Positions 1-64,000 of a DNA stretch of 64,000 nucleotides are shown piece by piece (the first letter of the stretch is position 1; each line of letters begins with the position of its first letter). A model generated the notes under the pieces. It saw only the letters and a list, made by a program, of their open reading frames with translations. It did no database searches and had not been told where the DNA came from. The stretch spans positions 174 to 64,173 of the forward strand of contig CAWGEQ010000050.1 in the NCBI GenBank assembly GCA_963821645.1. Reading direction: 5' to 3'. Source of the stretch: an uncultured delta proteobacterium (GTDB taxonomy: Bacteria; Desulfobacterota; RBG-13-43-22). A program made the translations under genes and the position numbers.

Positions 1-171
1 ATTGACATCCTTATCTCCCTCGCAGGAAAAAAAGACAGGATGTTGGCCGACTAAGCGGCCAAGGCGTAATCGTAGTTGTCTGCGATTATTGTTTCCTATC
101 TGTTTTACGAGCCGATAGGACCTCGGTATGCCACCTAAATTAAGTATCCCCGTCGAAGCCGTTTCGCCCCC
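1..171 (-). ncRNA. ssrA: tmRNA (SsrA), 5' portion; continues past window start
   Basis: Reverse complement from 171 reads GGGGGCGAAACGGCTTCGACGGGGATAC, the canonical tmRNA 5' end. Tag frame 83..51 is GCA GAC AAC TAC GAT TAC GCC TTG GCC GCT TAG = ADNYDYALAA*. smpB is adjacent. Confidence 0.9.
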
Positions 172-225
172 TTTCTTTATCTTATATCTTTATGATAATG
201 ATTAGACCATCCAAAGTCAAGCTGG

Positions 226-684
226 TTAATTTTTGCCCCGAATCTGGCGGTCGGCGTCCCGCTTCATATCCTTCTTTCGGATAGCCTCTCTTTTATCGTA
301 CAACTTTTTCCCTTTGGCCAAAGCCAGCTCGACTTTGGCCTTGCCGTCGCGAAAGTAGATTCGGAGAGGAACCAGGGTGAAACCTTTTTCCTGAATTTTG
401 GCTGTCAGCCTTCGGATTTCCTGTTTATGCAGAAGGAGTTTTCTCGTCCGGGTAGGGTCCTGATCCTGTAAAGGGGAATTTTCATAGGGACTGACATGGA
501 CCTCATGAAGGAATATTTCTCCCAACTTGGGTCGGGCATAACTATCCTTAAGATTGGCCCGTCCAAGACGAAGGGATTTAACCTCCGATCCGGTTAACAT
601 CAAACCGGCTTCAACGGTTTCCTGAATTTCGTAATCGTGGCGGGCCTTGCGATTTTGACAGACCAGCTTAATGTGTTCGGCCAT
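226..684 (-). CDS. smpB: SsrA-binding protein SmpB
   Basis: 152 aa ORF with NRKARHDYEI...GSEVKSLR...LLLHKQEI, typical of SmpB. Sits next to the tmRNA. Confidence 0.95.
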   Translation of the reverse strand: MAEHIKLVCQNRKARHDYEIQETVEAGLMLTGSEVKSLRLGRANLKDSYARPKLGEIFLHEVHVSPYENSPLQDQDPTRTRKLLLHKQEIRRLTAKIQEKGFTLVPLRIYFRDGKAKVELALAKGKKLYDKREAIRKKDMKRDADRQIRGKN

Positions 685-735
685 TTTTATTCACGCACGT
701 TTGTTCAAGGCTCAAAGCACCCATCCTTAATCCAT

Positions 736-2550
736 TTAATAAATCATGGTCCCATCAGCTTTGAAACTGTCGGAGAACCCTTGGACCATTTCCTTACGGA
801 CAAAAGCATTGACTTCTTCGGTGGTGTTCAAGGAAAAAATCTTTTCTAAAAATACCTTTGATTCTTGATAAGAAGTCATCCGGATGATCTTTTTGACTCT
901 TGGGACGGACATGGGATTCATACTCAGTTCATCCAACCCCAACCCTAATAAAATCGGGACATACAAGGGTTCACCGGCCATCTCCCCGCACATAGCAACC
1001 GGAATCCCTGCCCGGTGACCGGCTTCGATGGTCTGATTGATAAGGCGCAGGATGGCCGGATGCAAGGGTTGATACATATGGGCCACATGTTCATTGACTC
1101 GGTCGATGGCCAGGGAATATTGAATCAGATCATTGGTCCCAATGCTGAAAAAATCCACTTCCCGGGCCAGAAGATCGGCCATGGCCACGGCCGAGGGAAT
1201 CTCAATCATGATCCCGATGGGAATCTGGGAATCAAAGGGGATCTTTTCTTTTTCCAGGTCCTCGGTTACCTCCTTCAGGATGGCCTTGGCCTGGAAAACT
1301 TCATCGATGGAGGAAATCATCGGAAAGAGTATTTTGAGTTTCCCATAAGAACTGGCCCTTAAAATGGCCCGCAGTTGCCGCTTAAAAATATCGACTTCCT
1401 TCAAACAAAAACGGATGGCTCGCAAACCCAGGGCCGGATTCATCTCTTCCGCCAGATCGAGGTGGGATGCAAACTTGTCGCCTCCGATATCCAGGGTCCG
1501 GATGGTAACCGAATGGGGCGCCATGATTTGGGCCACCTTTTTAAAGTTTTCAAAGAGAGTTTGTTCACTGGGCAATTCTTTCTGGCTCAGATATAAAAAT
1601 TCAGTCCGGAAAAGACCGATCCCTTCAGCTCCATTAGCCAGCACCGTGGCGATTTCTTCCAAGAATTCAATATTGGCCCTGGTCTTAATCCGGTATCCAT
1701 CCGGCGTTTCGGCCGGCAAATGGCTGTATTTAGCCATTTCAGTCCGATATTCGCCGTATTTTTTCTTTTTTTGCAGGAAGGTCTCTACGGTTTCCGGGTC
1801 GGGGTTCAAGATCACCTGGCCGTCGGTTCCATCTACAATAATCAGGTTGCCGCTGTTAACCACCTGGGTGATTCGCTCCAACCCGACTACGGCCGGAATC
1901 TCCTGGGACTGAGCGATGATGGCGGTATGGGAAGTCTTTCCGCCCATATCGGTGACAAAACCCAAAACATTGTCCAGTCGCATCTGGGTGGTATCGGCCG
2001 GAGAGAGATCGTGGGCCACCACAATCACCTGGCCCCGGATATCGCCCAAGTTTTCCATCTCGGTCCCGGTCAGATTTCTCAGTATCCGTTCGGAAACATC
2101 CACCACATCTTTGACCCGGTTTCGGAAGTATTCGTCCTTGATCTTGGAAAAAATCTCCTGGGCCTTTTCTACGGTCTTTTTTAAGGCCCATTCGGCATTG
2201 ATCTGTTCCTTACCAATGTTCTCCAAGGTCTGATCAAAAATCATGCGATCCTGCAATATCAACCGGTGAGAATTAATGATACCGGCATGATCTTTTATCT
2301 CTTCCGGGATCTCATCGATGATCTGCTGCAATTGGGCATCGGCTTTCGCGACCGCTTCCTTGAATCGAACCTTTTCCGGTTCGATCTGGCCTTCGTCGAG
2401 GAGGTATTGATAAACGACCTTGACCCGGCTGCGATCCACCAGATAAGCCCGTCCGATGGCCACGCCTCCGGAGGCCCCGATCCCTTTTAGGACGAGATTA
2501 AGAGGCTCTTTCCCCCTTAAAGGATTATTCTTCTCCGAACTTGTCATCAA
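736..2550 (-). CDS. ptsI: Phosphoenolpyruvate-protein phosphotransferase (PTS enzyme I)
   Basis: 604 aa with the GGKTSHTAIIA phospho-His motif and a PEP-utilizing C-terminal domain (IGTNDLIQY). Followed by an HPr gene. Confidence 0.9.
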   Translation of the reverse strand: MMTSSEKNNPLRGKEPLNLVLKGIGASGGVAIGRAYLVDRSRVKVVYQYLLDEGQIEPEKVRFKEAVAKADAQLQQIIDEIPEEIKDHAGIINSHRLILQDRMIFDQTLENIGKEQINAEWALKKTVEKAQEIFSKIKDEYFRNRVKDVVDVSERILRNLTGTEMENLGDIRGQVIVVAHDLSPADTTQMRLDNVLGFVTDMGGKTSHTAIIAQSQEIPAVVGLERITQVVNSGNLIIVDGTDGQVILNPDPETVETFLQKKKKYGEYRTEMAKYSHLPAETPDGYRIKTRANIEFLEEIATVLANGAEGIGLFRTEFLYLSQKELPSEQTLFENFKKVAQIMAPHSVTIRTLDIGGDKFASHLDLAEEMNPALGLRAIRFCLKEVDIFKRQLRAILRASSYGKLKILFPMISSIDEVFQAKAILKEVTEDLEKEKIPFDSQIPIGIMIEIPSAVAMADLLAREVDFFSIGTNDLIQYSLAIDRVNEHVAHMYQPLHPAILRLINQTIEAGHRAGIPVAMCGEMAGEPLYVPILLGLGLDELSMNPMSVPRVKKIIRMTSYQESKVFLEKIFSLNTTEEVNAFVRKEMVQGFSDSFKADGTMIY

Positions 2551-2788
2551 TCAGCCTTTGCATGGCCTCCAAGAGCCTTTCGGCATCCGAACCTTCGGCC
2601 CGTAGGACAATTTGCGAACCCACAGGGCAAGCCAGGGTCAATATGTTGAGTATGCTTTTCCCGTCAATTTCCTGATGATCAAACCGAATGACCAGGTCTG
2701 AGGAAAATTCATTGCTTAATTGGACCATTTTGGCCGCCGCCCGGGCATGAAGGCCCAGTCGGTTTTTTATCACTAAATGGCGTTCCAT
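2525..2788 (-). CDS. ptsH: HPr-family phosphocarrier protein
   Basis: 87 aa with the N-terminal NRLGLHARAA active-site His context of HPr/NPr. Confidence 0.85.
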   Translation of the reverse strand: MERHLVIKNRLGLHARAAAKMVQLSNEFSSDLVIRFDHQEIDGKSILNILTLACPVGSQIVLRAEGSDAERLLEAMQRLIDDKFGEE

Positions 2789-3516
2789 TTTCCCTCATTT
2801 TGGTCGGGCAGTTTCAAGGGGGCCAACAGAAGGCAATATTCCCCCTTCGGTTCCCGATCCGCCAGTTGGCGGATCAACCCGCTTACCGTACCGGAAAGGA
2901 TCTCTTCATAAATCTTGGTAAGTTCCCGGGCCAAAACCGCTTCCCTGTCTCCCAAAACGGCTTCGATCTCTTCCAGAAGGTTCCTAATCCGGTGAGGGGC
3001 TTCATAGAAGATGAGAGTCCTTCTCTGTTCCTTCATTTCCTGAAGAATTTTTTTCCGGCGGCTTTTGCGTCGAGGCAGAAAGCCTAAAAAAACAAAAGAG
3101 TCGCCGGATAATCCTGAAGCACTTAAGGCACAGATCAGGGCCGAAGGCCCTGGAATGGGGATGACCGCTATCCCGGCCCGGCGGGCTTCCTCAACCAACT
3201 CTTTCCCCGGATCACTGACACCCGGCGTACCACCGTCGCTGACCAGACTGATCTGCTGCCCCTGTCGCAGTCGCTCGATCAGGGAACTCATCTTTCTAAA
3301 TTTATTATTTTCATTATAGCTGATCAACGGGGAATGAAGATCATAGGCGGAAAGGAGTTTTTGGGTCCTCCGGGTATCCTCGGCGGCTATCAGATCAGAA
3401 GCCTTCAACACCTCCAGTGCCCGCAGGGTAATATCCTTCAAATTACCCAAGGGTGTGGCGACGATGTATAAAGTTCCTTTATTTTCAAATGAAGCCATTT
3501 TAATTATCGCCACCAA
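2773..3516 (-). CDS. rsmI: 16S rRNA (cytidine1402-2'-O)-methyltransferase RsmI
   Basis: 247 aa with TLYIVATPLGNLKDITLRALEVLK and the tetrapyrrole-methylase fold typical of RsmI. Confidence 0.9.
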   Translation of the reverse strand: MVAIIKMASFENKGTLYIVATPLGNLKDITLRALEVLKASDLIAAEDTRRTQKLLSAYDLHSPLISYNENNKFRKMSSLIERLRQGQQISLVSDGGTPGVSDPGKELVEEARRAGIAVIPIPGPSALICALSASGLSGDSFVFLGFLPRRKSRRKKILQEMKEQRRTLIFYEAPHRIRNLLEEIEAVLGDREAVLARELTKIYEEILSGTVSGLIRQLADREPKGEYCLLLAPLKLPDQNEGKWNAI

Positions 3517-3598
3517 TTCACAGCAGACAGGCCGGTTTTATCAAGGCTGGCCGTCGGCCTGATAAAAATTCGTGCGAGACCGTGACTTAATATTTCCT

Positions 3599-3985
3599 TT
3601 AATAAGCCAGGTCAAAGGCGTTTCGGTACAGTTCGACTTTCTCCTGTCCTTGATTCAAATCAATAGCCACCACATCAAAGCGAGCCGCCTGGTCCGAGAA
3701 GGAACGGCGTTTTAAGTAGTCCAAGGCCACCATGGACAACTTTCGTTGCTTCTTGGGACCCACGGCCCATTTAGCCGTCCCAAAATCAGCGGTCAAACGG
3801 GTTTTGACCTCCACGAAAGCCAAGGTCTTTCCTTCCCGAGCGACAATATCGATTTCACCCAAAGGCGACTTAAAATTTCTTTCCAGAATAACATATCCTT
3901 TTTTTTTGAGGAGTTCATAGGCCAGGTCCTCTCCTCTTTGACCCACCCCCCTACGGGGGTCCTCAGACGGTTTTATGGGTCTCAT
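3599..3985 (-). CDS. yraN: YraN-family (UPF0102) endonuclease-like protein
   Basis: 128 aa with GEDLA...GEIDIVA...FVEVKTR, the YraN signature. Conserved position next to rnhB. Confidence 0.85.
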   Translation of the reverse strand: MRPIKPSEDPRRGVGQRGEDLAYELLKKKGYVILERNFKSPLGEIDIVAREGKTLAFVEVKTRLTADFGTAKWAVGPKKQRKLSMVALDYLKRRSFSDQAARFDVVAIDLNQGQEKVELYRNAFDLAY

Positions 3986-4595
3986 CGGGGACCGTTCCTC
4001 TAAAGGTTAAACGATGGAGTAGACAAGGCCCATAATCCTTCAAAGCCCTTAGATGCTCCTGGGTTCCATACCCTTTATTGTTTAAAAAATTATAACAAGG
4101 GAATCGGTAATGCCATGATTCCATCAGCTTGTCCCGAACAACCTTGGCTATAATCGAGGCGGCCCCAATGGCGTGGCTCAAACGGTCTCCCTGGATCAGA
4201 CATGCCTGGTTGAAAGGCAGGTTTAAAGACTGGTTCCCGTCGATAAGGACCAGATCGGGATTAAGGTTCAGATTGAAAACCGCCTTTTCCATGGCCCTTA
4301 AGGAAGCTTGGAGGATGTTGAGGCGATCGATTTTCCGGGGACCCAGGAAACCAAAACCAATGGCCAGGGATCCCTTTCTGATCAGGGGAAACAGAAATTC
4401 TCTTTTTTGGGGGGTTAACTGCTTAGAGTCGGTAACGCCGGCGATAAAGACCCCTCGAGGGAAAATGACCGCTGCGGCAATCACCGGACCGGCTAAAGGC
4501 CCTCTGCCCACCTCATCCACACCGGCGATCAGGAAGGGCCCTGGTCGGTCAATTTTATTTTCGTAAAAATCAGAGGGCTTCTTGACGGCTCCCAC
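3963..4595 (-). CDS. rnhB: Ribonuclease HII
   Basis: 210 aa with GVDEVGRGPLAGPV and DSKQLT motifs of RNase HII. Confidence 0.92.
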   Translation of the reverse strand: MGAVKKPSDFYENKIDRPGPFLIAGVDEVGRGPLAGPVIAAAVIFPRGVFIAGVTDSKQLTPQKREFLFPLIRKGSLAIGFGFLGPRKIDRLNILQASLRAMEKAVFNLNLNPDLVLIDGNQSLNLPFNQACLIQGDRLSHAIGAASIIAKVVRDKLMESWHYRFPCYNFLNNKGYGTQEHLRALKDYGPCLLHRLTFRGTVPDETHKTV

Positions 4596-4624
4596 GATTA
4601 AAGCGTCCAGGGATTAAGTTTAAC

Positions 4625-5008
4625 TTATCCGATCTTGGAATTCTCGACTTCCTTCAAGCCCGGGATTACCCGCCGTTCTTTGATCCGAGCAGCCTTACCT
4701 TTTAATTCTCTCAAATAATATAACCGGGACTGGCGCACCTTGCCCCGGCTGACGATATCCACACGATCAATAGCCGGTGCGTGAAGCGGGAAAATACGCT
4801 CTACCCCGACTCCATAAGAAACCTTTCGGACGGTAAAGGTAGCCCCGGTATTTCCTTTTCTTTTTCGAATAACCACCCCTTCAAAGACCTGGATCCGCTC
4901 CTTTTCCCCCTCTTTAATTTTGACATGGACCCGGACCTGATCCCCGGTTTTAAAATCGGGAAGGTCCCCCCGCATCTGTTCCCTTTCCAACATGGTCAAG
5001 ATATTCAT
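4625..5008 (-). CDS. rplS: 50S ribosomal protein L19
   Basis: 127 aa with [26 protein letters not shown], typical of L19. Downstream of trmD. Confidence 0.95.
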
Positions 5009-5050
5009 GGCTCTTCTCCTTAAAATTACGATACGAAAATACGAACCGTA

Positions 5051-5827
5051 CTATTCCCTTTTCTCATTTCGTCTAAGCGATTTCAATATCTCCTGATCCT
5101 CCGCACTCAACCGGTTCTTCCGGACCAACTCGGGCCTCCGTTCTGCGGTCTTAATCAAAGACTGACGACGTCTCCAGGCGCGGATCTTCTCATGGTCACC
5201 GGAGATCAGGACTTCGGGCACCCGGTGGCCTTTGAAGTTTCGGGGCCGTGTGTATTGGGGATACTCCAACAGGCCTTCTTCAAAGGATTCTTCCTTCCCT
5301 GAATCGGCACAACCGAGAACCTCAGGGATCAACCGGACCAAAGAATCCAAAATAATCAAGGCGGCCGGTTCACCACCGCTTAAGACATAATCGCCGATCG
5401 ATATCTGGTCATCACAGAAAAAATCGGCTACCCGATCGTCGACCCCCTCATATCTCCCGCAGATCAGAATGATTCGCGGACAGCCGGCCAATTCTTTAAC
5501 CCTCGATTGTTTCAGCGGAATCCCCTGGGGGGTCAAAAGGATTACCCACGGACTCGGTCCAGGTAGACCCCTCAACCAAGTTAAGGCTCGGAAAATGGGC
5601 TCCGGTTTTAAAACCATCCCCGCCCCGCCGCCAAAGGGCCGGTCATCTACCGTTCGATGTGGGTCATCGGCAAAATCACGGAGATTAAAAATCCGGATTC
5701 GGACCCGCCCCTTCTCAATCCCTCGCTGAATGATCCCCCCTTTTAAGGGAGAAAGAAAATGGCCGGGGAAAAGGGTCAGGATATCAACGGTCATCACCCT
5801 CGGCGAGGTCATATAGGTCCCGGACAC
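5051..5827 (-). CDS. trmD: tRNA (guanine37-N1)-methyltransferase TrmD
   Basis: 258 aa with DILTLFP..., DDRPFGGGAGMV and YEGVDDRV motifs. The true start may be Met12 at 5794. Confidence 0.93.
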   Translation of the reverse strand: MSGTYMTSPRVMTVDILTLFPGHFLSPLKGGIIQRGIEKGRVRIRIFNLRDFADDPHRTVDDRPFGGGAGMVLKPEPIFRALTWLRGLPGPSPWVILLTPQGIPLKQSRVKELAGCPRIILICGRYEGVDDRVADFFCDDQISIGDYVLSGGEPAALIILDSLVRLIPEVLGCADSGKEESFEEGLLEYPQYTRPRNFKGHRVPEVLISGDHEKIRAWRRRQSLIKTAERRPELVRKNRLSAEDQEILKSLRRNEKRE

Positions 5828-6305
5828 GGATTTCTCTTTGGATCTTATTTACCGAAAGGATAACATCCTCGACGGCTGGAAAGAGGGTTTCCTTTTCTCG
5901 ATCCCGGATGACCCAAATATCATGGGCCGGTGTTGCCAGGATACCCTCCAAAATGCCTAAAAATTGATCATGATCGTTATAGACCCGACTGCCGATCAAT
6001 TGGTACCAATAATACTCTCCCTCTGGAAGGGCTTCCAGGTCTTTTTCCTCGATGTAAACGGAAAATCCCGCCAACCTTTCCGCCTGCTGACGATCTTCCA
6101 GACCATCCAGTTTAAGAAGCAAGGAACGGGCTTGCACCTTGGCATCCGAGATCACCCACTCCTGCAATTCTTCACCCCGGCCCAGAAACACTTTCCGTCC
6201 GGCAAAAAAAGTTTCCCCGGAGGCGGCGTAAGAATGGACCTTCATCTGGCCGCGCAACCCATGAGGTTTGGCAACCTTTCCGATTAACAGAAAGCCCGCT
6301 TTCAT
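5784..6305 (-). CDS. rimM: 16S rRNA processing protein RimM
   Basis: 173 aa with IGKVAKPHGLRGQMKV and a PRC-barrel C-terminus. Conserved rpsP-rimM-trmD-rplS order. Confidence 0.9.
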   Translation of the reverse strand: MKAGFLLIGKVAKPHGLRGQMKVHSYAASGETFFAGRKVFLGRGEELQEWVISDAKVQARSLLLKLDGLEDRQQAERLAGFSVYIEEKDLEALPEGEYYWYQLIGSRVYNDHDQFLGILEGILATPAHDIWVIRDREKETLFPAVEDVILSVNKIQREIRVRDLYDLAEGDDR

Positions 6306-6322
6306 AAAATAATTTTTTTTCT

Positions 6323-6553
6323 TTATTCTATGATTTCCAGGACCGACCGTTTTCTGATCTTTGTGGAAGCCGCACTCAAGATAGTCCTCATGGCCCTGGC
6401 GGTACGCCCTTGTTTCCCGATGACCTTTCCCAGATCCTCCTTAGCCACCTTTAATTCGATGACTGAAGTCTGTTCCCCTTCGATTTCATTAACTTCAACC
6501 TGGTCAGGATGATCCACCAACGCCTTTGCAATGTACTTTACCAACTCTTTCAT
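6323..6553 (-). CDS. KH-domain RNA-binding protein (YlqC/KhpA-like)
   Basis: 76 aa with the [19 protein letters not shown] motif. Lies between rpsP and rimM as in many bacteria. Confidence 0.85.
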
Positions 6554-6700
6554 GCCGCTTACCTCCTCCTTTAGAGTTGCCGAATACCGATAACAGACTG
6601 ATTCCGCTTACGCTCCCCGGCTCTTTTATCGGCCAAGGATCGATTCAAGTGAATCCAACTACAACACAGGAGAGGGGTGAGACGCCCGCCTCAAAATCTC

Positions 6701-6949
6701 TTATCCCTTGAGTACGCCGCTGAAGCGAATCAAATTTCTAACGGTAGTCGTTGGTTCAGCCCCTACGGAAAGCCACTTTTTCAAGACATCCTGTTTCCAG
6801 GAAACCGCCGCTGGTTCTTGATTGGGGTTGTAAGTTCCGACAATCTCAATAAACCGCCCGCCTCTTGGTGCCCTGGAGTCAGCCACGACCATCCGATAAA
6901 AAGGCCGTTTCTTGGCCCCAATCCGGGCCAATCGAATCTTAATCGCCAT
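6701..6949 (-). CDS. rpsP: 30S ribosomal protein S16
   Basis: 82 aa starting [26 protein letters not shown], the classic S16 N-terminus. Confidence 0.95.
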
Positions 6950-7001
6950 TATACGCTCCTTAGTTTTTCTTCTTCCTGAACTTTATAGTAACCAATGCCT
7001 G

Positions 7002-8333
7002 TTAAAAAGGCAAGTATCCTCTTTTGAGGGCCTTTCGACCACCCTTATTGAATTGTTTAAGCATCTTTTGCATCTGTTCAAAATTTTTAAGCAGTTTATT
7101 GACATCCTGTACCGTCGTCCCACTCCCCTTGGCAATGCGCCGACGTCGGCTTCCATTGATGACCTGATAGCTTTTTCGTTCCTCCGGGGTCATGGAATCG
7201 ATTATGGCCTCTACCCGAAGGAATTCTTTTTCATCCGGTTTGGCCTCTTTTAAGCCCTTCATTCGATTTAAACCCGGAATCATTTGCACCATCTGTTCCA
7301 GGGAACCCATTTTTTTTATCTGTCTCAGCTGGTCCTTAAAATCGTTCAAGGTAAAAGATTCCTTGCGGATCTTCTTCTCCAACTCCAAGGCCTGCTTTTG
7401 ATCAAAATGGAGTTGGGCCTTTTCGATCAGGGACAAAACATCGCCCATGCCCAGGATCCGGGAGGCCATCCGGTCGGGATGAAAAGGTTCCAAGGCCTCC
7501 AACTTTTCTCCGACCCCTATAAATTTAATCGGTTTTTGAGTAACCGCCTTGATGGACAAGGCAGCCCCTCCCCGTGCGTCCCCTTCCATCTTGGTCAGGA
7601 TAACCCCGGACAAATCCAGCCATTCATTAAATTTCTGGGCCACATTAACAGCATCCTGACCGGTCATGGCATCGGCCACCAGGAGGATCTCATTGGGCTG
7701 GACCCGTTCCTTGATCTGTTTCAGTTCGGTCATTAAATCCTGGTCGATATGCAACCGTCCGGCCGTATCCAGGATCAGAGGATTCAATCCCCGCCCGCGG
7801 GCCCATTCCACGGCCCGACTGCAAATTTCCACCGGGTTTATTTTTGGATCGGAAGGGTATACCTCGACCCCGGCTTGTTCCCCTACCCTATGAAGCTGGT
7901 CAATGGCCGCTGGTCGATAAACATCCGCCGGCACCAGGCCGGGCCGGAAATTCTTTTCCCTCAAATATAAGGCCAGCTTTCCGGCCGTGGTCGTTTTTCC
8001 CGAACCTTGAAGCCCGGCCAGCATGATGGCAATAGGTGCGCGACCGGCCAAATTCAGGTCCTGGCGCGCCCCGCCCATCAGCTCAGTCAGTTCCTCCTGG
8101 ACGATCTTGATCACCTGTTGGGCCGGTGTGAGACTGGAGAGGACCTCCTGCCCCAAAGACCTGTCCCGGACCCGATCGATAAAATCCTTGGCCACTTTGT
8201 AATGGACGTCGGCCTCCAGCAAGGCCATCCGTACCTCACGAAGCCCTTCCTTCATATTGGCTTCGGTTAATTTCCCCTCCCCCTTCAATTTCTTAAAAGT
8301 CAGGTTCAGGCGTTCGGTTAAGGACTCAAACAT
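7002..8333 (-). CDS. ffh: Signal recognition particle protein Ffh
   Basis: 443 aa with the GLQGSGKTTT P-loop, DTAGRL, and a Met-rich M domain (MGSLEQMVQMIPG). Confidence 0.95.
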   Translation of the reverse strand: MFESLTERLNLTFKKLKGEGKLTEANMKEGLREVRMALLEADVHYKVAKDFIDRVRDRSLGQEVLSSLTPAQQVIKIVQEELTELMGGARQDLNLAGRAPIAIMLAGLQGSGKTTTAGKLALYLREKNFRPGLVPADVYRPAAIDQLHRVGEQAGVEVYPSDPKINPVEICSRAVEWARGRGLNPLILDTAGRLHIDQDLMTELKQIKERVQPNEILLVADAMTGQDAVNVAQKFNEWLDLSGVILTKMEGDARGGAALSIKAVTQKPIKFIGVGEKLEALEPFHPDRMASRILGMGDVLSLIEKAQLHFDQKQALELEKKIRKESFTLNDFKDQLRQIKKMGSLEQMVQMIPGLNRMKGLKEAKPDEKEFLRVEAIIDSMTPEERKSYQVINGSRRRRIAKGSGTTVQDVNKLLKNFEQMQKMLKQFNKGGRKALKRGYLPF

Positions 8334-8500
8334 AAAAAGGCTTTTCTCGAAAAAGTTATAAATTTATAAATTTATTATCTATTTTAAATAATGTCAAGAA
8401 ATTTTTGGTTTTCAAAGTGAATTTATTGGACGAAAAGAGGCCCGCAAGGGTTACGAAAATAAATAAACCCTCCCCATGTCGGCTTTATACAAAAACCCAC

Positions 8501-8532
8501 AAAAAAAGGGATTGGCCATAGTAGCCAACCCC
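8501..8532 (-). terminator. Intrinsic terminator downstream of tRNA-Val
   Basis: On the minus strand, GGGGTTGGC-tactat-GCCAATCCC is followed by TTTTTTT. Confidence 0.6.
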
Positions 8533-8542
8533 TTAAATGTCA

Positions 8543-8617
8543 TGGTAGGCACGCTGGGTTTTGAACCCAGGACCTCTACCGTGTCAGGGTAGCGCTCTCC
8601 CCCTGAGCTACGTGCCT
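8543..8617 (-). tRNA. tRNA-Val (anticodon GAC), CCA encoded
   Basis: Hand-folded cloverleaf. Acceptor AGGCACG/CGTGCCT, D arm GCTC..GAGC, anticodon loop CTGACAC (GAC at 8585..8583), T arm GGTTCAAAACC, discriminator A plus CCA. Confidence 0.9.
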
Positions 8618-8692
8618 GCGATCGCCTTATGTTTAAACAATTATAGTCGCAGGTGTCAAGAAAAAACCAACCTTTTTCTCAAATCATCTCCT

Positions 8693-9220
8693 TCAGGGGG
8701 TTAAAATCTTAAGGCCCGAATAGAGATAATGAAGTCCTGAAAAGACGGTAAAGATCAAGGTGGTCAGGACCAGGCCTTGCCGCACGAAATACCCCAGATG
8801 GATATATCCGGAAGAAAGGACCAACAGGATCAGTAATAATTGAAAAATGGTGGTCAGTTTGCTGTAAATGGTCGGTTTGATCTCAAAACGGACTTGATTC
8901 AAAAACAGAATACTTACCCCTAACACGATGACCACGTCCCGACTGATGACGATCACGGTAAGCCAAACCGGTAACTCTTTCAACACGGCCAGGGCGATAT
9001 AGGCCGTAGATAATAACATCTTATCGGCAATGGGGTCTAAGAAGGCGCCTAATCGGGTCTTTTGGGAAAACCAGCGGGCAATCAAGCCATCCAGGCCATC
9101 GGTTACCGCTGCCCCGGCAAAAACCCACAGGGCCTGGTTGAAGGACCCGTTGATCAAAAGGATAGCAAACCAAGGGATCAGGACAATACGAATCAGTGTA
9201 ATCAAGTTAGGTATGGACAT
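8693..9220 (-). CDS. pgsA: CDP-alcohol phosphatidyltransferase (PgsA-like)
   Basis: 175 aa multi-TM protein with DGLDGLIAR...DPIADK, the CDP-alcohol phosphatidyltransferase motif. Confidence 0.8.
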   Translation of the reverse strand: MSIPNLITLIRIVLIPWFAILLINGSFNQALWVFAGAAVTDGLDGLIARWFSQKTRLGAFLDPIADKMLLSTAYIALAVLKELPVWLTVIVISRDVVIVLGVSILFLNQVRFEIKPTIYSKLTTIFQLLLILLVLSSGYIHLGYFVRQGLVLTTLIFTVFSGLHYLYSGLKILTP

Positions 9221-10160
9221 AGTCTCTTGGGCGGTTTAAAAATTGGAATACCTTTGAATGGATCCTATCAAATTCGAGGGGAGAAAACCAGTTCAAATTG
9301 TTTTCCCCGCTTAACCAGGTCAATTGCCTCTTGGCATAACGGCGGGTATCCCTCTTCAAAAGATCAAGGGCCTCTGGCAATTCCCCTTCCCCTTGTAACA
9401 CCCTGGCCAAATGACGGTAGCCCAGGGATTTCATGGACTTTAATTCCGGAGAATACCCCAAATCAAGGAGTCCCCGGACCTCCTCCAGAAATCCCCGGGC
9501 GATCATTTTTTCAGCCCTTTGATTTATCCTTTGGTAAAGGACCTGGCGGTCCAGGGTAAGACCGATCCAAAGTATTTCATAATCCGGCTCACTCTCCTGA
9601 CCCCACTGTTGCCAATCGGAGATGGGGCAACCGGTCAATTCAAAGACCTCCAGGGCCCGGATCAATCGGTAGGTGTCCCTATGATCGATCCGAGCCGCTG
9701 ACAAAGGATCCTGCGCTCTTAAGGTCTCCCAAAGGAATTGTGGACCATAGACCAGGGAATTCTTTTTCCATTTTTCTCTGATCTCGGCCTTGGGCTTGGG
9801 GCAGGCAAAGAGTCCCCTTTGCAAAACCCTAAGATATAAACCGGTCCCCCCGATGACGAAAATCGGGACTTGGCGAAGGTGCAGTTCCTGGATAACGGCC
9901 TGGGCCCTTATCCGGAACTCCGAGGCATCAAAGGGTTGATCGGGGTGGATAATATCAATCAGATGATAAGGGACCTCTCTTCGTTCCGCCGGAGCCGGTT
10001 TAGCGGTTCCGATATCCATACTGCGGTAAACCTGCATGGAATCGGCATTGATGATTTCTCCCCCCATTTCCCGAGCCAGTCCATGGCCCAGACCGGATTT
10101 CCCGACCGCCGTCGGTCCGGTGATGATAACTAATCTGGGGCGGTCTGGGTTCATGGGCAT
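9207..10160 (-). CDS. miaA: tRNA dimethylallyltransferase MiaA
   Basis: 317 aa with the ITGPTAVGKS P-loop, INADSMQVY and HLIDI motifs. Confidence 0.92.
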   Translation of the reverse strand: MPMNPDRPRLVIITGPTAVGKSGLGHGLAREMGGEIINADSMQVYRSMDIGTAKPAPAERREVPYHLIDIIHPDQPFDASEFRIRAQAVIQELHLRQVPIFVIGGTGLYLRVLQRGLFACPKPKAEIREKWKKNSLVYGPQFLWETLRAQDPLSAARIDHRDTYRLIRALEVFELTGCPISDWQQWGQESEPDYEILWIGLTLDRQVLYQRINQRAEKMIARGFLEEVRGLLDLGYSPELKSMKSLGYRHLARVLQGEGELPEALDLLKRDTRRYAKRQLTWLSGENNLNWFSPLEFDRIHSKVFQFLNRPRDYVHT

Positions 10161-10280
10161 AGGGCCGTGCCGATTTTAGATTTCGGATTTCGGATTTCAA
10201 AATTGAAAAGAATTGCCCCTGTCTCCCGATCCCTAACCCAGGCTTCCTTCCCTTAAACCTTGAACCTTGGACCTTGACAT

Positions 10281-12092
10281 TTATCTCCGTTTAAACCGTT
10301 TTTCAATTTCCTCCCAGGAAATCAAGATCCAAAGGGGACGTCCATGAGGACAATGGGAAGGACTTTCGGTTTGATCCAATTGAGTCAACAGGGATTTTAT
10401 TTCCTCCGGGGTCAAAACCTGACCGGCCCGGATTGCACTGTGGCAGGCCAGGAGCCTTAACAAAGATTTTGGACAGGCCTCCTGATTTGATAAACCGCCT
10501 TCAGTCTTCATCTCCTCCAGGATTTCTTTGATGACCTCTTCGGCCTGGCCTAATCTAATGCCGACAGGCAGGGATTTTACCCACAAGCTGCCTCCACCAG
10601 CCGAAGTTATCTCAAACCCGAGCACACCCAATTCCGATTGGATCGATTCAATCTCGAAGCTCCCTCCGGGAGGTTGCTCGATCAGGATGGGGACAATGAG
10701 ATACTGGGAAGATACCCTTCCGGTTTTCCATTGACTCAAGTATTGTTCATAAAGAATTCTTTCATGAGCCGCATGCTGGTCGATCAAAATCAGACCTCGG
10801 TCCATTAGGGCCAGAAGATAAGTCCCCTGGAGCTGGGTTATAATGGTTAACCGGGAAAAGCCCCCCTCCTGATAAGTCTCTAAATGCCCGTCAGGAGGCT
10901 TATCAAAGACCTGTTCACCCGCTTGATCCCGAAGAAGGACCCTGGGGACACCCCCTGATAATAACGGCATTAGGTCTTCTACTCCGGTCGAAGCAGTCGA
11001 AAAATTCTGGAAACCGGAATCTTTAAAGAGAAAAGGTTGGGTTTGGCCCGGTAACCAGGTTGAATGGAGAAACTCTTTCTCGGTCCAGTTCGGTTTAGGC
11101 ACATGGGATTTCAAGGCCTGTCCGAGGGCCCTGCCGACCAAAGTTTGAATCCAGGAGGTTTGACTGAAACGTACTTCCTGTTTTGTGGGATGAATATTGA
11201 CATCGATCAATTCCGGAGGAACTTCCATCCAAAGCGCTATGGTGGGAAAACGGCCAGAGGGGATCATACCGGCATAAGCCCGCAGGATCAAGGGATATAG
11301 GAGGGGACTGCGAACCCACCGCTGATTGACTACAAAAGCAATATGCCTGGAAGTATTCTGGTGTAAGTGCGGGGGAGCGATAAAGCCGGAAATTCGAATT
11401 CGATCCTCCGTTAAATCTACCGGGATCAACCCGTTCGTTCTTTCGGGCCCCCATATTTCTCTCAGGCGAAGGACCTTGTCCGGTGAGGGGAAAAGTTGGA
11501 GGATTTTTTTCCCGTTGTGGGTCATTTCAAAACGAATGGAAGGGAATCCTAAAGCCACCCTCTCCAAGGCGATTTGGATCTGGTTCCACTCGACCCTGGG
11601 GCTTTTCAAAAAGGCCATCCGGGCCGGTGTATTGTAGAAAAGATCCATGACCTCCACTACCGTCCCGGAAGCTCCCCCGACTTCCTCCAGGCCTATTTTT
11701 TTACCTCCCCAGATCTCCAAACGATGGCCGGATAGGCCTCCTCTGGGAATGGAAATAATGGTCATCCGGCTGACCGCAGCTATGCTGGGCAGGGCCTCTC
11801 CACGAAAGCCCATCGATTTCAGGGCCATCAGATCGGCATATTCCCGGATTTTACTGGTGGCATGGCGCTCGATGGCCAAGAGCAGGTCTTCCTTGGTCAT
11901 CCCCCGGCCGTTATCCATAACCCGGATAGAGGACTTCCCCGATTGGATGATATCAATTTGGATGTCGGATGCCCCGGCATCAACGGAATTTTCCAACAAT
12001 TCCTTGACGGCCGAGGCCGGTCTTTCAACGACTTCGCCGGCAGCGATTTGATTAATCAATGATTCGGGAAGTAAGCGGATCGAGGCGTTCAT
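10281..12092 (-). CDS. mutL: DNA mismatch repair protein MutL
   Basis: 603 aa with the N-terminal GHKL ATPase motifs IRLLPESLINQIAAGEVVERPASAVKELLENSVDAG and a C-terminal dimerization domain. Confidence 0.95.
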   Translation of the reverse strand: MNASIRLLPESLINQIAAGEVVERPASAVKELLENSVDAGASDIQIDIIQSGKSSIRVMDNGRGMTKEDLLLAIERHATSKIREYADLMALKSMGFRGEALPSIAAVSRMTIISIPRGGLSGHRLEIWGGKKIGLEEVGGASGTVVEVMDLFYNTPARMAFLKSPRVEWNQIQIALERVALGFPSIRFEMTHNGKKILQLFPSPDKVLRLREIWGPERTNGLIPVDLTEDRIRISGFIAPPHLHQNTSRHIAFVVNQRWVRSPLLYPLILRAYAGMIPSGRFPTIALWMEVPPELIDVNIHPTKQEVRFSQTSWIQTLVGRALGQALKSHVPKPNWTEKEFLHSTWLPGQTQPFLFKDSGFQNFSTASTGVEDLMPLLSGGVPRVLLRDQAGEQVFDKPPDGHLETYQEGGFSRLTIITQLQGTYLLALMDRGLILIDQHAAHERILYEQYLSQWKTGRVSSQYLIVPILIEQPPGGSFEIESIQSELGVLGFEITSAGGGSLWVKSLPVGIRLGQAEEVIKEILEEMKTEGGLSNQEACPKSLLRLLACHSAIRAGQVLTPEEIKSLLTQLDQTESPSHCPHGRPLWILISWEEIEKRFKRR

Positions 12093-12521
12093 GGGTGATT
12101 ATCTTTATATAGCATAAAAAAAAATTTTATCAACCTCCGCATTCGGAAACGAATCCGAAATTCGGATATTTCCAAATAAACCCTTGATTTTCCTTTAGGC
12201 CATAAGGTATCTTTTGTTCTAAGGAGGGCTGGTCAGGTTCTTCTTAACCGAGGGGCCTCTGCCTGAAGAAACGCCTTCTTCCTTACGGCAGAGGCCCCCT
12301 AATTATGATTCCTGAAGGCCAATGGCCTGTTTTCGTTAAGGAGGTTTAAAGCGGATGAAACCTGAAGAAGAGATGATCTATAAAGACAGCCAAGGAAGTG
12401 GTGATCAAATACATTGAAATCGGCCGTCTGCCCTTGACCGGTTTTGACGAAGCCTTTCGAAGTATCTATAAAACGATCCAAGAAACCGTCCGGCCGGAAA
12501 AGTGATGGGCAAGGAAGTCTA

Positions 12522-13304
12522 TCAAAGTTGCGGGGGAAAATCACCGGCTTCAGTTTCAGGATAAAGCACTTTTCTCAGGAATAACCCTTGTGCCGGGGCC
12601 ATTTCTCCGGCCCTGGATCGATCTTTTGATTGGATAATTTTTTTAAATTCTTCCATGGAAATTCGCTTCAAACCGACGCGGATGAGGACTCCCACCATAT
12701 TTCGAATCATGTGCCTCAAAAATCCATCGGCCTTAAACCTCAGACGAAATCCGCCCCAGGGCATCGGAAGAAAATCCGCCCGATAGATAGTTCGAACCGC
12801 ATGGGCGACCTCACTCCCCTGAGATTGAAAGCTGGAAAAATCCTGTTCCCCGATCAAAAGGGATAAACCGTCTTTGAGCAGGGCAATATCTATGGGTTCC
12901 CGAACGAACCAGACATAGTGGCGGAAAAAAGGGATGACCTGAGTTTGATTCCAGATCCAATAATCATAGATCTTGGCTTTGCTGGAGTAGCGGGCATGAA
13001 AGGTTGAGGCCACTTCTTGGACTTGGCGGATGGCAATATCCCCTGGTAATAGGGCCTTCAGGGCGGTCTCTATTTTCATAGCGGTCAAATCGGAGGTAGT
13101 CCGAAAATTGGCCACTTGTCCCCAGGCATGGACTCCGGCATCGGTCCTTCCGGCCCCATTCAGAGAAATCTTTTCCTGAGTTATTCGAGAAAGAATTCCT
13201 TCGATTGTCCCCTGAATCGTCGGGCCTTCCTTTTGCCTTTGCCAGCCCAGAAAACGGGTCCCATCATAGGCAATCAAGAGGCGAATATTTCGTTCCCGGT
13301 TCAT
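12522..13304 (-). CDS. truA: tRNA pseudouridine(38-40) synthase TruA
   Basis: 260 aa with IAYDGTRFLGWQRQ and GAGRTDAGVHA (catalytic Asp motif). Confidence 0.93.
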   Translation of the reverse strand: MNRERNIRLLIAYDGTRFLGWQRQKEGPTIQGTIEGILSRITQEKISLNGAGRTDAGVHAWGQVANFRTTSDLTAMKIETALKALLPGDIAIRQVQEVASTFHARYSSKAKIYDYWIWNQTQVIPFFRHYVWFVREPIDIALLKDGLSLLIGEQDFSSFQSQGSEVAHAVRTIYRADFLPMPWGGFRLRFKADGFLRHMIRNMVGVLIRVGLKRISMEEFKKIIQSKDRSRAGEMAPAQGLFLRKVLYPETEAGDFPPQL

Positions 13305-13434
13305 TTCATTATTGGGTTGGTTTGGTTTTTTCCTTTAGACAGGACTTACAGGATTAACAAGAATTTCTCCCCTTTCCAGGAGAAAGGGAAGAATAAAAAT
13401 CTAAAAAATCCTGATTATCCTATCTGGTGAAAAG

Positions 13435-14491
13435 TTATGGATACAAGGGAAGCTGGGTCAGACCAAGGGTCTGGTCCCAGCCAAAGAGGATATTCATGTT
13501 TTGAACGGCCTGCCCGGAGGCCCCTTTAACCAGATTATCAATCACCGACAGGATAATCAATTGTCCGGTTCGGGCATCCAAGCTCCAGCCGATACGGCAA
13601 TAGTTGGATCCCCTGACCTGTAAGGTGGAAGGCCACTCCCCTTCTTCGCACAAACGGACAAAAGGGGCTTCCCGGTAAAAAGCCTGATAAAGCCCGATCA
13701 AGTCCCGGATGGTTATCTTTTTTGTCGGTCATAGTGTAAATGGTCGACAGGATGCCCCTGGACATGGGGACCAGATGAGGGGTGAAGGTCAGCTTAACGG
13801 ATTGTTGGGCTATCAAGCTCAATTCCTGTTCCATTTCCGGGATGTGGCGATGCCCACCCCCGACTTTATAGGCATTAAATCCTTCGCCGGCCTCACAAAA
13901 CAGACTCCCCAGATTCAAGGCTCGCCCGGCCCCGCTGACGCCCGATTTGGAATCGGCGATGATTCCCTCTTTTTTTATCAGTTTTTCTTTTAGAAGCGGG
14001 GCTATTCCCAAGATGATACTCGTGGGATAACAACCAGGATTTCCGATCAATCGGGCCTGTTCGATCTCTTTGCCGTGAATCTCAGGCAAGCCGTAAACGG
14101 CCTGTTCCAGCAACCCAGGGGCAACATGGGTCACCTGATACCAAGCCTCATATTCTTTAACCGCTCTAATTCGAAAATCGGCGCTTAAATCTATGATTTT
14201 ACACTTTGGTCTCTTCATCATTTCAGGAATCAGTTCCATGGCCTTCTGGTGCGGGACGGCAGTAAAAATCACATCCGAATCCTTGGCTATCTCAGCCAGG
14301 TCTGTGGCCCCAAAGGCCAGCTTTGTTTTGCCCAGAGAGGGAAAAACATGATGGACCGGTTTCCCTTCATATTGTCTGGAAGTAACCCGAATGACCTCTA
14401 CCCCAGGGTGCCGCAATAAAAGGCGCAGAAGCTCAAGACCCGTATACCCGGACCCGCCGACTACCGTAACTTTCTTTTTTTCTTTTTTCAT
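13435..14491 (-). pseudogene. argC: N-acetyl-gamma-glutamyl-phosphate reductase ArgC, frame broken by one extra base
   Basis: The N-terminal ORF (GGSGYTGLELLRLL, GNPGCYPT) and the C-terminal ORF (IDNLVKGASGQAVQNMN) lie in different frames. The span is 3n+1. Dropping one A from the A6 run (plus T6 13718..13723) gives ...TMTDKKITIRDLIGLYQAF... Confidence 0.9.
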
Positions 14492-14525
14492 GATCCCTCA
14501 CCCCTTGATGATTGCTTAAGGAGAC

Positions 14526-14562
14526 AAAAAAAGGGAAGGCCTTCAGAGCCTTCCCTTTTTTT
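14526..14562 (-). terminator. Intrinsic (bidirectional-looking) terminator after rpsI
   Basis: AAAAAAA-GGGAAGGC-cttcaga-GCCTTCCC-TTTTTTT: a perfect 8-bp GC-rich stem flanked by A and T runs. Confidence 0.8.
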
Positions 14563-14584
14563 GTCATCTTCACCCAATCAAGGA

Positions 14585-14977
14585 CTATCGTTTTGAGTAT
14601 TGGAAACGAGCTCTGGCCCCTTTCTGACCGTACTTCTTTCGCTCTTTGACCCTCGAATCCCGGGTAATAAATCCGGCTTTCTTCAATACTGGACGGAGTT
14701 GCGGGTCATAGACCAAAAGGGCCTTACTGATTCCGTGTTTGATGGCCCCGGCCTGACCGGATAGACCCCCTCCGGTGACATTAACCAGGATATCAAATTT
14801 GCCCACTGTATCCGTCAGCTCGAGAGGTTGAAGAACAACCATCTTGGACGTCTCCCGGCTGAAATAACGATCGATGGGCCTGCCATTAATGGTGATCTGT
14901 CCGGCCCCCGGCCTCAACCAGGTACGGGCGATGGCTAATTTTCTTTTCCCTGTTGCGTAAAATTCCTTTTCGGCCAT
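14585..14977 (-). CDS. rpsI: 30S ribosomal protein S9
   Basis: 130 aa with [12 protein letters not shown]...[19 protein letters not shown]...[17 protein letters not shown]. Confidence 0.95.
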
Positions 14978-14993
14978 ATTCTCTTCCTGACTT

Positions 14994-15419
14994 TTAAGAT
15001 AATATCATGGGTTGTTGGGCCACATGGGGATGTTCCGGACCAACATAAACCTTTAATTTTTTATTAAGTTTCCTGCCAAGACTGTTTTTAGGCAGCATCC
15101 CTTTAACCGCCTGGCGAATGAGTTCTTGGGGCTTTTTCTCTTTCAATTTTTTGGCCGTAATGGATTTCAGCCCGCCGATAAATCCGGTATGTCGGTAGTA
15201 AACCTTTTGTTCTAATTTTCTTCCGGTCAAAACAATTTTTTCGGCATTGACCACGATCACAAAGTCCCCCGTATCGGCATAAGGGACAAATTGGGGGTTA
15301 TTTTTACCTCTCAGCCGTTGGGCCACCTCAGAAGCCAGCCGCCCCAGGACCTTCCCATCGGCGTTGATTAGGCACCAGCCTCGTTTGATTTCGTCTTGTC
15401 TTGGAATGTAGCTTTTCAT
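14994..15419 (-). CDS. rplM: 50S ribosomal protein L13
   Basis: 141 aa with [21 protein letters not shown], the typical L13 N-terminus. Upstream of rpsI. Confidence 0.95.
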
Positions 15420-15450
15420 GATTTTCTTAACTCCGTATTTAAAAAGGTAA

Positions 15451-15478
15451 ATATTAACGAAAAAAAATTTTTTGTCAA
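15451..15478 (-). promoter_or_regulatory. Candidate sigma-70 promoter of rplM-rpsI
   Basis: Minus strand reads TTGACA (15478..15473), a 16-nt spacer, then TAATAT (15456..15451), about 30 nt upstream of the rplM ATG. Confidence 0.45.
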
Positions 15479-15638
15479 TAAAATTATTTAAAATTTTTCA
15501 GTCGAGGGAAAAGCTCAAAGGATATGGGGCTTGAATCTAAACCATAGGAAAACCCATAAGTCCCTTGAATAAACTTCCAAAATCGGATATATTTTATTTT
15601 TTAGATTATTAGGAGGCTTTCCCCCTTTTAAAAAACAA

Positions 15639-16359
15639 ATGAATACCCTTGACCAACTCCAATATTCTCTGGGCTACTGGTTTAAAGATCTCTCAATTTT
15701 AAAACAAGCCGTTACCCATCGTTCCTATGTGAACGAACATCCCGACATCGGCCATGAGGCATAATGAACGGTTGGAATTCTTAGGGGATGCGGTTCTGAA
15801 TTTGACCCTGAGCGATTTATTACTAAAAAAATATCCGGACCTGCCTGAGGGGAGTCTTTCTAAAATCCGGGCCGGCCAGGTGAACGAAAAAAAACTGGCG
15901 GCCTTATCCCTCCAATTGGGGTTGGGGGCCTTTTTATTGATCGGAAAAGGAGAGGAACAGACCGGGGGTCGTGAAAAGGCCTCCATCCTGGCCAATGCCT
16001 TTGAAGCCGTTCTCGGGGCCATCTATCTGGAAGGGGGATTTCAATCGGCCATGACCTTTATCGACCGCCTTTTCCAATCCCACATTGACGATGATCAATA
16101 CCAGGGCCCAGGGGATCACAAAACCTTTTTGCAGGAATACTGCCAGGGAAAGCTGAAAACAATCCCGGCCTATACGGTCTATCGGGAGGAAGGTCCGGAT
16201 CACCAGAAAATATTTTTCGTCGAGGTGAAAATCCAAGGGCGAGTTGTTTCCAAGGGAAAGGGCAAAACCAAAAAAGAAGCCCAGCAAAAGGCCGCTGAAG
16301 AGGCGCTAAGACAATTAAAGCTGGAAGTTGCAGAAAATACCCTTGATTTTATGCCTTAA
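15639..16359 (+). pseudogene. rnc: Ribonuclease III, frame broken by one extra base
   Basis: The frame from ATG 15639 (LGYWFKDLSILKQAVTHRSYVNE) stops at TAA 15762. The ORF from 15754 then carries NERLEFLGDAVL and a dsRBD. The span is 3n+1, with the shift between about 15745 and 15761. Confidence 0.9.
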
Positions 16360-16403
16360 GGATTCCCCTTGGAGTTTTCAAATTTGAGTCTTTTTTCTAA
16401 AAT

Positions 16404-17421
16404 ATGAATCCATTTATTATTCCCATATTTCTCCCCCAAATGGGCTGTTCTTACCATTGTCTCTATTGCAATCAAAAAACCATTACCCGGAGCCCGACCA
16501 GGCCCCTTGATTGGGATACCCTTGCCGCTATTGTCGAGGCCGGTTTGTCCTCCAAGCGAAAAAAGCCCGGACAGATGGTCGAGATCGCCTTTTTCGGCGG
16601 AACCTTCACCAATCTACCTTCGGCCCTCCAAGAACGCCTCCTCACCTGGGCGGGCCATTATTTGTCCGAACAACGGATAGCCTCTATTCGTATTTCGACG
16701 CGCCCCGACGCCCTCTCTGAAAAAAATATTGAGCCACTTTTGGCTCTTGGGGTTAGGACCATTGAATTGGGGGTTCAGTCCCTTGATGATGAGGTTTTGA
16801 CCCTGTCGAACCGGGGGCACACCGCCCGAGACGCCGTCCAGACCCTGGCTTTATTAAAAAAATATCCGATCCAAATCGGAATTCAATTGATGGCCGGACT
16901 CCCGGGAGATACGGCCGGGGGATTTCTTGAGACCATTAGACAAACAGTCGCCCTTAAACCCGATTTTGTCCGGATCTATCCGACCCTGGTCTTTCGAGAC
17001 ACTCCTTTGGCTCGGTGGTGGCGGCAAAAGCGGTATCAACCTCTATCTCTTGCCGAAGCCGTTTCTTTATGCAGCCGGGCTTTGGAACATTTTTGAAGAA
17101 AACGGCATCCGAGTCATCCGTATTGGTCTTCAGGAAAATGAGGGAATACGCCTTGGAAGGGATTTGATTGCCGGGCCCCATCACCCGGCCTTCGGCTCTC
17201 TGGTCCGGGGAGAATGTTTCACGAAAAAAATACTTCAGCGCTTAAGTGCCCAAAAATCACTCCCCTCCCGGCTTGGCCTCGAAATCGGTCCCAAAGACTT
17301 ATCTTATCTTACCGGAAACAAAAGAAAGAATTTGGTTCGTTTAATAAAGGAATCCGGGGTTGATATGATCGATTTAAACAGTGACCCGAGGCTGCCTTCT
17401 GGATCATGGCGCTGGGTCTGA
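16404..17421 (+). pseudogene. Radical SAM protein (ELP3/COG1243-like), frame broken by one extra base
   Basis: CSYHCLYC (CxxxCxxC) lies near the N-terminus. The two ORFs join if the T5 run 17090..17094 is read as T4 (...ALEHFEENGIRVIRIGLQ...). The span is 3n+1. Confidence 0.7.
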
Positions 17422-17448
17422 CCCTTGATTGAATAATAGAGAAAAATC

Positions 17449-18345
17449 ATGTCTTTTAAATCCGGATTCATTGCCATCCTCGGGGCCCCCAACGTGGGAA
17501 AATCGACCCTCCTCAATGCCTTGTTGGGACAAAAGATTTCCATCGTTTCCTCCCGTCCGCAAACTACCCGAAACCGTATTCTGGGAGTGAAGCATGTCAC
17601 CGGGGGCCAGTTCATTTTTCTGGATACGCCGGGGATCCTGGAACCCAAAGGTTTGCTCAACAAATCCCTGAACCAAATCTCCCTGAAATCCCTGGGTGAG
17701 GTCGACCTGATATGTCTGCTCATCGATCCCTTTTCCGCCCATCCATCAATACCGGAACATCTTCGCTCCCGGCTGGCCAGGACTAAGATCCCTCTTTTTC
17801 TGGTCATCAATAAAATCGATCTTATCGATAAAAAGAACCTCCTTCCCCTTATGGCTCAGGCCTCAAATTTGCTCCCTTTTAAGGAAATCATCCCGGTCTC
17901 GGCCTTGACCGGAGAAGGCTTGGAGATCCTGGAAAGAAGCCTTTTCCAGATCCTTCCCGAAGGTCCGCCATTCTTTCCGGAGGATATGGTCACCGACCTT
18001 TCAGAAAAATTCCTGGTGGGGGAAATAATCCGGGAAAAAATATTTCGCTTAACCTCCCAGGAGGTTCCCTATGGGGTGGCGGTGACCGTCGAATCCTTCA
18101 AACCAAGGGAGCATAAGCCCATAATCGACATCCAGGCCACTATTCATGTGGAACGGGAATCACAAAAAGGGATCCTCATCGGCAAGCAGGGGAAAATGCT
18201 GAAAACCATCGGACAGCAGGCCCGGCTGGGAATAGAGACCCTGTTGGGAACCAAGGTCTTTTTAGAGTTGTGGGTCCGGGTGGAAAAGGACTGGAGCAAG
18301 GAGCCTAAGTTCTTGAGGAAGTTCGGGTATGAGGAGCCGGGATGA
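17449..18345 (+). CDS. era: GTPase Era
   Basis: 298 aa with GAPNVGKST, DTPG and NKID G-motifs and a C-terminal KH domain. Conserved rnc...era neighbourhood. Confidence 0.95.
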   Translation: MSFKSGFIAILGAPNVGKSTLLNALLGQKISIVSSRPQTTRNRILGVKHVTGGQFIFLDTPGILEPKGLLNKSLNQISLKSLGEVDLICLLIDPFSAHPSIPEHLRSRLARTKIPLFLVINKIDLIDKKNLLPLMAQASNLLPFKEIIPVSALTGEGLEILERSLFQILPEGPPFFPEDMVTDLSEKFLVGEIIREKIFRLTSQEVPYGVAVTVESFKPREHKPIIDIQATIHVERESQKGILIGKQGKMLKTIGQQARLGIETLLGTKVFLELWVRVEKDWSKEPKFLRKFGYEEPG

Positions 18346-18370
18346 TTTGAGATCGGAGGATTGGGTAAAA

Positions 18371-18455
18371 GATACTGGATGCCTGATACTGGATACTGGA
18401 TAAAATCTTCAGCCGGTGTCTTGCATCCAGCATCGAGTATCCAGTATCCAGTATC
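18371..18455. repeat. 31-nt imperfect inverted repeat built from GATACTG heptamers (long hairpin) between convergent era and bamA
   Basis: The left arm 18371..18401 and the reverse complement of the right arm 18425..18455 match at 26 of 31 positions by hand alignment. The loop is 23 nt. Confidence 0.75.
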
Positions 18456-18485
18456 CGCTCTTATTCCCTCATTCCCAAATCCGCA

Positions 18486-19637
18486 CTATTTTTGGGGTTT
18501 ACCCAGCACGGACTCGAAGAAGCCCTCATCCAAAAGTTGGCCTTCGGCGATATTCTGGCGATATTTCAGGAAATCAATGACATCCTTACCGGTAATCTTC
18601 TTGGTATTAAAGGCCCCAAAGCCTAAGAAGGCCTCTCCCATCATATTGGCCGCCAACCAGTGCCGGTTATAGTTCTTCGAATAATCCCAGAAGAATTTCT
18701 TCTTGGCCCGGACGGAATCAATCGACTTGATCAGGCAGCCCGGGAAAAGGTTGGCAAAGGTCCAGACCACTTTATCCACTTCGGCGTCCAGAAGCGCGAA
18801 GTCATAATCATTGGCCTTCAGCTTGCCGTTGACCCATTCTCTGGCCTTTTTAAATTCATCACCCTTCTTAAACTCGCCGTAAACAATTTCGCCGTCCTCG
18901 ACATACTGCCCCGTAATGACTTGGGGGTTACGGGCCCAATTGCCTTTTTCATCCTTAAGGACCGGCACACACTTGGAGATAAGTGTTTTGGCCTTCATCT
19001 TATAGGCGCTCCACATCTCGCAGCTCACGCAATTCCACATGGCGTCTTCCATGCTTAAAAACCAGGGGAGGAAGTCGGAAGAACCTCCATCCGGGGCGGA
19101 ACCATGCCGCGGTCCTGCCTGTCCGTAGATGGCCAGATCTGAAGAGATGGCCAGATCACAGGCCATACCGATCTCCTGCCCCCCGGCCACTCTCATGCCA
19201 TTGACGCGGCAAATCACCGGTTTCTTGCAGGCTAAAATGGCATCAACCATGTTGTTGAAAAGTTCCATGTAAGCCCCATACTCTTCCGGCCGGCGGCTGT
19301 AGTATTCCGAATACTCTTTGGTGTTCCCGCCGGTGCAAAAAGCATAAGGACCGGTTCCGGTAAATATGGTGGCCACGACCGATCGGTCCGTTGAAGAATT
19401 CTCCATTCCGGCGATGACCCCTTTGACCATTTCCGTGGTATAGGAGTTATACTGGGTCGGATTGTTCAGAATAACCCAAGCCACATGAAGACCCGGGACA
19501 ATATTCCCCTTCGGGTCCTTTAAAGGTCTTTTCTCATAAATGGTGCAGGGGGCCTGCGTACCAAAGTGCTCCGAACCATAGCGGTCATGATTCTTTATTC
19601 CATCTTCTCTCGGTACCCATTCAATTCCCATAATCAA
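18486..19637 (-). CDS. bamA: 6-oxocyclohex-1-ene-1-carbonyl-CoA hydrolase (ring-cleaving BamA/Oah)
   Basis: 383 aa crotonase-fold protein containing QYNSYTT and GQEIGMA. These are the peptide motifs targeted by the published bamA SP9/ASP1 marker primers. Confidence 0.85.
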   Translation of the reverse strand: MIMGIEWVPREDGIKNHDRYGSEHFGTQAPCTIYEKRPLKDPKGNIVPGLHVAWVILNNPTQYNSYTTEMVKGVIAGMENSSTDRSVVATIFTGTGPYAFCTGGNTKEYSEYYSRRPEEYGAYMELFNNMVDAILACKKPVICRVNGMRVAGGQEIGMACDLAISSDLAIYGQAGPRHGSAPDGGSSDFLPWFLSMEDAMWNCVSCEMWSAYKMKAKTLISKCVPVLKDEKGNWARNPQVITGQYVEDGEIVYGEFKKGDEFKKAREWVNGKLKANDYDFALLDAEVDKVVWTFANLFPGCLIKSIDSVRAKKKFFWDYSKNYNRHWLAANMMGEAFLGFGAFNTKKITGKDVIDFLKYRQNIAEGQLLDEGFFESVLGKPQK

Positions 19638-19740
19638 TTCCTCCTTTTCAACTTTGTTTTCTTAGTTTTTTAAGTTTAATTTCAAAACGCCTGACAGGTA
19701 TCAAACCTTCCGGCACCTGTGGGCACCACGAAGGATGAAA

Positions 19741-19825
19741 ATATCGAATATCGAAAGGAAGGTAAAAACAAACCACTTCATGATTCGAAATTCGATGTTC
19801 TAAATTCAATATTCGAATTTTCGTT
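19741..19825. repeat. Intergenic repeat family B, copy 1
   Basis: The core TCGAAAGGAAGGTAAAAACAAACCACTTCATGATTCGAAATTCGATGTTC recurs, inverted, at 54596..54660. It is flanked by TCGAAT-type short repeats. Confidence 0.7.
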
Positions 19826-20935
19826 CTAAAAATCCGGGGTCAGGACGATCCGTTTGGCCGGAGATCCGGCCTTGTGGACTTCTTCAAAGGTTTCGCGAAT
19901 CGTGCTCATGGGCCTGGATTCCACGAAGGGCATGATGTCGATTTTTTTATTCAGGATCATATCCAGTACGATCGGATAATATTCAGGCAGGCAGCCCCAG
20001 GTTCCGATAATTTCGGCGTCAAAGGCCATTAACCGGCCAAACATATATTCCGCTTTGGACATTCCGAATCCGACGATGATCAGCTTGCCGGTGAAACCGA
20101 GTAAGCCCAAGGCTATTTCCTGCCCGCCCTTGACACCCGTAACTTCAAAAATCTTCCAGCCGAAATTGGGCAGTCCATTGGCCTTGCAAATATTCCGAAA
20201 TTCCTTAGAAACAGCCGAAGCGTCTTTGTCTTTTGAGTTGATGACAAAATCAGCCCCATAGTTTAAAGCCCTCTTCAGCTTTTCTTCATTCCGGGCGATT
20301 CCGATTACGGTCTTGGCCCCCAGGGCCTTAGCCATCTGCCCCATATATTGACCGACTCCTCCGGTGATGCCAATAACGATTACATTGTCACCGGGTTGTA
20401 AATCGGCCCTCTTGGCGGCCTGGTAAGGGGTGGTCCCGGCATCGGCCACCACGGCTAATTGGGCCAGAGAAAAATCCCCCCGATTCTTAACTTCACAGAG
20501 GTCAATGCTGGGGACAGGGATGTGGCTGGAGAATCCGCCATAATTGCCCAGACTGTTACCGGGCATCTTCTGATTCAAACAACGGTTCCCGCGGCCGGTT
20601 TTACAAAGGTGACATTGCCGGCAGGGCATGACCGCCGGAATGACCACTTCCTTTCCAATCCAACCCATATCTCCCGCTACCACGGTCCCGGCGATTTCAT
20701 GACCAAGGGTCAGGGGGGGTTTGACGACCGTAGGAACACCATCATAAAAATATCCCAGGTCCGTATGACAGACCCCACATCCGGCCACCTCGACGAGGAC
20801 CTCTCCCGGCTTAAGTTCCGGAACCGGTATCTCGGTCATCTCAATTTTCCCTGGGGTGATCTCTCCCGTCTCTTTATTTTTAGAAAAGGGCTGTATCATC
20901 TGCCAGGTCTTTATCACGCTTGGTATCTGGGCCAT
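19826..20935 (-). CDS. had: Zn-dependent alcohol dehydrogenase family, probable 6-hydroxycyclohex-1-ene-1-carbonyl-CoA dehydrogenase (Had)
   Basis: 369 aa with the GVCHTDL Zn-ADH motif and a GITGGVGQ NAD fold. It sits directly upstream of bamA, as in known had-oah pairs. Confidence 0.7.
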   Translation of the reverse strand: MAQIPSVIKTWQMIQPFSKNKETGEITPGKIEMTEIPVPELKPGEVLVEVAGCGVCHTDLGYFYDGVPTVVKPPLTLGHEIAGTVVAGDMGWIGKEVVIPAVMPCRQCHLCKTGRGNRCLNQKMPGNSLGNYGGFSSHIPVPSIDLCEVKNRGDFSLAQLAVVADAGTTPYQAAKRADLQPGDNVIVIGITGGVGQYMGQMAKALGAKTVIGIARNEEKLKRALNYGADFVINSKDKDASAVSKEFRNICKANGLPNFGWKIFEVTGVKGGQEIALGLLGFTGKLIIVGFGMSKAEYMFGRLMAFDAEIIGTWGCLPEYYPIVLDMILNKKIDIMPFVESRPMSTIRETFEEVHKAGSPAKRIVLTPDF

Positions 20936-21126
20936 CCTATTTCCTCCTTTGATTATTTTTTTGACAAGTTTAAATTAACCTCGAAATCGAATATCGAAAC
21001 CCCCAATAACCCCCAAAAACTGGAATTTCCCGATAACCGAAACAGAATTTTTCCCATTATTAATTTCTCATTTTGGTTTATTCGAATCTGTTTCGTGCTT
21101 CGGGTTTCGGATTTCAGGCCTTCTCT

Positions 21127-21879
21127 TTAGATCATGCCGTAGCCGCCATCGACACAAAGCAGCTGGCCGGTTATGTAACCGGCTTCATCGGAAGCAAGAA
21201 AAACAAAGGCCGGGGTAATATCTTCCGGTTCGGCAAAACGCTCCAATAAAATACGACGCATGTAAATGTCTTTTAATTTAGGATCGGTTCGGATTTTCTC
21301 GGTCATATCCGTGGCCACTATCCCCAGAGAAATCACATTGACGCAGACATGATAACGGGCCAGTTCCCGGGCGGCTGATTTGGTCAAAGAAAGTAGACCG
21401 CCCTTGGCGGCACTATAGTTGATCTGCCCAACCGTTCCCACCAACCCGGCAACTGATGTCACATTGATGATTTTTCCCTTTTTCTGGTCCATCATAATCA
21501 GAGCCGCGGCCTGAGTACATAAAAAGGCCCCCTTGAGATGAAGGTCCACAACGGCGTCCCATTGTTCTTCCGTCATTTTGTGGAGGAGGTTCGGCCTGGT
21601 AAACCCGGCATTATTGACCAATATGTCCAAATGCCCGAACTGTTCCCTGGCGGCGTTTACAACCGCAAAGGCCTCTTCCTTCTTGGCCACATCTCCCCTG
21701 ACCATTACCGCTTTGCGTCCCAGGCTTTCAATCTGCCGGACAACCTCTTGGGCAGCCGCTTCATTGGAAGCATAGTTAACGATAATGTCTGCGCCTTCCT
21801 TGGCATAGGCCAAAGCCACCGCTCTTCCCACTCCCCGACTAGCTCCGGTGATCACGGCCGTCTTATCCTTTAAACGCAT
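21127..21879 (-). CDS. Short-chain dehydrogenase/reductase (FabG-like)
   Basis: 250 aa with TGASRGVG, NNAG and YSAAK motifs of classical SDRs. Confidence 0.85.
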   Translation of the reverse strand: MRLKDKTAVITGASRGVGRAVALAYAKEGADIIVNYASNEAAAQEVVRQIESLGRKAVMVRGDVAKKEEAFAVVNAAREQFGHLDILVNNAGFTRPNLLHKMTEEQWDAVVDLHLKGAFLCTQAAALIMMDQKKGKIINVTSVAGLVGTVGQINYSAAKGGLLSLTKSAARELARYHVCVNVISLGIVATDMTEKIRTDPKLKDIYMRRILLERFAEPEDITPAFVFLASDEAGYITGQLLCVDGGYGMI

Positions 21880-22036
21880 CAGACCTCCCTTTGCTCCCGG
21901 CTCTATTTTAAAAGGCCGGGAATAATAATCACAAATTAACTATTTTATAGTTATAATATAATTATAAATGGCCAGAAGAAGTTGTCAAGAAAAAAGTGGT
22001 TGTTTTCATATCCTCATGTTTGTTATCTTTAGAACC

Positions 22037-22840
22037 ATGGGCCGCTTAATTTTTATTTTTTTATTCCTTCTTTCCACCATGAGTACGCCCGGATGTTCCA
22101 AACCGGTCGTTCGTACCCCAGTCCTGAGCTCTCCTCCACCACCCCTGGCCCTTCCGAAAAGTCCGCCGGTGGTCTCCAAAAAAACGACCCGCAAGGAAAA
22201 GCCCTACTCCGTAAATGGGAACTGGTATTTCCCGGTCGGTTCTGTGGCCGAATACAAGGAAAAAGGGATCTGCTCCTGGTACGGGCCTGATTTTCAGGGC
22301 AAGCCGACTTCCTCCGGAGAGACCTACGACATGTTCGGATTTACGGCTGCCCATCGGATACTGCCCTTTAATACCCAGGTCCGGGTAAAAAACCCGGCGA
22401 ATAATAAAGAGATCCTGGTGAGGATTAACGATCGGGGACCATTTTTGAAAGAACGCATCCTGGATCTCTCCTATATGGGGGCCAAAGAGCTGGGACTTAT
22501 CGGGCCGGGAACGGCCTTGATTGAATTAGAGGCCTTGGGTATTTTGGAAGAAAGGGAAGAGAACGGGCAAAAGGTTACCCGCCTGGTCCAGCAAGTGGAT
22601 TTTCAACAAGGAGATTTTTCAGTCCAGATCGGGGCCTTTAAAGATCGACAAAATGCCTTGCGCTTGAAGGAAAGGCTGCTGAAAGAATATCCGCAGGTAG
22701 AAGTTTCAGAAATGGTTCGTTTTGGTGAAACCTTCTTTCGGGTAAGACTGACCAATTGTCCCCAACTCCAGGAAGCCCTGCGCTTACAAAAGGAATTAGA
22801 GGGTAAAGGGTTTGTTCAAGCGATGGTAGTAGTTCAATAA
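22037..22840 (+). CDS. rlpA: Septal ring lytic transglycosylase RlpA-family lipoprotein with SPOR domain
   Basis: Contains a DPBB domain (SWYGPDFQGKPTSSGETYD...RINDRGPF) and a C-terminal SPOR-like domain. A lipobox-like TPGC follows a signal peptide. The ORF is open from 21968. Confidence 0.85.
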   Translation: MGRLIFIFLFLLSTMSTPGCSKPVVRTPVLSSPPPPLALPKSPPVVSKKTTRKEKPYSVNGNWYFPVGSVAEYKEKGICSWYGPDFQGKPTSSGETYDMFGFTAAHRILPFNTQVRVKNPANNKEILVRINDRGPFLKERILDLSYMGAKELGLIGPGTALIELEALGILEEREENGQKVTRLVQQVDFQQGDFSVQIGAFKDRQNALRLKERLLKEYPQVEVSEMVRFGETFFRVRLTNCPQLQEALRLQKELEGKGFVQAMVVVQ

Positions 22841-22889
22841 ATCAGGCTGTTCCCTGTTGTTGCCGTTAATAGAAGGGTCTTCTTGACCA

Positions 22890-23180
22890 TCACTCCTGGC
22901 CGGAATTGACGCCTTTTCTTAAAACACCCGAGGTCTTGAAGACAACCACCTTCCTGGCCTTTAACTGCAAGTCCTGATTGGTCTGGGGATTTCGACCGCG
23001 CCGGGCCCGTTTTCTTTTGACCACAAACTTACCGAATCCACTAATCAAAATATTCTCTTCACTGGCCAGGGCCTTTTTCATTATTTCCAATAGTTGTTCT
23101 ATTACATCCCTGGATTGGCTTTTGCTAAAACCTATCTTCTCATAGATGGTGGCAATAATCTTTTCTTTGGTCAGGGCCAT
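22890..23180 (-). CDS. HU/IHF-family DNA-binding protein (IHF-like)
   Basis: 96 aa with GFGKFVVKRKRARRGRNPQT, the beta-arm motif of HU/IHF. Confidence 0.85.
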   Translation of the reverse strand: MALTKEKIIATIYEKIGFSKSQSRDVIEQLLEIMKKALASEENILISGFGKFVVKRKRARRGRNPQTNQDLQLKARKVVVFKTSGVLRKGVNSGQE

Positions 23181-23300
23181 AACCCACTCCTTTCCTCAAT
23201 CAAGACCTTATTAGTAAATTTTTTCTCCCCAGAGGATCAATAGTAACATAACCCATCTAATTTAAAATGAATTTTAATATGCTCTAAGGAAACTGCCTTG

Positions 23301-25283
23301 TCAAGTATTTTTGTTCATTTTGTTTTTAATAGATTTTTGATGAATCTCCCGGGCCGATTGGGCACCTTCGGCCACGGCATCCAATATTTTTCCGGGACTC
23401 AAGGCATCACCAACCAAATGTACCTGAAATCCTTTAATTTTTAATTTTTTAACCAAACCATCTTCCGAACGAACCCCCAGGGCGTTAACAAAAGTAGCAA
23501 TCCCCTTCAAGACCTTTATTGATCGGTGTCCGTCCTTTTCTTGTTTGATATAAGTAAGCTGCCCCGGTGAAAGTGATTTTATACGACAACCGATTAGATT
23601 CTTAACCTTATTCTCTCGAAGTCGGCGCATCAGTAAATATCTTCGGGCCGGTCCGACATCCTTGGCCAATCGATTGCCCATTTCAATGATGGCTACCTTT
23701 TTCCCAAGGTTTGATAAAAAATCGGCTACTTCACACCCGGTATTGCCGCCTCCCAAAATCAGCACCTCTTCACCGATCGTCGTCGGAGAAATCAGGGCCT
23801 TTCGAACGGAAACGACGTCATCCCCTCTAATCCCCGGAATATCCGGATCGATGGGGACCGATCCGGTGGCCAAAATTACATAGTCCGGTTTCAAGTTTTG
23901 GATAATATCCTCCGTAGCCTCGGTCTGTAAAAAAAGACGTACGGTCGAACCTTTCAACTTGTTGGAATAATATCGAATGACTTCCTTAAATTCGGTTTTG
24001 GACTGAGTCATCATGGCCAGTTGGATTTGTCCTCCGATCTTTTCCTCTTTTTCAAAGAGGAAAACCCGGTGGCCCATCTCCTCCAGTCGGGTTGCCGCTT
24101 CGAGCCCTCCCGGGCCTGCGCCGACAACCACGATATTTTTGGGGATGAACTTAGGCCCCGCCACCCATTCTCCGTCCTTTCCTACCGTAGGATTATACAA
24201 ACAGGTAATTGGGCGCTCGGCCATCAAATAATCAATACATCCTTGATTACAACCAACACAGAATCGAATATCTTGGACTTTTCCGGCCCTGGCTTTGTTG
24301 GGCCACTGTGGATCGGCCACTAAGGCCCGCCCGGTGGCCACCAGATCGGCCTGTCCTTCTTCCAAAAGTCTTTCGGCGAATTCGGGGTGTGTGATCCTGC
24401 CAACCCCAATCACCGGGACGGACAAGGCCTTTTTCATGGCCCGGGCCAATTGCAGATGGACCCCTTGGGGAAAAAACAAGGGAGGGATGATCAGATGCGG
24501 GGTTTCATAAACCCCCCCGGAAACATTGATCAGATTGACTCCCCATTGAACGAGCCATTCGGCGGCCTCAATCGCCTCCGGCAGATGCATCCCTTTAGGA
24601 ACATATTCATCGCCACTAATACGAAAGGAAATAAGAAATGTTTCCCCCTGTTCCCGGCGAATCCCTTGAATAATCTCCTTGGAAATCCGCAATCGGTTTA
24701 TTAAATCCCCTCCATAGGCATCCGTGCGGAAATTGCTGTAGGGAGACATGAATTGACTAAGAAGATATTCATGGGCCCCATGCAATTCAACACCGTCAAA
24801 GCCGGCCTCTCTGGCCCTCCTGGCCCCTTCCAAAAAGGCGAAAACGATTTCCTGGATCTCTGATAAAGTCATTTCCTTGGGAGTTTCTTGTCCGACAGGG
24901 CTCCGTACTGGGGAAGGGGCCCAGGGTTGGGTCCCGGAAATAACCGAATTGGTATTTCGGCCTCCATGATGGAGTTGAATAAAAATCTTGGCCCCGGCTT
25001 GGTGGACGGTATTGACCAATATTTTAAGAGCGGGGATTAATTCATCTCGATCAATCGATAATTGATATAAGAAACCCCTTCCACTTTGGTGGACCGCGGT
25101 CCCCTCAACAATAATCAATCCGGCCCCTCCTGAGGCCCTGGCCTGATAATGATGGATCAAAGGGGCGGTTACTTCCCCTTTGGCTGTAGCGAAATTAGTT
25201 CCTAAGGCCGGCATGACGATTCGATTGGGTAGGGTAATCGGACCTAATGGAAGAGGGTCAAAGAGTCTTTTAAAGAAGGTCAT
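23301..25283 (-). CDS. Old-yellow-enzyme-type NADH:flavin oxidoreductase fused to an FAD/NAD(P) module (2,4-dienoyl-CoA reductase family)
   Basis: 660 aa with an N-terminal OYE TIM barrel (PNRIVMPALGTN...LHGAHEYLLSQF), a Cys cluster (CVGCNQGC) and a C-terminal VVGAGPGGLEAA Rossmann module. Confidence 0.8.
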   Translation of the reverse strand: MTFFKRLFDPLPLGPITLPNRIVMPALGTNFATAKGEVTAPLIHHYQARASGGAGLIIVEGTAVHQSGRGFLYQLSIDRDELIPALKILVNTVHQAGAKIFIQLHHGGRNTNSVISGTQPWAPSPVRSPVGQETPKEMTLSEIQEIVFAFLEGARRAREAGFDGVELHGAHEYLLSQFMSPYSNFRTDAYGGDLINRLRISKEIIQGIRREQGETFLISFRISGDEYVPKGMHLPEAIEAAEWLVQWGVNLINVSGGVYETPHLIIPPLFFPQGVHLQLARAMKKALSVPVIGVGRITHPEFAERLLEEGQADLVATGRALVADPQWPNKARAGKVQDIRFCVGCNQGCIDYLMAERPITCLYNPTVGKDGEWVAGPKFIPKNIVVVGAGPGGLEAATRLEEMGHRVFLFEKEEKIGGQIQLAMMTQSKTEFKEVIRYYSNKLKGSTVRLFLQTEATEDIIQNLKPDYVILATGSVPIDPDIPGIRGDDVVSVRKALISPTTIGEEVLILGGGNTGCEVADFLSNLGKKVAIIEMGNRLAKDVGPARRYLLMRRLRENKVKNLIGCRIKSLSPGQLTYIKQEKDGHRSIKVLKGIATFVNALGVRSEDGLVKKLKIKGFQVHLVGDALSPGKILDAVAEGAQSAREIHQKSIKNKMNKNT

Positions 25284-25460
25284 CTGAACTCCTGTAGGTC
25301 TGAAAGGATTATTATTTAAGTCATCGTTTTAAAAATCCGAATTGGGCCGAGGCACCCTGAAGAACTATTGGTCCGGTCAGGCTAAGATATAGAATAAATG
25401 TGGAAAGCTGTCAAATATTTATAGGTCAAACCGTCAGGGATCATATTTCTTAAAGATTCC

Positions 25461-27326
25461 TTATTGTTTATTCTTCCATTTTTTAAGATGAATTAGGAGG
25501 ATGGCGATGGCCGCCGGGGTCACTCCGGAAATACGGGAGGCCTGGCCTATTGATTGGGGACGGATGGACAGAAGCTTTTCTTTTATTTCGTTGGATAATC
25601 CGGACAACTGCCGATAGTCGATCTCCTCAGGGATCAAGGTTTGCTCATTTTTTTCAAAGCGTTTCACTTGCTCCTCCTGTCTTTCCAAGTACCCTTCATA
25701 TTTGGCCTGAATAGCCAATTGTTCAGCCGCCAAGGGCATTATTTGGGCCAAAGAAGGGCATAAAGGATAAAGATCCGGCCATTCGATTTCCGGCCGGCGC
25801 AAGAGATCTTTCAAGGACAGCCGTTTTCGAAGCGGTTGACTCCCTGAGTCTTTTAATACTTGAAGACAGTCAGGAGTCGGAGTGACCTGGGTTTGGTTTA
25901 ACAGTTTCCACCCCCTTTCTATTTCCCGTTTTTTCCGCGAAAAAATACGATATTGTTCGTCAGCCACCAAGCCGATTTCTCTTCCCAGGTCGGTTAACCG
26001 CAGGTCGGCATTATCTTCCCGCAGTAATAAGCGATATTCCGCCCGGGACGTAAACATGCGGTAAGGTTCTTTGGTCCCCTTGGTCACCAAGTCATCTATA
26101 AGGACCCCCACGTAGGCCTGAGACCGGCTTAGGACCAAAGGTCCCCTGCCCTGGCATTTTAAGGCGGCATTGATCCCCGCCATTAAACCCTGAGCAGCCG
26201 CTTCCTCATAACCGGAGGTGCCGTTAATTTGTCCGGCCACATAAAGTCCTTCCACTGACTTTACTTCCAAAGTGGGGTACAATTGTGTGGGGTAGATAAA
26301 GTCATATTCTATGGCATATCCCGGGCGGACCATTTCAACCGCCTCCAACCCGGGTATGGACCTGAGCATGGCTGATTGAACCTCCACCGGTAAGCTGGTA
26401 GAGATGCCGTTGGGGTAATATTCGGTAGTCCTTCGGCCTTCAGGCTCTAAAAATATTTGATGTCTTATCTTATCGGGAAAACGAACAACCTTGTCTTCAA
26501 TCGAAGGACAATAACGAACCCCAATCCCTTTGATCCGTCCGCCATAAAGAGGGGAACGGTCCAAATTGGTCCTAATCAGGTCATGAGTATGAGCGTTGGT
26601 ATACGTTATATAACAGGGGATTTGGGCTTGGGTAATCGCCTCGGTAGTGGAGGAAAAAGGGGTAGGATGGTCATCTCCTCCTTGAGGAACAAGTGATCTA
26701 AAATCGATGGTTTTCCCTTGTAAACGGGGCGTGGTGCCGGTTTTTAGTCGTCCCAGTTCAAGTCCTAAGTTCGTCAGGGAATCGGACAAGGCCAGAGAAG
26801 CCGGGTCCCCCATTCTGCCGGCAGGAAACTGGGTGAAACCGATATGGATCAGGCCTTGCATAAAAGTGCCGGTAGTCAGGATGATGGTCCTGGCCGAAAA
26901 AACCTGACCCAAATTGGTTCTAAGCCCCTTGATCTGACCCCCTTCCACCCAACAGGAATCAACCATGGCCTGTTTGACATCCAACCGCTCCTGATTTTCC
27001 ACGACCCAGCGGAGACGTTGTTTGTAATCATCCATATCGGCCTGGGCCCTGGAAGACCAAACGGCCGGCCCTTTTTGGGTGTTCAGCCGGCGAAACTGGA
27101 TTCCGGTGGCATCTATATTCTTGGCCATTTCGCCGCCCAGGGCGTCAATTTCTTTGACCAGGTGGCCCTTGGCCAACCCGCCTACCGCCGGATTGCAGGA
27201 CATGGCCCCGATATGGTCGATATTAATCGTCAGGAGGAGCGTTTGACATCCCATACGGGCGGCCGCCAGGGCCGCTTCACACCCGGCATGTCCGGCCCCC
27301 ACAACTATGACGTCATAGATTTCCAA
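25461..27326 (-). CDS. mnmG: tRNA uridine 5-carboxymethylaminomethyl modification enzyme MnmG (GidA)
   Basis: 621 aa starting [23 protein letters not shown], typical of GidA throughout. Confidence 0.95.
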
Positions 27327-27344
27327 AAATTTCTCCTAATCTCT

Positions 27345-27469
27345 CATGCCTTGTGGGGCGCCACGAAACATGAAATAGGATTCAAGGAGTCAAGGGGCCA
27401 AGGATTCAAGTGAAAGGCTTGGAAGTTAAACCCTTGAACCCCAGAATCCTGGAATCCTTGAACCCTATT
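27345..27469. repeat. Intergenic palindromic repeat family A, copy 1 (about 125 bp)
   Basis: About 80% identical by hand alignment to the reverse complement of 38125..38252. The arms are built from GGATTCAAGG / CCTTGAATCC units. It contains GGGGCGCCACGAA. Confidence 0.8.
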
Positions 27470-27484
27470 TCGTTTTAAAGAAAT

Positions 27485-27522
27485 AAAAACGGCCGATAGA
27501 TCTTTGGGAACCTATCGGCCGT
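27485..27522 (-). terminator. Intrinsic terminator after the Lpp-like gene
   Basis: On the minus strand, ACGGCCGATAG-12 nt-CTATCGGCCGT (11-bp stem) is followed by TTTTTATTTCTTT. Confidence 0.75.
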
Positions 27523-27548
27523 AAAGGGTTTTACCTAATAACCCAAGG

Positions 27549-27914
27549 CTATTTTTTCATCTTTTTCATAAAAATGGCCTCGGCCTTATTGGCAGCGGCT
27601 TCGGCTTTGTCAGCGGCCTTTTCGGCTCTGCCGGCGGCCATCTCAGCCTTTTGAGCGGCCATTTCGGCTTTTTTGGCGGCTGCTTCGGATAAGCTGGCTG
27701 CCGATTCGGCCCTTTTGGCGGCGTTTTCAATCCTGTCATAATCTACCGCCGGGGCAGGTGCGGGGGCTTGAACAACAGGCGCGGGGGCTGGAGCTGCTTG
27801 AGGAGGTTCAGCGGTGGCCTCTTTAAAACAAGCACATCCCAACCCAAAGGCACCAATAAAAGATAATAAAGATAGAATAACTACTGTTCTTAAGACTTTT
27901 CCTGGTCGGATCAT
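27549..27914 (-). CDS. Small Ala-rich predicted lipoprotein ending in Lys (Lpp-like)
   Basis: 121 aa with a signal peptide and lipobox-like FGLGC, a PAPAPAP linker, Ala/Lys/Glu helical repeats (AEKAADKAEAAANKAEA) and the C-terminus ...KKMKK. Confidence 0.7.
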   Translation of the reverse strand: MIRPGKVLRTVVILSLLSFIGAFGLGCACFKEATAEPPQAAPAPAPVVQAPAPAPAVDYDRIENAAKRAESAASLSEAAAKKAEMAAQKAEMAAGRAEKAADKAEAAANKAEAIFMKKMKK

Positions 27915-28027
27915 CTTCTTTCACCTCCTCTCCAAAAATCTTTAATATGTTTTTTACTTTAACTAAAGGGATTGTTCTATTATTTCTAAAAATTAAAGAT
28001 AATATACTGCTTTGTCAAGGAAAAAAA

Positions 28028-28975
28028 TTAATTTTGAGTGATATCGACGGGAATCCCCTGTTTTTCTTCCAGGGCTTTACGCATCAGGTCATCATTGACC
28101 ATTGCAGCCAGACCTAAAGTACTTATTTTTTTTATCCCATATTCGGTAAACTTAGAAATTTTCCCGTAGATATCGGGATGGACTTCCATAAAAATCCTTC
28201 CCTGCTTAAAGCCCACCTTTACCGGTTCATAAATAAGTTCAACCGGTGTTTTTATGGGCACCATGGAAAACAGTACCTTGATATCCTCCGGATACAAACG
28301 AATACACCCATGAGTCACTAAGCGGCCGACAGCCCAAGGGAAATTGGTCCCATGGATACCATAACCGGAGAAGGACAAGCCCATCCAATAGTCCCCTAAT
28401 GGATTATCCGGACCGGGGGGCATGGTTTTCAGTTGATATTTTTCCTGTAAAGACTTGGGAATATGCCAGGTGGGATTTTTCCTTTTTTCGGCCACCCAGC
28501 AGGTTCCTTCGGGACTGAACCAGCCCTGGTCGCCGATCCCGATGGGATAGGTTCGGACCATCCGAATGTTCTTGAAAAAATAATATAATCGCATTTCGGC
28601 GATATTGATCACTATCCCGTACTTGCGACTTTGGGGAAGAATCCATTGACTGGGAATGACGACCTTCATCCCCAGTGGGGGTACCCAGGGGTCGATGTGG
28701 GGGTATAAGGTTTCCAGTTCATTAAATCCCAGATCATAATCCCGGGCCACATCCAAAAAAGTATCTTTTTCTTTAACCGTATATTCTCCCATAAGGCCGA
28801 TGACCGTATCAGCCTTGGGATCTAAGGAAAGTTTTGGGCCTGGAAAACGATAGGGATAGGCCCCGCCGGCCCATGATTCCAAGGGGAGAAAAATAGACCA
28901 CAAAATCCATAGCCCGGCCAGGGAAATCCCGGCCCGATACAAGAAATGAGACCAATTTTTTCTAAAATATCTCAC
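28028..28975 (-). CDS. L,D-transpeptidase (YkuD domain) with LysM-like N-terminal region
   Basis: 315 aa with [21 protein letters not shown], the YkuD catalytic His/Cys motif. Its GTG start overlaps the fdhA stop (GTGA). Confidence 0.88.
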
Positions 28976-31900
28976 AATTTTTCAATCCGCACGGCACAAA
29001 GCTTCAATTCCGGAATTTTGGCCACAGGGTCCAGGGCGGTCTGGGTAAGGCGGTTGGCCGCCGCTTCCGCGTAGTGGAAGGGGATAAAGATAGTCCCCTC
29101 CGGAGAACGGTCGGTTAATTTGACTTTGGCCTCAAGGTCACCCCGTCTGGAAACAACCCGTACCCTTTCTCCATCGGCGACCTTCAAAGAACCGGCATCG
29201 TTTAAAGAAACTTCAATTAAACATTCCGGCGCCATTTCCTCCAACCCTTTGCTCTTTCGGGTCATGGTGCCTGTATGGTACTGGTAAAGAATCCGGCCGG
29301 TGCTCAAAACTAATGGGTATTCTTCATCCTGTACTTCCCGAGGTCCCTGATAAGCCAGGGCATGGAACTTACCCAGGCCCCGGGTAAACCGGTCTTTATG
29401 AAGATAAGGGGTCCCGGGGTGGTCCAGGGTGGGACAGGGCCACTGGAGTCCCGTCCGGTTGATACGTTGGTAAGTAATTCCGGCATAGGATGGCGTCAAA
29501 GAACGCACTTCTTCAAAAATGGCCTCGGGGTTTTCATAGGACATGGGCAGACCCATCCGCGTGGCTAAATCTACCAATATCTGCCAGTCGGGTCTCGATT
29601 CCCCTAAGGGAATAATAGCCTGGCGGACCCTTTGGACCCGCCGCTCGGTATTGGTAAAGGTGCCTTCCTTTTCGGCAAAAGAGGCTCCGGGTAAGACCAC
29701 ATCGGCTAATTGCGCCGTCTCGGTCAAAAAGATATCTTGGACCACTAAAAAATCCAAGGCCTTCAAGGCCTGAATCAGATGATGGGAATCCGGATCGGAA
29801 ACTACCGGATTTTCACCAAAAATATAAAGGCCTCGAAGCTCTTTTTTCAGGGCCGACTGGGTCATCTCCATCAAAGTCAGGCCCACCTGGTTCGAAAGGC
29901 CTTTTACTCCCCAGGCTTTTTCCATTTTTTCAACCTTTTCAGGATCGCTCACGGACTGATATCCGGAAAAAACATCCGGTAATCCGCCCATGTCACAGGC
30001 CCCTTGAACGTTGTTCTGACCCCGTAAGGGATTGACCCCCGCCCCTGGAAAGCCCACATTGCCGCAGATCATAGACAGATTGCCCAAGGCCTTGACATTA
30101 TCAGTCCCATGGGTGTGCTGGGTGATTCCCATGGTATAATAGATGGCCGCCTTGTCGCTGGCATACAAACGGGCCGCCAGGGCCAGGTCCTTTTCAGGGA
30201 TGCCGGTTATCTTGGAGACAACGTCGGGGGTGAAGGAGGAAACCGCGGCTTTCAATTCTTCAAACCCCTCGGTCCGCTCCTTGATGAACTCCTGGTTTTG
30301 AAGGCCTTCTTGAATGATATTGTTAATCAGACCGTTGATCCAAGCCAGGTCGGTACCCGGTTTCGGCCTCAACCAAAGGTCGGCGATCTCGGCTAATTCG
30401 ATCTTTCTCGGATCGACTAAAATAAGCTTAGCCCCGTGATGCAATACGGCCCGTTTGATGGCCGCCCCGATGACCGGGTGATTTTCGGTGGTATTGGAGC
30501 CGGTAACTAAGATGACCTTGGCTTTCTCTATATCAGAAATAGAATTAGTCATCGCGCCGCTTCCAAAGGCCGCAGCCAGACCGGCTACGGTAGAAGAGTG
30601 TCAAAGCCGGGCGCAATGATCGATGTTGTTGGTTTTAAAAACACCACGGACCAACTTCTGCATCAGATAATTTTCTTCATTGGTCGCCCGGGCCGAGGTT
30701 AGACCGGCTAACGAGTTTGAACCATATTGATCCCGAATTTCCAAAAATCGTTTGGCCACCAAGTCCAGGGCCTCATCCCAGGAGGCTTGGCGAAAATGCT
30801 CCCCTTCCCTGATCAACGGAGATGTCAAACGGTCCGGATGGTTGATAAAATCAAATCCGAACCGGCCTTTTACGCACAGATGCCCATAATTGGGAGGGGT
30901 GGTTTGGTCTCCTCCGGTAACCCGGACGATCTGATTATCGACTTTTTCCAGATAGAGTTGGCAGCCTACGCCGCAGTAAGTACAGGTGGTCTTTGTCCTC
31001 TCCAAATTCCAAGGGCCTGGACGACCTTCGATCTTTTCGGTCAGTGCCCCGGTTGGACAGTTGGCCAGACAATAACCACAGGAAACACAGCGTTCATTGA
31101 TAGCCGGTGTATAGGAAGGGGGACCGCCTTCGGCCCCTTTGTCCACCGGAAGGAGGTCAAAAGCATTTTGAATCTGATACTCCGAACAGCCGTGGACGCA
31201 TCTGCGGCAGGTAATGCATTTATTCGGATCAATATTGATGAAGGGATGCCCTGATTGGAGGGGATACATCCGCTTTGTCCAGATCGGTAATTTGTCGATA
31301 TCCACTTTGTACATATCGGCGTAGGCCCGCAGGCGGCAGTCATAGACATCCTGGCAGCCGCAGGAAAGGCAGCGGGCGGCTTCTTCCATGGCCTCCGCCT
31401 GCCCTATGGTGGCCTCTACTTCCCTGAAGTTCTTCTCCCGTTCCGGTAATGGCAGATGGGGTTGATGAACCCGCGGGCTCTCCGGAATGCCTTCAAAATT
31501 GGCCTGGTCCACCTGGGCCAATTTCCCCTTGCTGATGTTAAAGGGCTTTTTTACCGGTTGGACGGCCCCTCGGGTCAGATATTGATGGATGGAATTGGCT
31601 GCTGTCCGGCCGTCAGCGATGGCTTGAATAACCGTTTGTGGGCCCCGCCAGAGATCTCCTCCTATAAAAAGATCGGGAATAGAGGTCTGAAGAGTTTGGG
31701 GATTCGCATCGGGCGTACCCCACTTGGAAAGGACCAACTCCTTCAAATCCGGGTCCTTCTCCAGGAAGGTCAGATCCGAAAACTGACCGATGGAGATGAC
31801 GGCCAGGTCGGCTTCCAGGATAGTCTCCGACCCCGGGATAGGAACCGGTCTGGCCCTGCCCCCGGCATCCGGTTCCTTCAGTTCGTTGCGGATAAATTCA

Positions 31901-33093
31901 AGGGCTTTAAATCGACCATTTTCGGAGATAATCCTGGTTGGAGAAACCAGGAGTTCCAGCTTAACCCCTTCGGCTTCCGTTGCGGCCACTTCCTCCGGAT
32001 GGGCGGTCATCTCTTTCCGGGACCGCCGATAAAGCATGGTCACCTCCTCGGCCCCAAGACGCAGGCATGTTCTGGCCGCGTCCATACCCGTATTCCCATT
32101 TCCAATGATCAGGACCTTTTTTCCGATTTCCGGCGGGTTGCCCATGGCCGTTTGAATCAAAAAGTTGAGGGCGTGGACAATCCCCGGTTGGTCTTCCCCC
32201 TCAAGGCCCAATCGGGTCGATTTCCAGGTGCCCACGGCCAAAAAGATGGCCTTATATCCCTCCTTCCGGAGATCGGCCAGGGTAAAATCCTGGCCGAAGA
32301 ACTGATTAGGCCGGACCTCTACGCCCAGGTCGAGAATCCCCTTGATTTCCTGGTCCAAAATCTTTTTTGGCAGGCGATATTCCGGAATGGCATAGCGGAG
32401 CATTCCCCCCAACAGGGGTTTGGCATCGAATATTGTTACCCCATGTCCCTTTTGGCGGAGATAATAAGCCGCGGAAAGACCACCGGGTCCGCCGCCGATA
32501 ATGGCCACCTTATGGCCACTGTTAGGGGCAACCTCGGGTTTATATGAAATCCCCTGCAGGAGGTCGTAATCGGCCACAAACCGTTTCAAGGGATTGATGG
32601 CAATGGGTTGGTCGACCCGGTTTCTTCGGCAGGCCTCCTCGCAGAAATGGGGACAGACCCGGCCGATACATAAGGGAAGGGGGTTCCTCTCTTTAATCAA
32701 CTTAAGGGCTTCCTCAAATTTACCCCGGCTGACATGGGCCACATAGCCCTGGATGTCAATCCCGGCCGGGCAGGCTAAGTGGCAGGGGGCCAGGCAGTCC
32801 CCATAATGCTGTTCTAAAAGGAGCTTCAAGACCCCTTGGCGGGCCTCCAGAACAGCCGGGGCATCGGTCTCGACAACCATCCCCTCTTTGACCGGGGCGG
32901 CGCAGGAGGCAACCAGCTTTTGCTCGCCTTCAACTTGAACTACGCAGATCCGGCAAGCCTCTTCCGGTTTTAACAGGGGGTTATGGCAGAGGGTCGGGAT
33001 AAATATCCCTCCCTGGGTGGCGGCCTGTAATATCGTATTCCCGGTATCCGTTTGCACAGACCGGCTATTTATCGTTAAGGTCACTTTAGACAT
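28972..33093 (-). CDS. fdhA: Selenocysteine-containing formate dehydrogenase alpha subunit fused to 2Fe-2S/4Fe-4S and GltD-like FAD/NAD(P)H modules (about 1357 codons, UGA=Sec at 30603..30601)
   Basis: The two ORFs are in the same frame and separated only by TGA. The junction reads [29 protein letters not shown], matching the FDH Sec motif (CAR.UH...GAMTN). The upstream part holds GltD-type GGGPGG and NGNTG Rossmann folds and Fe-S Cys clusters. Confidence 0.88.
30570..30590 (-). promoter_or_regulatory. Candidate bacterial SECIS hairpin
   Basis: CCGUAGCC-GGUCU-GGCUGCGG (8-bp stem including one G-U) starts 11 nt after the UGA. The GGUCU apical loop resembles the E. coli fdhF SECIS loop. Confidence 0.65.
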
Positions 33094-33344
33094 TGCTTGC
33101 TCCTCACAATGATAAATAAAAAATGGACTCCCGACATACCCATGACATGGATATCAATACCTTATGAAATTGCCCGAACCCTTATAATATGAAAATAAAA
33201 GAGAGTCAATGAGTTTTGATGATTTTATCCAGGTCATCTTGTTTTTTTTTACTCTTTTGGGCCTGGAAAGATCTTTTATAGTCAACATACCGATAGTGCC
33301 AAAAATTCTATCGAAAAGATAAGCCTGTTTTTCGTGGACATCCC

Positions 33345-34790
33345 TCATTTCCGGGGACACCCGGCCAGGATACCGAAGCGGGTTATTTTTTCATACAGGG
33401 CCTTCCGGGAAATTCCGAGTCGCCTGGCAGCGATGCTCTTATTTCCATCGCTTTTTTTGAGAGTTTCCAAAATGAGTTCATATTCCATATCCTTTAGGCG
33501 TACGCCGTGCTCCGGGATATCGCCTATGATTTTTTTAGGTTGCCTTGCGGATATTCTCCCTGATTCAGTTATGATCTTTTCCGGAAAGTCCTCAAGGCCT
33601 AAAAGGGGTCCCTTGGAAAGAATTACCGCCCGGGCCAGACAATTTTTTAATTCCCGGACATTGCCCGGCCAGGAATAATGAACCAGAGTCTCCATCAGTT
33701 CGGGTTGCACCCCTTCTATTTCTTTTTTGTATTGCCCGGCGTATTGTTTTAAAAAATGACCTACCAATAAGGGAATATCCTGTTGGCGTTGGTGCAAAGG
33801 GGGCACCCGTATGGAAATTACCTCGATCCTATAAAGGAGGTCCCTTAAGAAACGACCTTTCTTGATTTCTTCATGGAGGTTCAGATTGGTGGCGGCAATG
33901 AGCCTGACATCCACCTTTCGGGTTTCGGTACTTCCAACGGGTTCAAAGGTCATATCTTCCAAAAAACGAAGTAGTTTGGCCTGGAGAACCATACTCATCT
34001 GACCAATTTCATCGAGGAACAAGGTCCCTTTATCGGCCATTTCCAGACGGCCCTTCTTTTCATTTACGGCTCCGGTGAAAGCCCCCCTTACGTACCCGAA
34101 CAACTCCGCCTCCAAAAGACTTTCGGTAAGAGCCGCCGAATTGATACAGATCATCCCTTTGTCCTGGCGGGAGTTCTCCAGATGCAGAGCTCGGGCCAGT
34201 AATTCTTTGCCGGTGCCGGTTTCTCCTAATATCAATACGGGGACATCCGTGGGCCCCACGGTACGAACCAGGTCAAAGATCTCGGTCATCTCCGGGCAGG
34301 AACCGATGATAGAATGAAAGGAATGCTCACTCCAGACTCGTTCTTGCAGATTAATCAGTTCCTGCGATCTCTCGTGCTCCAGAATGGCCCTTTCCAAAAC
34401 AATAGCCAGTTCCTCGTAATTAAGCGGCTTGATCAAATAATTGGTGACCCCCTCCTTTAGCGCCTGAACAGCGGATTTGACGGTCCCATAGGCAGTCATG
34501 ATAATAAATGGAGGGGCTTTTCGAAAGCCATCCATTTTTCGATACAATTCAACGCCATCTATTTCGCTCATCTTAAGATCTGATAACACCAGGTCTATAT
34601 CAGGAGTTTCACGGTAAATCTTTAAAGCCTTGGTCCCACTGTTGGCCGTAATGATCGTATAACCCTCGTCCTCGAGGATGGCCATCAACACCTTTAAAGT
34701 ATTGATACGGTCATCGACTACCAGAATCTTTCTCTTCTTCAGATTCATCGATTTCATCTTTCTTATCCGCTCTAAGGGGTAATTTAACAA
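33345..34790 (-). CDS. Sigma-54-dependent response regulator (NtrC/AtoC family enhancer-binding protein)
   Basis: Contains a REC domain, an AAA+ domain (GETGTGKE Walker A and the GAFTGA sigma-54 contact loop) and a C-terminal Fis-type HTH. The likely true start is Met at 34757 or 34748. Confidence 0.92.
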   Translation of the reverse strand: MLNYPLERIRKMKSMNLKKRKILVVDDRINTLKVLMAILEDEGYTIITANSGTKALKIYRETPDIDLVLSDLKMSEIDGVELYRKMDGFRKAPPFIIMTAYGTVKSAVQALKEGVTNYLIKPLNYEELAIVLERAILEHERSQELINLQERVWSEHSFHSIIGSCPEMTEIFDLVRTVGPTDVPVLILGETGTGKELLARALHLENSRQDKGMICINSAALTESLLEAELFGYVRGAFTGAVNEKKGRLEMADKGTLFLDEIGQMSMVLQAKLLRFLEDMTFEPVGSTETRKVDVRLIAATNLNLHEEIKKGRFLRDLLYRIEVISIRVPPLHQRQQDIPLLVGHFLKQYAGQYKKEIEGVQPELMETLVHYSWPGNVRELKNCLARAVILSKGPLLGLEDFPEKIITESGRISARQPKKIIGDIPEHGVRLKDMEYELILETLKKSDGNKSIAARRLGISRKALYEKITRFGILAGCPRK

Positions 34791-36589
34791 CGACCCTTGT
34801 TCCCGCCCCGACCTGGCTGGTTATCTGGATGGTTCCCCCATGGGCCTCAATAATACCGAGGCTTATAGGAAGCCCAAGCCCGGTTCCGGTCTCCTTCGTG
34901 CTGAAGAAAGGATCAAATATGTTTCTAAGGTCTTCATGGGATATGCCCACACCGGTATCTTTCACCGAAATCCGAATCCAGTTGGGAAGACCGGGGGTGA
35001 TCTTCCTCTTTGAAGGTACGGGTAAGGATCATTAATTCGCCGCCATCGGGCATGGCCTCGACGGCATTAATGAACAGGTTTACCAATACCTGCTCAATCT
35101 GATGGGCGTCGATGAAGGCCGTCGGGAGATCTTTTTCCAATATAGTGTGAAAGGTGATGCCCCTTTCCTCGGCCTGTTTTTTAAACAGACCTTGTATCGA
35201 CAGAATCAGCTTATGGAGATCCGTGGGGACCCGTTTCGGCTTGGCCTGTCTGGCAAAATAAAGGAACTCGGTGACAAATTGACTCAGGCGATCGATCTCC
35301 TCCGAGACCAGACTGGTATATTCATTGATAAGGGGATCATCCGACCTTTTTCGTTGCAGGTAGACAATGGCCCCCTTCATGGCATTCAAGGGATTCCGTA
35401 TCTCATGGGCCACACCGGCGGATAGGCGTCCTAAAGAAATCAATTTTTCCGAACGTATCAGCTCATCATGGATTCGGGATAGATTTCTCATCATTCGATT
35501 AAATGAGCGGGTCAAATCCCCTAACTCATCCCTGGATTGGACCGGGATATCCTGGCTGAGATCCCCGTTGGCTATCCGATCGGTCGCCGTGACCAGATTT
35601 CTTACCGGCCTGAGCAAAAAATAGGACAAAATACTCACGCCGATAATCGTAAAGAGGATGGCAATCAATACGAACTGAATAACCCGATTTCGCAGGGCAT
35701 AGGCCTCCTTGGTAAATTCTTCGGTGGGGATAGCCACGGCCAGCGACCACCCCATACCCTTAACCGGCTCAAAGGCGGCCACTTTGTCTTCTCCCTGGAA
35801 AGAATAACGCTTCCAGCCGCTTTCCCCGGCCATCATGTCTAAGACCAGGTTTCTTAAGCTCAGATCGGGATAGGTTTCCAGGGTATATCGGTAGGGTTCG
35901 AATAAAGGGTGGACGATATTTCTTCCGTATTGATCAATGAGAAAGGCATACCCTTTATCCCCCACATGAATATGTCTCACCAAATCGATGATCTTATTAA
36001 AGTCGAGGTCGATGACGATCAGGCCGGCGAATTCTTTCCAGCCGCTATAAAAGGGCATGGCGTAATGAATAACGAATCCCCGATTAATAGGGGAGGGCAT
36101 GATATCGGAACTAACCATAGTAAGTATCTTTAAATGGCGGCTGTTTTTAAAAAATGGCTGTCTACTTTGGTTTTCCAGGTCTTTTATGGCCCCTTCCCTT
36201 CTGACCTTGATGAGTTCCTGACCATCACGATCGATGTATCGGATCTGAAAATAGGCGGGGGTCCGGAGAATAAAATCATGAAAGAGACGAACGATGTTAT
36301 CATGATTGAATTCCGCCTCTGCCGTCAGTCTAAAAGACCGGGTGAGGTGATAGTCTTCCAATATGGGAAGACGGGAGATGGTCTCCAGATCTGTACGACA
36401 ATTATAGAATATATTGCTGATGATATTCGCCGTGGCCCTGACGGCCACCCTCTGTTCCTGACGAACAAGACGGTTCACCCGCTCCCCGGACTCCTGGATG
36501 GCAAAGTACCCCACGGCGGAGATCGGAATGCAGACCAATGGCAGAATGAATACGAGTAATTTTAATGAGATAGAGAATCGTATCTTCAT
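34711..36589 (-). pseudogene. Sensor histidine kinase (TM - Cache-like periplasmic domain - TM - HAMP - HisKA - HATPase), frame broken by one extra base
   Basis: H-box SAGVAHEIRNPLN is present. The two ORFs join if the C5 run (plus G5 34993..34997) is read as C4 (...EEDHPGLPNWIRISVKDTGVGIS...). The span is 3n+1. Confidence 0.88.
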
Positions 36590-36591
36590 AG

Positions 36592-36607
36592 TGGCAAAAA
36601 GCTTGAA
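36592..36607 (+). promoter_or_regulatory. Weak sigma-54-like -24/-12 element upstream of the first binding-protein gene
   Basis: TGGCAAAAAGCTTGAA has correct GG to -12 spacing, but the -12 element is GA rather than GC. It lies about 180 nt upstream of ATG 36785. Confidence 0.3.
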
Positions 36608-36661
36608 GAGGGCTCAACTATCGGTTAGACTGAGACGCTCGTCCGGCCTTCATACGAAAAT

Positions 36662-36705
36662 GCAAGGTGCAAGTTTCAAGTGTGAAAAACCTTGAACCCT
36701 ATACC
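36662..36705. repeat. Repeat family A, short degenerate copy
   Basis: GCAAGGTGCAAGTTTCAAGTGTGAAAAACCTTGAACCCTATA shares the CAAGG...TTCAAGTG...CCTTGAACCCTAT core and terminus with copy 1. Confidence 0.5.
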
Positions 36706-36784
36706 TTTTTTCATGTTCCAAGGCGCAGTATAGCAAAAGGGATATTTTTAGTCGAGTTTATAAGATTCGTAAGGATGCTCCGCG

Positions 36785-38113
36785 ATGCGTCATTATAAGA
36801 TCCCCCCTTTATCCCCTTTACCCGTAACGCGGCAGACCCTCAGAAGAAATGGATTTAGACCCGGGCTGTGGTTGCGTCTGTTCGTTGGGGTCGTCTTTAT
36901 TCTTTTTTTATCTCCTTTGGAAAATTCGGCAACCGAGATCGTCGTCGGTGTAGCCACCTCTCTGCAGTTATTGGAAGGCCGGGAAAGCCTCCAGGCCGTT
37001 GAACTGGCGGTCGAAGAGATCAATCATAAAGGAGGAGTACGCCTCGGCGGGAAAGGAATACCCATACGGGTCAAGTCCATTGACCTTCAGGATGCCTCTA
37101 ATGACGTTTCCGTGTCCAAGGCCCTTTTAACCCTGGAAACCTTTATTCACAGGGAACACATCCAGGCCATCCTGGTAGGACCGTTCCGGTCTGAGGTCTT
37201 GCTGGCCGGGATGAATATGATGGCCGGGAATAAGATTCCCCTATTAGGGACCATAGCCATGTCGGCGGCCTCGGAAGCCAGGATCATGAAGGATCCTAAA
37301 TATAAAAACATCTTTCGGGTGGGACTCGACTCGAAATACCTGGTCGAGTATCTTATTAAGACCATGAAATTCCTGAACGAGAAATTCAAGTTTAAGAAGG
37401 TCTATATCATGAACCAGGATGTCGCCTGGACACGGAGTGCGGCATCATTGTTGGTCAAGTTATACTTTGAAAGGGCCGGGTGGGAGGTGATCGCCATAGA
37501 TACCTACCCCAACGGTGCGACGGACTTTTCCGAAGGGTTGAAGAAGGCGCAGATAAAGAAAGCCCAGGTTATTTTACCCATATTTGATATGCCCGAGAGC
37601 GGTATCCTGGTCAAACAATGGAATACCATGAAAGTGCCGGCCCTTCTATGTGGCTTTATCTCTCCCATGGTTGGCCCCAGTGCCTGGGAGAGGTTTGACG
37701 GCAAGATTGCCGGTTCTTTGAACGTTATCTTTGAGCTGGGCAATGTGCCTTCTTCCACCTTCAGACCGGCCGAGGATTTTTATAATGCCTATCGATCACG
37801 ATATGGGAAAGAGATTGAGGCCGGTCATGGTCCGGCACCCGCCTATGAGTCTGTGTATATCCTGGCCGAGGCCATTGAAAGGGCCGGCTCTCTCGATCCG
37901 AACAAGCTTGTTCAGGCTATAGAAAAGACCAATCGGATAGGGTCCATGGGACGCATTCAATTCCATCGGGGGCATCAGGTGATCTTCGGAGAAGATCCCC
38001 AGAAAGAAGCCCTGGCCTGTGTTATCCAATGGACCAAAGAGGGACATCGAAGAATTGTTTATCCCCCCTCTATCGCGGAAGGAAAAATCAGGCTACCCCA
38101 GTTGCTCCGATAG
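36785..38113 (+). CDS. ABC transporter substrate-binding protein, LivK/type-I periplasmic binding fold (paralog 1)
   Basis: 442 aa with an N-terminal hydrophobic segment. It aligns along its length with the next binding protein (VGPFRSE, QDVAW, QVILPIFDM, VKQWN.MKVPAL, GHGPAPAYESVYIL.EAIERAGSL). Confidence 0.85.
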   Translation: MRHYKIPPLSPLPVTRQTLRRNGFRPGLWLRLFVGVVFILFLSPLENSATEIVVGVATSLQLLEGRESLQAVELAVEEINHKGGVRLGGKGIPIRVKSIDLQDASNDVSVSKALLTLETFIHREHIQAILVGPFRSEVLLAGMNMMAGNKIPLLGTIAMSAASEARIMKDPKYKNIFRVGLDSKYLVEYLIKTMKFLNEKFKFKKVYIMNQDVAWTRSAASLLVKLYFERAGWEVIAIDTYPNGATDFSEGLKKAQIKKAQVILPIFDMPESGILVKQWNTMKVPALLCGFISPMVGPSAWERFDGKIAGSLNVIFELGNVPSSTFRPAEDFYNAYRSRYGKEIEAGHGPAPAYESVYILAEAIERAGSLDPNKLVQAIEKTNRIGSMGRIQFHRGHQVIFGEDPQKEALACVIQWTKEGHRRIVYPPSIAEGKIRLPQLLR

Positions 38114-38124
38114 AATAGTATGAG

Positions 38125-38252
38125 AATAGGGTTCAAGGATTCAAGGATTCAAGGGTTCCAGGGTTTTAATTTCAACGCCTTTCACTTGAATCCTTGACCC
38201 CTGGGCCCCTTGAATCCTGGTTTCATAATTCGTGGCGCCCCCTATGGGCATG
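38125..38252. repeat. Repeat family A, copy 2 (inverted relative to copy 1)
   Basis: Its reverse complement aligns with 27345..27469 over about 125 nt. It ends with TTCGTGGCGCCCC, a motif also found at 45228..45240. Confidence 0.8.
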
Positions 38253-38425
38253 ACGGTTAATACGAACCTTCCATTCGGTCTTTGGCGAGACTATCTAAAA
38301 ATTGTTTCCTTTATTACTCACTATGATGATTTAATGCCCTTAATAGTAACATCATTTATAACACCATAGAATAACATATATTTTTTTATATTTTGCGTTT
38401 TTTACGATAAAAATATTTTTATAGA

Positions 38426-38442
38426 TGTAACCGATAGTTACA
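38426..38442. promoter_or_regulatory. Perfect palindrome TGTAAC-N5-GTTACA, candidate enhancer (UAS) for the sigma-54 activator
   Basis: Perfect inverted hexamers sit about 85 bp upstream of the -24 element in a very AT-rich spacer. Confidence 0.4.
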
Positions 38443-38514
38443 GTAAAAAACGATTTCTTGAAACCATTTTAAAAATAGGCCTTATTTTCAACAAGTTGGT
38501 TATCATTATTGAAA

Positions 38515-38531
38515 TGGCTTACCCTTTGCAT
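38515..38531 (+). promoter_or_regulatory. Sigma-54 (-24/-12) promoter
   Basis: TGGCTTACCCTTTGCAT matches TGGCAC-N5-TTGCW with exact GG/GC spacing. It lies about 150 nt upstream of ATG 38682. Confidence 0.75.
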
Positions 38532-38681
38532 AAGCTATTACAGCTTTGAATGGTTTGGTATATGTCTTTCCTTATATCGCTGCAATGCGGACAGGCGAGG
38601 CAACCTTTATCAGAGCGGTTTTTGCCTTATTACCCTTATCCCCGTACTATACGGGACGGTCTCAACCGAAAGGAGAAAGCA

Positions 38682-39962
38682 ATGCAAAAGAAAGTCTGGC
38701 GGTATGGGTTCCTGTTTGGGTTGGTTCTATCTCTATGCGGCCCGGTTCATCCTGGCTTTGGAGCAGACCCTATTGTCATCGGGGTGCCCACTTTTTTAAG
38801 CCACGTCGATGGAAAGGAATCCCTGAACACCCTGATGATGGCGGTGGATGAAATCAACGCCAAGGGGGGGGTAAAGGTCGGGTCTGAAAAAAGGCTTTTT
38901 AAGGTCGAAGCCCTGGACATTCGCGACGGCGCACCGGGGGTGCCGGTACCCGAAGCCCTTCTGGGTATCGAAAAGGTCATTCTGGAGAAAAAACCCACAG
39001 CCCTTCTGGTTGGCCCCTTCCGATCCGAAGCCTTAATGGCCGCCATGGATCTCATCGCCAAATATAAAGTTCCCATGATAGGATCGATTGCCATGATCCC
39101 GGCCTCTGAAGATAAGATCAGGCAGGACCCGGGGAAATATAAATACATATTCAGAAATTGCCTCAACGCCAAATATCTGGTCGGCAACCTGATCGGCGTC
39201 ATGGCCTTCATCCATAAGGAATTCGGTTTCAACAAGGTTCTGGTCATGCACCAGGATGTGGCCTGGGCCAGGGCCACGGCAAACGGTATTATCAAGAATT
39301 ACTTTGAAAAGGCAGGCTGGACGGTGTTGGGGCAAGAGGCCTATCCCACCGGGGCCTCCGACTTCTCCTCGGGGCTGATGAAGGCCCAAAGCGGCGGCGC
39401 CCAGGTAATCCTGCCCATTTTTGATATGGCCTCGAGCGCCGTGCTGGTCAAGCAGTGGAATTCCATGAAGGTTCCCGCTCTGGTGGCCGGCTTCATCTCT
39501 CCTCTGGCCGGGCCCAGTGCCTGGAAGACCTTTGATCAAAAAATTGGAGGGGCCATTAATGTGAATTTTGAACTGGGCAGCGCCATAGCCAGCAAAAAGT
39601 GGCCCAAATCATGGGCCTTTGAACAGGCCTTTGAAAAGAAATATAAACGTCCCCTGGATGGGGGGCACGGCGAAGCGCCCTCTTATGATGCGGTCTATAT
39701 TCTTAAAGAAGCCATTGAACGGGCCGGGTCCCTCAATGCCGACGCTATCGTCGCCGCCCTCGAAAAAACCGACTATACCGGCGTCGTGGGTAGAACCCGA
39801 TTCGATAACGGTCATCAGGCCATTTTCGGCATGGATCCCAAAGAAGCCGACGTAGCCGCCGCTTTTCAATGGATGGATAATGGAGGGCGTACGGTCGTTT
39901 TCCCCGAATCCATTGCCGAGGGCAAGATCCAATTGCCGTCAGGTTTAAAGTCAGCCAAATAA
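38682..39962 (+). CDS. ABC transporter substrate-binding protein, LivK-type (paralog 2)
   Basis: The start ATG 38682 is preceded by AGGAGAAAG, and a signal peptide follows (MQKKVWRYGFLFGLVLSLCGPVHPGFG). The longer ORF from 38550 is probably an upstream extension. Confidence 0.88.
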   Translation: MQKKVWRYGFLFGLVLSLCGPVHPGFGADPIVIGVPTFLSHVDGKESLNTLMMAVDEINAKGGVKVGSEKRLFKVEALDIRDGAPGVPVPEALLGIEKVILEKKPTALLVGPFRSEALMAAMDLIAKYKVPMIGSIAMIPASEDKIRQDPGKYKYIFRNCLNAKYLVGNLIGVMAFIHKEFGFNKVLVMHQDVAWARATANGIIKNYFEKAGWTVLGQEAYPTGASDFSSGLMKAQSGGAQVILPIFDMASSAVLVKQWNSMKVPALVAGFISPLAGPSAWKTFDQKIGGAINVNFELGSAIASKKWPKSWAFEQAFEKKYKRPLDGGHGEAPSYDAVYILKEAIERAGSLNADAIVAALEKTDYTGVVGRTRFDNGHQAIFGMDPKEADVAAAFQWMDNGGRTVVFPESIAEGKIQLPSGLKSAK

Positions 39963-40074
39963 GTTGCGAGTTGCGGGTTACGAGTGAAAAAGTTTTTATT
40001 TCTTAACCCGCAACAGTTTTAAAGTTTCAGAATAAACTATGCAAGAATATTGATAAAGAGAGGGAGAGGGTCCA

Positions 40075-40947
40075 TTGTTTATAGGCACTATCCTATATGC
40101 ACTGATCAACAGCGTCATTTTGATTCTGATGGCCCTGGGGTTTAACCTGACTTTCGGAATCAGCGGCGTTTCCAATTTCGCCTATGGGGCGCTCTATGTC
40201 CTGTCGGCCTTTGTGACCTGGATCCTCCTGAGACTGGCCGGGTTGCCCTATGTGATGGCGGCGGCCATCTCCATCCTCTTTACCGCCTTTCTTGGCGGCC
40301 TGATGTACCGTTTCATTCTCATGCGCGTTCGCGGCCAGGCCCTCTCCGAAGTGATCTCCACCTTCGGAATCGGTCTGGCCCTTCTCGAACTTTTTCGCTA
40401 TTTAGGTTTCGTCGGTTTTGAATATTCCCTGCCTGTTTTTATAGACCGGAGTTTCGTCATCGCCGGAGCCCATGTCGATGCCCAGAGGATCGTGATTGTC
40501 CTGGTCAGTGCGGTCCTGCTTTTTTCTCTATGGCTTTTTGTGCACTATACCGCCATGGGGCTGGCTTTTAGAGGGATAGCCCAGGATGAGCGCACCGCCA
40601 TGACCTTTGGCATCGACTCCGACCGTATGGCCATGTGGAGTGTTGCCATAGGGGCCGGACTGGCGGCGGTTGCCGCTACCGTGATCATGCCTCTGGGGAC
40701 CATTTCGGTTGAAGAAGGCTACGATGTCCTGCTCAACGCCCTGGCGGTTTGTATCATTGGGGGCTTAGGGAGTTCCGGCGGGGTGATCGTGGCCGGTCTG
40801 GTGGTCGGATTTGCCCAAAGATTTACCGATTCCTATATCGGGTCTAATTGGACCATGATCGTCAGTCTGGTGGCCATTTTCATAGTACTGGTGATCAAAC
40901 CCTCCGGCTTTTTCGGAAAGCAGAAAGAACTGGAAGAAAGGATTTAA
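40075..40947 (+). CDS. Branched-chain-amino-acid-type ABC transporter permease (LivH family)
   Basis: 290 aa polytopic membrane protein with LivH-like organisation. First permease of a H-M-G-F gene set. Confidence 0.85.
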   Translation: MFIGTILYALINSVILILMALGFNLTFGISGVSNFAYGALYVLSAFVTWILLRLAGLPYVMAAAISILFTAFLGGLMYRFILMRVRGQALSEVISTFGIGLALLELFRYLGFVGFEYSLPVFIDRSFVIAGAHVDAQRIVIVLVSAVLLFSLWLFVHYTAMGLAFRGIAQDERTAMTFGIDSDRMAMWSVAIGAGLAAVAATVIMPLGTISVEEGYDVLLNALAVCIIGGLGSSGGVIVAGLVVGFAQRFTDSYIGSNWTMIVSLVAIFIVLVIKPSGFFGKQKELEERI

Positions 40948-40954
40948 CGGCCCC

Positions 40955-41959
40955 TTGACCAAGCGGAAGGAAAGAATTGATCGTGGAATTAAGATAAGAT
41001 CGGAGGATATTTTCGCCCTTTGTTCCTGGCGTGAAATGCTTTATCTGGCCAGTCCCAGGTTAATCCCGATCATTGGGTTCCTGGTGCTCCCCCTCGTCGT
41101 CAGCTTATACTGGCAGAAGGTGATTCTCTCCGTCGCCGTTTTTTCTCTGCTGGCCATCAGTTGGGATATCCTGGCCCAGAGCGGCATGGTTTCCCTGGGC
41201 CAGGCCCTCTTTTTCGGAATGGGCGCCTACTGTGCCGGAATCATGAATCATTATTTCGGATGGCCCCCTTTCCTGACCATTCCCCTGGCCACCATTCTGG
41301 GTGGTTTTTTCTCTACCCTGGTCCTCCTGCCCGTATTGCGCCTGCGAGGAATCTACTTCGCCATGGTCACGCTCATCATACCGCTCATGCTGGTGAGGAT
41401 CATTGAGGCCTCCAGGATATTCGGAGGGACGGACGGGTTAAGCGGCTTGACCCCCCTTCCCGCCGGTTTATTCGAGTCTTATCTGGTTCTGGGGGTCCTG
41501 CTGCTGGTCCTTTTCGGATTCAGACGTTTGATGGACTCGGATTACGGTCTCGTTCTAAAAGGGATCAATGACAATGATCGATCGGTCATGAATGCCGGCA
41601 TCAACATCTATTGGTACAAGATTCAAGCCTTGTTCATGGCCAGTTCGATCGGCGCTTTTGCCGGTGCTTACCTGACCCATATCTATATGTTCGTGGGCAT
41701 GCCGGTTTTTGCCCTGGATTACTCGATTCTACCCATTGCCGCCGCGGTCGTCGGCGGCCCCGGATCTCTGGCCGGGGCGACATTAGGGGCCTTTCTTCTG
41801 GTGCCCTTATCGGAAGCCTTAAGGGGCTTCGGCGGCCTGCGGATCGTCATCTACGGCATGTTTTTGGTCCTCTTTGTCGTCGCCCTGCCGGAAGGAATCT
41901 TCCACTACATTGTCCGCAAATATCAACAATTCGAACGATGGGTCGAGGTAGAGCAATGA
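40955..41959 (+). CDS. ABC transporter permease (LivM family)
   Basis: 334 aa polytopic protein with SLGQALFFGMGAY, typical of LivM. Its stop overlaps the next ATG (ATGA). Confidence 0.85.
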   Translation: MTKRKERIDRGIKIRSEDIFALCSWREMLYLASPRLIPIIGFLVLPLVVSLYWQKVILSVAVFSLLAISWDILAQSGMVSLGQALFFGMGAYCAGIMNHYFGWPPFLTIPLATILGGFFSTLVLLPVLRLRGIYFAMVTLIIPLMLVRIIEASRIFGGTDGLSGLTPLPAGLFESYLVLGVLLLVLFGFRRLMDSDYGLVLKGINDNDRSVMNAGINIYWYKIQALFMASSIGAFAGAYLTHIYMFVGMPVFALDYSILPIAAAVVGGPGSLAGATLGAFLLVPLSEALRGFGGLRIVIYGMFLVLFVVALPEGIFHYIVRKYQQFERWVEVEQ

Positions 41960-42708
41960 GTGGAACTCCCCTGTTAAGTGTCCAGGACCTGTCCAAGTCG
42001 TTCGGAGGGGTCCAGGCCCTGAGTCAGGTGTCCTTCGATCTCGCCGAAGGTGAATTGCTGGGCGTCATCGGCCCCAACGGCTCCGGGAAGACGACCCTCG
42101 TCAACCTGATCACCGGCTTTGTGAAAGCGACCTCCGGTAAAGTCCATTACCGGTCCCGGGATATTACCAACTGGGCCCCCTATAAGATCATCCGTCTCGG
42201 GGTGGCCAGGACCTTTCAGATGGTCAAGCCCTTTTACCAACTCCCGGCTTATAAAAATATGATTATTCCCCTGTATTCACCCCGGGTGAAACACTTGGCC
42301 GGGGGTAAATATGGGAATCGGGATGCGGTCGCCCTTGACCTTCTTGAAGAGGTCGGATTTGAAAGGGACTCCCATGTGGCCTATAAACCGGCGAGCGTGC
42401 TTCCCCAGGGTTATCTGAAAAGGCTGGAATTGGCCAAGGCCATTGCCTTGCAAGCGGATCTGCTTATTCTGGATGAACTCTTTTCCGGACTCAGCCTGGC
42501 CGAACTGGGCACCATCCTCCCCATCATTGAAAAGCTTCGCCAGGAAGGGAAGACCATTATCATGATTGAACACAGGCTAAGGGAACTTTTCCGCATTACC
42601 AATCGGGTCATCGTCTTGAACTATGGCCGGAAGATCGCTGACGGCCCCCCCCGGGAAGTCATGGAGAGTGACGCGGTCAAAAAGGCCTACCTGGGAACGG
42701 AAGGGTAA
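41956..42708 (+). CDS. ABC transporter ATP-binding protein (LivG family)
   Basis: Starts MSGTPLLSVQDLSKSFGG, with Walker A GPNGSGKTT and Walker B LLILDE. The upstream part of ORF 41611.. overlaps livM out of frame and is treated as an artefact. Confidence 0.9.
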   Translation: MSGTPLLSVQDLSKSFGGVQALSQVSFDLAEGELLGVIGPNGSGKTTLVNLITGFVKATSGKVHYRSRDITNWAPYKIIRLGVARTFQMVKPFYQLPAYKNMIIPLYSPRVKHLAGGKYGNRDAVALDLLEEVGFERDSHVAYKPASVLPQGYLKRLELAKAIALQADLLILDELFSGLSLAELGTILPIIEKLRQEGKTIIMIEHRLRELFRITNRVIVLNYGRKIADGPPREVMESDAVKKAYLGTEG

Positions 42709-42721
42709 ATCAGGAACCACG

Positions 42722-43468
42722 ATGCTTACTATCAGCCATCTAATGGTCTTTTTTGAAAACGCCCTGGCCTTAAACGATTTCAGTATGGAGGTCCATGAAG
42801 GCGAATTGGTCGGCGTAATCGGATCCAACAGCGCCGGCAAGACGACCCTCATGAATACGCTCTCGGGTCTCATTATCGATATGCGTCTGAAGGAAAAACG
42901 AAAAGGCGGGGAGCGCATTAACGTCTATGGTCATATCGTCTATCAGGGGGAGGACGTCACCGAGATGAAGCCGAGTGACCGGGTCAAGAAAGGGATCGTC
43001 CTTTCCAGGGAGAGGCATCCGGTTTTTCCGGAAAGTAGCGTCCTGGAAAATTTGAAAATCGCCGGCTACTTGCGGAAACGGGCCGAGATTCAAGAAACCA
43101 TAGGAACGATCTTCGAGTTATTTCCGGCCCTGGTCAATTTAAAAAATCGCAAAGCCGGATTCTTGAGCGGCGGGGAACAACAGATGCTGGCCATTGGCAT
43201 GGCCCTGGTCGTCCGGCCGAAGCTCCTTCTTTTGGATGAACCGCTTCTGGGATTGAGTCCCGTTATGCAAAAGGTCCTTTTAGAGGGCATCGCCAGCCTG
43301 AAAAAAAGGTCGGGGATTACGGTCTTGTTGTGTGAACAATTTGCCAGACCGGTCCTGCCCATGATCGACCGGGGATATATCATCGAAAACGGAATGTTAA
43401 CCTTAAGCGGGACAGGGGATGAACTCATGGATAATCCGGAGGTAAAATCCGCCTATTTTGGGGTCTGA
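42722..43468 (+). CDS. ABC transporter ATP-binding protein (LivF family)
   Basis: Starts MLTISHLMVFFEN, with Walker A GSNSAGKTT, signature LSGGEQQ and Walker B LLLLDEP. Confidence 0.9.
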   Translation: MLTISHLMVFFENALALNDFSMEVHEGELVGVIGSNSAGKTTLMNTLSGLIIDMRLKEKRKGGERINVYGHIVYQGEDVTEMKPSDRVKKGIVLSRERHPVFPESSVLENLKIAGYLRKRAEIQETIGTIFELFPALVNLKNRKAGFLSGGEQQMLAIGMALVVRPKLLLLDEPLLGLSPVMQKVLLEGIASLKKRSGITVLLCEQFARPVLPMIDRGYIIENGMLTLSGTGDELMDNPEVKSAYFGV

Positions 43469-45159
43469 TGGGAAAAGTGGAACAGGCTAACCAGGGTACT
43501 GTATTTTCAACCTTCGAGGAGACGGCCGAGAGGCGAAAGAACCACACCGCCATCATCTATCTCGGAACCAGATACTCCTACCGGAAATTAAAACATCTTT
43601 CCGACCGCTTCTCTGCCGCCCTTAGGGCTATCGGTGTCAGACCCGGAGAAAAGACCATCATCTATATCCCCAATACGGTCCAATGGGTGGTGTCCTGGCT
43701 TGGGATTCAAAAGGCCGGGGCCATTGCCGTTCCCATCTCGCCCATCTATACGCCGGCCGACCTCCGCTATATTGCCAATGACAGCGGGGCCGAAAGCATC
43801 GTCTGCGCTGACACCAATTTTGGTTATGTCAAGAGGGTGATGCCTGAAACGGGACTAAAACGGGTTATCGTCACCAGGATGGCCGATCTGCTTCCCTGGT
43901 GGAAAAGGAACTTCGGTGTTCTTTTCGATGTCATCCCTAAAGGCAAAATCGCCCTCGGGGGGAATATCCATTCCTTTAGGTCCCTGCTCTTTAACACCCC
44001 CAGGCCCTCCGAGGCCGCCCCCCCCATCTCTCCCAAGGGAAGTGACATCGCCGAAATTCTGTATACCGGCGGTACGACCAAGCACCCGAAAGGGGTGCCG
44101 CTGACCCATGAGCTTTTCTTGGTCAGCGTGGGTGAGCAAATCCGGGTGAGCGAACCCCTAATTCCGGTTGAGGAAAACATCCTCATGGGGAATGCCCCCT
44201 TATTTCACATCATGGGGCAGGCCTGCGCCCTGTCCACCCTCCTGGTGGGGGGTACGCTCATGATCCAGCCCAAGGTAAACCTGGATGCCACCTTCGAATC
44301 CATAGAACGATTCAAGGCCACGAGCATGATCGGCGTCCCCACCCTTTACCGCATGATTCTCGAACATGATCGAACCGATCAATACGATCTGAGCAGCGTT
44401 AAATACTGGTACAGCGCCGGCGACGTTCTACCGGTGGAGGTGGGAAAACGGTGGACCGAGATGTTCGGGAAGGTGATTTATCAAGGGTATGGCGCTACTG
44501 AAACCTGCGGCGGGGTGACCATGTGTCCGGTGGATATCCCTAACCCCCCTAAGAGTGTGGGCCGCGTCATTCCAAGCAAAAAAATCAAGCTGGTAGACCC
44601 TTCGACGCTCGCCCCGGTGGAAGTGGGACAACCGGGGGAGTTGCTGGTCTCCTCCGACTATATGGTTACCAGCTATCTCAATAAGCCGGAAGAAACGGTT
44701 GCTTCCTTCATCGAGATAGAGGGAAGGAAATGGTATCGCACCAACGACATCATGTCCATGGATGAGGATGGCAACCTCTATTTTATCGACAGAACCGTCG
44801 ATACGATTAAACATAAGGGATACAGGATATCGGCCTCTGAAATAGAAGCGGTCCTCCAGGAACATCCCGCCGTTATCGGCTCGTGCGTGGTGGGAGTGCC
44901 CGATGAAAAGGTAGGCGAACGCATTAAGGCCTATGTGGTCCTGAAGGAGGACGTCAAGGGGGTCACCGGTTATGACCTCATTAAATGGTGCCGGGAGCAG
45001 TTGGTTTCTTATAAGGTGCCCCAGTATATCGAATTCCGGGACATGCTCCCCAAATCCAAGGTCGGCAAGCTTCTCAGACGGGAAGTCCGGAAGGAAGAAC
45101 ATAGACGGGCGGAAAAGGACGACACGAGCGACGAGGCTTATAAAGGCGTAGAGATTTAG
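43468..45159 (+). CDS. AMP-dependent acyl-CoA synthetase/ligase
   Basis: 563 aa with the ILYTGGTTKHPKGV AMP-binding motif and YGATE and YRTNDI motifs. Its ATG overlaps the livF stop (TGATG). Confidence 0.9.
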   Translation: MGKVEQANQGTVFSTFEETAERRKNHTAIIYLGTRYSYRKLKHLSDRFSAALRAIGVRPGEKTIIYIPNTVQWVVSWLGIQKAGAIAVPISPIYTPADLRYIANDSGAESIVCADTNFGYVKRVMPETGLKRVIVTRMADLLPWWKRNFGVLFDVIPKGKIALGGNIHSFRSLLFNTPRPSEAAPPISPKGSDIAEILYTGGTTKHPKGVPLTHELFLVSVGEQIRVSEPLIPVEENILMGNAPLFHIMGQACALSTLLVGGTLMIQPKVNLDATFESIERFKATSMIGVPTLYRMILEHDRTDQYDLSSVKYWYSAGDVLPVEVGKRWTEMFGKVIYQGYGATETCGGVTMCPVDIPNPPKSVGRVIPSKKIKLVDPSTLAPVEVGQPGELLVSSDYMVTSYLNKPEETVASFIEIEGRKWYRTNDIMSMDEDGNLYFIDRTVDTIKHKGYRISASEIEAVLQEHPAVIGSCVVGVPDEKVGERIKAYVVLKEDVKGVTGYDLIKWCREQLVSYKVPQYIEFRDMLPKSKVGKLLRREVRKEEHRRAEKDDTSDEAYKGVEI

Positions 45160-45183
45160 CCACCTTTCCTCTGCAGGGCTTCA

Positions 45184-45210
45184 TAGGGACGGGTTTTAAG
45201 CCCGTCCCTA
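45184..45210. terminator. Hairpin between convergent ligase and response-regulator genes
   Basis: TAGGGACGGG-ttttaag-CCCGTCCCTA is a perfect 10-bp stem. There is no immediate T run on either side. Confidence 0.4.
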
Positions 45211-45245
45211 CGAGGGATTTTCATCTTTCGTGGCGCCCCCGTCCC

Positions 45246-45752
45246 TTAAGCCCCGTATTTCATTTTCTCATTAAATTCTTTCCAAAATTTTTCGTCCTTA
45301 TTCTGCCAGTCAGGCCCGAAACGTTTACTGAAGAAATCCTCTAATTTTTCAAAAAGCCGTTTCCACCCCGGCATAGTCTCATAGCGGAGTACATCCTCCA
45401 GGAAAGGGACGAGCTCTCCCAATTTTTCTTTCGGTAGATACGCCCTGGCCCCTGATTCAATGGACCGTTTCAAGGCATCAGGGGATAAGGCATGGGCCGT
45501 GAGCATGGCCACCGGAAACTTGCGGTTAACGGCCAGTTCCAACAGATCAAACCCGCGGACCCCCATGATGTCCAGGATCACCAGATCATAAGTCCAGGAA
45601 ATCATCAACTCGACCGCTTCCTCATAGGACGATGCTTTATCCAATTTACAGTCCGGACAAGCCTCCAGGATTTCTTCTTCAATCACGGCTAAAACATCCG
45701 GTTCATCATCCACTGCCAACAAACGCTTATTTTTTAATAGGCTCTCTTTCAT
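45246..45752 (-). CDS. Response regulator, receiver domain with short uncharacterised C-terminal tail
   Basis: 168 aa with RLLAVDDEPDV...DLVILDIMG (phospho-acceptor Asp context). No recognisable output domain. Confidence 0.8.
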   Translation of the reverse strand: MKESLLKNKRLLAVDDEPDVLAVIEEEILEACPDCKLDKASSYEEAVELMISWTYDLVILDIMGVRGFDLLELAVNRKFPVAMLTAHALSPDALKRSIESGARAYLPKEKLGELVPFLEDVLRYETMPGWKRLFEKLEDFFSKRFGPDWQNKDEKFWKEFNEKMKYGA

Positions 45753-45817
45753 AAAATCTCCTCCTTATCGACTGTATTAGGACTGATATACGCTTATTTG
45801 TTCAAGACCTTCTGATC

Positions 45818-46642
45818 TTACCGCTCTTTAATGTTAAGGGGAGGGATTCGAACCATGAACCGGCTTCCCAATCCTTCCCGGCTTTTCAAAGTGATTTCAC
45901 CCTCCATGGCCTCTACCAGGCTTTTTACCCCGCTGAGTCCCAGCCCAAGTCCGGATATTTGGTCCATTTCCTGGTTGCTCAACCGAATAAAACGTTCAAA
46001 AATACTCTTTTGCCCATCCAATGGGATCCCCCGGCCGTCGTCCTCCACAGCCATCAACAGGTCCCGGTCGCCTTCAATGGTGATCGAGAGTCGCTGGCGG
46101 CGGTATTTCATTCCGTTGCTGATCAGGTTCCGAAGAATCTGTTGAACTTTTCTTGGGTCGTGGGCAAAGGGTTCCTCTTTATACCGGCCGGATATCTCAA
46201 AAAAAATCCCTTGTCCGGCTAAAAGCTGTTTAAATTTTTCAATAGATTCGACTTGGCAAAGATCTTCCATATCCTTTCCCGGGTTGACTTCCAGAATATC
46301 TATCAAAGCCTCTTTCAGGACAGTTTCCGGGTAAAACAACTCGGGTTGGAATACCTTGGCCTCACAACGGAAAATCTCGATCATCTGCTGAAGAAGATTC
46401 TGAGCTTTTCGGGTATTTCTTAAAATCCGTTCCAGGACGATTCGTTGGTTTTCATCCAAGGAGCCGTTTTTATCTCCTTTTTGGAGTAGTTTCTGGGCAC
46501 TTACGGAAACTATAGATAGGGGTCCTCTCATGTCATGAATGAATAAATCGAGCAATTCCCCGCTCTTCTGCTTTCCGGAATCGTTGTTCGGCTGTCCCGG
46601 TATAACCTCTTTTTTTCTAAATAAATGTTTCCAGTAATTCAT
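45818..46642 (-). CDS. Cytoplasmic histidine kinase (HisKA + HATPase_c)
   Basis: 274 aa with H-box FIHDMRGPL, N-box LISNGMKY and G-boxes DDGRGI...GLGLGLS. No transmembrane segment. Confidence 0.85.
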   Translation of the reverse strand: MNYWKHLFRKKEVIPGQPNNDSGKQKSGELLDLFIHDMRGPLSIVSVSAQKLLQKGDKNGSLDENQRIVLERILRNTRKAQNLLQQMIEIFRCEAKVFQPELFYPETVLKEALIDILEVNPGKDMEDLCQVESIEKFKQLLAGQGIFFEISGRYKEEPFAHDPRKVQQILRNLISNGMKYRRQRLSITIEGDRDLLMAVEDDGRGIPLDGQKSIFERFIRLSNQEMDQISGLGLGLSGVKSLVEAMEGEITLKSREGLGSRFMVRIPPLNIKER

Positions 46643-47102
46643 CTTTAGCTAACCGGAGAAGAATAGAAAAAGTGCACCTAATCAGGTATGGGTTAAATTG
46701 AATTAGTTTTGGTATCCCACCGAGTTAAGAATAATCATCGAATAACGGATTCAATAATTTTTTATGCTTGATACGACTTTTTTGTCAAGATAAATATTAG
46801 TCCGCCCTTAAATCGGTATAAAGGGGCGACCTCAAAGGGGGCTGATTCAATCCGGTTTTCCAAGATTTTAAATTCAAGGAACCACAAGAATCCAAAGGGG
46901 AACTTTCCCAAAGTTATAAAGTGGTTGAAGTCCATTTATTAAAATAGGCTGTATAAAATTAAAAAATGATTTGACATATTTTTTTTTTTGATATATTTTT
47001 GTTTTTTATTCATAAACCGATTTAAAGCGTACTTGGCTGGTACTCGCAGGCATTTAAAATGCCGCGATTTTTTATATTCCCATTAGAAAGGGGTGTTAAA
47101 GC

Positions 47103-47297
47103 ATGTCCATCAATGTGATTGTCAAGGACAACAACATTGAGGCGGGCATAAAGCTGTTACGGAAAAAAATGCAGATGGACGGCCTGAAGAAGGAACTCAA
47201 GCAACGAGAGTTCTATGAAAAGCCAAGCGTCAAGAAAAAACGAAAACAGCGGGAAGCCGCCCGCCGAAAACGAAAGGCCAATCTATACAACCGATGA
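47103..47297 (+). CDS. rpsU: 30S ribosomal protein S21
   Basis: 64 aa with V.VKDNNIE.....LRKKMQMDGL.KELKQREFYEKPS.KKKRK, classic for S21. Confidence 0.93.
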   Translation: MSINVIVKDNNIEAGIKLLRKKMQMDGLKKELKQREFYEKPSVKKKRKQREAARRKRKANLYNR

Positions 47298-47446
47298 TTG
47301 GGCAATTGATCCTTCAGGTTTTAGCCACCTGTTTTAATTTTTAGAGCCTCTCTTTCTTTTCCCTGCCAGACCTGCGGGTTTGAAGGGGAAAGGGAAAAGG
47401 CACTAAAGAGCCTCCTAACTAACCTGACCTCCTCGGCATTTAACCC

Positions 47447-48433
47447 TTGAGTAAAACAAAACCTGGCTGTACGCCCAAACGGTTCCAATGGCTGATTCCG
47501 AAAGACTTAGCCGGAGCCGTTCGGGTGGAAGTTTGGTTAAAAGAGTATCTACCCGACTTTTCACGCCGTATAATCAGAGAACTTTTCCCCGGAGGCGGGG
47601 TTCGAGTCAATGGACGACCGGTATCCAAGGGATTCAGGGCCTCCCCGGGGGATCACCTGGAAGTTGAGATCCCCGGATCATGGAATTCGTTCCCGGTTCC
47701 CGAACAGACACCCAAGCCGTCGGTCGTTTTTGAAGATCAGACCTTTCTGGTTATGGAAAAACCCGGCCTGGTGCCCTCTCATCCCCTCAGTCCTTTTGAA
47801 ACAGGGACTCTGGCCAATGCCCTGGTCTCCAACTGGCCTCAGACAATCGGTGTTGGAAACAAACCCTTGGAACCCGGCCTGGTCCACCGCCTCGACAGCG
47901 GGACATCCGGTTTGCTGGTGGCCGCCTTGGAACAGGGAACATGGTTGCAGCTCAAGAAAGACCTGGCTGCAAGAAAATGGGAAAAGACCTATCAAGCCCT
48001 GGTTGAAGGGGTTCTTCAAGGTCCGCTGACCATTTCCCTTCCCTTGGCCCATGATTCCGGGGATAAGCGAAAAATGAAAGTGCTTCAAGATCCCGGGGAA
48101 AAGTACAGGGGCCGCGTCTATCGGGCCATAACCCAGGTCCAGCCATTAAAAAAATATAACCACCATACCTTGGTCGATGTCAGCCTGATTACCGGGGTAA
48201 CCCACCAGATCCGTGCCCACCTGGCCTTCCAAGGCCATCCCGTAGCGGGAGACATCCTTTACGGGGCGAAACCCGCTGAAAAATTAGGACTCCCCCCGGG
48301 ACGCTTTTTCCTCCATGCCCGTCATCTTTCCCTCCCCCATCCCGTGACCCGGGAACCAATCACCTGCATCTCCGAACTGCCGGAAGATCTAAGGGAAGTC
48401 TTATCCCGTTTAGAATCGATGCCATTAACTTAA
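47447..48433 (+). CDS. RluA-family pseudouridine synthase (RluD-like)
   Basis: Contains HRLDSGTSGLLV (catalytic Asp motif) and GVTHQIRAHLA. The start codon is uncertain (TTG at 47447). Confidence 0.85.
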   Translation: MSKTKPGCTPKRFQWLIPKDLAGAVRVEVWLKEYLPDFSRRIIRELFPGGGVRVNGRPVSKGFRASPGDHLEVEIPGSWNSFPVPEQTPKPSVVFEDQTFLVMEKPGLVPSHPLSPFETGTLANALVSNWPQTIGVGNKPLEPGLVHRLDSGTSGLLVAALEQGTWLQLKKDLAARKWEKTYQALVEGVLQGPLTISLPLAHDSGDKRKMKVLQDPGEKYRGRVYRAITQVQPLKKYNHHTLVDVSLITGVTHQIRAHLAFQGHPVAGDILYGAKPAEKLGLPPGRFFLHARHLSLPHPVTREPITCISELPEDLREVLSRLESMPLT

Positions 48434-48485
48434 GGAAGATTTCATGCCCACATCGTCACCCCGGGGAGAGTTAAACTGCTTCTAC

Positions 48486-48513
48486 GCTTTCAGCTTTCAG
48501 CTTTGAGCTTTCA
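48486..48513. repeat. Four tandem heptamers GCTTTCA/GCTTTCA/GCTTTGA/GCTTTCA
   Basis: Read directly from the sequence. A perfect 16-nt palindrome CCCCTTCCGGAAGGGG follows at 48542..48557. Confidence 0.9.
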
Positions 48514-48606
48514 GTGGAAAGAGGGACCAGCATTTCATCCTCCCCTTCCGGAAGGGGAAAGGGCGGAAGAGAAATTGGTCTTGAAGTTTTTTCACGCTTG
48601 CGAGGG

Positions 48607-49678
48607 TTATTTTTGCAAAAAATATTCTTTTATCTCTTTATCGGTCTTTGGCAGGAATTGCTGAAGAAATTTTTGTTTTAAGGAAAGAATGCGCTTTAGG
48701 CTGTTTTTAAATAATTCTTCGGAAATGGCCCCCTTTTTTATTTTATTCAACAAATAGAAATAGCCCCTTTCTATTTTTTCCGGGTCATGGCAGATCAGTA
48801 AGCTATCGGCTCCGGCCATAAAAGCCAAAAACAGGGCCTCTTCAAGCTCATAGTGCCGGGTGACCGCCCCCATTTCCAGGTCATCGGTCATGACCAGTCC
48901 CTCATACCTCAATGCCTGGCGCAAAAGTCCGGTAATGATGGCCGGGGATAGGCTGGCCGGATACTTTAGATCATAAGCCGGATATTTAACATGGGAGACC
49001 ATGATCGCCCCCGGCTGGATTTTAACCGCCTCTTTAAAAGGGACCAGTTCGACCTTTTCCAATTCGGCTTTATCTTTCAGTTGAATGGGCAGGTCCTGAT
49101 GGGAATCCAGATCGGTATCGCCGATCCCGGGAAAATGCTTGGCGCAGGCGATGATCCCGGCCTGCTGCAATTCGGTTATACATAAGGCCCCAAGCTTGGC
49201 CACCTGCAAAGGGATCGGAACCGTAGGAACGGTCGGCCATCAATCCCTTTGGACCCTGCGTGTTGACATCCAAAACCGGGGCCAAATCCATATTGATCCC
49301 CACCAACTTCAGCTCTTGGGCCTGGGTTTGAGCGAAATAACGGATCCACTCCTCCGGGTCTTCGGAAGAAGCCATGGTCGATGCCGAGGGGAACTGGGTA
49401 AAGGGCGGACCCAAACGGGCCACCGGACCTCCTTCCTGATCGATGGAGATAAAAAGGGGGATGGAAGAAATTTCCATGGCTTTTTCTTGAAGGGAGCGGG
49501 ACAGCTCGGCCAATTGAAAGGGGTCTTGAACATTTCTCTTGAAATAGATCACTCCGCCGATGTGCAGTTTTTTTAAAAAATAAGAAAGATCGGTATTGAA
49601 CTGGGTCCCTTCAAAGCCGACCATAAAAAGCTGCCCGACCAATTCTTCCAAAGACATTTTGCGAATTAGACGTTCCAT
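48607..49678 (-). pseudogene. nagZ: Beta-N-acetylhexosaminidase NagZ (GH3), frame broken by one extra base
   Basis: The N-terminal ORF (ISIDQEGG, LAPVLDV) and the C-terminal ORF (KHFPGIGDTDLDSH) join if one base is dropped near 49208..49213 (...SYGSDPLQVAKLG...). The span is 3n+1. Confidence 0.88.
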
Positions 49679-49785
49679 GATTCACCTTGTCTATTCATTG
49701 AGTATGCCAGGTAATGTTATACCATAGAGGGACATGGCTGCGCCATTTTTGAATCAGCTCGCGACACTGGCATGCTCCGGAGGTT

Positions 49786-50217
49786 TTAGAATTTTTCGGG
49801 GGAAACGGTAAACCCCTCTTTGTGGGCCGCCGCCCGTAAATTATGATCAAGGCAAATGATCACTTGGTCCTTGGGGGATTCTTCCGCCCATATTAAGGCG
49901 GCTGAAAGTTGAAAGGCATCCGCCGTTCTCAGAGGATGAACCATTATAAGTCTCTCCGCCCGTTGTCGAAGGCGTTCACCGGGTTGGACCTCTGACCATT
50001 CGGCAGATAAGATGTTAAGAATAGCTGTTGCTTTGATCGCCTCTTCCGGAGAAAGCACCCCTTCCCGCCGTCTCCTGGCTAAAGCGGACTGGCATTCAAC
50101 TCGTGTCGCCCACCAGACCATCATATCTTCATCGGCTTTAATCAGGCGTGTTATGGTTTCAGACCAGGGTTCTTTGAGGCAGAGAGGAATGATGGCTGAA
50201 GAATCCCAGAATTTCAC
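49786..50217 (-). CDS. vapC: PIN-domain toxin VapC
   Basis: The GTG start overlaps the antitoxin stop (GTGA). The N-terminal FWDSSAIIPL (PIN Asp) and later acidic residues are present. The longer ORF to 50292 overlaps the antitoxin. Confidence 0.8.
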   Translation of the reverse strand: MKFWDSSAIIPLCLKEPWSETITRLIKADEDMMVWWATRVECQSALARRRREGVLSPEEAIKATAILNILSAEWSEVQPGERLRQRAERLIMVHPLRTADAFQLSAALIWAEESPKDQVIICLDHNLRAAAHKEGFTVSPEKF

Positions 50218-50504
50218 CGGCCTTCCTCCCGCTCCTCCAGGAGGGCCGAACGGATAAGTCCTTTGGGGTCCTCCGGCTTGGGTATGGTCCAAAAATTCTT
50301 TGGGAGTTTTCCCGAGCCCAGTTTAATTAAGCCTTGCTTTTCTATTTTGGCCAGTGATTCCCTTGGGTTTTTTTGGCGGGAAAGGGGGACTAACCGAGCC
50401 ACTGGTTTTCCGTGGTCAGTGATCAAGATCTCGGACCCCGCCTTTACCTGGTTTAAATAATCACTTAAATGGGCCTTTAATTTGGAGACAGCCGCTGTTT
50501 TCAC
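50214..50504 (-). CDS. Phd/YefM-type antitoxin
   Basis: 96 aa starting MKTAAVSKLKAHLSDYLNQVKAGSEILITDHGKPVARLVPL, the typical Phd/YefM N-terminal fold. Confidence 0.8.
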   Translation of the reverse strand: MKTAAVSKLKAHLSDYLNQVKAGSEILITDHGKPVARLVPLSRQKNPRESLAKIEKQGLIKLGSGKLPKNFWTIPKPEDPKGLIRSALLEEREEGR

Positions 50505-50528
50505 CTTTCCCTCGCACTCAAAATTTAG

Positions 50529-50562
50529 TGACTATATTAGTCATAATAAATTGACCTGTCAA
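50529..50562 (-). promoter_or_regulatory. Sigma-70 promoter with overlapping palindromic operator for the TA operon
   Basis: Minus strand reads TTGACA (50562..50557), a 17-nt spacer, then TAATAT (50539..50534). The palindrome TGACTA-tat-TAGTCA (50529..50543) overlaps the -10. Confidence 0.6.
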
Positions 50563-50840
50563 TACCATTTTTTATCCCGATACAATCTCAACCATTTAGG
50601 AAAAGGATACCTCCCCCACATCAATACCCCAAAATCCCCGGTTCATACCAATCCGCCCTTTTCACCAATTGATCTGCTGTTTTCCATATCGCAGTTTACT
50701 GGGTCCATACGCTTCTCCTCTGGATAACCGGCAGCATCGGCATTGAACAATTAACCCTATAAGAACATAAATTAGATATTGAACAACTCTGTTCATGTAA
50801 TAATATCAGATAGTTTTATTAGGAAAATCCGGATTTGACA

Positions 50841-50869
50841 TTGACAATCCCGGAACTTCCTGATATTAA
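50841..50869 (+). promoter_or_regulatory. Candidate sigma-70 promoter for the island genes
   Basis: TTGACA (50841..50846), a 17-nt spacer, then TATTAA (50864..50869), about 40 nt upstream of ATG 50907. Confidence 0.4.
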
Positions 50870-50906
50870 AAGGAAACTATTCAATATATTGTTGGGAGAA
50901 AGATCG

Positions 50907-51386
50907 ATGAAAATAATTAATATTTACGGCATTATTTGTTTCGTGATTCTTTCACTATTCGCCACTCAAGCATGGCCGGAAAATATTCTCAATTCTGATT
51001 CCGATTACAGCATAAAAATCGCGGTTACAATCAATCGAGATAATTCTATAATGGGAAAATTGGAGTATTCTACCCATACGCCTCAGTATCCTCTTCAGTT
51101 GGTGACTTTTAATCCGATTGGTGGCGTGATTCACGCTGAACCATATCTCTTTGAACTCCTTGAAAAGACGATTATTTCAAAAAACGTACACAGAATTAAA
51201 TGTCGCAGCATAAATGATAAATATGGGGCTGGTTCGCTGGTTATGGGGACCATTGATTTCCGCGATGAGCTTCAGCCCAAAGTGCATTTAGTGAATGAGA
51301 ATGGGTATACTTATATTGGTAACATAACGAAAAAGGGGAAAGAGACGCAGATGAAATACATACCAAATGTTTGGTTGGGACATTAA
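50907..51386 (+). CDS. Hypothetical secreted protein (signal peptide), AT-rich gene
   Basis: ATG 50907 is preceded by GGGAGAAAG. The N-terminus MKIINIYGIICFVILSLFATQAWP looks like a signal peptide. I recognise no family. Confidence 0.5.
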   Translation: MKIINIYGIICFVILSLFATQAWPENILNSDSDYSIKIAVTINRDNSIMGKLEYSTHTPQYPLQLVTFNPIGGVIHAEPYLFELLEKTIISKNVHRIKCRSINDKYGAGSLVMGTIDFRDELQPKVHLVNENGYTYIGNITKKGKETQMKYIPNVWLGH

Positions 51387-51481
51387 TTCAGATTCGTTGT
51401 TCCCGACTGAACATCCCAACCAGTCAATCCAGCTGACGTCTTACAGCTGCGGCTGATCTTGTTGGGCATTTGGAACAAGTA

Positions 51482-52534
51482 ATGAGAATTACGAAATCTC
51501 AGTTGGTAGAGAAACCAGAGAATTGGGGCCGCCATGTCGTTATACTGGGAGCCGGGGCCAGTGTCGCAGCGTTTCCCCAGGGTGACGCCAGTGGACGAAA
51601 GCTACCGACGATGGATGGCTTAATCGAAATGCTTGGCCTTGAGCCAGTATTGAAAACAGGAGGGGTCAAGAATACCCGGCGTAACTTTGAAAACATCTAT
51701 AGCGAGTTATATGAAATTGATCCTGGGTTGCCTATTCTGAGAGAAATCGAGGCCATCATATACGCGTATTTTGACAAACTGCGGCTCCCGGAAACATCAA
51801 CTCTCTATGACTATTTGTTGATGTCACTTCGGCCTAAAGATGTGGTCGCAACATTTAACTGAGACCCATTCCTCTTCGACGCTTGGAACCGAATGAAGGA
51901 TAGTGTCCCAGTTCCAAAGATTGTTCACCTTCATGGTAATGTTCGTGTGGCGTATTGCCCGGATCACCCTACCTACGGTGAGCACGGTATGTATTGTCCA
52001 ACATGTGATAGAGAGCTTGTTCCTTCTCGACTGCTCTACCCCGTGGCAATGAAGAACTACGTTGACGACCCCTTTATCAAAACAGAATGGGAAGTTCTGA
52101 AGAAGGCACTGCGTCAGGCAAGGACGTTGACGATCTTTGGCTATGGCGCTCCGACCACAGACAAAGAGGCAGTTGATATCCTGAATGACGCATGGGACAA
52201 GTCCAAGCGCTTAATCGAGAGAACCGAGATCGTTGACATAAAAGAGAAGGAGGTTCTGTGGAAGCAGTGGGACGCTTTCATTGTAAGAACCTATCTTGAT
52301 TGCCCTGGAAATTTCTATAAATCACGGTTGGCGACCTATCCCAGGAGGACTTGCGAAGCCTTGCGAGATCAGACTTTTTATGGTCTATGGGTCGAGGAAA
52401 ACCCATTTCCAGTGAATGCCGGATTTAATGAATTACTGTCCTGGGTGAAGCCGTTAGTTGAGGCAGAGAACAATGTAGGAAAGCCCAACAACCAAGGAGA
52501 TTCGGACGAAGGAGCCGTCGTCACACAAAAATGA
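51482..52534 (+). CDS. SIR2-like (SIR2_2-type) protein interrupted by one in-frame TGA at 51860..51862
   Basis: ORFs 51470..51862 and 51893..52534 share one frame. The motifs are VILGAGAS, TFN*DPF, HLHG, YCPDH...YCPTC and IFGYGAP, in the order expected for a SIR2 Rossmann fold with a Zn knuckle. Confidence 0.6.
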
Positions 52535-52655
52535 GCTTTCCGATACTATCAAAGTCAAAAACGGCCCAACCACCGGCTCGACCCGAACAAAATGCGGTCG
52601 GGTCAGCCGGGGCGTTATGTGAGAATAGTTAGATACACCATAGAACCGAGGAGGC

Positions 52656-53294
52656 ATGATGTTCAGGAATCTAATTCTTGGTCTGGATCCTGGCGGAAAA
52701 AACCGCTTTGGCTGGTGTATATCAGAGGATACGGACTGCCTTCCGTTGTCGATTCTGCACCGTGGAGTGGCCAGTCATGCTCAAGGAGCCATAGATGCAG
52801 CATTACGTCTTGGTGGGACCGGCAGGATCGCGGGAGCGGGAATTGATTCGCCACTATTCTGGACTCCAGACGGTGACCGAAAGGTAGACAAGCTCCTTCG
52901 GCAAAGCATCCGTCGTAAAGGAGGCCCGACGAGCACTGTAATGAGCGTAAATTCACTTCAGGGCGCTTGTCTTGTCCAGGGAGTTATAGCCGGTCAATTG
53001 ATCCGAAAACGGTTTTCTGATGCACGCATAACCGAGGCCCATCCCAAGGCCTTGCTGTGGCTTCTCGGTCTTGCAAACACCGAAACACCAGTTAATGACG
53101 TATCTCCCTCGGCGCTCTCCGGGTTTGTAGCTTTTGATTCAAGGATTTCCGAGCACGAACGGGACGCTGCGCTTGGAGCGCTTACCGCTTGGGCCATGCT
53201 GCATGTTTATGAAGGGTGGAGAGACATCTCCAAAGATGAGAGCGGCGCTATGCACCCGTGGGACACACCAGTCTCCTATTGGATGCCGGTATAA
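52656..53294 (+). CDS. DUF429-like predicted RNase-H-fold nuclease
   Basis: 212 aa with the RBS GAGGAGG. Contains LGLDPGG (N-terminal Asp), ITEAHPKALLWLLGL and EHERDAALGALTAW, a D-E-D pattern like RuvC/DUF429. Assigned from memory of the family. Confidence 0.5.
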   Translation: MMFRNLILGLDPGGKNRFGWCISEDTDCLPLSILHRGVASHAQGAIDAALRLGGTGRIAGAGIDSPLFWTPDGDRKVDKLLRQSIRRKGGPTSTVMSVNSLQGACLVQGVIAGQLIRKRFSDARITEAHPKALLWLLGLANTETPVNDVSPSALSGFVAFDSRISEHERDAALGALTAWAMLHVYEGWRDISKDESGAMHPWDTPVSYWMPV

Positions 53295-53319
53295 GAGGAA
53301 GGATATTTTGGAACCAACA

Positions 53320-53520
53320 TAACCGCTGGGTCCACCCAATCGCCCATACGGCGGGCTCTGGGTGACCCTGGCGTTGGCGCCGCTTGCGGCGTCGCCCCTA
53401 TCGGGTCCATGTCCCGGCCGGCTCCGCCTACGGCTGCGCCAACCAGGCCATTGGACCTCGATGTCCCTTGCTCGCCTGGGTCTTCGGCCCCAGCAAGCTT
53501 TGGGCCACGGGTCAACGCCG
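53320..53520. other. GC-rich non-coding element with several stable hairpins (possible structured RNA)
   Basis: There is no convincing ORF in any frame. Hairpins lie at 53328..53368 (10-bp stem enclosing CGCC/GGCG), 53376..53393 (7 bp, CTTG loop) and 53476..53493 (TTCG loop). Confidence 0.35.
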
Positions 53521-53589
53521 AATTGTACGACGGAAAAATGTAAAAGCGTAAAAGTTTAAAGGGGACTTCGTTGTTAAATTGCATTACAC

Positions 53590-54571
53590 TTAATTGGTTT
53601 CCCAATCCCAGAGGAGTCGCAGGACAAAAACCATTAATGCCATTACCAGAGATGAGCCATAAACAATCATAACCGTTTTTTTATAATCCGCCAGGGTAAT
53701 CTCCGAGCGATCGTCTCCCAAATAGGGTTTATCGCACTTCTCTCCGTCATAAAAAGCCGGTCCCCCTAATTGGATTTGCAAGGCCCCGGCCAAGGCCGCT
53801 TCAGGGATGGCGGCGTTGGGACTCTCGGATTTGCCGCCGTCCCGCTTGTCGGATGCGCCAGGCCTCTTCGAAGGAAAGCCCAAGGGGCCAGGCCAGGAGG
53901 CAAATCAAGAGACCGGTGATTCGGGCCGGGATATAATTAAGAAGATCATCCAGACGGGCCGAGGCCCAGCCGAAGTGGAGATAGCGATTGTCTTTATAAC
54001 CTACCATGGAATCGAGGGTGCTGACCGTCTTAAAGGCCATGGCCAGAGGAACCCCTCCCAGAAGAAGATAGAACAGAGGGGCGATAATCCCGTCGGAAAG
54101 GTTTTCCGCCAGGGTCTCCAGGACCGCCTTCAAGATCTCCGGATAGGTCAGGTGTTCGGTGTCACGCCCGACGATGCGGCTTAAATTTTTTCTGGCTTCG
54201 GAAACCCGGCCATCTTTCAGGGCCTTCACTACCCGGGCCGCTTCCTGATGAAGGGAGCGGGTGGCCAAAGTGGTGTAGGCAAGGACAATGACGAGCAAAG
54301 ACCCGACCCAGGGATGGATGGCCTTTGCGCCTTCGATCAACCAAAAGGTACCGGCAAAAATTCCTGCCGGCAAACCAATGGCCAACAAACACCCGGCCGC
54401 CTTTTCCCAGGCAGGGCGGGAAGAGGGCCAACGCAGCATTTTCTCAAAAATTCGAATTAAAAATCCGATACCCCGAACCGGATGGGGAAAATATTTTGGA
54501 TCGCCCAGGGCCAGATCCAGAAGATAGGCCAGGGCAAATTGATAGGCGTTCAAAGGTGATACAACTTCCAA
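53590..54571 (-). pseudogene. cbiB: Adenosylcobinamide-phosphate synthase CbiB/CobD, frame broken by one extra base
   Basis: The N-terminal ORF is a typical CbiB membrane protein. The C-terminal ORF carries SPNAAIPEAALAGAL.IQLGG. They join if one base is dropped near the GGG run (plus 53841..53843). The span is 3n+1. Confidence 0.88.
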
Positions 54572-54595
54572 AGAATCAATGAGTTCTAAAATAAA

Positions 54596-54660
54596 CGAAC
54601 ATCGAATTTCGAATGTACGGAATTTGAATCATGAAGTGTTTTGTTTTTACCTTCCTTCGA
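54596..54660. repeat. Intergenic repeat family B, copy 2 (inverted)
   Basis: The reverse complement contains TCGAAGGAAGGTAAAAACAAAACACTTCATGATTC...TTCGAAATTCGATGTTCG, matching 19750..19800. Confidence 0.7.
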
Positions 54661-54712
54661 CGTTCATGAATTCGATCATTCGATTTTGACATTTCCATGC
54701 TTCTCGACACCT

Positions 54713-55474
54713 TCATGAAAAAGCCTGCTTCAATTCTACCAGCAGGTCTTCCATCCGCTGAAATCTCTTCCCCGAAAAGACTTCGGGCCGTTCTATGACT
54801 ACCACCTGGCAATGTTCCTGTCTGGCGGCTTCCAACTTGTTCAAGACCCCGCCGGGAAGACCGCTGTCTTTGGTGACCAGGACCCCTATGGAATATTTTT
54901 TGATCGCTTCTTTATTATCCTCAACAGAAAATGGTCCTCGTCCGAAGAGAATATGATCCTCCTCTATCCCGGCCTGACGGCAGGCCTCAACGGAACCTGG
55001 ATGGGAAAGGACCCGGACCCATAAAGGAGTCTTCGTTTGTGCGCTCTTTCGAACGTAGGGCTCCAAATTACGGGAACCGGTGGTCAGCAATACCGGTCTG
55101 TCGATGGAAAAGGCCAGGGAGGCCGCTTGTTCATGATCCTTGGCGAATAAGAAACCCTGATCCGTGGGGACCACTGGCGGACGGTCCCATAAAAAATAGG
55201 GGGTGGCCAATTCCTCGGCTGTTTTTTGGGCGAGAGTTTTTATTTGTTGGGCATAGGGGTGGGTGGCATCGACAACGGCCCGGATTCCCTGGGAACGAAT
55301 CAGACGGGTCAATTCCCCCTCATCCAGACCCCCTTGTCTCCTGGATATCAAGGGATGATTCTCAAAGTCCAGGGGAACATCCGTGGCTGTAGAGACCAGT
55401 ACCGGATATCCCTGCTCGGCCAGTTGGGAGGCCAGGGAAACAGATTCACTGGTTCCCCCCAAGAGCAGGATCAT
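54713..55474 (-). CDS. cbiJ: Cobalt-precorrin-6A reductase CbiJ/CobK
   Basis: 253 aa starting MILLLGGTSES, matching the CbiJ family. Lies within the cbi cluster. Confidence 0.85.
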   Translation of the reverse strand: MILLLGGTSESVSLASQLAEQGYPVLVSTATDVPLDFENHPLISRRQGGLDEGELTRLIRSQGIRAVVDATHPYAQQIKTLAQKTAEELATPYFLWDRPPVVPTDQGFLFAKDHEQAASLAFSIDRPVLLTTGSRNLEPYVRKSAQTKTPLWVRVLSHPGSVEACRQAGIEEDHILFGRGPFSVEDNKEAIKKYSIGVLVTKDSGLPGGVLNKLEAARQEHCQVVVIERPEVFSGKRFQRMEDLLVELKQAFS

Positions 55475-56187
55475 AGACTATACCCTCTGGGGGTGATAAA
55501 CCAGCCCTTGAGATTTATGGAGGATTTATTCCCCACGATGAGAATACTCCTCATGGAGATGTCAAAGTCCAGGCAATGAGCCAGGTCGGTTAAAATAAAA
55601 TGTTCCTCATCGGTTCCTATGGCAGTAGCAATCCCTACCGGCGTGGTCCCCGGACGGAAGCCTTTAAATATGTCGACGGCCTCTTCCAATTGTCTTATCC
55701 GCTTTTTGCTCCTGGGATTGTAGAGGACCGTCGCCAGGTCGGCCTGGGCCACGGCCTCCAGGCGCTTCAGGATGGTTTCCCAGGGAACCAGGAGGTCACT
55801 CAGACTGATGCAGGCATAGTCAAGCATGATCGGGGCGCCCAACTTGGCCGCAGCGGCATTCGAGGCCGAGACACCGGGAACAATCTCAATGGGGAGGTCC
55901 ATTCCTTCCGCGGCGGACAGCTCCAGGGCCAGGCCGGCCATGCCGTAAATACCGGGGTCCCCGGAAGAGATCAGGGAAACCTGGTTTCCTTCCTGGGCCC
56001 GTCTAAGAGCGATCAGGCAGCGTTCTTTTTCCTGACGCATCCCCGAGGAAATGATCTCCTTGCCCGGGGTCAGGTCTTTAATCAGCTCCAAATAACGGGC
56101 ATAGCCCACGACAATGGTGCTTTGTCCAATGGCCTTCTCGGCCCGAAGAGTTCGGTCTAACGGTCCTCCGGGACCGATGCCGACCAC
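55471..56187 (-). CDS. cbiH: Cobalt-precorrin-3B C17-methyltransferase CbiH
   Basis: Tetrapyrrole methylase fold (VVGIGPGG, SSGDPGIYGMA). GTG start. Confidence 0.85.
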   Translation of the reverse strand: MVGIGPGGPLDRTLRAEKAIGQSTIVVGYARYLELIKDLTPGKEIISSGMRQEKERCLIALRRAQEGNQVSLISSGDPGIYGMAGLALELSAAEGMDLPIEIVPGVSASNAAAAKLGAPIMLDYACISLSDLLVPWETILKRLEAVAQADLATVLYNPRSKKRIRQLEEAVDIFKGFRPGTTPVGIATAIGTDEEHFILTDLAHCLDFDISMRSILIVGNKSSINLKGWFITPRGYSL

Positions 56188-56957
56188 AAAAAGTTTTCCC
56201 TGGCGATGGCGATGGTCACCCCGTTGAAGATCTTCTTGGGTAGAATTAATTGGGTCCTCCTTCCTGCCAATAAAGCCGAGGCTTCGGCCACGGACGGCAG
56301 ATTGACTTTCTTTTTTACAAACTCCGAGTGTTCAAAGGCTTTGATGGTGGTGCGTATCTCCTGGGAAGCGATAAACCGCAAAGGAACCTCCAACCGTTTG
56401 GCCGCTTCAATAAGGCCTTTTTCATCGGACTTGATATCGGCCGAGGCCAGATAACGGACCTGGTCGATTCCCACAGCGCTTTCCTCCAGAGCGGTCTTAA
56501 CGGCTGTCATGATGACTTCCGCCCCGGCACCCCGTCGGCAGCCGATCCCGACTATCACTGATTTAAGGGCCTCGGTAGAGGTGGTGATAATCGGTTCGGC
56601 CCCCAGGATGTTGCCGACTAAAAGGGCCAGATCGTTGGCCCCGCCCTCGTGGCCGCTGAGCAGGCTTATAGCGAATCTCCCCCCCACATCCACTACTACC
56701 GCTGCCGGGTCTTGGGTTTTATGGTGAAGATAGGGGGCCAGGCTCCTGACCGCGACCCCGGCCGGCATCACATAGATTAATCCTTCATATTGGAAAAAAA
56801 TCTCTTTGGTCAGGGTCAAAATGCTGTCAAATCGTTTAGCCGGCAATGGCCATGAGACCTGACGGTGTAAAAAGACCTCTCCCTCGGGTAAGGCCTTCTT
56901 TAGATAAAAGACCAGGGCAGCCCCTTCCTTTGAGAGGCTGATCAAGGCCACTTTCAT
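56157..56957 (-). CDS. cbiG: Cobalt-precorrin-5A hydrolase CbiG
   Basis: 266 aa with CbiG N- and C-terminal domains (GIGCRRG). Lies between cbiF and cbiH. Confidence 0.8.
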   Translation of the reverse strand: MKVALISLSKEGAALVFYLKKALPEGEVFLHRQVSWPLPAKRFDSILTLTKEIFFQYEGLIYVMPAGVAVRSLAPYLHHKTQDPAAVVVDVGGRFAISLLSGHEGGANDLALLVGNILGAEPIITTSTEALKSVIVGIGCRRGAGAEVIMTAVKTALEESAVGIDQVRYLASADIKSDEKGLIEAAKRLEVPLRFIASQEIRTTIKAFEHSEFVKKKVNLPSVAEASALLAGRRTQLILPKKIFNGVTIAIARENFLWSASVPEDR

Positions 56958-57712
56958 GACTGGTTCCCTTGGCGAAAGCCATGGCTGAATCCCTGGTCAT
57001 AAAGTTTGGAGGCCGGAATATCCCGGGCCAAGGCCTGTCCCACCAGGATCAGGGCAGTTTTTCGGATTCCCGATGTGCGCACCTTTTCCGGGAGGTCCAC
57101 CAAGGTCCCCCGGATGATTTGTTGATCCGGCCAGGAACTGCGGTAGACGACGGCGGCCGGACAATCAGGCCCGTAATAGGGGGCCAGGGTTTCAACAATG
57201 GATCCCAGGCGGTCTATGGAAAGAAAGATGCACAGCGTGGCCTTCAAACGGGCCAAGGCATCCAGTTCCTGCTCCTTGGGCATGGGTGTGCGTCCGGAGG
57301 TTCTGGTCAGGATGATGGTCTGAGATACTTCCGGTGCGGTGAGTTCTGTCTTTAAGGCCGCGGCAGCGGCCTGAAAGGAACTGACTCCGGGAACGACCTC
57401 ATAATCGATATCCAATTTATCCAGTTCGTTCATCTGTTCCCGGATGGCCCCATAGATAGAGGGGTCTCCGGAATGGAGACGGATGACGTCCAGGCCCTGG
57501 TCCCTGGCCTGAAGGCATAGGGCAATAATTTCTTTCAGAGATAATCCGGCTGAATCATATTTTTGAGCCTTATCCGGCAACAACCGAAGGACCTCGGGGC
57601 TGACTAAGGAACCGGCATAGAGGCAATACTGACAATTTTTTAAAAGTTTCTCGGCCTTAACGGTCAACAGCTCAGGGTCTCCAGGGCCGGCGCCCACAAA
57701 ATGGACCTTCAT
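56954..57712 (-). CDS. cbiF: Cobalt-precorrin-4 C11-methyltransferase CbiF
   Basis: Starts MKVHFVGAGPGDPELLTVKA and carries LHSGDPSIYGA, a tetrapyrrole methylase. Confidence 0.88.
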   Translation of the reverse strand: MKVHFVGAGPGDPELLTVKAEKLLKNCQYCLYAGSLVSPEVLRLLPDKAQKYDSAGLSLKEIIALCLQARDQGLDVIRLHSGDPSIYGAIREQMNELDKLDIDYEVVPGVSSFQAAAAALKTELTAPEVSQTIILTRTSGRTPMPKEQELDALARLKATLCIFLSIDRLGSIVETLAPYYGPDCPAAVVYRSSWPDQQIIRGTLVDLPEKVRTSGIRKTALILVGQALARDIPASKLYDQGFSHGFRQGNQS

Positions 57713-58440
57713 GATTTTTCCTTTCCTTCGGCATGGACGAGGATGATGGAAAGATACCCGGCCTCGGGGTCCTCGGCCTTCAACCGGCGTAAATCGGTTT
57801 CTATCCGCTGTCCTTCCTGCCCGGCCCGGGCCACAAAGACGGCCTGATCCATGAGGCCCAGCTTTTCCAGAAGGTCCAGAATCTTGGCCAGACGTTTTCC
57901 GATCTTCATCAAGACTACCGTCCCGCCCTTTTCCAGGGCCTGTTCGACCATGGCCAGGTCATCGGCCGTGGGGATGATCGTTACCGGGGCCTTGGCCTCG
58001 CCCACCGGAAATTCGGTCAGGGCCGCGGCCGCGCTGAAGGCATTTACCCCTGGTACGGTCAGGGCCGTAAGATTGGGGATCTTTCGGCGCAGATGACGTA
58101 AAAGATAGATATAAGTCGAATAGAGCAAGGGATCGCCCAAGGTCAGGAAGCAGCAGTCATGCCCTTCGACGAGAAAGTCAGCGATTTTTTGAGCCGCCCC
58201 ATCCCAATGATTGGAAAGTGCTTTGGGATCGGTGATCATGGGAAACATCAATTCCATGACCTGGGAATCCCGGCCTAAAAAAGGGCCGGCGATCTTCAAG
58301 GCAGCACTGTCCCGCTCTTCCCGGGATTTGGGGACAAAGACCATTCGGCACTCTGAAAGGAGCTTGGCCCCCTTGATGGTCATCAATTCCGGGTCCCCGG
58401 GTCCTACGCCGATACCATAGAGTTTTCCAAGTGTTTTCAT
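57709..58440 (-). CDS. cbiL: Cobalt-precorrin-2 C20-methyltransferase CbiL
   Basis: Contains KLYGIGVGPGDPELMTIKG and LGDPLLYSTY. Confidence 0.85.
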   Translation of the reverse strand: MKTLGKLYGIGVGPGDPELMTIKGAKLLSECRMVFVPKSREERDSAALKIAGPFLGRDSQVMELMFPMITDPKALSNHWDGAAQKIADFLVEGHDCCFLTLGDPLLYSTYIYLLRHLRRKIPNLTALTVPGVNAFSAAAALTEFPVGEAKAPVTIIPTADDLAMVEQALEKGGTVVLMKIGKRLAKILDLLEKLGLMDQAVFVARAGQEGQRIETDLRRLKAEDPEAGYLSIILVHAEGKEKS

Positions 58441-58459
58441 AAAAGCTTTCTTTTGATGA

Positions 58460-59080
58460 TTAGAAAAAGTGTCCTCGAAGAGACTTCAATCTTTCCCAGG
58501 TCTTCGGGTTCTGACCGAGCCGAATCTTCTCATCGTCCAGGGTTAAATTTTCGCAGACATAAACGGCCCAACCGGAACCCAACCCTTGCAGGGCTTTGGC
58601 CAGCCACTCCACCGAGCCCTTACGGCCTCCCAATACAGCTATCTTTTCGACACCTGAATCAAGGACATCCTGAAAATCCGTTTTGGGATCCTGGCCATGG
58701 GCGTCTATGATTCGGGCCTCCCCCCAATCCAAACCCAAACGGGCAAAGGCCACCTGGATGGAGCTGATTCCCGGGATGACCCGGCAGGCCTCCCGGCCAA
58801 ACCGCCTGATAACCGGGCGGGCCAGACTGGACAGGCCGGGATCTCCGGAAACCAGCACAACCATGGGGCGGCCCTGATGATTGGCCATTTCTTCCAAAAC
58901 GGTTTCCACCTGGCTCCCCATTTCGATGACCGTCTCGGCTTGATGATCCGGGAAGAGATCCAGCAGTCTCCTGGCCCCGACCAATATTTCCGCGTCCTCA
59001 ACGGCCTTGGCCGCCAGGGATGTTATGTACTCCGGTGATCCGGGACCACAGCCGACAATGGTTATGTCAGGCTTCTTCAT
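58460..59080 (-). CDS. cbiE: Cobalt-precorrin-7 C5-methyltransferase CbiE
   Basis: ITIVGCGPGSPEYIT...SGDPGLSS. The likely start is ATG 59080, overlapping the cbiD stop (ATGA). The ORF is open to 59116. Confidence 0.8.
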   Translation of the reverse strand: MKKPDITIVGCGPGSPEYITSLAAKAVEDAEILVGARRLLDLFPDHQAETVIEMGSQVETVLEEMANHQGRPMVVLVSGDPGLSSLARPVIRRFGREACRVIPGISSIQVAFARLGLDWGEARIIDAHGQDPKTDFQDVLDSGVEKIAVLGGRKGSVEWLAKALQGLGSGWAVYVCENLTLDDEKIRLGQNPKTWERLKSLRGHFF

Positions 59081-60132
59081 CGCCACGGCTCCAGGTTTCC
59101 GGAAGCGCCCAGCCATTCCCCTTGAAGATTGACCAATACGGCGGCCGTCTCTATCCCTTTTCCAAGACGGGCACTTACCGCATCGTTAACCCGGCTGGCC
59201 AACAAATCGCCCAGGGCTTTTCTCTCCTCATTGGATATGGCCATTATAAGCCCTTCTACCGTCGAGCTTGCTGGGAGTGGCTGTTTCACGATTTCCGAAG
59301 CCGCCTTTTCAACAAAGGCCAGGGCGCTTTTGGACCGGGAAGAATGGGTGTCCCACTGATTTTCCGCTAATTTGACCAGTTTTCCCGGATGCCCCAGGAC
59401 CAGCAGATGTTCCCAGTTATATTCGGTCAGGCTGTCCAACATGAAGCCCCATTCGTTGCTCACCTCGATCACCTGATCGGAAAGAAGGGAAAAGTGTTTT
59501 CGGGCGGCCCGCTCCCCGATATGGCCGGGCACAAAGACCGGTGCCTTGATCCCGGCGGACCGGGCCACATTTAAGGCACATTTTAAAGACTCCTGCAAGG
59601 CCGGACAGCTAAAGGGACGGACCCGGCCCTGGGTCCCCAGGATGGACAAGCCACCCAGCACCCCCAAGCGGGGATTAAAGGTCTTGGCGGCCAGTGCTTC
59701 CCCTCCGGGGATGGATATGAAGATCCTCAGCCCTTGATCGGTAATTTCCCGAACAGCCCGACGGATCTGCTCCCGCGGAACCGGATTGATGGCTGCTTCC
59801 CCCACAGGCAGACTCAAGCCCGGCTTGGTGATCCTTCCAACACCCTCACCGGCTTCGAAGAGGATCTCCTTCCCTTCCATCATGGAGACCGAGGCCTTGA
59901 TCAAAACCCCGTGGGTGATATCCGGATCATCCCCGGCATCCTTACGCACCGCCGCTAACCCCACCCCTTCATGAAGGTCTGCCAGGACCACGGGGAAACG
60001 CACCCGTTCGCCGTCAGGCAGTCCTACCTCCACTTCTTCCTCCAGAATCCCATCCCTGAGAAGCCTAACGGCCGCCTTGGCCGCCGCCGCGGCACAGGTG
60101 CCGGTGGTATAACCGGAACGAAGGGTGCTCAT
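59077..60132 (-). CDS. cbiD: Cobalt-precorrin-5B C1-methyltransferase CbiD
   Basis: 351 aa starting LRSGYTTGTCAAAAAKAA, the typical CbiD N-terminus. Confidence 0.9.
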   Translation of the reverse strand: MSTLRSGYTTGTCAAAAAKAAVRLLRDGILEEEVEVGLPDGERVRFPVVLADLHEGVGLAAVRKDAGDDPDITHGVLIKASVSMMEGKEILFEAGEGVGRITKPGLSLPVGEAAINPVPREQIRRAVREITDQGLRIFISIPGGEALAAKTFNPRLGVLGGLSILGTQGRVRPFSCPALQESLKCALNVARSAGIKAPVFVPGHIGERAARKHFSLLSDQVIEVSNEWGFMLDSLTEYNWEHLLVLGHPGKLVKLAENQWDTHSSRSKSALAFVEKAASEIVKQPLPASSTVEGLIMAISNEERKALGDLLASRVNDAVSARLGKGIETAAVLVNLQGEWLGASGNLEPWR

Positions 60133-61061
60133 CCGTCTTCCGCCCCTTTTTTGCCGGTTTTCCCTTCATAGAGCCGGATCAGGTCCCTCCTGGCCTTTCC
60201 GACGGTCAAAGGGATTTTATCAAAAGGCAAACGGTCCTCATGTTTTAAGCGGTAGATCAATTCGGCGATCTGGGGCAGCCGGAGTTTCACCTGATGCATT
60301 TCTTCCGGGGCATTGAAGACCTCTTCCGGGGTCCCCCCTCTGACCATTTTACCCTTGCTCAAGATATAAAGCCGGTCTAAAAACACCGGGACCAGGTCCA
60401 CACTGTGGGTGGCCATGACCATGGTCACCCCGTTTTCTTTGTTCAGCCGGGTCAGAAGATGCATCATCTTGGTTTCGCCCATGGGGTCCAGTCCGGCGGT
60501 AGGTTCGTCCATCAAAAGGATCTCATGGCCCATGGCCAGGAGTCCGGCGATGCAAACCCTTTTTTTCTGGCCGAAGCTTAGGTGATGGATGGACTTTTTC
60601 TCATAGCCCTCCATCTCCACCTCTTTCACGGCCTGAATGGTTCTCTCGGTAATCTCCTTTTCGGGAAAGCCCATATTAATCGGCCCGAAAGCCACGTCTT
60701 CAAAGACCGTGGAGGCAAAAAGTTGATCATCCGGGTTCTGGAAAACAAGTCCCATCTTGCGGTATATTTCCTTGGGGGATAATTTTTTTAATTCCAGCCC
60801 GTCCAGAAAGGCCTTCCCGGAAAATTCCTTGAGCAAACCATCCATAATTTTGAGCAGGGTGGTCTTGCCCGAACCGTTGGAACCTAAGATCCCGACAAAC
60901 TCCCCCTTATGCACATCCAGGGAAATATCCGCCAGGGCGACGGTCCGGTCCGGATAAGTAAAGGAATCGATCCTCACCGATAGCCGGGGTTCGGGGCGGT
61001 CCGGATTGTTTTCTAATAGGCCCATACCATACCCATAATCAAAACGAAACTTATGGAACAC
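60129..61061 (-). CDS. cbiO: Cobalt/ECF-type ABC transporter ATPase CbiO
   Basis: Contains Walker A GSNGSGKTT, signature LSFGQKKR and Walker B LLMDEP. The start may be Met at 61025. Confidence 0.88.
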   Translation of the reverse strand: MFHKFRFDYGYGMGLLENNPDRPEPRLSVRIDSFTYPDRTVALADISLDVHKGEFVGILGSNGSGKTTLLKIMDGLLKEFSGKAFLDGLELKKLSPKEIYRKMGLVFQNPDDQLFASTVFEDVAFGPINMGFPEKEITERTIQAVKEVEMEGYEKKSIHHLSFGQKKRVCIAGLLAMGHEILLMDEPTAGLDPMGETKMMHLLTRLNKENGVTMVMATHSVDLVPVFLDRLYILSKGKMVRGGTPEEVFNAPEEMHQVKLRLPQIAELIYRLKHEDRLPFDKIPLTVGKARRDLIRLYEGKTGKKGAEDG

Positions 61062-61765
61062 AGGATCTCCAAAGGTTGAAAGGCCCGGTGCTTGAGAAAT
61101 GGCAAGTGTCCGTCGTATCCCCTTTGGACCATGGCCTGGGCCGTATTCTGGCTCTGGTCAAATCCCTTGAGGGTCAGGGACCCGGCCAGGACCCCAAAGG
61201 AGGTTAACCCCCGCCGCACATTGGAATAACCCAGCCTGTTTTTCTGGGCCTGATAAATAACCAGGGCATCCTCGACCAGGACAAAAATATAGCGGTAGGC
61301 AAAAAGGACGATCTCGATAAAACCCTTTGGAATCCTCATCCAGGAAAGACCGGCTAAAAACTCGGTAAAAGGGGTGGAGAATCCCAGAAGGGCCACCAGG
61401 GATACGGCCGCACCCATACGGTTGCCGATCATCAGACCCTGCAGAAGACCATCTTGATAGCCGATTAGCTTTAATCCAAAACAATGAATCACAAAGAGGG
61501 GCTTTTGGCCGGTGAAAAAAGTTTTTAAGATCAGAAGCACGGCAATGATAAAGAGGGGTTCGGAAAAACGCATCAAGATGGTCCGCAGGGAGATCCGCAT
61601 CTGAATCCAGAAGACCAGACACAAACCACAGACCAAGAGAGGAAATAAGAACCCCTGATAACTGATGACCATAACCAGAAGGGCCAGGGTGACTAAAAGC
61701 TTGATCCGGGCATCCACACGGGAAAGCCAGTGACCTTTGGCTAAAAATTGGTGAATATGTTCCAT
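61013..61765 (-). CDS. cbiQ: Cobalt transporter transmembrane component CbiQ
   Basis: 250 aa polytopic protein with the ECF T-component pattern (DARIKLL..., ...AYRYIFVL). Lies between cbiN and cbiO. Confidence 0.85.
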   Translation of the reverse strand: MEHIHQFLAKGHWLSRVDARIKLLVTLALLVMVISYQGFLFPLLVCGLCLVFWIQMRISLRTILMRFSEPLFIIAVLLILKTFFTGQKPLFVIHCFGLKLIGYQDGLLQGLMIGNRMGAAVSLVALLGFSTPFTEFLAGLSWMRIPKGFIEIVLFAYRYIFVLVEDALVIYQAQKNRLGYSNVRRGLTSFGVLAGSLTLKGFDQSQNTAQAMVQRGYDGHLPFLKHRAFQPLEILCSISFVLIMGMVWAY

Positions 61766-62202
61766 CAGGATTTTGATTTCTCCTTAGAGTGTAAAGAGGA
61801 CCTTTCAACCAGAAGGACCCTCCAGTAATATCCGGCGATGAATCCCCCAACAGCCCCGGCTAAAAGAAATACAAAAAGGAGGAGGTCTCCCTGATCGGTA
61901 TTGATAAGGGGCTTCCAGGCCTTCCTCCCTTGCTCCTGGGCCACTTTATTTACCACCGATTCATCCACCCCCGCCCATTTATCAGCGCCGAAAGCTAAGG
62001 ACTGAAGAATAAAAACAACGAGTAGAAACGTCGGCAAAAGAGGCGATAAATTTTTATAAGGTTTTCTTAATTCCGAACGCCGAACGCTTAACGCCGAAGG
62101 CTTAACTTCCCGTTCCGAACTCCGAACCCCCAACTCCGAACGATTATTTCTCCCTTCGTGATTCGGCGATCCACAATCCGCAATCCGGATTCGGCACATC
62201 AT
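61765..62202 (-). CDS. cbiN: Cobalt transport protein CbiN; start uncertain (ATG 62202 coupled to cbiM, or TTG 62037)
   Basis: The C-terminal 90 aa (FGADKWAGVDES...AWKPL...LLFVFLLAGAVGGFIAGYYW) looks like CbiN. The first 50 or so codons of the ORF are encoded by a CCGAAC/ATCCG-type repeat. Confidence 0.7.
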   Translation of the reverse strand: MMCRIRIADCGSPNHEGRNNRSELGVRSSEREVKPSALSVRRSELRKPYKNLSPLLPTFLLVVFILQSLAFGADKWAGVDESVVNKVAQEQGRKAWKPLINTDQGDLLLFVFLLAGAVGGFIAGYYWRVLLVERSSLHSKEKSKS

Positions 62203-62903
62203 ATTCCTACCTCCGCCGGTTTTAAGACCTTCATCTTAACCAGAAGGTCCGGCCTTTTTTTATAAAGCAGGCCGATCATGCCCGCCGTCAGGGCTCCCTC
62301 CAGGATGCCCAAAGGAAGCTGGGTCGGGATAAAGGCGATGACTATTTTCCAAAAAAGCGGCAGAAACGGAGAGGTTCCTTTGATTCCGGAAGCCAGCTCC
62401 ACCGAAGTGGTCAGATAGGTGGCCCAGTCGGCTAAGAGCCCGGCCAAAAAACCCGCCGCAAACAGGGGTATCTTTAACCCACGCGAAGCCCGAAAGATTA
62501 AAAAACCAACCCAGGAACCCACCACCCCCATGGAAAAGATATCGGCCCCCCAGGTGGTTAATCCACCATGGGCCAGAAAGAGGGCCTGAATCAGCAAGGC
62601 GGCGGAGGTGATCAGGATGCTCAGCGACGGCCCGACCAGGATTCCGGAGATGGCTGTCCCACAGGGGTGGGAACAGGTGCCGGCCGTCGGCACCGGAATG
62701 GGCATACAAGAGATGATAAAGACCACGGCCGCCAAGAGTCCCATTAAAGGCTTGAAGGACAGGTCCAGGGCGGCGTTCTTCTTCAAACGGGCCAATCCGA
62801 AAACCCAAAAGGGCAAAACGGCTATAAACCAGAAAACAGCCCAGTTGAAAGGTAATATGCCCTCTGAGATGTGCATGGCCTGGGCGTTGTCGGTGAAGAG
62901 CAA
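62199..62903 (-). CDS. cbiM: Cobalt transporter substrate-capture component CbiM
   Basis: 234 aa with the N-terminal MHISEGILP motif typical of CbiM, and polytopic topology. Confidence 0.88.
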   Translation of the reverse strand: MLFTDNAQAMHISEGILPFNWAVFWFIAVLPFWVFGLARLKKNAALDLSFKPLMGLLAAVVFIISCMPIPVPTAGTCSHPCGTAISGILVGPSLSILITSAALLIQALFLAHGGLTTWGADIFSMGVVGSWVGFLIFRASRGLKIPLFAAGFLAGLLADWATYLTTSVELASGIKGTSPFLPLFWKIVIAFIPTQLPLGILEGALTAGMIGLLYKKRPDLLVKMKVLKPAEVGI

Positions 62904-63042
62904 ACAAGCGCTAAGAAAAAAAGGGTGAATTTGGTTAATTGATCAAACTTTAAAAATCCCTCCCGACCTCCCTTTGTCAAAGGGAGGGGCCAACCTTCCC
63001 TCTTTCGGAAAGGGGGACTGAGGGGGATTTTTTGTGCACCCT

Positions 63043-63600
63043 TCAAACTTTCAATTTATAATCTTCATTTACCGACTTTCCGAGGTACTTGGCCGCCTCC
63101 TCCGGGAGCATGGGCACAAATTCGTACTGCCCGTGAGGGATTGGAAAATTTTCTTCGGGCGGTAAACTCCTATTTCTCACATCTTCTTCTTCCTGAGATT
63201 TTTGAATGCACTGATGGACCAGGTCCACCAGCAATTCGTCATATCCCAGGCCTTTCCCCAGGACCAATTCCACCTGAGGATATTTCCGGGCCTCTTGCTG
63301 CATCATCTTGGGAATATCCAGCAGAAGGTGCAAACCCATGTGGAGGAAATAAGGGATGACCAGGACCTTGGTCGCCCCGATGAGGACGCAGTGTTCAAAA
63401 ACCTCTGGGAAATGAGGGCCCAGCCTGGACATAAAGCAGATTTCGACCATGGCATATCCATATTTTTCCTTGAGACGCTCGGCGGTCTTCTGCATATTTC
63501 TGGCCGCCTCAGGCACACGGCTCCCATGGCCCAGGAGGATAATGGCTTCTTTTTTGGTATCGGTAGCGCTTGGATTTTTCACACTCATTTTTTCAGGCAT
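63043..63600 (-). CDS. cbiX: Sirohydrochlorin cobaltochelatase, short CbiX type
   Basis: 185 aa with ILLGHGSRVPEA and VIPYFLHMGLH motifs of CbiX(S), plus an acidic C-terminal tail. Confidence 0.8.
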   Translation of the reverse strand: MPEKMSVKNPSATDTKKEAIILLGHGSRVPEAARNMQKTAERLKEKYGYAMVEICFMSRLGPHFPEVFEHCVLIGATKVLVIPYFLHMGLHLLLDIPKMMQQEARKYPQVELVLGKGLGYDELLVDLVHQCIQKSQEEEDVRNRSLPPEENFPIPHGQYEFVPMLPEEAAKYLGKSVNEDYKLKV

Positions 63601-63657
63601 AAAAATTATTTCCCCCCCAAGGGTTTAATTGTCTCTCGTCAATAAACAAACATTGAG

Positions 63658-64000
63658 TTACCTATTTTTTTTATCGGTTGAGCCGGCCAAAACACAAAGG
63701 GCATGGATGACACTGACAGCCAAAGGACTCCCGCCGCGCCGGCCCTCCAGGGTTATATAAGGGATATCCAGGGACATCAATTCGTCCTTGCTTTCCACCA
63801 CATGGACAAAACCCACCGGCATGGCAATGACCAAGGCCGGCCGCACCTGTTCTTCTTTGATCATCCGGTTCAATTCCAGCAAGGCCAGCGGGGCATTCCC
63901 AAAGACGGCGATGGCACCCTCCAGATAGGGCCTGGCCTTGCGAATCCCAAAAATGGACCGGGGCCATCCCGATTTTCGGGACTCTTGAACGACCTCCTCA
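63658..64000 (-). CDS. cbiC: Cobalt-precorrin-8 methylmutase CbiC (3' part; the frame is open to the window end)
   Basis: ...AIAVFGNAPLALLELNRMI...VIAMPVGFV...GGSPLAVSVIHAL is typical of CbiC/CobH. The frame is open from 63999. Confidence 0.85.
   Translation of the reverse strand, partial: EEVVQESRKSGWPRSIFGIRKARPYLEGAIAVFGNAPLALLELNRMIKEEQVRPALVIAMPVGFVHVVESKDELMSLDIPYITLEGRRGGSPLAVSVIHALCVLAGSTDKKNR

Follow-up and report, generated by a model that had tools for sequence, protein, structure and literature searches.

Adjacent genes for a predicted SIR2-fold protein and a DUF429 protein are very probably separate cassettes of an integrase-less integron array

The closest described relatives of the first gene analyzed here are found on both sides of a divide among SIR2 proteins, with the classical sirtuins (Sir2Tm, Af-Sir2, CobB, and SIRT2) on one side and the sirim proteins (the SIR2 proteins of SIR2-HerA, ThsA, DSR2, SPARSA, KomC, and Avs5) on the other. 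Sirims are delimited by the lack of a zinc site or Cys tetrad, at least seven strands, and a defense-enriched neighborhood (10.1101/2024.09.18.613514), and the zinc tetrad is reported to be systematically absent from them (Bonhomme et al., 10.1101/2024.09.18.613514). The second gene is related to DUF429 (PF04250; COG2410/COG4328/COG4923), which belongs with RuvC to clade D of RNase-H-like proteins and was judged "unlikely to be mobile" (Majorek et al. 2014, PMC3985635). The array that carries both genes resembles attC clusters lacking an integrase (CALINs) and sedentary chromosomal integrons, and the cassettes of integrase-less arrays are often silent and decaying (10.1101/2024.07.02.601686).

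The two genes, designated as gene 1 and gene 2, were found in a 64-kb window, which is the whole stretch of DNA that was analyzed. An initial annotation had interpreted them as a possible two-gene defense module composed of a candidate SIR2-type NADase and a DUF429-like predicted nuclease. The 3.9-kb insert that includes them, flanked by a nagZ-like gene on the left and by cobD on the right, is very probably instead a small CALIN beside a PIN/Phd-YefM pair, in which genes 1 and 2 are separate cassettes that became adjacent by shuffling. The sequence description on which the module had been built was reproduced in full: both genes, the in-frame TGA in gene 1, and the 121-bp gap between the genes are present in the sequence as described. 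The island is compositionally foreign, with a GC content of 0.385-0.45 over 50.0-52.0 kb versus 0.50-0.56 in the flanks, and the vapBC-type module at its left edge corresponds to a PIN-domain toxin paired with a Phd/YefM antitoxin. Both flanking housekeeping genes are frameshifted. The two ORFs of the NagZ-like gene cover PF00933 profile positions 2-143 and 146-316, and those of cobD/cbiB cover PF03186 profile positions 2-224 and 221-281. The features are listed in Table 1.

Table 1. Features of the insert and its flanks, in positions of the window
Feature	Position	Strand	Description
Glycoside hydrolase family 3 (NagZ-like) gene	48607-49678	-	Left flank; two ORFs by frameshift
PIN-domain toxin (VapC-like)	49786-50292	-	PF01850, 24.4 bits (cut-off 23.6); left island edge
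Phd/YefM antitoxin	50214-50504	-	PF02604, 47.2 bits, E 1.9e-12; pairs with the PIN toxin
GTTGGGA core-like site	50891-50897	+	Tentative left boundary of cassette A; 9 nt upstream of its ATG
Cassette A	~50892-51461	+	Small protein without family match
Cassette A ORF	50907-51386	+	~160 aa from ATG 50907; TTG 50835 possible start
attC site 1	51414-51467	+	R'' TCCCAAC, R' GTTGGGC; R1 20.9 bits, E 0.017
Cassette B	51462-52614	+	Gene 1
Gene 1	51482-52534	+	Member of the SIR2-fold (predicted) zinc-knuckle family; pseudogene copy
attC site 2	52564-52620	+	R'' GCCCAAC, R' GTTATGT; R1 35.9 bits, E 5.5e-6
Cassette C	52615-53373	+	Gene 2
Gene 2	52659-53294 (211 aa), or from 52656 (212 aa)	+	DUF429; RNase-H/RuvC-like fold
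attC site 3	53317-53379	+	R'' ACATAAC, R' GTTGGCG; R1 32.8 bits, E 2.9e-5
cobD/cbiB gene	53590-54571	-	Right flank; two ORFs by frameshift

The attC sites were searched for with a covariance model, R1, trained on 15 sites from other contigs and none from the window. Its structure is 80.6% paired, compared with 27-40% in slid controls, and 18 pairs show compensatory changes. R1 is home-made and is not the curated model of IntegronFinder, and its E-values are rough. The training sites were chosen with a heuristic for AAC...GTT hairpins, which is weakly specific (188 in real versus 128 in shuffled sequence, 1.5-fold) and was used solely for harvesting candidates; one of them, from locus L085, is a diverged homolog of site 3 of the window, and the match of site 3 is thus partly dependent. 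An analysis of hand-picked attC-like sites with MAFFT/RNAalifold yielded only a 4-bp consensus and was superseded by a cleaner set with a hand-drawn structure.

The R1 scan of the window, on both strands and with filters off, revealed three matches with E < 0.05, while the next best had E 0.38. All three are on the forward strand, and each is located in the gap 3' of one of three co-directional ORFs. On its 3' side, cassette A terminates with site 1, which is weak (E 0.017), and from the G|TT of this site (51461/51462) cassette B begins. Site 2 is situated between genes 1 and 2; it ends cassette B, and cassette C begins from its G|TT (52614/52615). The score of site 2 is just 11.5 bits on the reverse strand against 35.9 bits on the forward strand, and its hairpin has z = -2.6. 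Site 3 is the 3' end of cassette C, with its GTT at 53373. The left boundary of cassette A is tentative. R1 did not detect a site at the core-like sequence there, where the heuristic hairpin scan indicated an AT-rich, hairpin-prone element (50781-50897, -12 kcal/mol) ending at the core. The cassette A protein has an N-terminal hydrophobic segment and matches no family in Pfam, PADLOC, or NCBIfam. No attC was found beside the PIN/Phd-YefM pair in the R1 scan.

If integron biology applies in the window, attC would fold as an imperfect single-stranded hairpin and an integron integrase would cut it between G and TT of the GTTRRRY core, so that each cassette would be excised, captured, and reshuffled independently. 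The attC between genes 1 and 2 marks them as separately mobile cassettes, and with such independent mobility their adjacency is explained by shuffling rather than by joint function. The boundaries of DNA similarity with other contigs are consistent with these units. Similarity of the gene 1 unit starts at 51460-51462 in L082, L084, and L002, whereas for the gene 2 unit it starts at 52613 (L083) and stops just past the GTT of site 3, at 53377-53379 (L081, L083, L085, and L086). The breakpoints thus coincide with GTT cores in seven unrelated contigs. An integron integrase or tyrosine recombinase was not found in the window with tblastn or with an HMM built on five recombinases, a true IntI among them. 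The array is therefore classified as a CALIN and not as a complete integron, in which intI, attI, and a Pc promoter would adjoin the array; apparently lacking these three elements, it is probably static and poorly expressed.

Like CALINs and sedentary chromosomal integron arrays, the window array is built of co-directional units, mostly of one gene, and behind each unit is an attC whose RYYYAAC...GTTRRRY boxes enclose an imperfect palindrome with bulged bases; the cassette boundaries are at G|TT. A toxin-antitoxin pair stands beside it, its cargo has defense-like or no known function and is decaying into pseudogenes, and its cassettes recur elsewhere in differently ordered arrays. It differs from typical CALIN and integron arrays in having three detected attC sites only, which were found with a home-made model, in its unclear left boundary, and in the apparent lack of intI, attI, and Pc within the 64 kb. 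Outside the window, an attC directly flanks the gene 1 homolog in 13 of 81 loci and the gene 2 homolog in about 24 of 81. The remaining 68 gene 1 loci have no attC, and the gene 1 family is thus not exclusively cassette-borne. The attC after gene 1 in the window is wholly different from the one after the L082 homolog, which indicates that the gene 1 cassette has not moved as one unchanged unit.

The proposal that the two genes form a defense system, with the DUF429 nuclease as partner or regulator of the SIR2 NADase, is favored by their co-directional arrangement 121 bp apart within a low-GC insert. Both folds occur in known defense proteins, and homologs of both genes also stand side by side in L084. 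However, L084 stands alone among the 81 gene 2 loci in having a gene 1 homolog nearby, its gene order is reversed, and a gene 2 homolog was found within +-6 kb in none of 80 species-level genomic loci of gene 1 homologs. In the nearest DNA relatives the genes occur singly, gene 1 in L082 (89% nucleotide identity) and gene 2 in L081 (94%). The initial annotation had itself named the lack of adjacency in other genomes as evidence against the module, and adjacency of the homologs is indeed all but absent. Neighbor clustering and Pfam and PADLOC scans of the neighbors revealed no conserved partner for either family. No neighbor family recurs in more than 5 of the 80 gene 1 loci, every Pfam family among the immediate neighbors is rare (maximum 4 of 146 for gene 1 and 3 of 150 for gene 2), and no SIR2-type Pfam family is present among the recurrent neighbors of gene 2 homologs. 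In addition, PADLOC showed nothing at E <= 1 for either protein, members of each family are often flanked by an attC of their own in other loci, and the attC that separates the genes in the window is strand-specific. The two-gene system is close to refuted, with hardly any probability left to it, and should be dropped as an artefact of the juxtaposition of cassettes; adjacency within integron arrays should not be taken as an operon.

It is very unlikely that the insert is an ordinary genomic island whose hairpins are terminators or other repeats, with an accidental adjacency and no integron mechanism. The missing integrase, the low excess of the hairpin heuristic over shuffled sequence, and the setting of L082, where the closest gene 1 homolog shares its island with a tyrosine recombinase of generic type instead of IntI, are in line with this view. 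Against it, the hairpins fit a model trained on other contigs with the strand asymmetry described above, have RYYYAAC/GTTRRRY-type boxes without a T-run, and coincide at their GTT cores with the similarity breakpoints. In the gene 1 loci R1 gave 31 matches, every one of them on the same strand as the gene, and in L023 the same type of site constitutes an array of nine beside a bona fide IntI (TIGR02249, 497 bits, cut-off 265), which makes L023 a complete integron. The interpretation as a CALIN of independent cassettes is thus preferred. A separate alternative concerns the state of gene 1, which extends in a single frame of 350 codons from the ATG at 51482 to the TGA at 52532-52534. A lone in-frame TGA is located at 51860-51862 (TFN*DPF), on a column with Trp (Trp127) in all aligned homologs, and ahead of Asp128, His151, and the zinc knuckle. 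Of 45 long ORFs in the window, 20 end with TGA, more than with any other stop, and gene 1 itself terminates with it; therefore the in-frame TGA is a nonsense codon and is not recoded. The copy in the window is a pseudogene in which TGA replaces the invariant Trp127. Recoding to Trp or Sec is ruled out, as TGA is an ordinary stop in the window. UGA is the leakiest stop codon and can be misread as Trp. This property would favor low-level readthrough by tRNA-Trp, and the TGA, one base away from the expected TGG, might also be a sequencing or assembly error; in either case a full-length, possibly toxic SIR2-like protein would be made. The frame is otherwise open over its 350 codons and matches its homologs end to end, and the frameshifts in the two flanking housekeeping genes hint at assembly errors, among which the TGA may be counted. 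Nevertheless, an intact gene 1 is unlikely. An independently assembled contig (run ERR11594405) shows gene 1 likewise split, into 126 aa and 213 aa, the defect is a substitution while the other suspected errors are indels, and an Rfam scan of 49.5-54 kb revealed neither a recoding element nor any other Rfam element. A dead gene 1 also fits the silent, decaying cassettes common in integrase-less arrays (10.1101/2024.07.02.601686).

The family of gene 1 includes more than 2,000 protein clusters at 90% identity from at least 588 species genomes, and its members are labelled "hypothetical protein" in RefSeq. They are compact proteins of ~340 aa with no further known domain, and are characterized by a GAGAS NAD loop, N-x-D, H-G, and a C-x2-H-x9-C-x2-C knuckle at the sirtuin position. 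The landmarks that had been recognized in gene 1, VILGAGAS, HLHG, YCPDH...YCPTC, and IFGYGAP in this order, fall on columns invariant or near-invariant among homologs (G23/G25/A26/S27, T124-F125-N126-(W127)-D128, H151-G152-N153, C159/H162/C172/C175, and F219-G220), and thus they are not chance resemblances. Across the family the GAGxS loop, the Asn/Asp pair, and His-Gly are invariant and arranged in SIR2 order. The knuckle had been compared to the sirtuin zinc module, which agrees with the conservation: the predicted zinc site has four invariant ligands, C159, H162, C172, and C175, in a C-H-C-C rather than a four-Cys arrangement.

The structure of a homolog 88% identical to gene 1 (P0004) was predicted with AlphaFold2 (pLDDT 87.2, pTM 0.86). 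Its 48 best PDB matches with Foldseek were all SIR2 proteins (E 8e-8 to 1e-3, TM 0.3-0.5), and the sole two significant viral matches were also Sir2 proteins. DSSP assigned six main strands and a small ribbon to the model. A SIR2 fold of the gene 1 family is supported by this predicted structure, and to this extent the initial SIR2 call stands, while the Pfam SIR2_2 profile that had been associated with it is not matched. The repaired gene 1 protein has no Pfam match at E <= 1, including SIR2 (PF02146) and SIR2_2 (PF13289), and no NCBIfam match. When 40 family members were compared with Pfam at E <= 10, only one touched SIR2_2 (E 0.097), and a profile search of PDB sequences with the family found no SIR2. 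The alignment of the family with Sir2Tm by hhalign, a weak match (E 0.003, probability 10%), pairs TFNWD with TQNID and HLHGN with ELHGN, and thereby N126 with N99, D128 with D101, and H151 with H116. In the same weak match the zinc-ligand Cys residues are paired as C159 with C124 and C172/C175 with C148/C151. The kinship with SIR2 is visible only by structure prediction and targeted hhalign.

The family shares with classical sirtuins the Rossmann-type SIR2 fold with apparently six main strands, the GAGxS NAD loop, N-x-D and H-G in the same register, and a predicted four-ligand zinc site directly after the catalytic His. Unlike classical sirtuins, it has no Pfam SIR2 match, its zinc module is only a 17-residue C-x2-H-x9-C-x2-C knuckle, and it has an extra C-terminal region of ~100 aa. 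It is also mobile, on integron cassettes and plasmids, and is found beside defense systems instead of housekeeping contexts. The best structural matches are sirims, and PsSIR2 of SIR2-HerA (360 aa) is close in size. TxNxD and hLHG-type motifs and mobile, defense-island-type contexts are likewise shared with sirims. In contrast to the sirim systems, gene 1 has no HerA, TIR, SLOG/Macro, Argonaute, STAND, or DSR2 sensor. The absence of the usual partners (TIR, HerA, Argonaute, and STAND) had already been recognized, and it agrees with the lack of a PADLOC match and of a known extra domain; for the named SIR2 systems (Thoeris, DSR1/2, SIR2-HerA, SPARSA, Kongming, and Avs5), neither a PADLOC match nor an obligatory partner was seen in 80 loci. 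The gene 1 family departs from the sirims in keeping the zinc tetrad, whose absence is part of their definition. The label of NADase effector given to gene 1 is thus not established, as the tetrad reported absent from immune SIR2 proteins is kept and the gene is dead in the window. This is a SIR2-fold family unseen by Pfam, NCBIfam, and PADLOC, whose combination of a predicted, sirtuin-like zinc site with a defense-gene lifestyle cuts across the sirtuin/sirim divide.

Gene 2 is preceded by GAGGAGG at 52648-52654, and its motifs LGLDPGG, ITEAHPKA, and EHERDAALGAL were confirmed together with this ribosome-binding site. In an independent gene call, the second ATG (52659) was taken as its start. 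The protein scores 21.3 bits against PF04250 (E 2.4e-4), just under the 23-bit cut-off, and in this respect is unlike DUF429 members. PF04250 is precomputed for many of its homologs of 45-78% identity, and a 41%-identical plasmid homolog was named "DUF429 domain-containing protein" by PGAP. At the family level gene 2 is accordingly a DUF429 member, as had been recognized. The profile searches proposed with that call thus turned out mixed, with PF04250 narrowly missed by the protein itself and SIR2_2 and PADLOC without a match, while the structure predictions proposed with it indicated a SIR2 fold for the gene 1 homolog and a RuvC-like fold for gene 2. The AlphaFold2 model of gene 2 (pLDDT 95.9) was compared with the PDB; Thermus RuvC (E 1.9e-3, probability 0.99), Ydc2, and the RuvC domain of Cas12a matched it best, at modest TM of 0.4-0.5. 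D11, D64, E127, H129, H167, and D170 are invariant among 44 sequences of the family. Thus, gene 2 shares with DUF429 a single domain of ~210 aa, acidic residues on the first and fourth strands, a late H-x-R-D, annotated homologs, and RuvC and Ydc2 as top structural matches. Based on the fold and motifs, it may be a stand-alone metal-dependent nuclease. About 30% of the sampled loci of its DUF429 subfamily have a flanking attC, and this subfamily is a frequent integron cassette, against the earlier view of DUF429 as non-mobile (PMC3985635).

The fold and motifs suggest that members of the gene 1 family may be self-contained NAD+-dependent enzymes acting as single-gene defense or conflict proteins. 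They could act by NAD+ depletion, or by ADP-ribosylation or deacylation of a target recognized via the zinc module. A role of the gene 1 family in defense is nearly as probable as its absence. More tentative, and rather less probable, is the full proposal that this family is an autonomous one-gene anti-phage or anti-plasmid zinc-knuckle SIR2 and that the DUF429 subfamily is a cassette-borne, stand-alone RuvC-like defense nuclease. If it is true, the gene 1 family would spread by integron cassettes, plasmids, and defense islands across many phyla, and the window would contain two new one-gene systems, each in a decayed or silent copy, instead of a single two-gene system. Searches of phage collections found no homologs of the two proteins, and nothing in the literature searched connects SIR2 proteins with integron cassettes. 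Both families fit the recent view of integrons as stores of compact defense genes, and the gene 1 family is a concrete candidate for testing. The neighborhoods of gene 1 homologs include many defense genes, with PADLOC matches among the neighbors. The homolog on the Vibrio plasmid pOCN014, WP_040122577.1, adjoins McrBC and SLATT, and that on Legionella pLPL, WP_011212644.1, adjoins type I-F CRISPR-Cas.

The two genes at issue, a SIR2-like ORF with an in-frame TGA (gene 1) and a DUF429/RNase-H-fold ORF (gene 2) 121 bp downstream, were proposed in the initial annotation to form an undescribed two-gene defence module of a SIR2 NADase and a DUF429 nuclease. The underlying description was reproduced: both genes, their motifs, the TGA, the gap and the GAGGAGG ahead of gene 2 are present, as are the neighbouring toxin-antitoxin pair and the compositional island, where GC content is 0.385-0.45 across 50.0-52.0 kb vs 0.50-0.56 in the flanks. 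The insert is bounded by a GH3 (NagZ-like) gene on one side and cobD on the other. It is not located at a tRNA gene, since the window has just one, for tRNA-Val (8543-8617). Downstream of the insert lies a cobalamin-biosynthesis run (cobD, cbiJ/cobK and neighbours; 53801-63600, minus strand).

Features of the insert and its flanks (R1 is the attC covariance model made in this study)
Feature	Position	Strand	Remarks
GH3 (NagZ-like) flanking gene	48607-49678	-	two ORFs through a single frameshift
PIN toxin and Phd/YefM antitoxin pair	49786-50504	-	Pfam
Cassette A	about 50892-51461	+	left edge tentative
Cassette A ORF	50907-51386	+	~160 aa; N-terminal hydrophobic, signal-like segment MKIINIYGIICFVILSLFATQAWP
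attC site 1	51414-51467	+	R1 20.9 bits, E 0.017; weak
Cassette B	51462-52614	+	gene 1
Gene 1	ATG 51482 to TGA stop 52532-52534	+	350 codons, single frame
In-frame TGA of gene 1	51860-51862	+	TFN*DPF; sole interruption of frame
attC site 2	52564-52620	+	R1 35.9 bits, E 5.5e-6; minus strand 11.5 bits
Cassette C	52615-53373	+	gene 2
GAGGAGG ahead of gene 2	52648-52654	+	sequence
Gene 2	52656-53294	+	212 aa; 211 aa by independent gene call from second ATG 52659
attC site 3	53317-53379	+	R1 32.8 bits, E 2.9e-5
cobD/cbiB flanking gene	53590-54571	-	two ORFs through a single frameshift

The two-gene module is not supported. No gene 2 homolog was found by tblastn within 6 kb on either side of gene 1 homologs at 80 loci, and a gene 1 homolog lies near gene 2 homologs at only one of 81 loci (L084), where the order is reversed, gene 2 preceding gene 1. 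No other neighbour is conserved. Clustering of neighbouring ORFs gave no family in more than 5 of the 80 gene 1 loci; the 146 immediate neighbours of gene 1 homologs include 170 Pfam families, each in at most 4 proteins; and among 150 immediate neighbours of gene 2 homologs no family exceeds 3 proteins, with no SIR2 in the recurrent families. The closest DNA relatives carry one gene only: the contig L082 aligns to 51460-52470 at 89% nucleotide identity and lacks gene 2, while L081 aligns to 52590-53377 at 94% and lacks gene 1. The two genes are independent of each other.

The boundaries of similarity point to another kind of unit. In three contigs, DNA similarity to the gene 1 unit starts at 51460-51462, precisely on GTTGGGC, 14 nt before the ATG. 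Similarity to the gene 2 unit starts at 52613 (L083) and stops at 53377-53379 (four contigs), each at a GTT. Imperfect AAC...GTT palindromes are present in all three intergenic gaps. A hairpin heuristic applied to the fetched loci revealed textbook attC sites (integron recombination sites) directly after gene 2 homologs in 15 loci, and also around some gene 1 homologs. The model R1 was built from 15 aligned attC sites, none from the window, with a hand-drawn R''/L''-L'/R' structure, in which 80.6% of cells are paired vs 27-40% in slid controls and 18 pairs show compensatory changes. When the entire 64-kb window was searched on both strands with filters off, this home-made model, whose E-values are rough and whose training site from L085 is a diverged homolog of site 3, gave three matches with E < 0.05, all on the plus strand; the fourth-ranked match has E 0.38. 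Because one attC lies just 3' of each of three co-directional ORFs, the region is a series of three single-gene integron cassettes. No tyrosine recombinase was detectable in the window, and the array is therefore a CALIN, an attC cluster without an integrase.

The ORF of cassette A has no significant Pfam, NCBIfam or PADLOC match. An AT-rich element of ~170 nt (50719-50897) is 69% identical to L081 4817-4983, lies upstream of a different gene in each, and terminates with a GTT core (GTTGGGA / GTTAGTT) a short distance from the ATG. It has no R1 match; it may represent a promoter region carried by a cassette, or else an attC that is degenerate or of unusual length.

Both families are recurrent integron cargo, as attC sites flank homologs of each across loci, arrays included. 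Around gene 1 homologs R1 gave 31 matches, all 31 on the strand of the gene, and an attC directly flanks the homolog in 13 of 81 loci. One of these homologs is a cassette of a complete integron from an uncultured gammaproteobacterial MAG (L023, 2082-8833), whose IntI (TIGR02249, 497 bits vs a cut-off of 265) is divergent from an array of nine attC sites; the attC upstream of the homolog differs very little from the classical aadA attC. Around gene 2 homologs, 60 of 67 R1 matches are on the strand of the gene, and the remaining seven come from a second, much lower scoring of the same near-palindromic sites. A flanking attC is present in about 24 of 81 gene 2 loci, several of which have arrays with five to seven sites.

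Gene 1 homologs mostly occur outside integrons, in variable, defence-rich places. PADLOC matches among their neighbours include mad8, PDC-S01, type IIG and type III restriction-modification, BrxH, Hhe, Hma and SoFic. Intact copies from cultured bacteria, both annotated as "hypothetical protein", are encoded on Vibrio coralliilyticus pOCN014 (L163, WP_040122577.1), between a SLATT/ATPase cluster and McrBC with "mobile mystery proteins" nearby, and on Legionella pneumophila Lens plasmid pLPL (L164, WP_011212644.1), adjoining type I-F CRISPR-Cas/umuDC. The closest homolog, in L082, is part of an island (1065-14539) that carries a tyrosine recombinase of generic type, four R1 matches and no IntI, with a RelA/SpoT-like gene and a TrlF/Ppl-like AAA ATPase downstream. 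Neither gene was found in phage records.

The in-frame TGA is best read as a TGG-to-TGA nonsense change. Every gene 1 homolog has Trp at this position, 20 of the 45 long ORFs of the window end in TGA, more than in any other ordinary stop codon, and TGA also terminates gene 1; recoding was rejected on the latter two grounds. The frameshifts in both flanking housekeeping genes, which may be assembly indel errors or genuine decay, limit the trust in this TGA. An independently assembled 2-kb contig (run ERR11594405) has the same split, with ORFs of 126 and 213 aa followed by an identical gene 2. With translation ending at codon 127, ahead of Asp128, His151 and the zinc knuckle, the nonsense change would leave this copy inactive. 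As an element the locus is nothing unusual: it is a small CALIN in which the two genes occupy independent cassettes, and gene 1 is a pseudogene. Further gene 1 homologs are disrupted in L011, L017 and L084 (two frameshifted, one truncated at 287 aa), reflecting either frequent gene decay or long-read assembly errors.

The gene 1 protein with the stop repaired to Trp has no Pfam, NCBIfam or PADLOC match at E <= 1, and its SIR2 character emerged from structure prediction and profile alignment. The AlphaFold2 model of the homolog P0004 (88% identical, 40-sequence alignment) is confident (pLDDT 87, pTM 0.86). Its best 48 PDB matches are all SIR2 proteins (E 8e-8 to 1e-3, TM 0.3-0.5), including SIR2 of SIR2-HerA, SIRT2, Af-Sir2, DSR2, ThsA, SPARSA, KomC and Avs5, and its only two significant viral structure matches are Sir2 proteins. 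The landmarks proposed initially fall in invariant alignment columns: G23/G25/A26/S27, T124-F125-N126-D128, H151-G152-N153, C159/H162/C172/C175 and F219-G220. Alignment of the family profile with Thermotoga Sir2 (246/246 identical to PDB 1yc5) by hhalign is weak and local (E 0.003, probability 10%) and in the expected register, with TFNWD over TQNID (N99, D101), HLHGN over ELHGN (H116), the first knuckle Cys over C124, and CPxC over C148/C151. These matches and this register support the predicted assignment to SIR2 at the level of fold and motif, outside existing profiles. The family is large and well conserved: it includes 2,294 protein clusters at E <= 1e-3 (top identity 88%), nearly all unnamed apart from a few JGI records reading SIR2-family deacetylases, and at least 588 species-representative genomes of many phyla encode relatives. 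In P0090 (473 aa, JGI), the ~260 N-terminal residues of a gene 1 homolog (80% identity) are followed by a domain of the DNA methylase type (PF01555); this protein could be a genuine fusion or a frameshift chimera.

Immune SIR2 ("sirim") proteins are reported to lack the zinc site and Cys tetrad systematically (Bonhomme et al., 10.1101/2024.09.18.613514), whereas the gene 1 family has an invariant C-x2-H-x9-C-x2-C knuckle at the sirtuin zinc position and, in the P0004 model, an apparently six-stranded sheet. The knuckle counts against the label of NADase effector. The family would be a putative NAD+-dependent enzyme working alone, most likely a single-gene defence or conflict protein, which would deplete NAD+ or modify a target recognised via the zinc knuckle and C-terminal region; a role in defence is judged slightly less probable than even. 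The role of integrons as reservoirs of small anti-phage genes is documented (Darracq et al., 10.1101/2024.07.02.601686; Kieffer et al., 10.1101/2024.07.02.601719; review PMC13434031), and no link between SIR2 proteins and integron cassettes was found in the literature searched. The remaining interest lies in this unannotated zinc-knuckle SIR2 family.

The DUF429 call for gene 2 held, although its own score against PF04250 (21.3 bits) is slightly under the 23-bit cut-off. Many of its 660 homologs have PF04250 or are named "DUF429" or "predicted nuclease with RNase H fold", and a Hydrogenophaga plasmid protein 41% identical to it is annotated DUF429. D11, D64, E127, H129, H167 and D170 are invariant in 44/44 sequences. 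The very confident AlphaFold2 model (pLDDT 95.9) shows modest top PDB matches (E 2e-3, TM 0.4-0.5) to Thermus RuvC, yeast Ydc2 and Cas12a RuvC domains, in agreement with the RNase-H-like superfamily classification of Majorek et al. 2014 (PMC3985635), where DUF429 belongs to the RuvC clade. The protein is a putative metal-dependent nuclease. The same study judged DUF429 unlikely to be mobile, which the gene 2 subfamily contradicts.

IntI-mediated recombination at G|TT probably brought in each cassette on its own. Without intI and Pc, the array would now be static and probably poorly expressed. An inverted repeat with 24-nt arms (GTTGGCGCC...GGCGCCAAC; 53373-53443) begins at the R' core of attC site 3, and together with the featureless stretch 53380-53590 before cobD it may be a remnant of another cassette or site.
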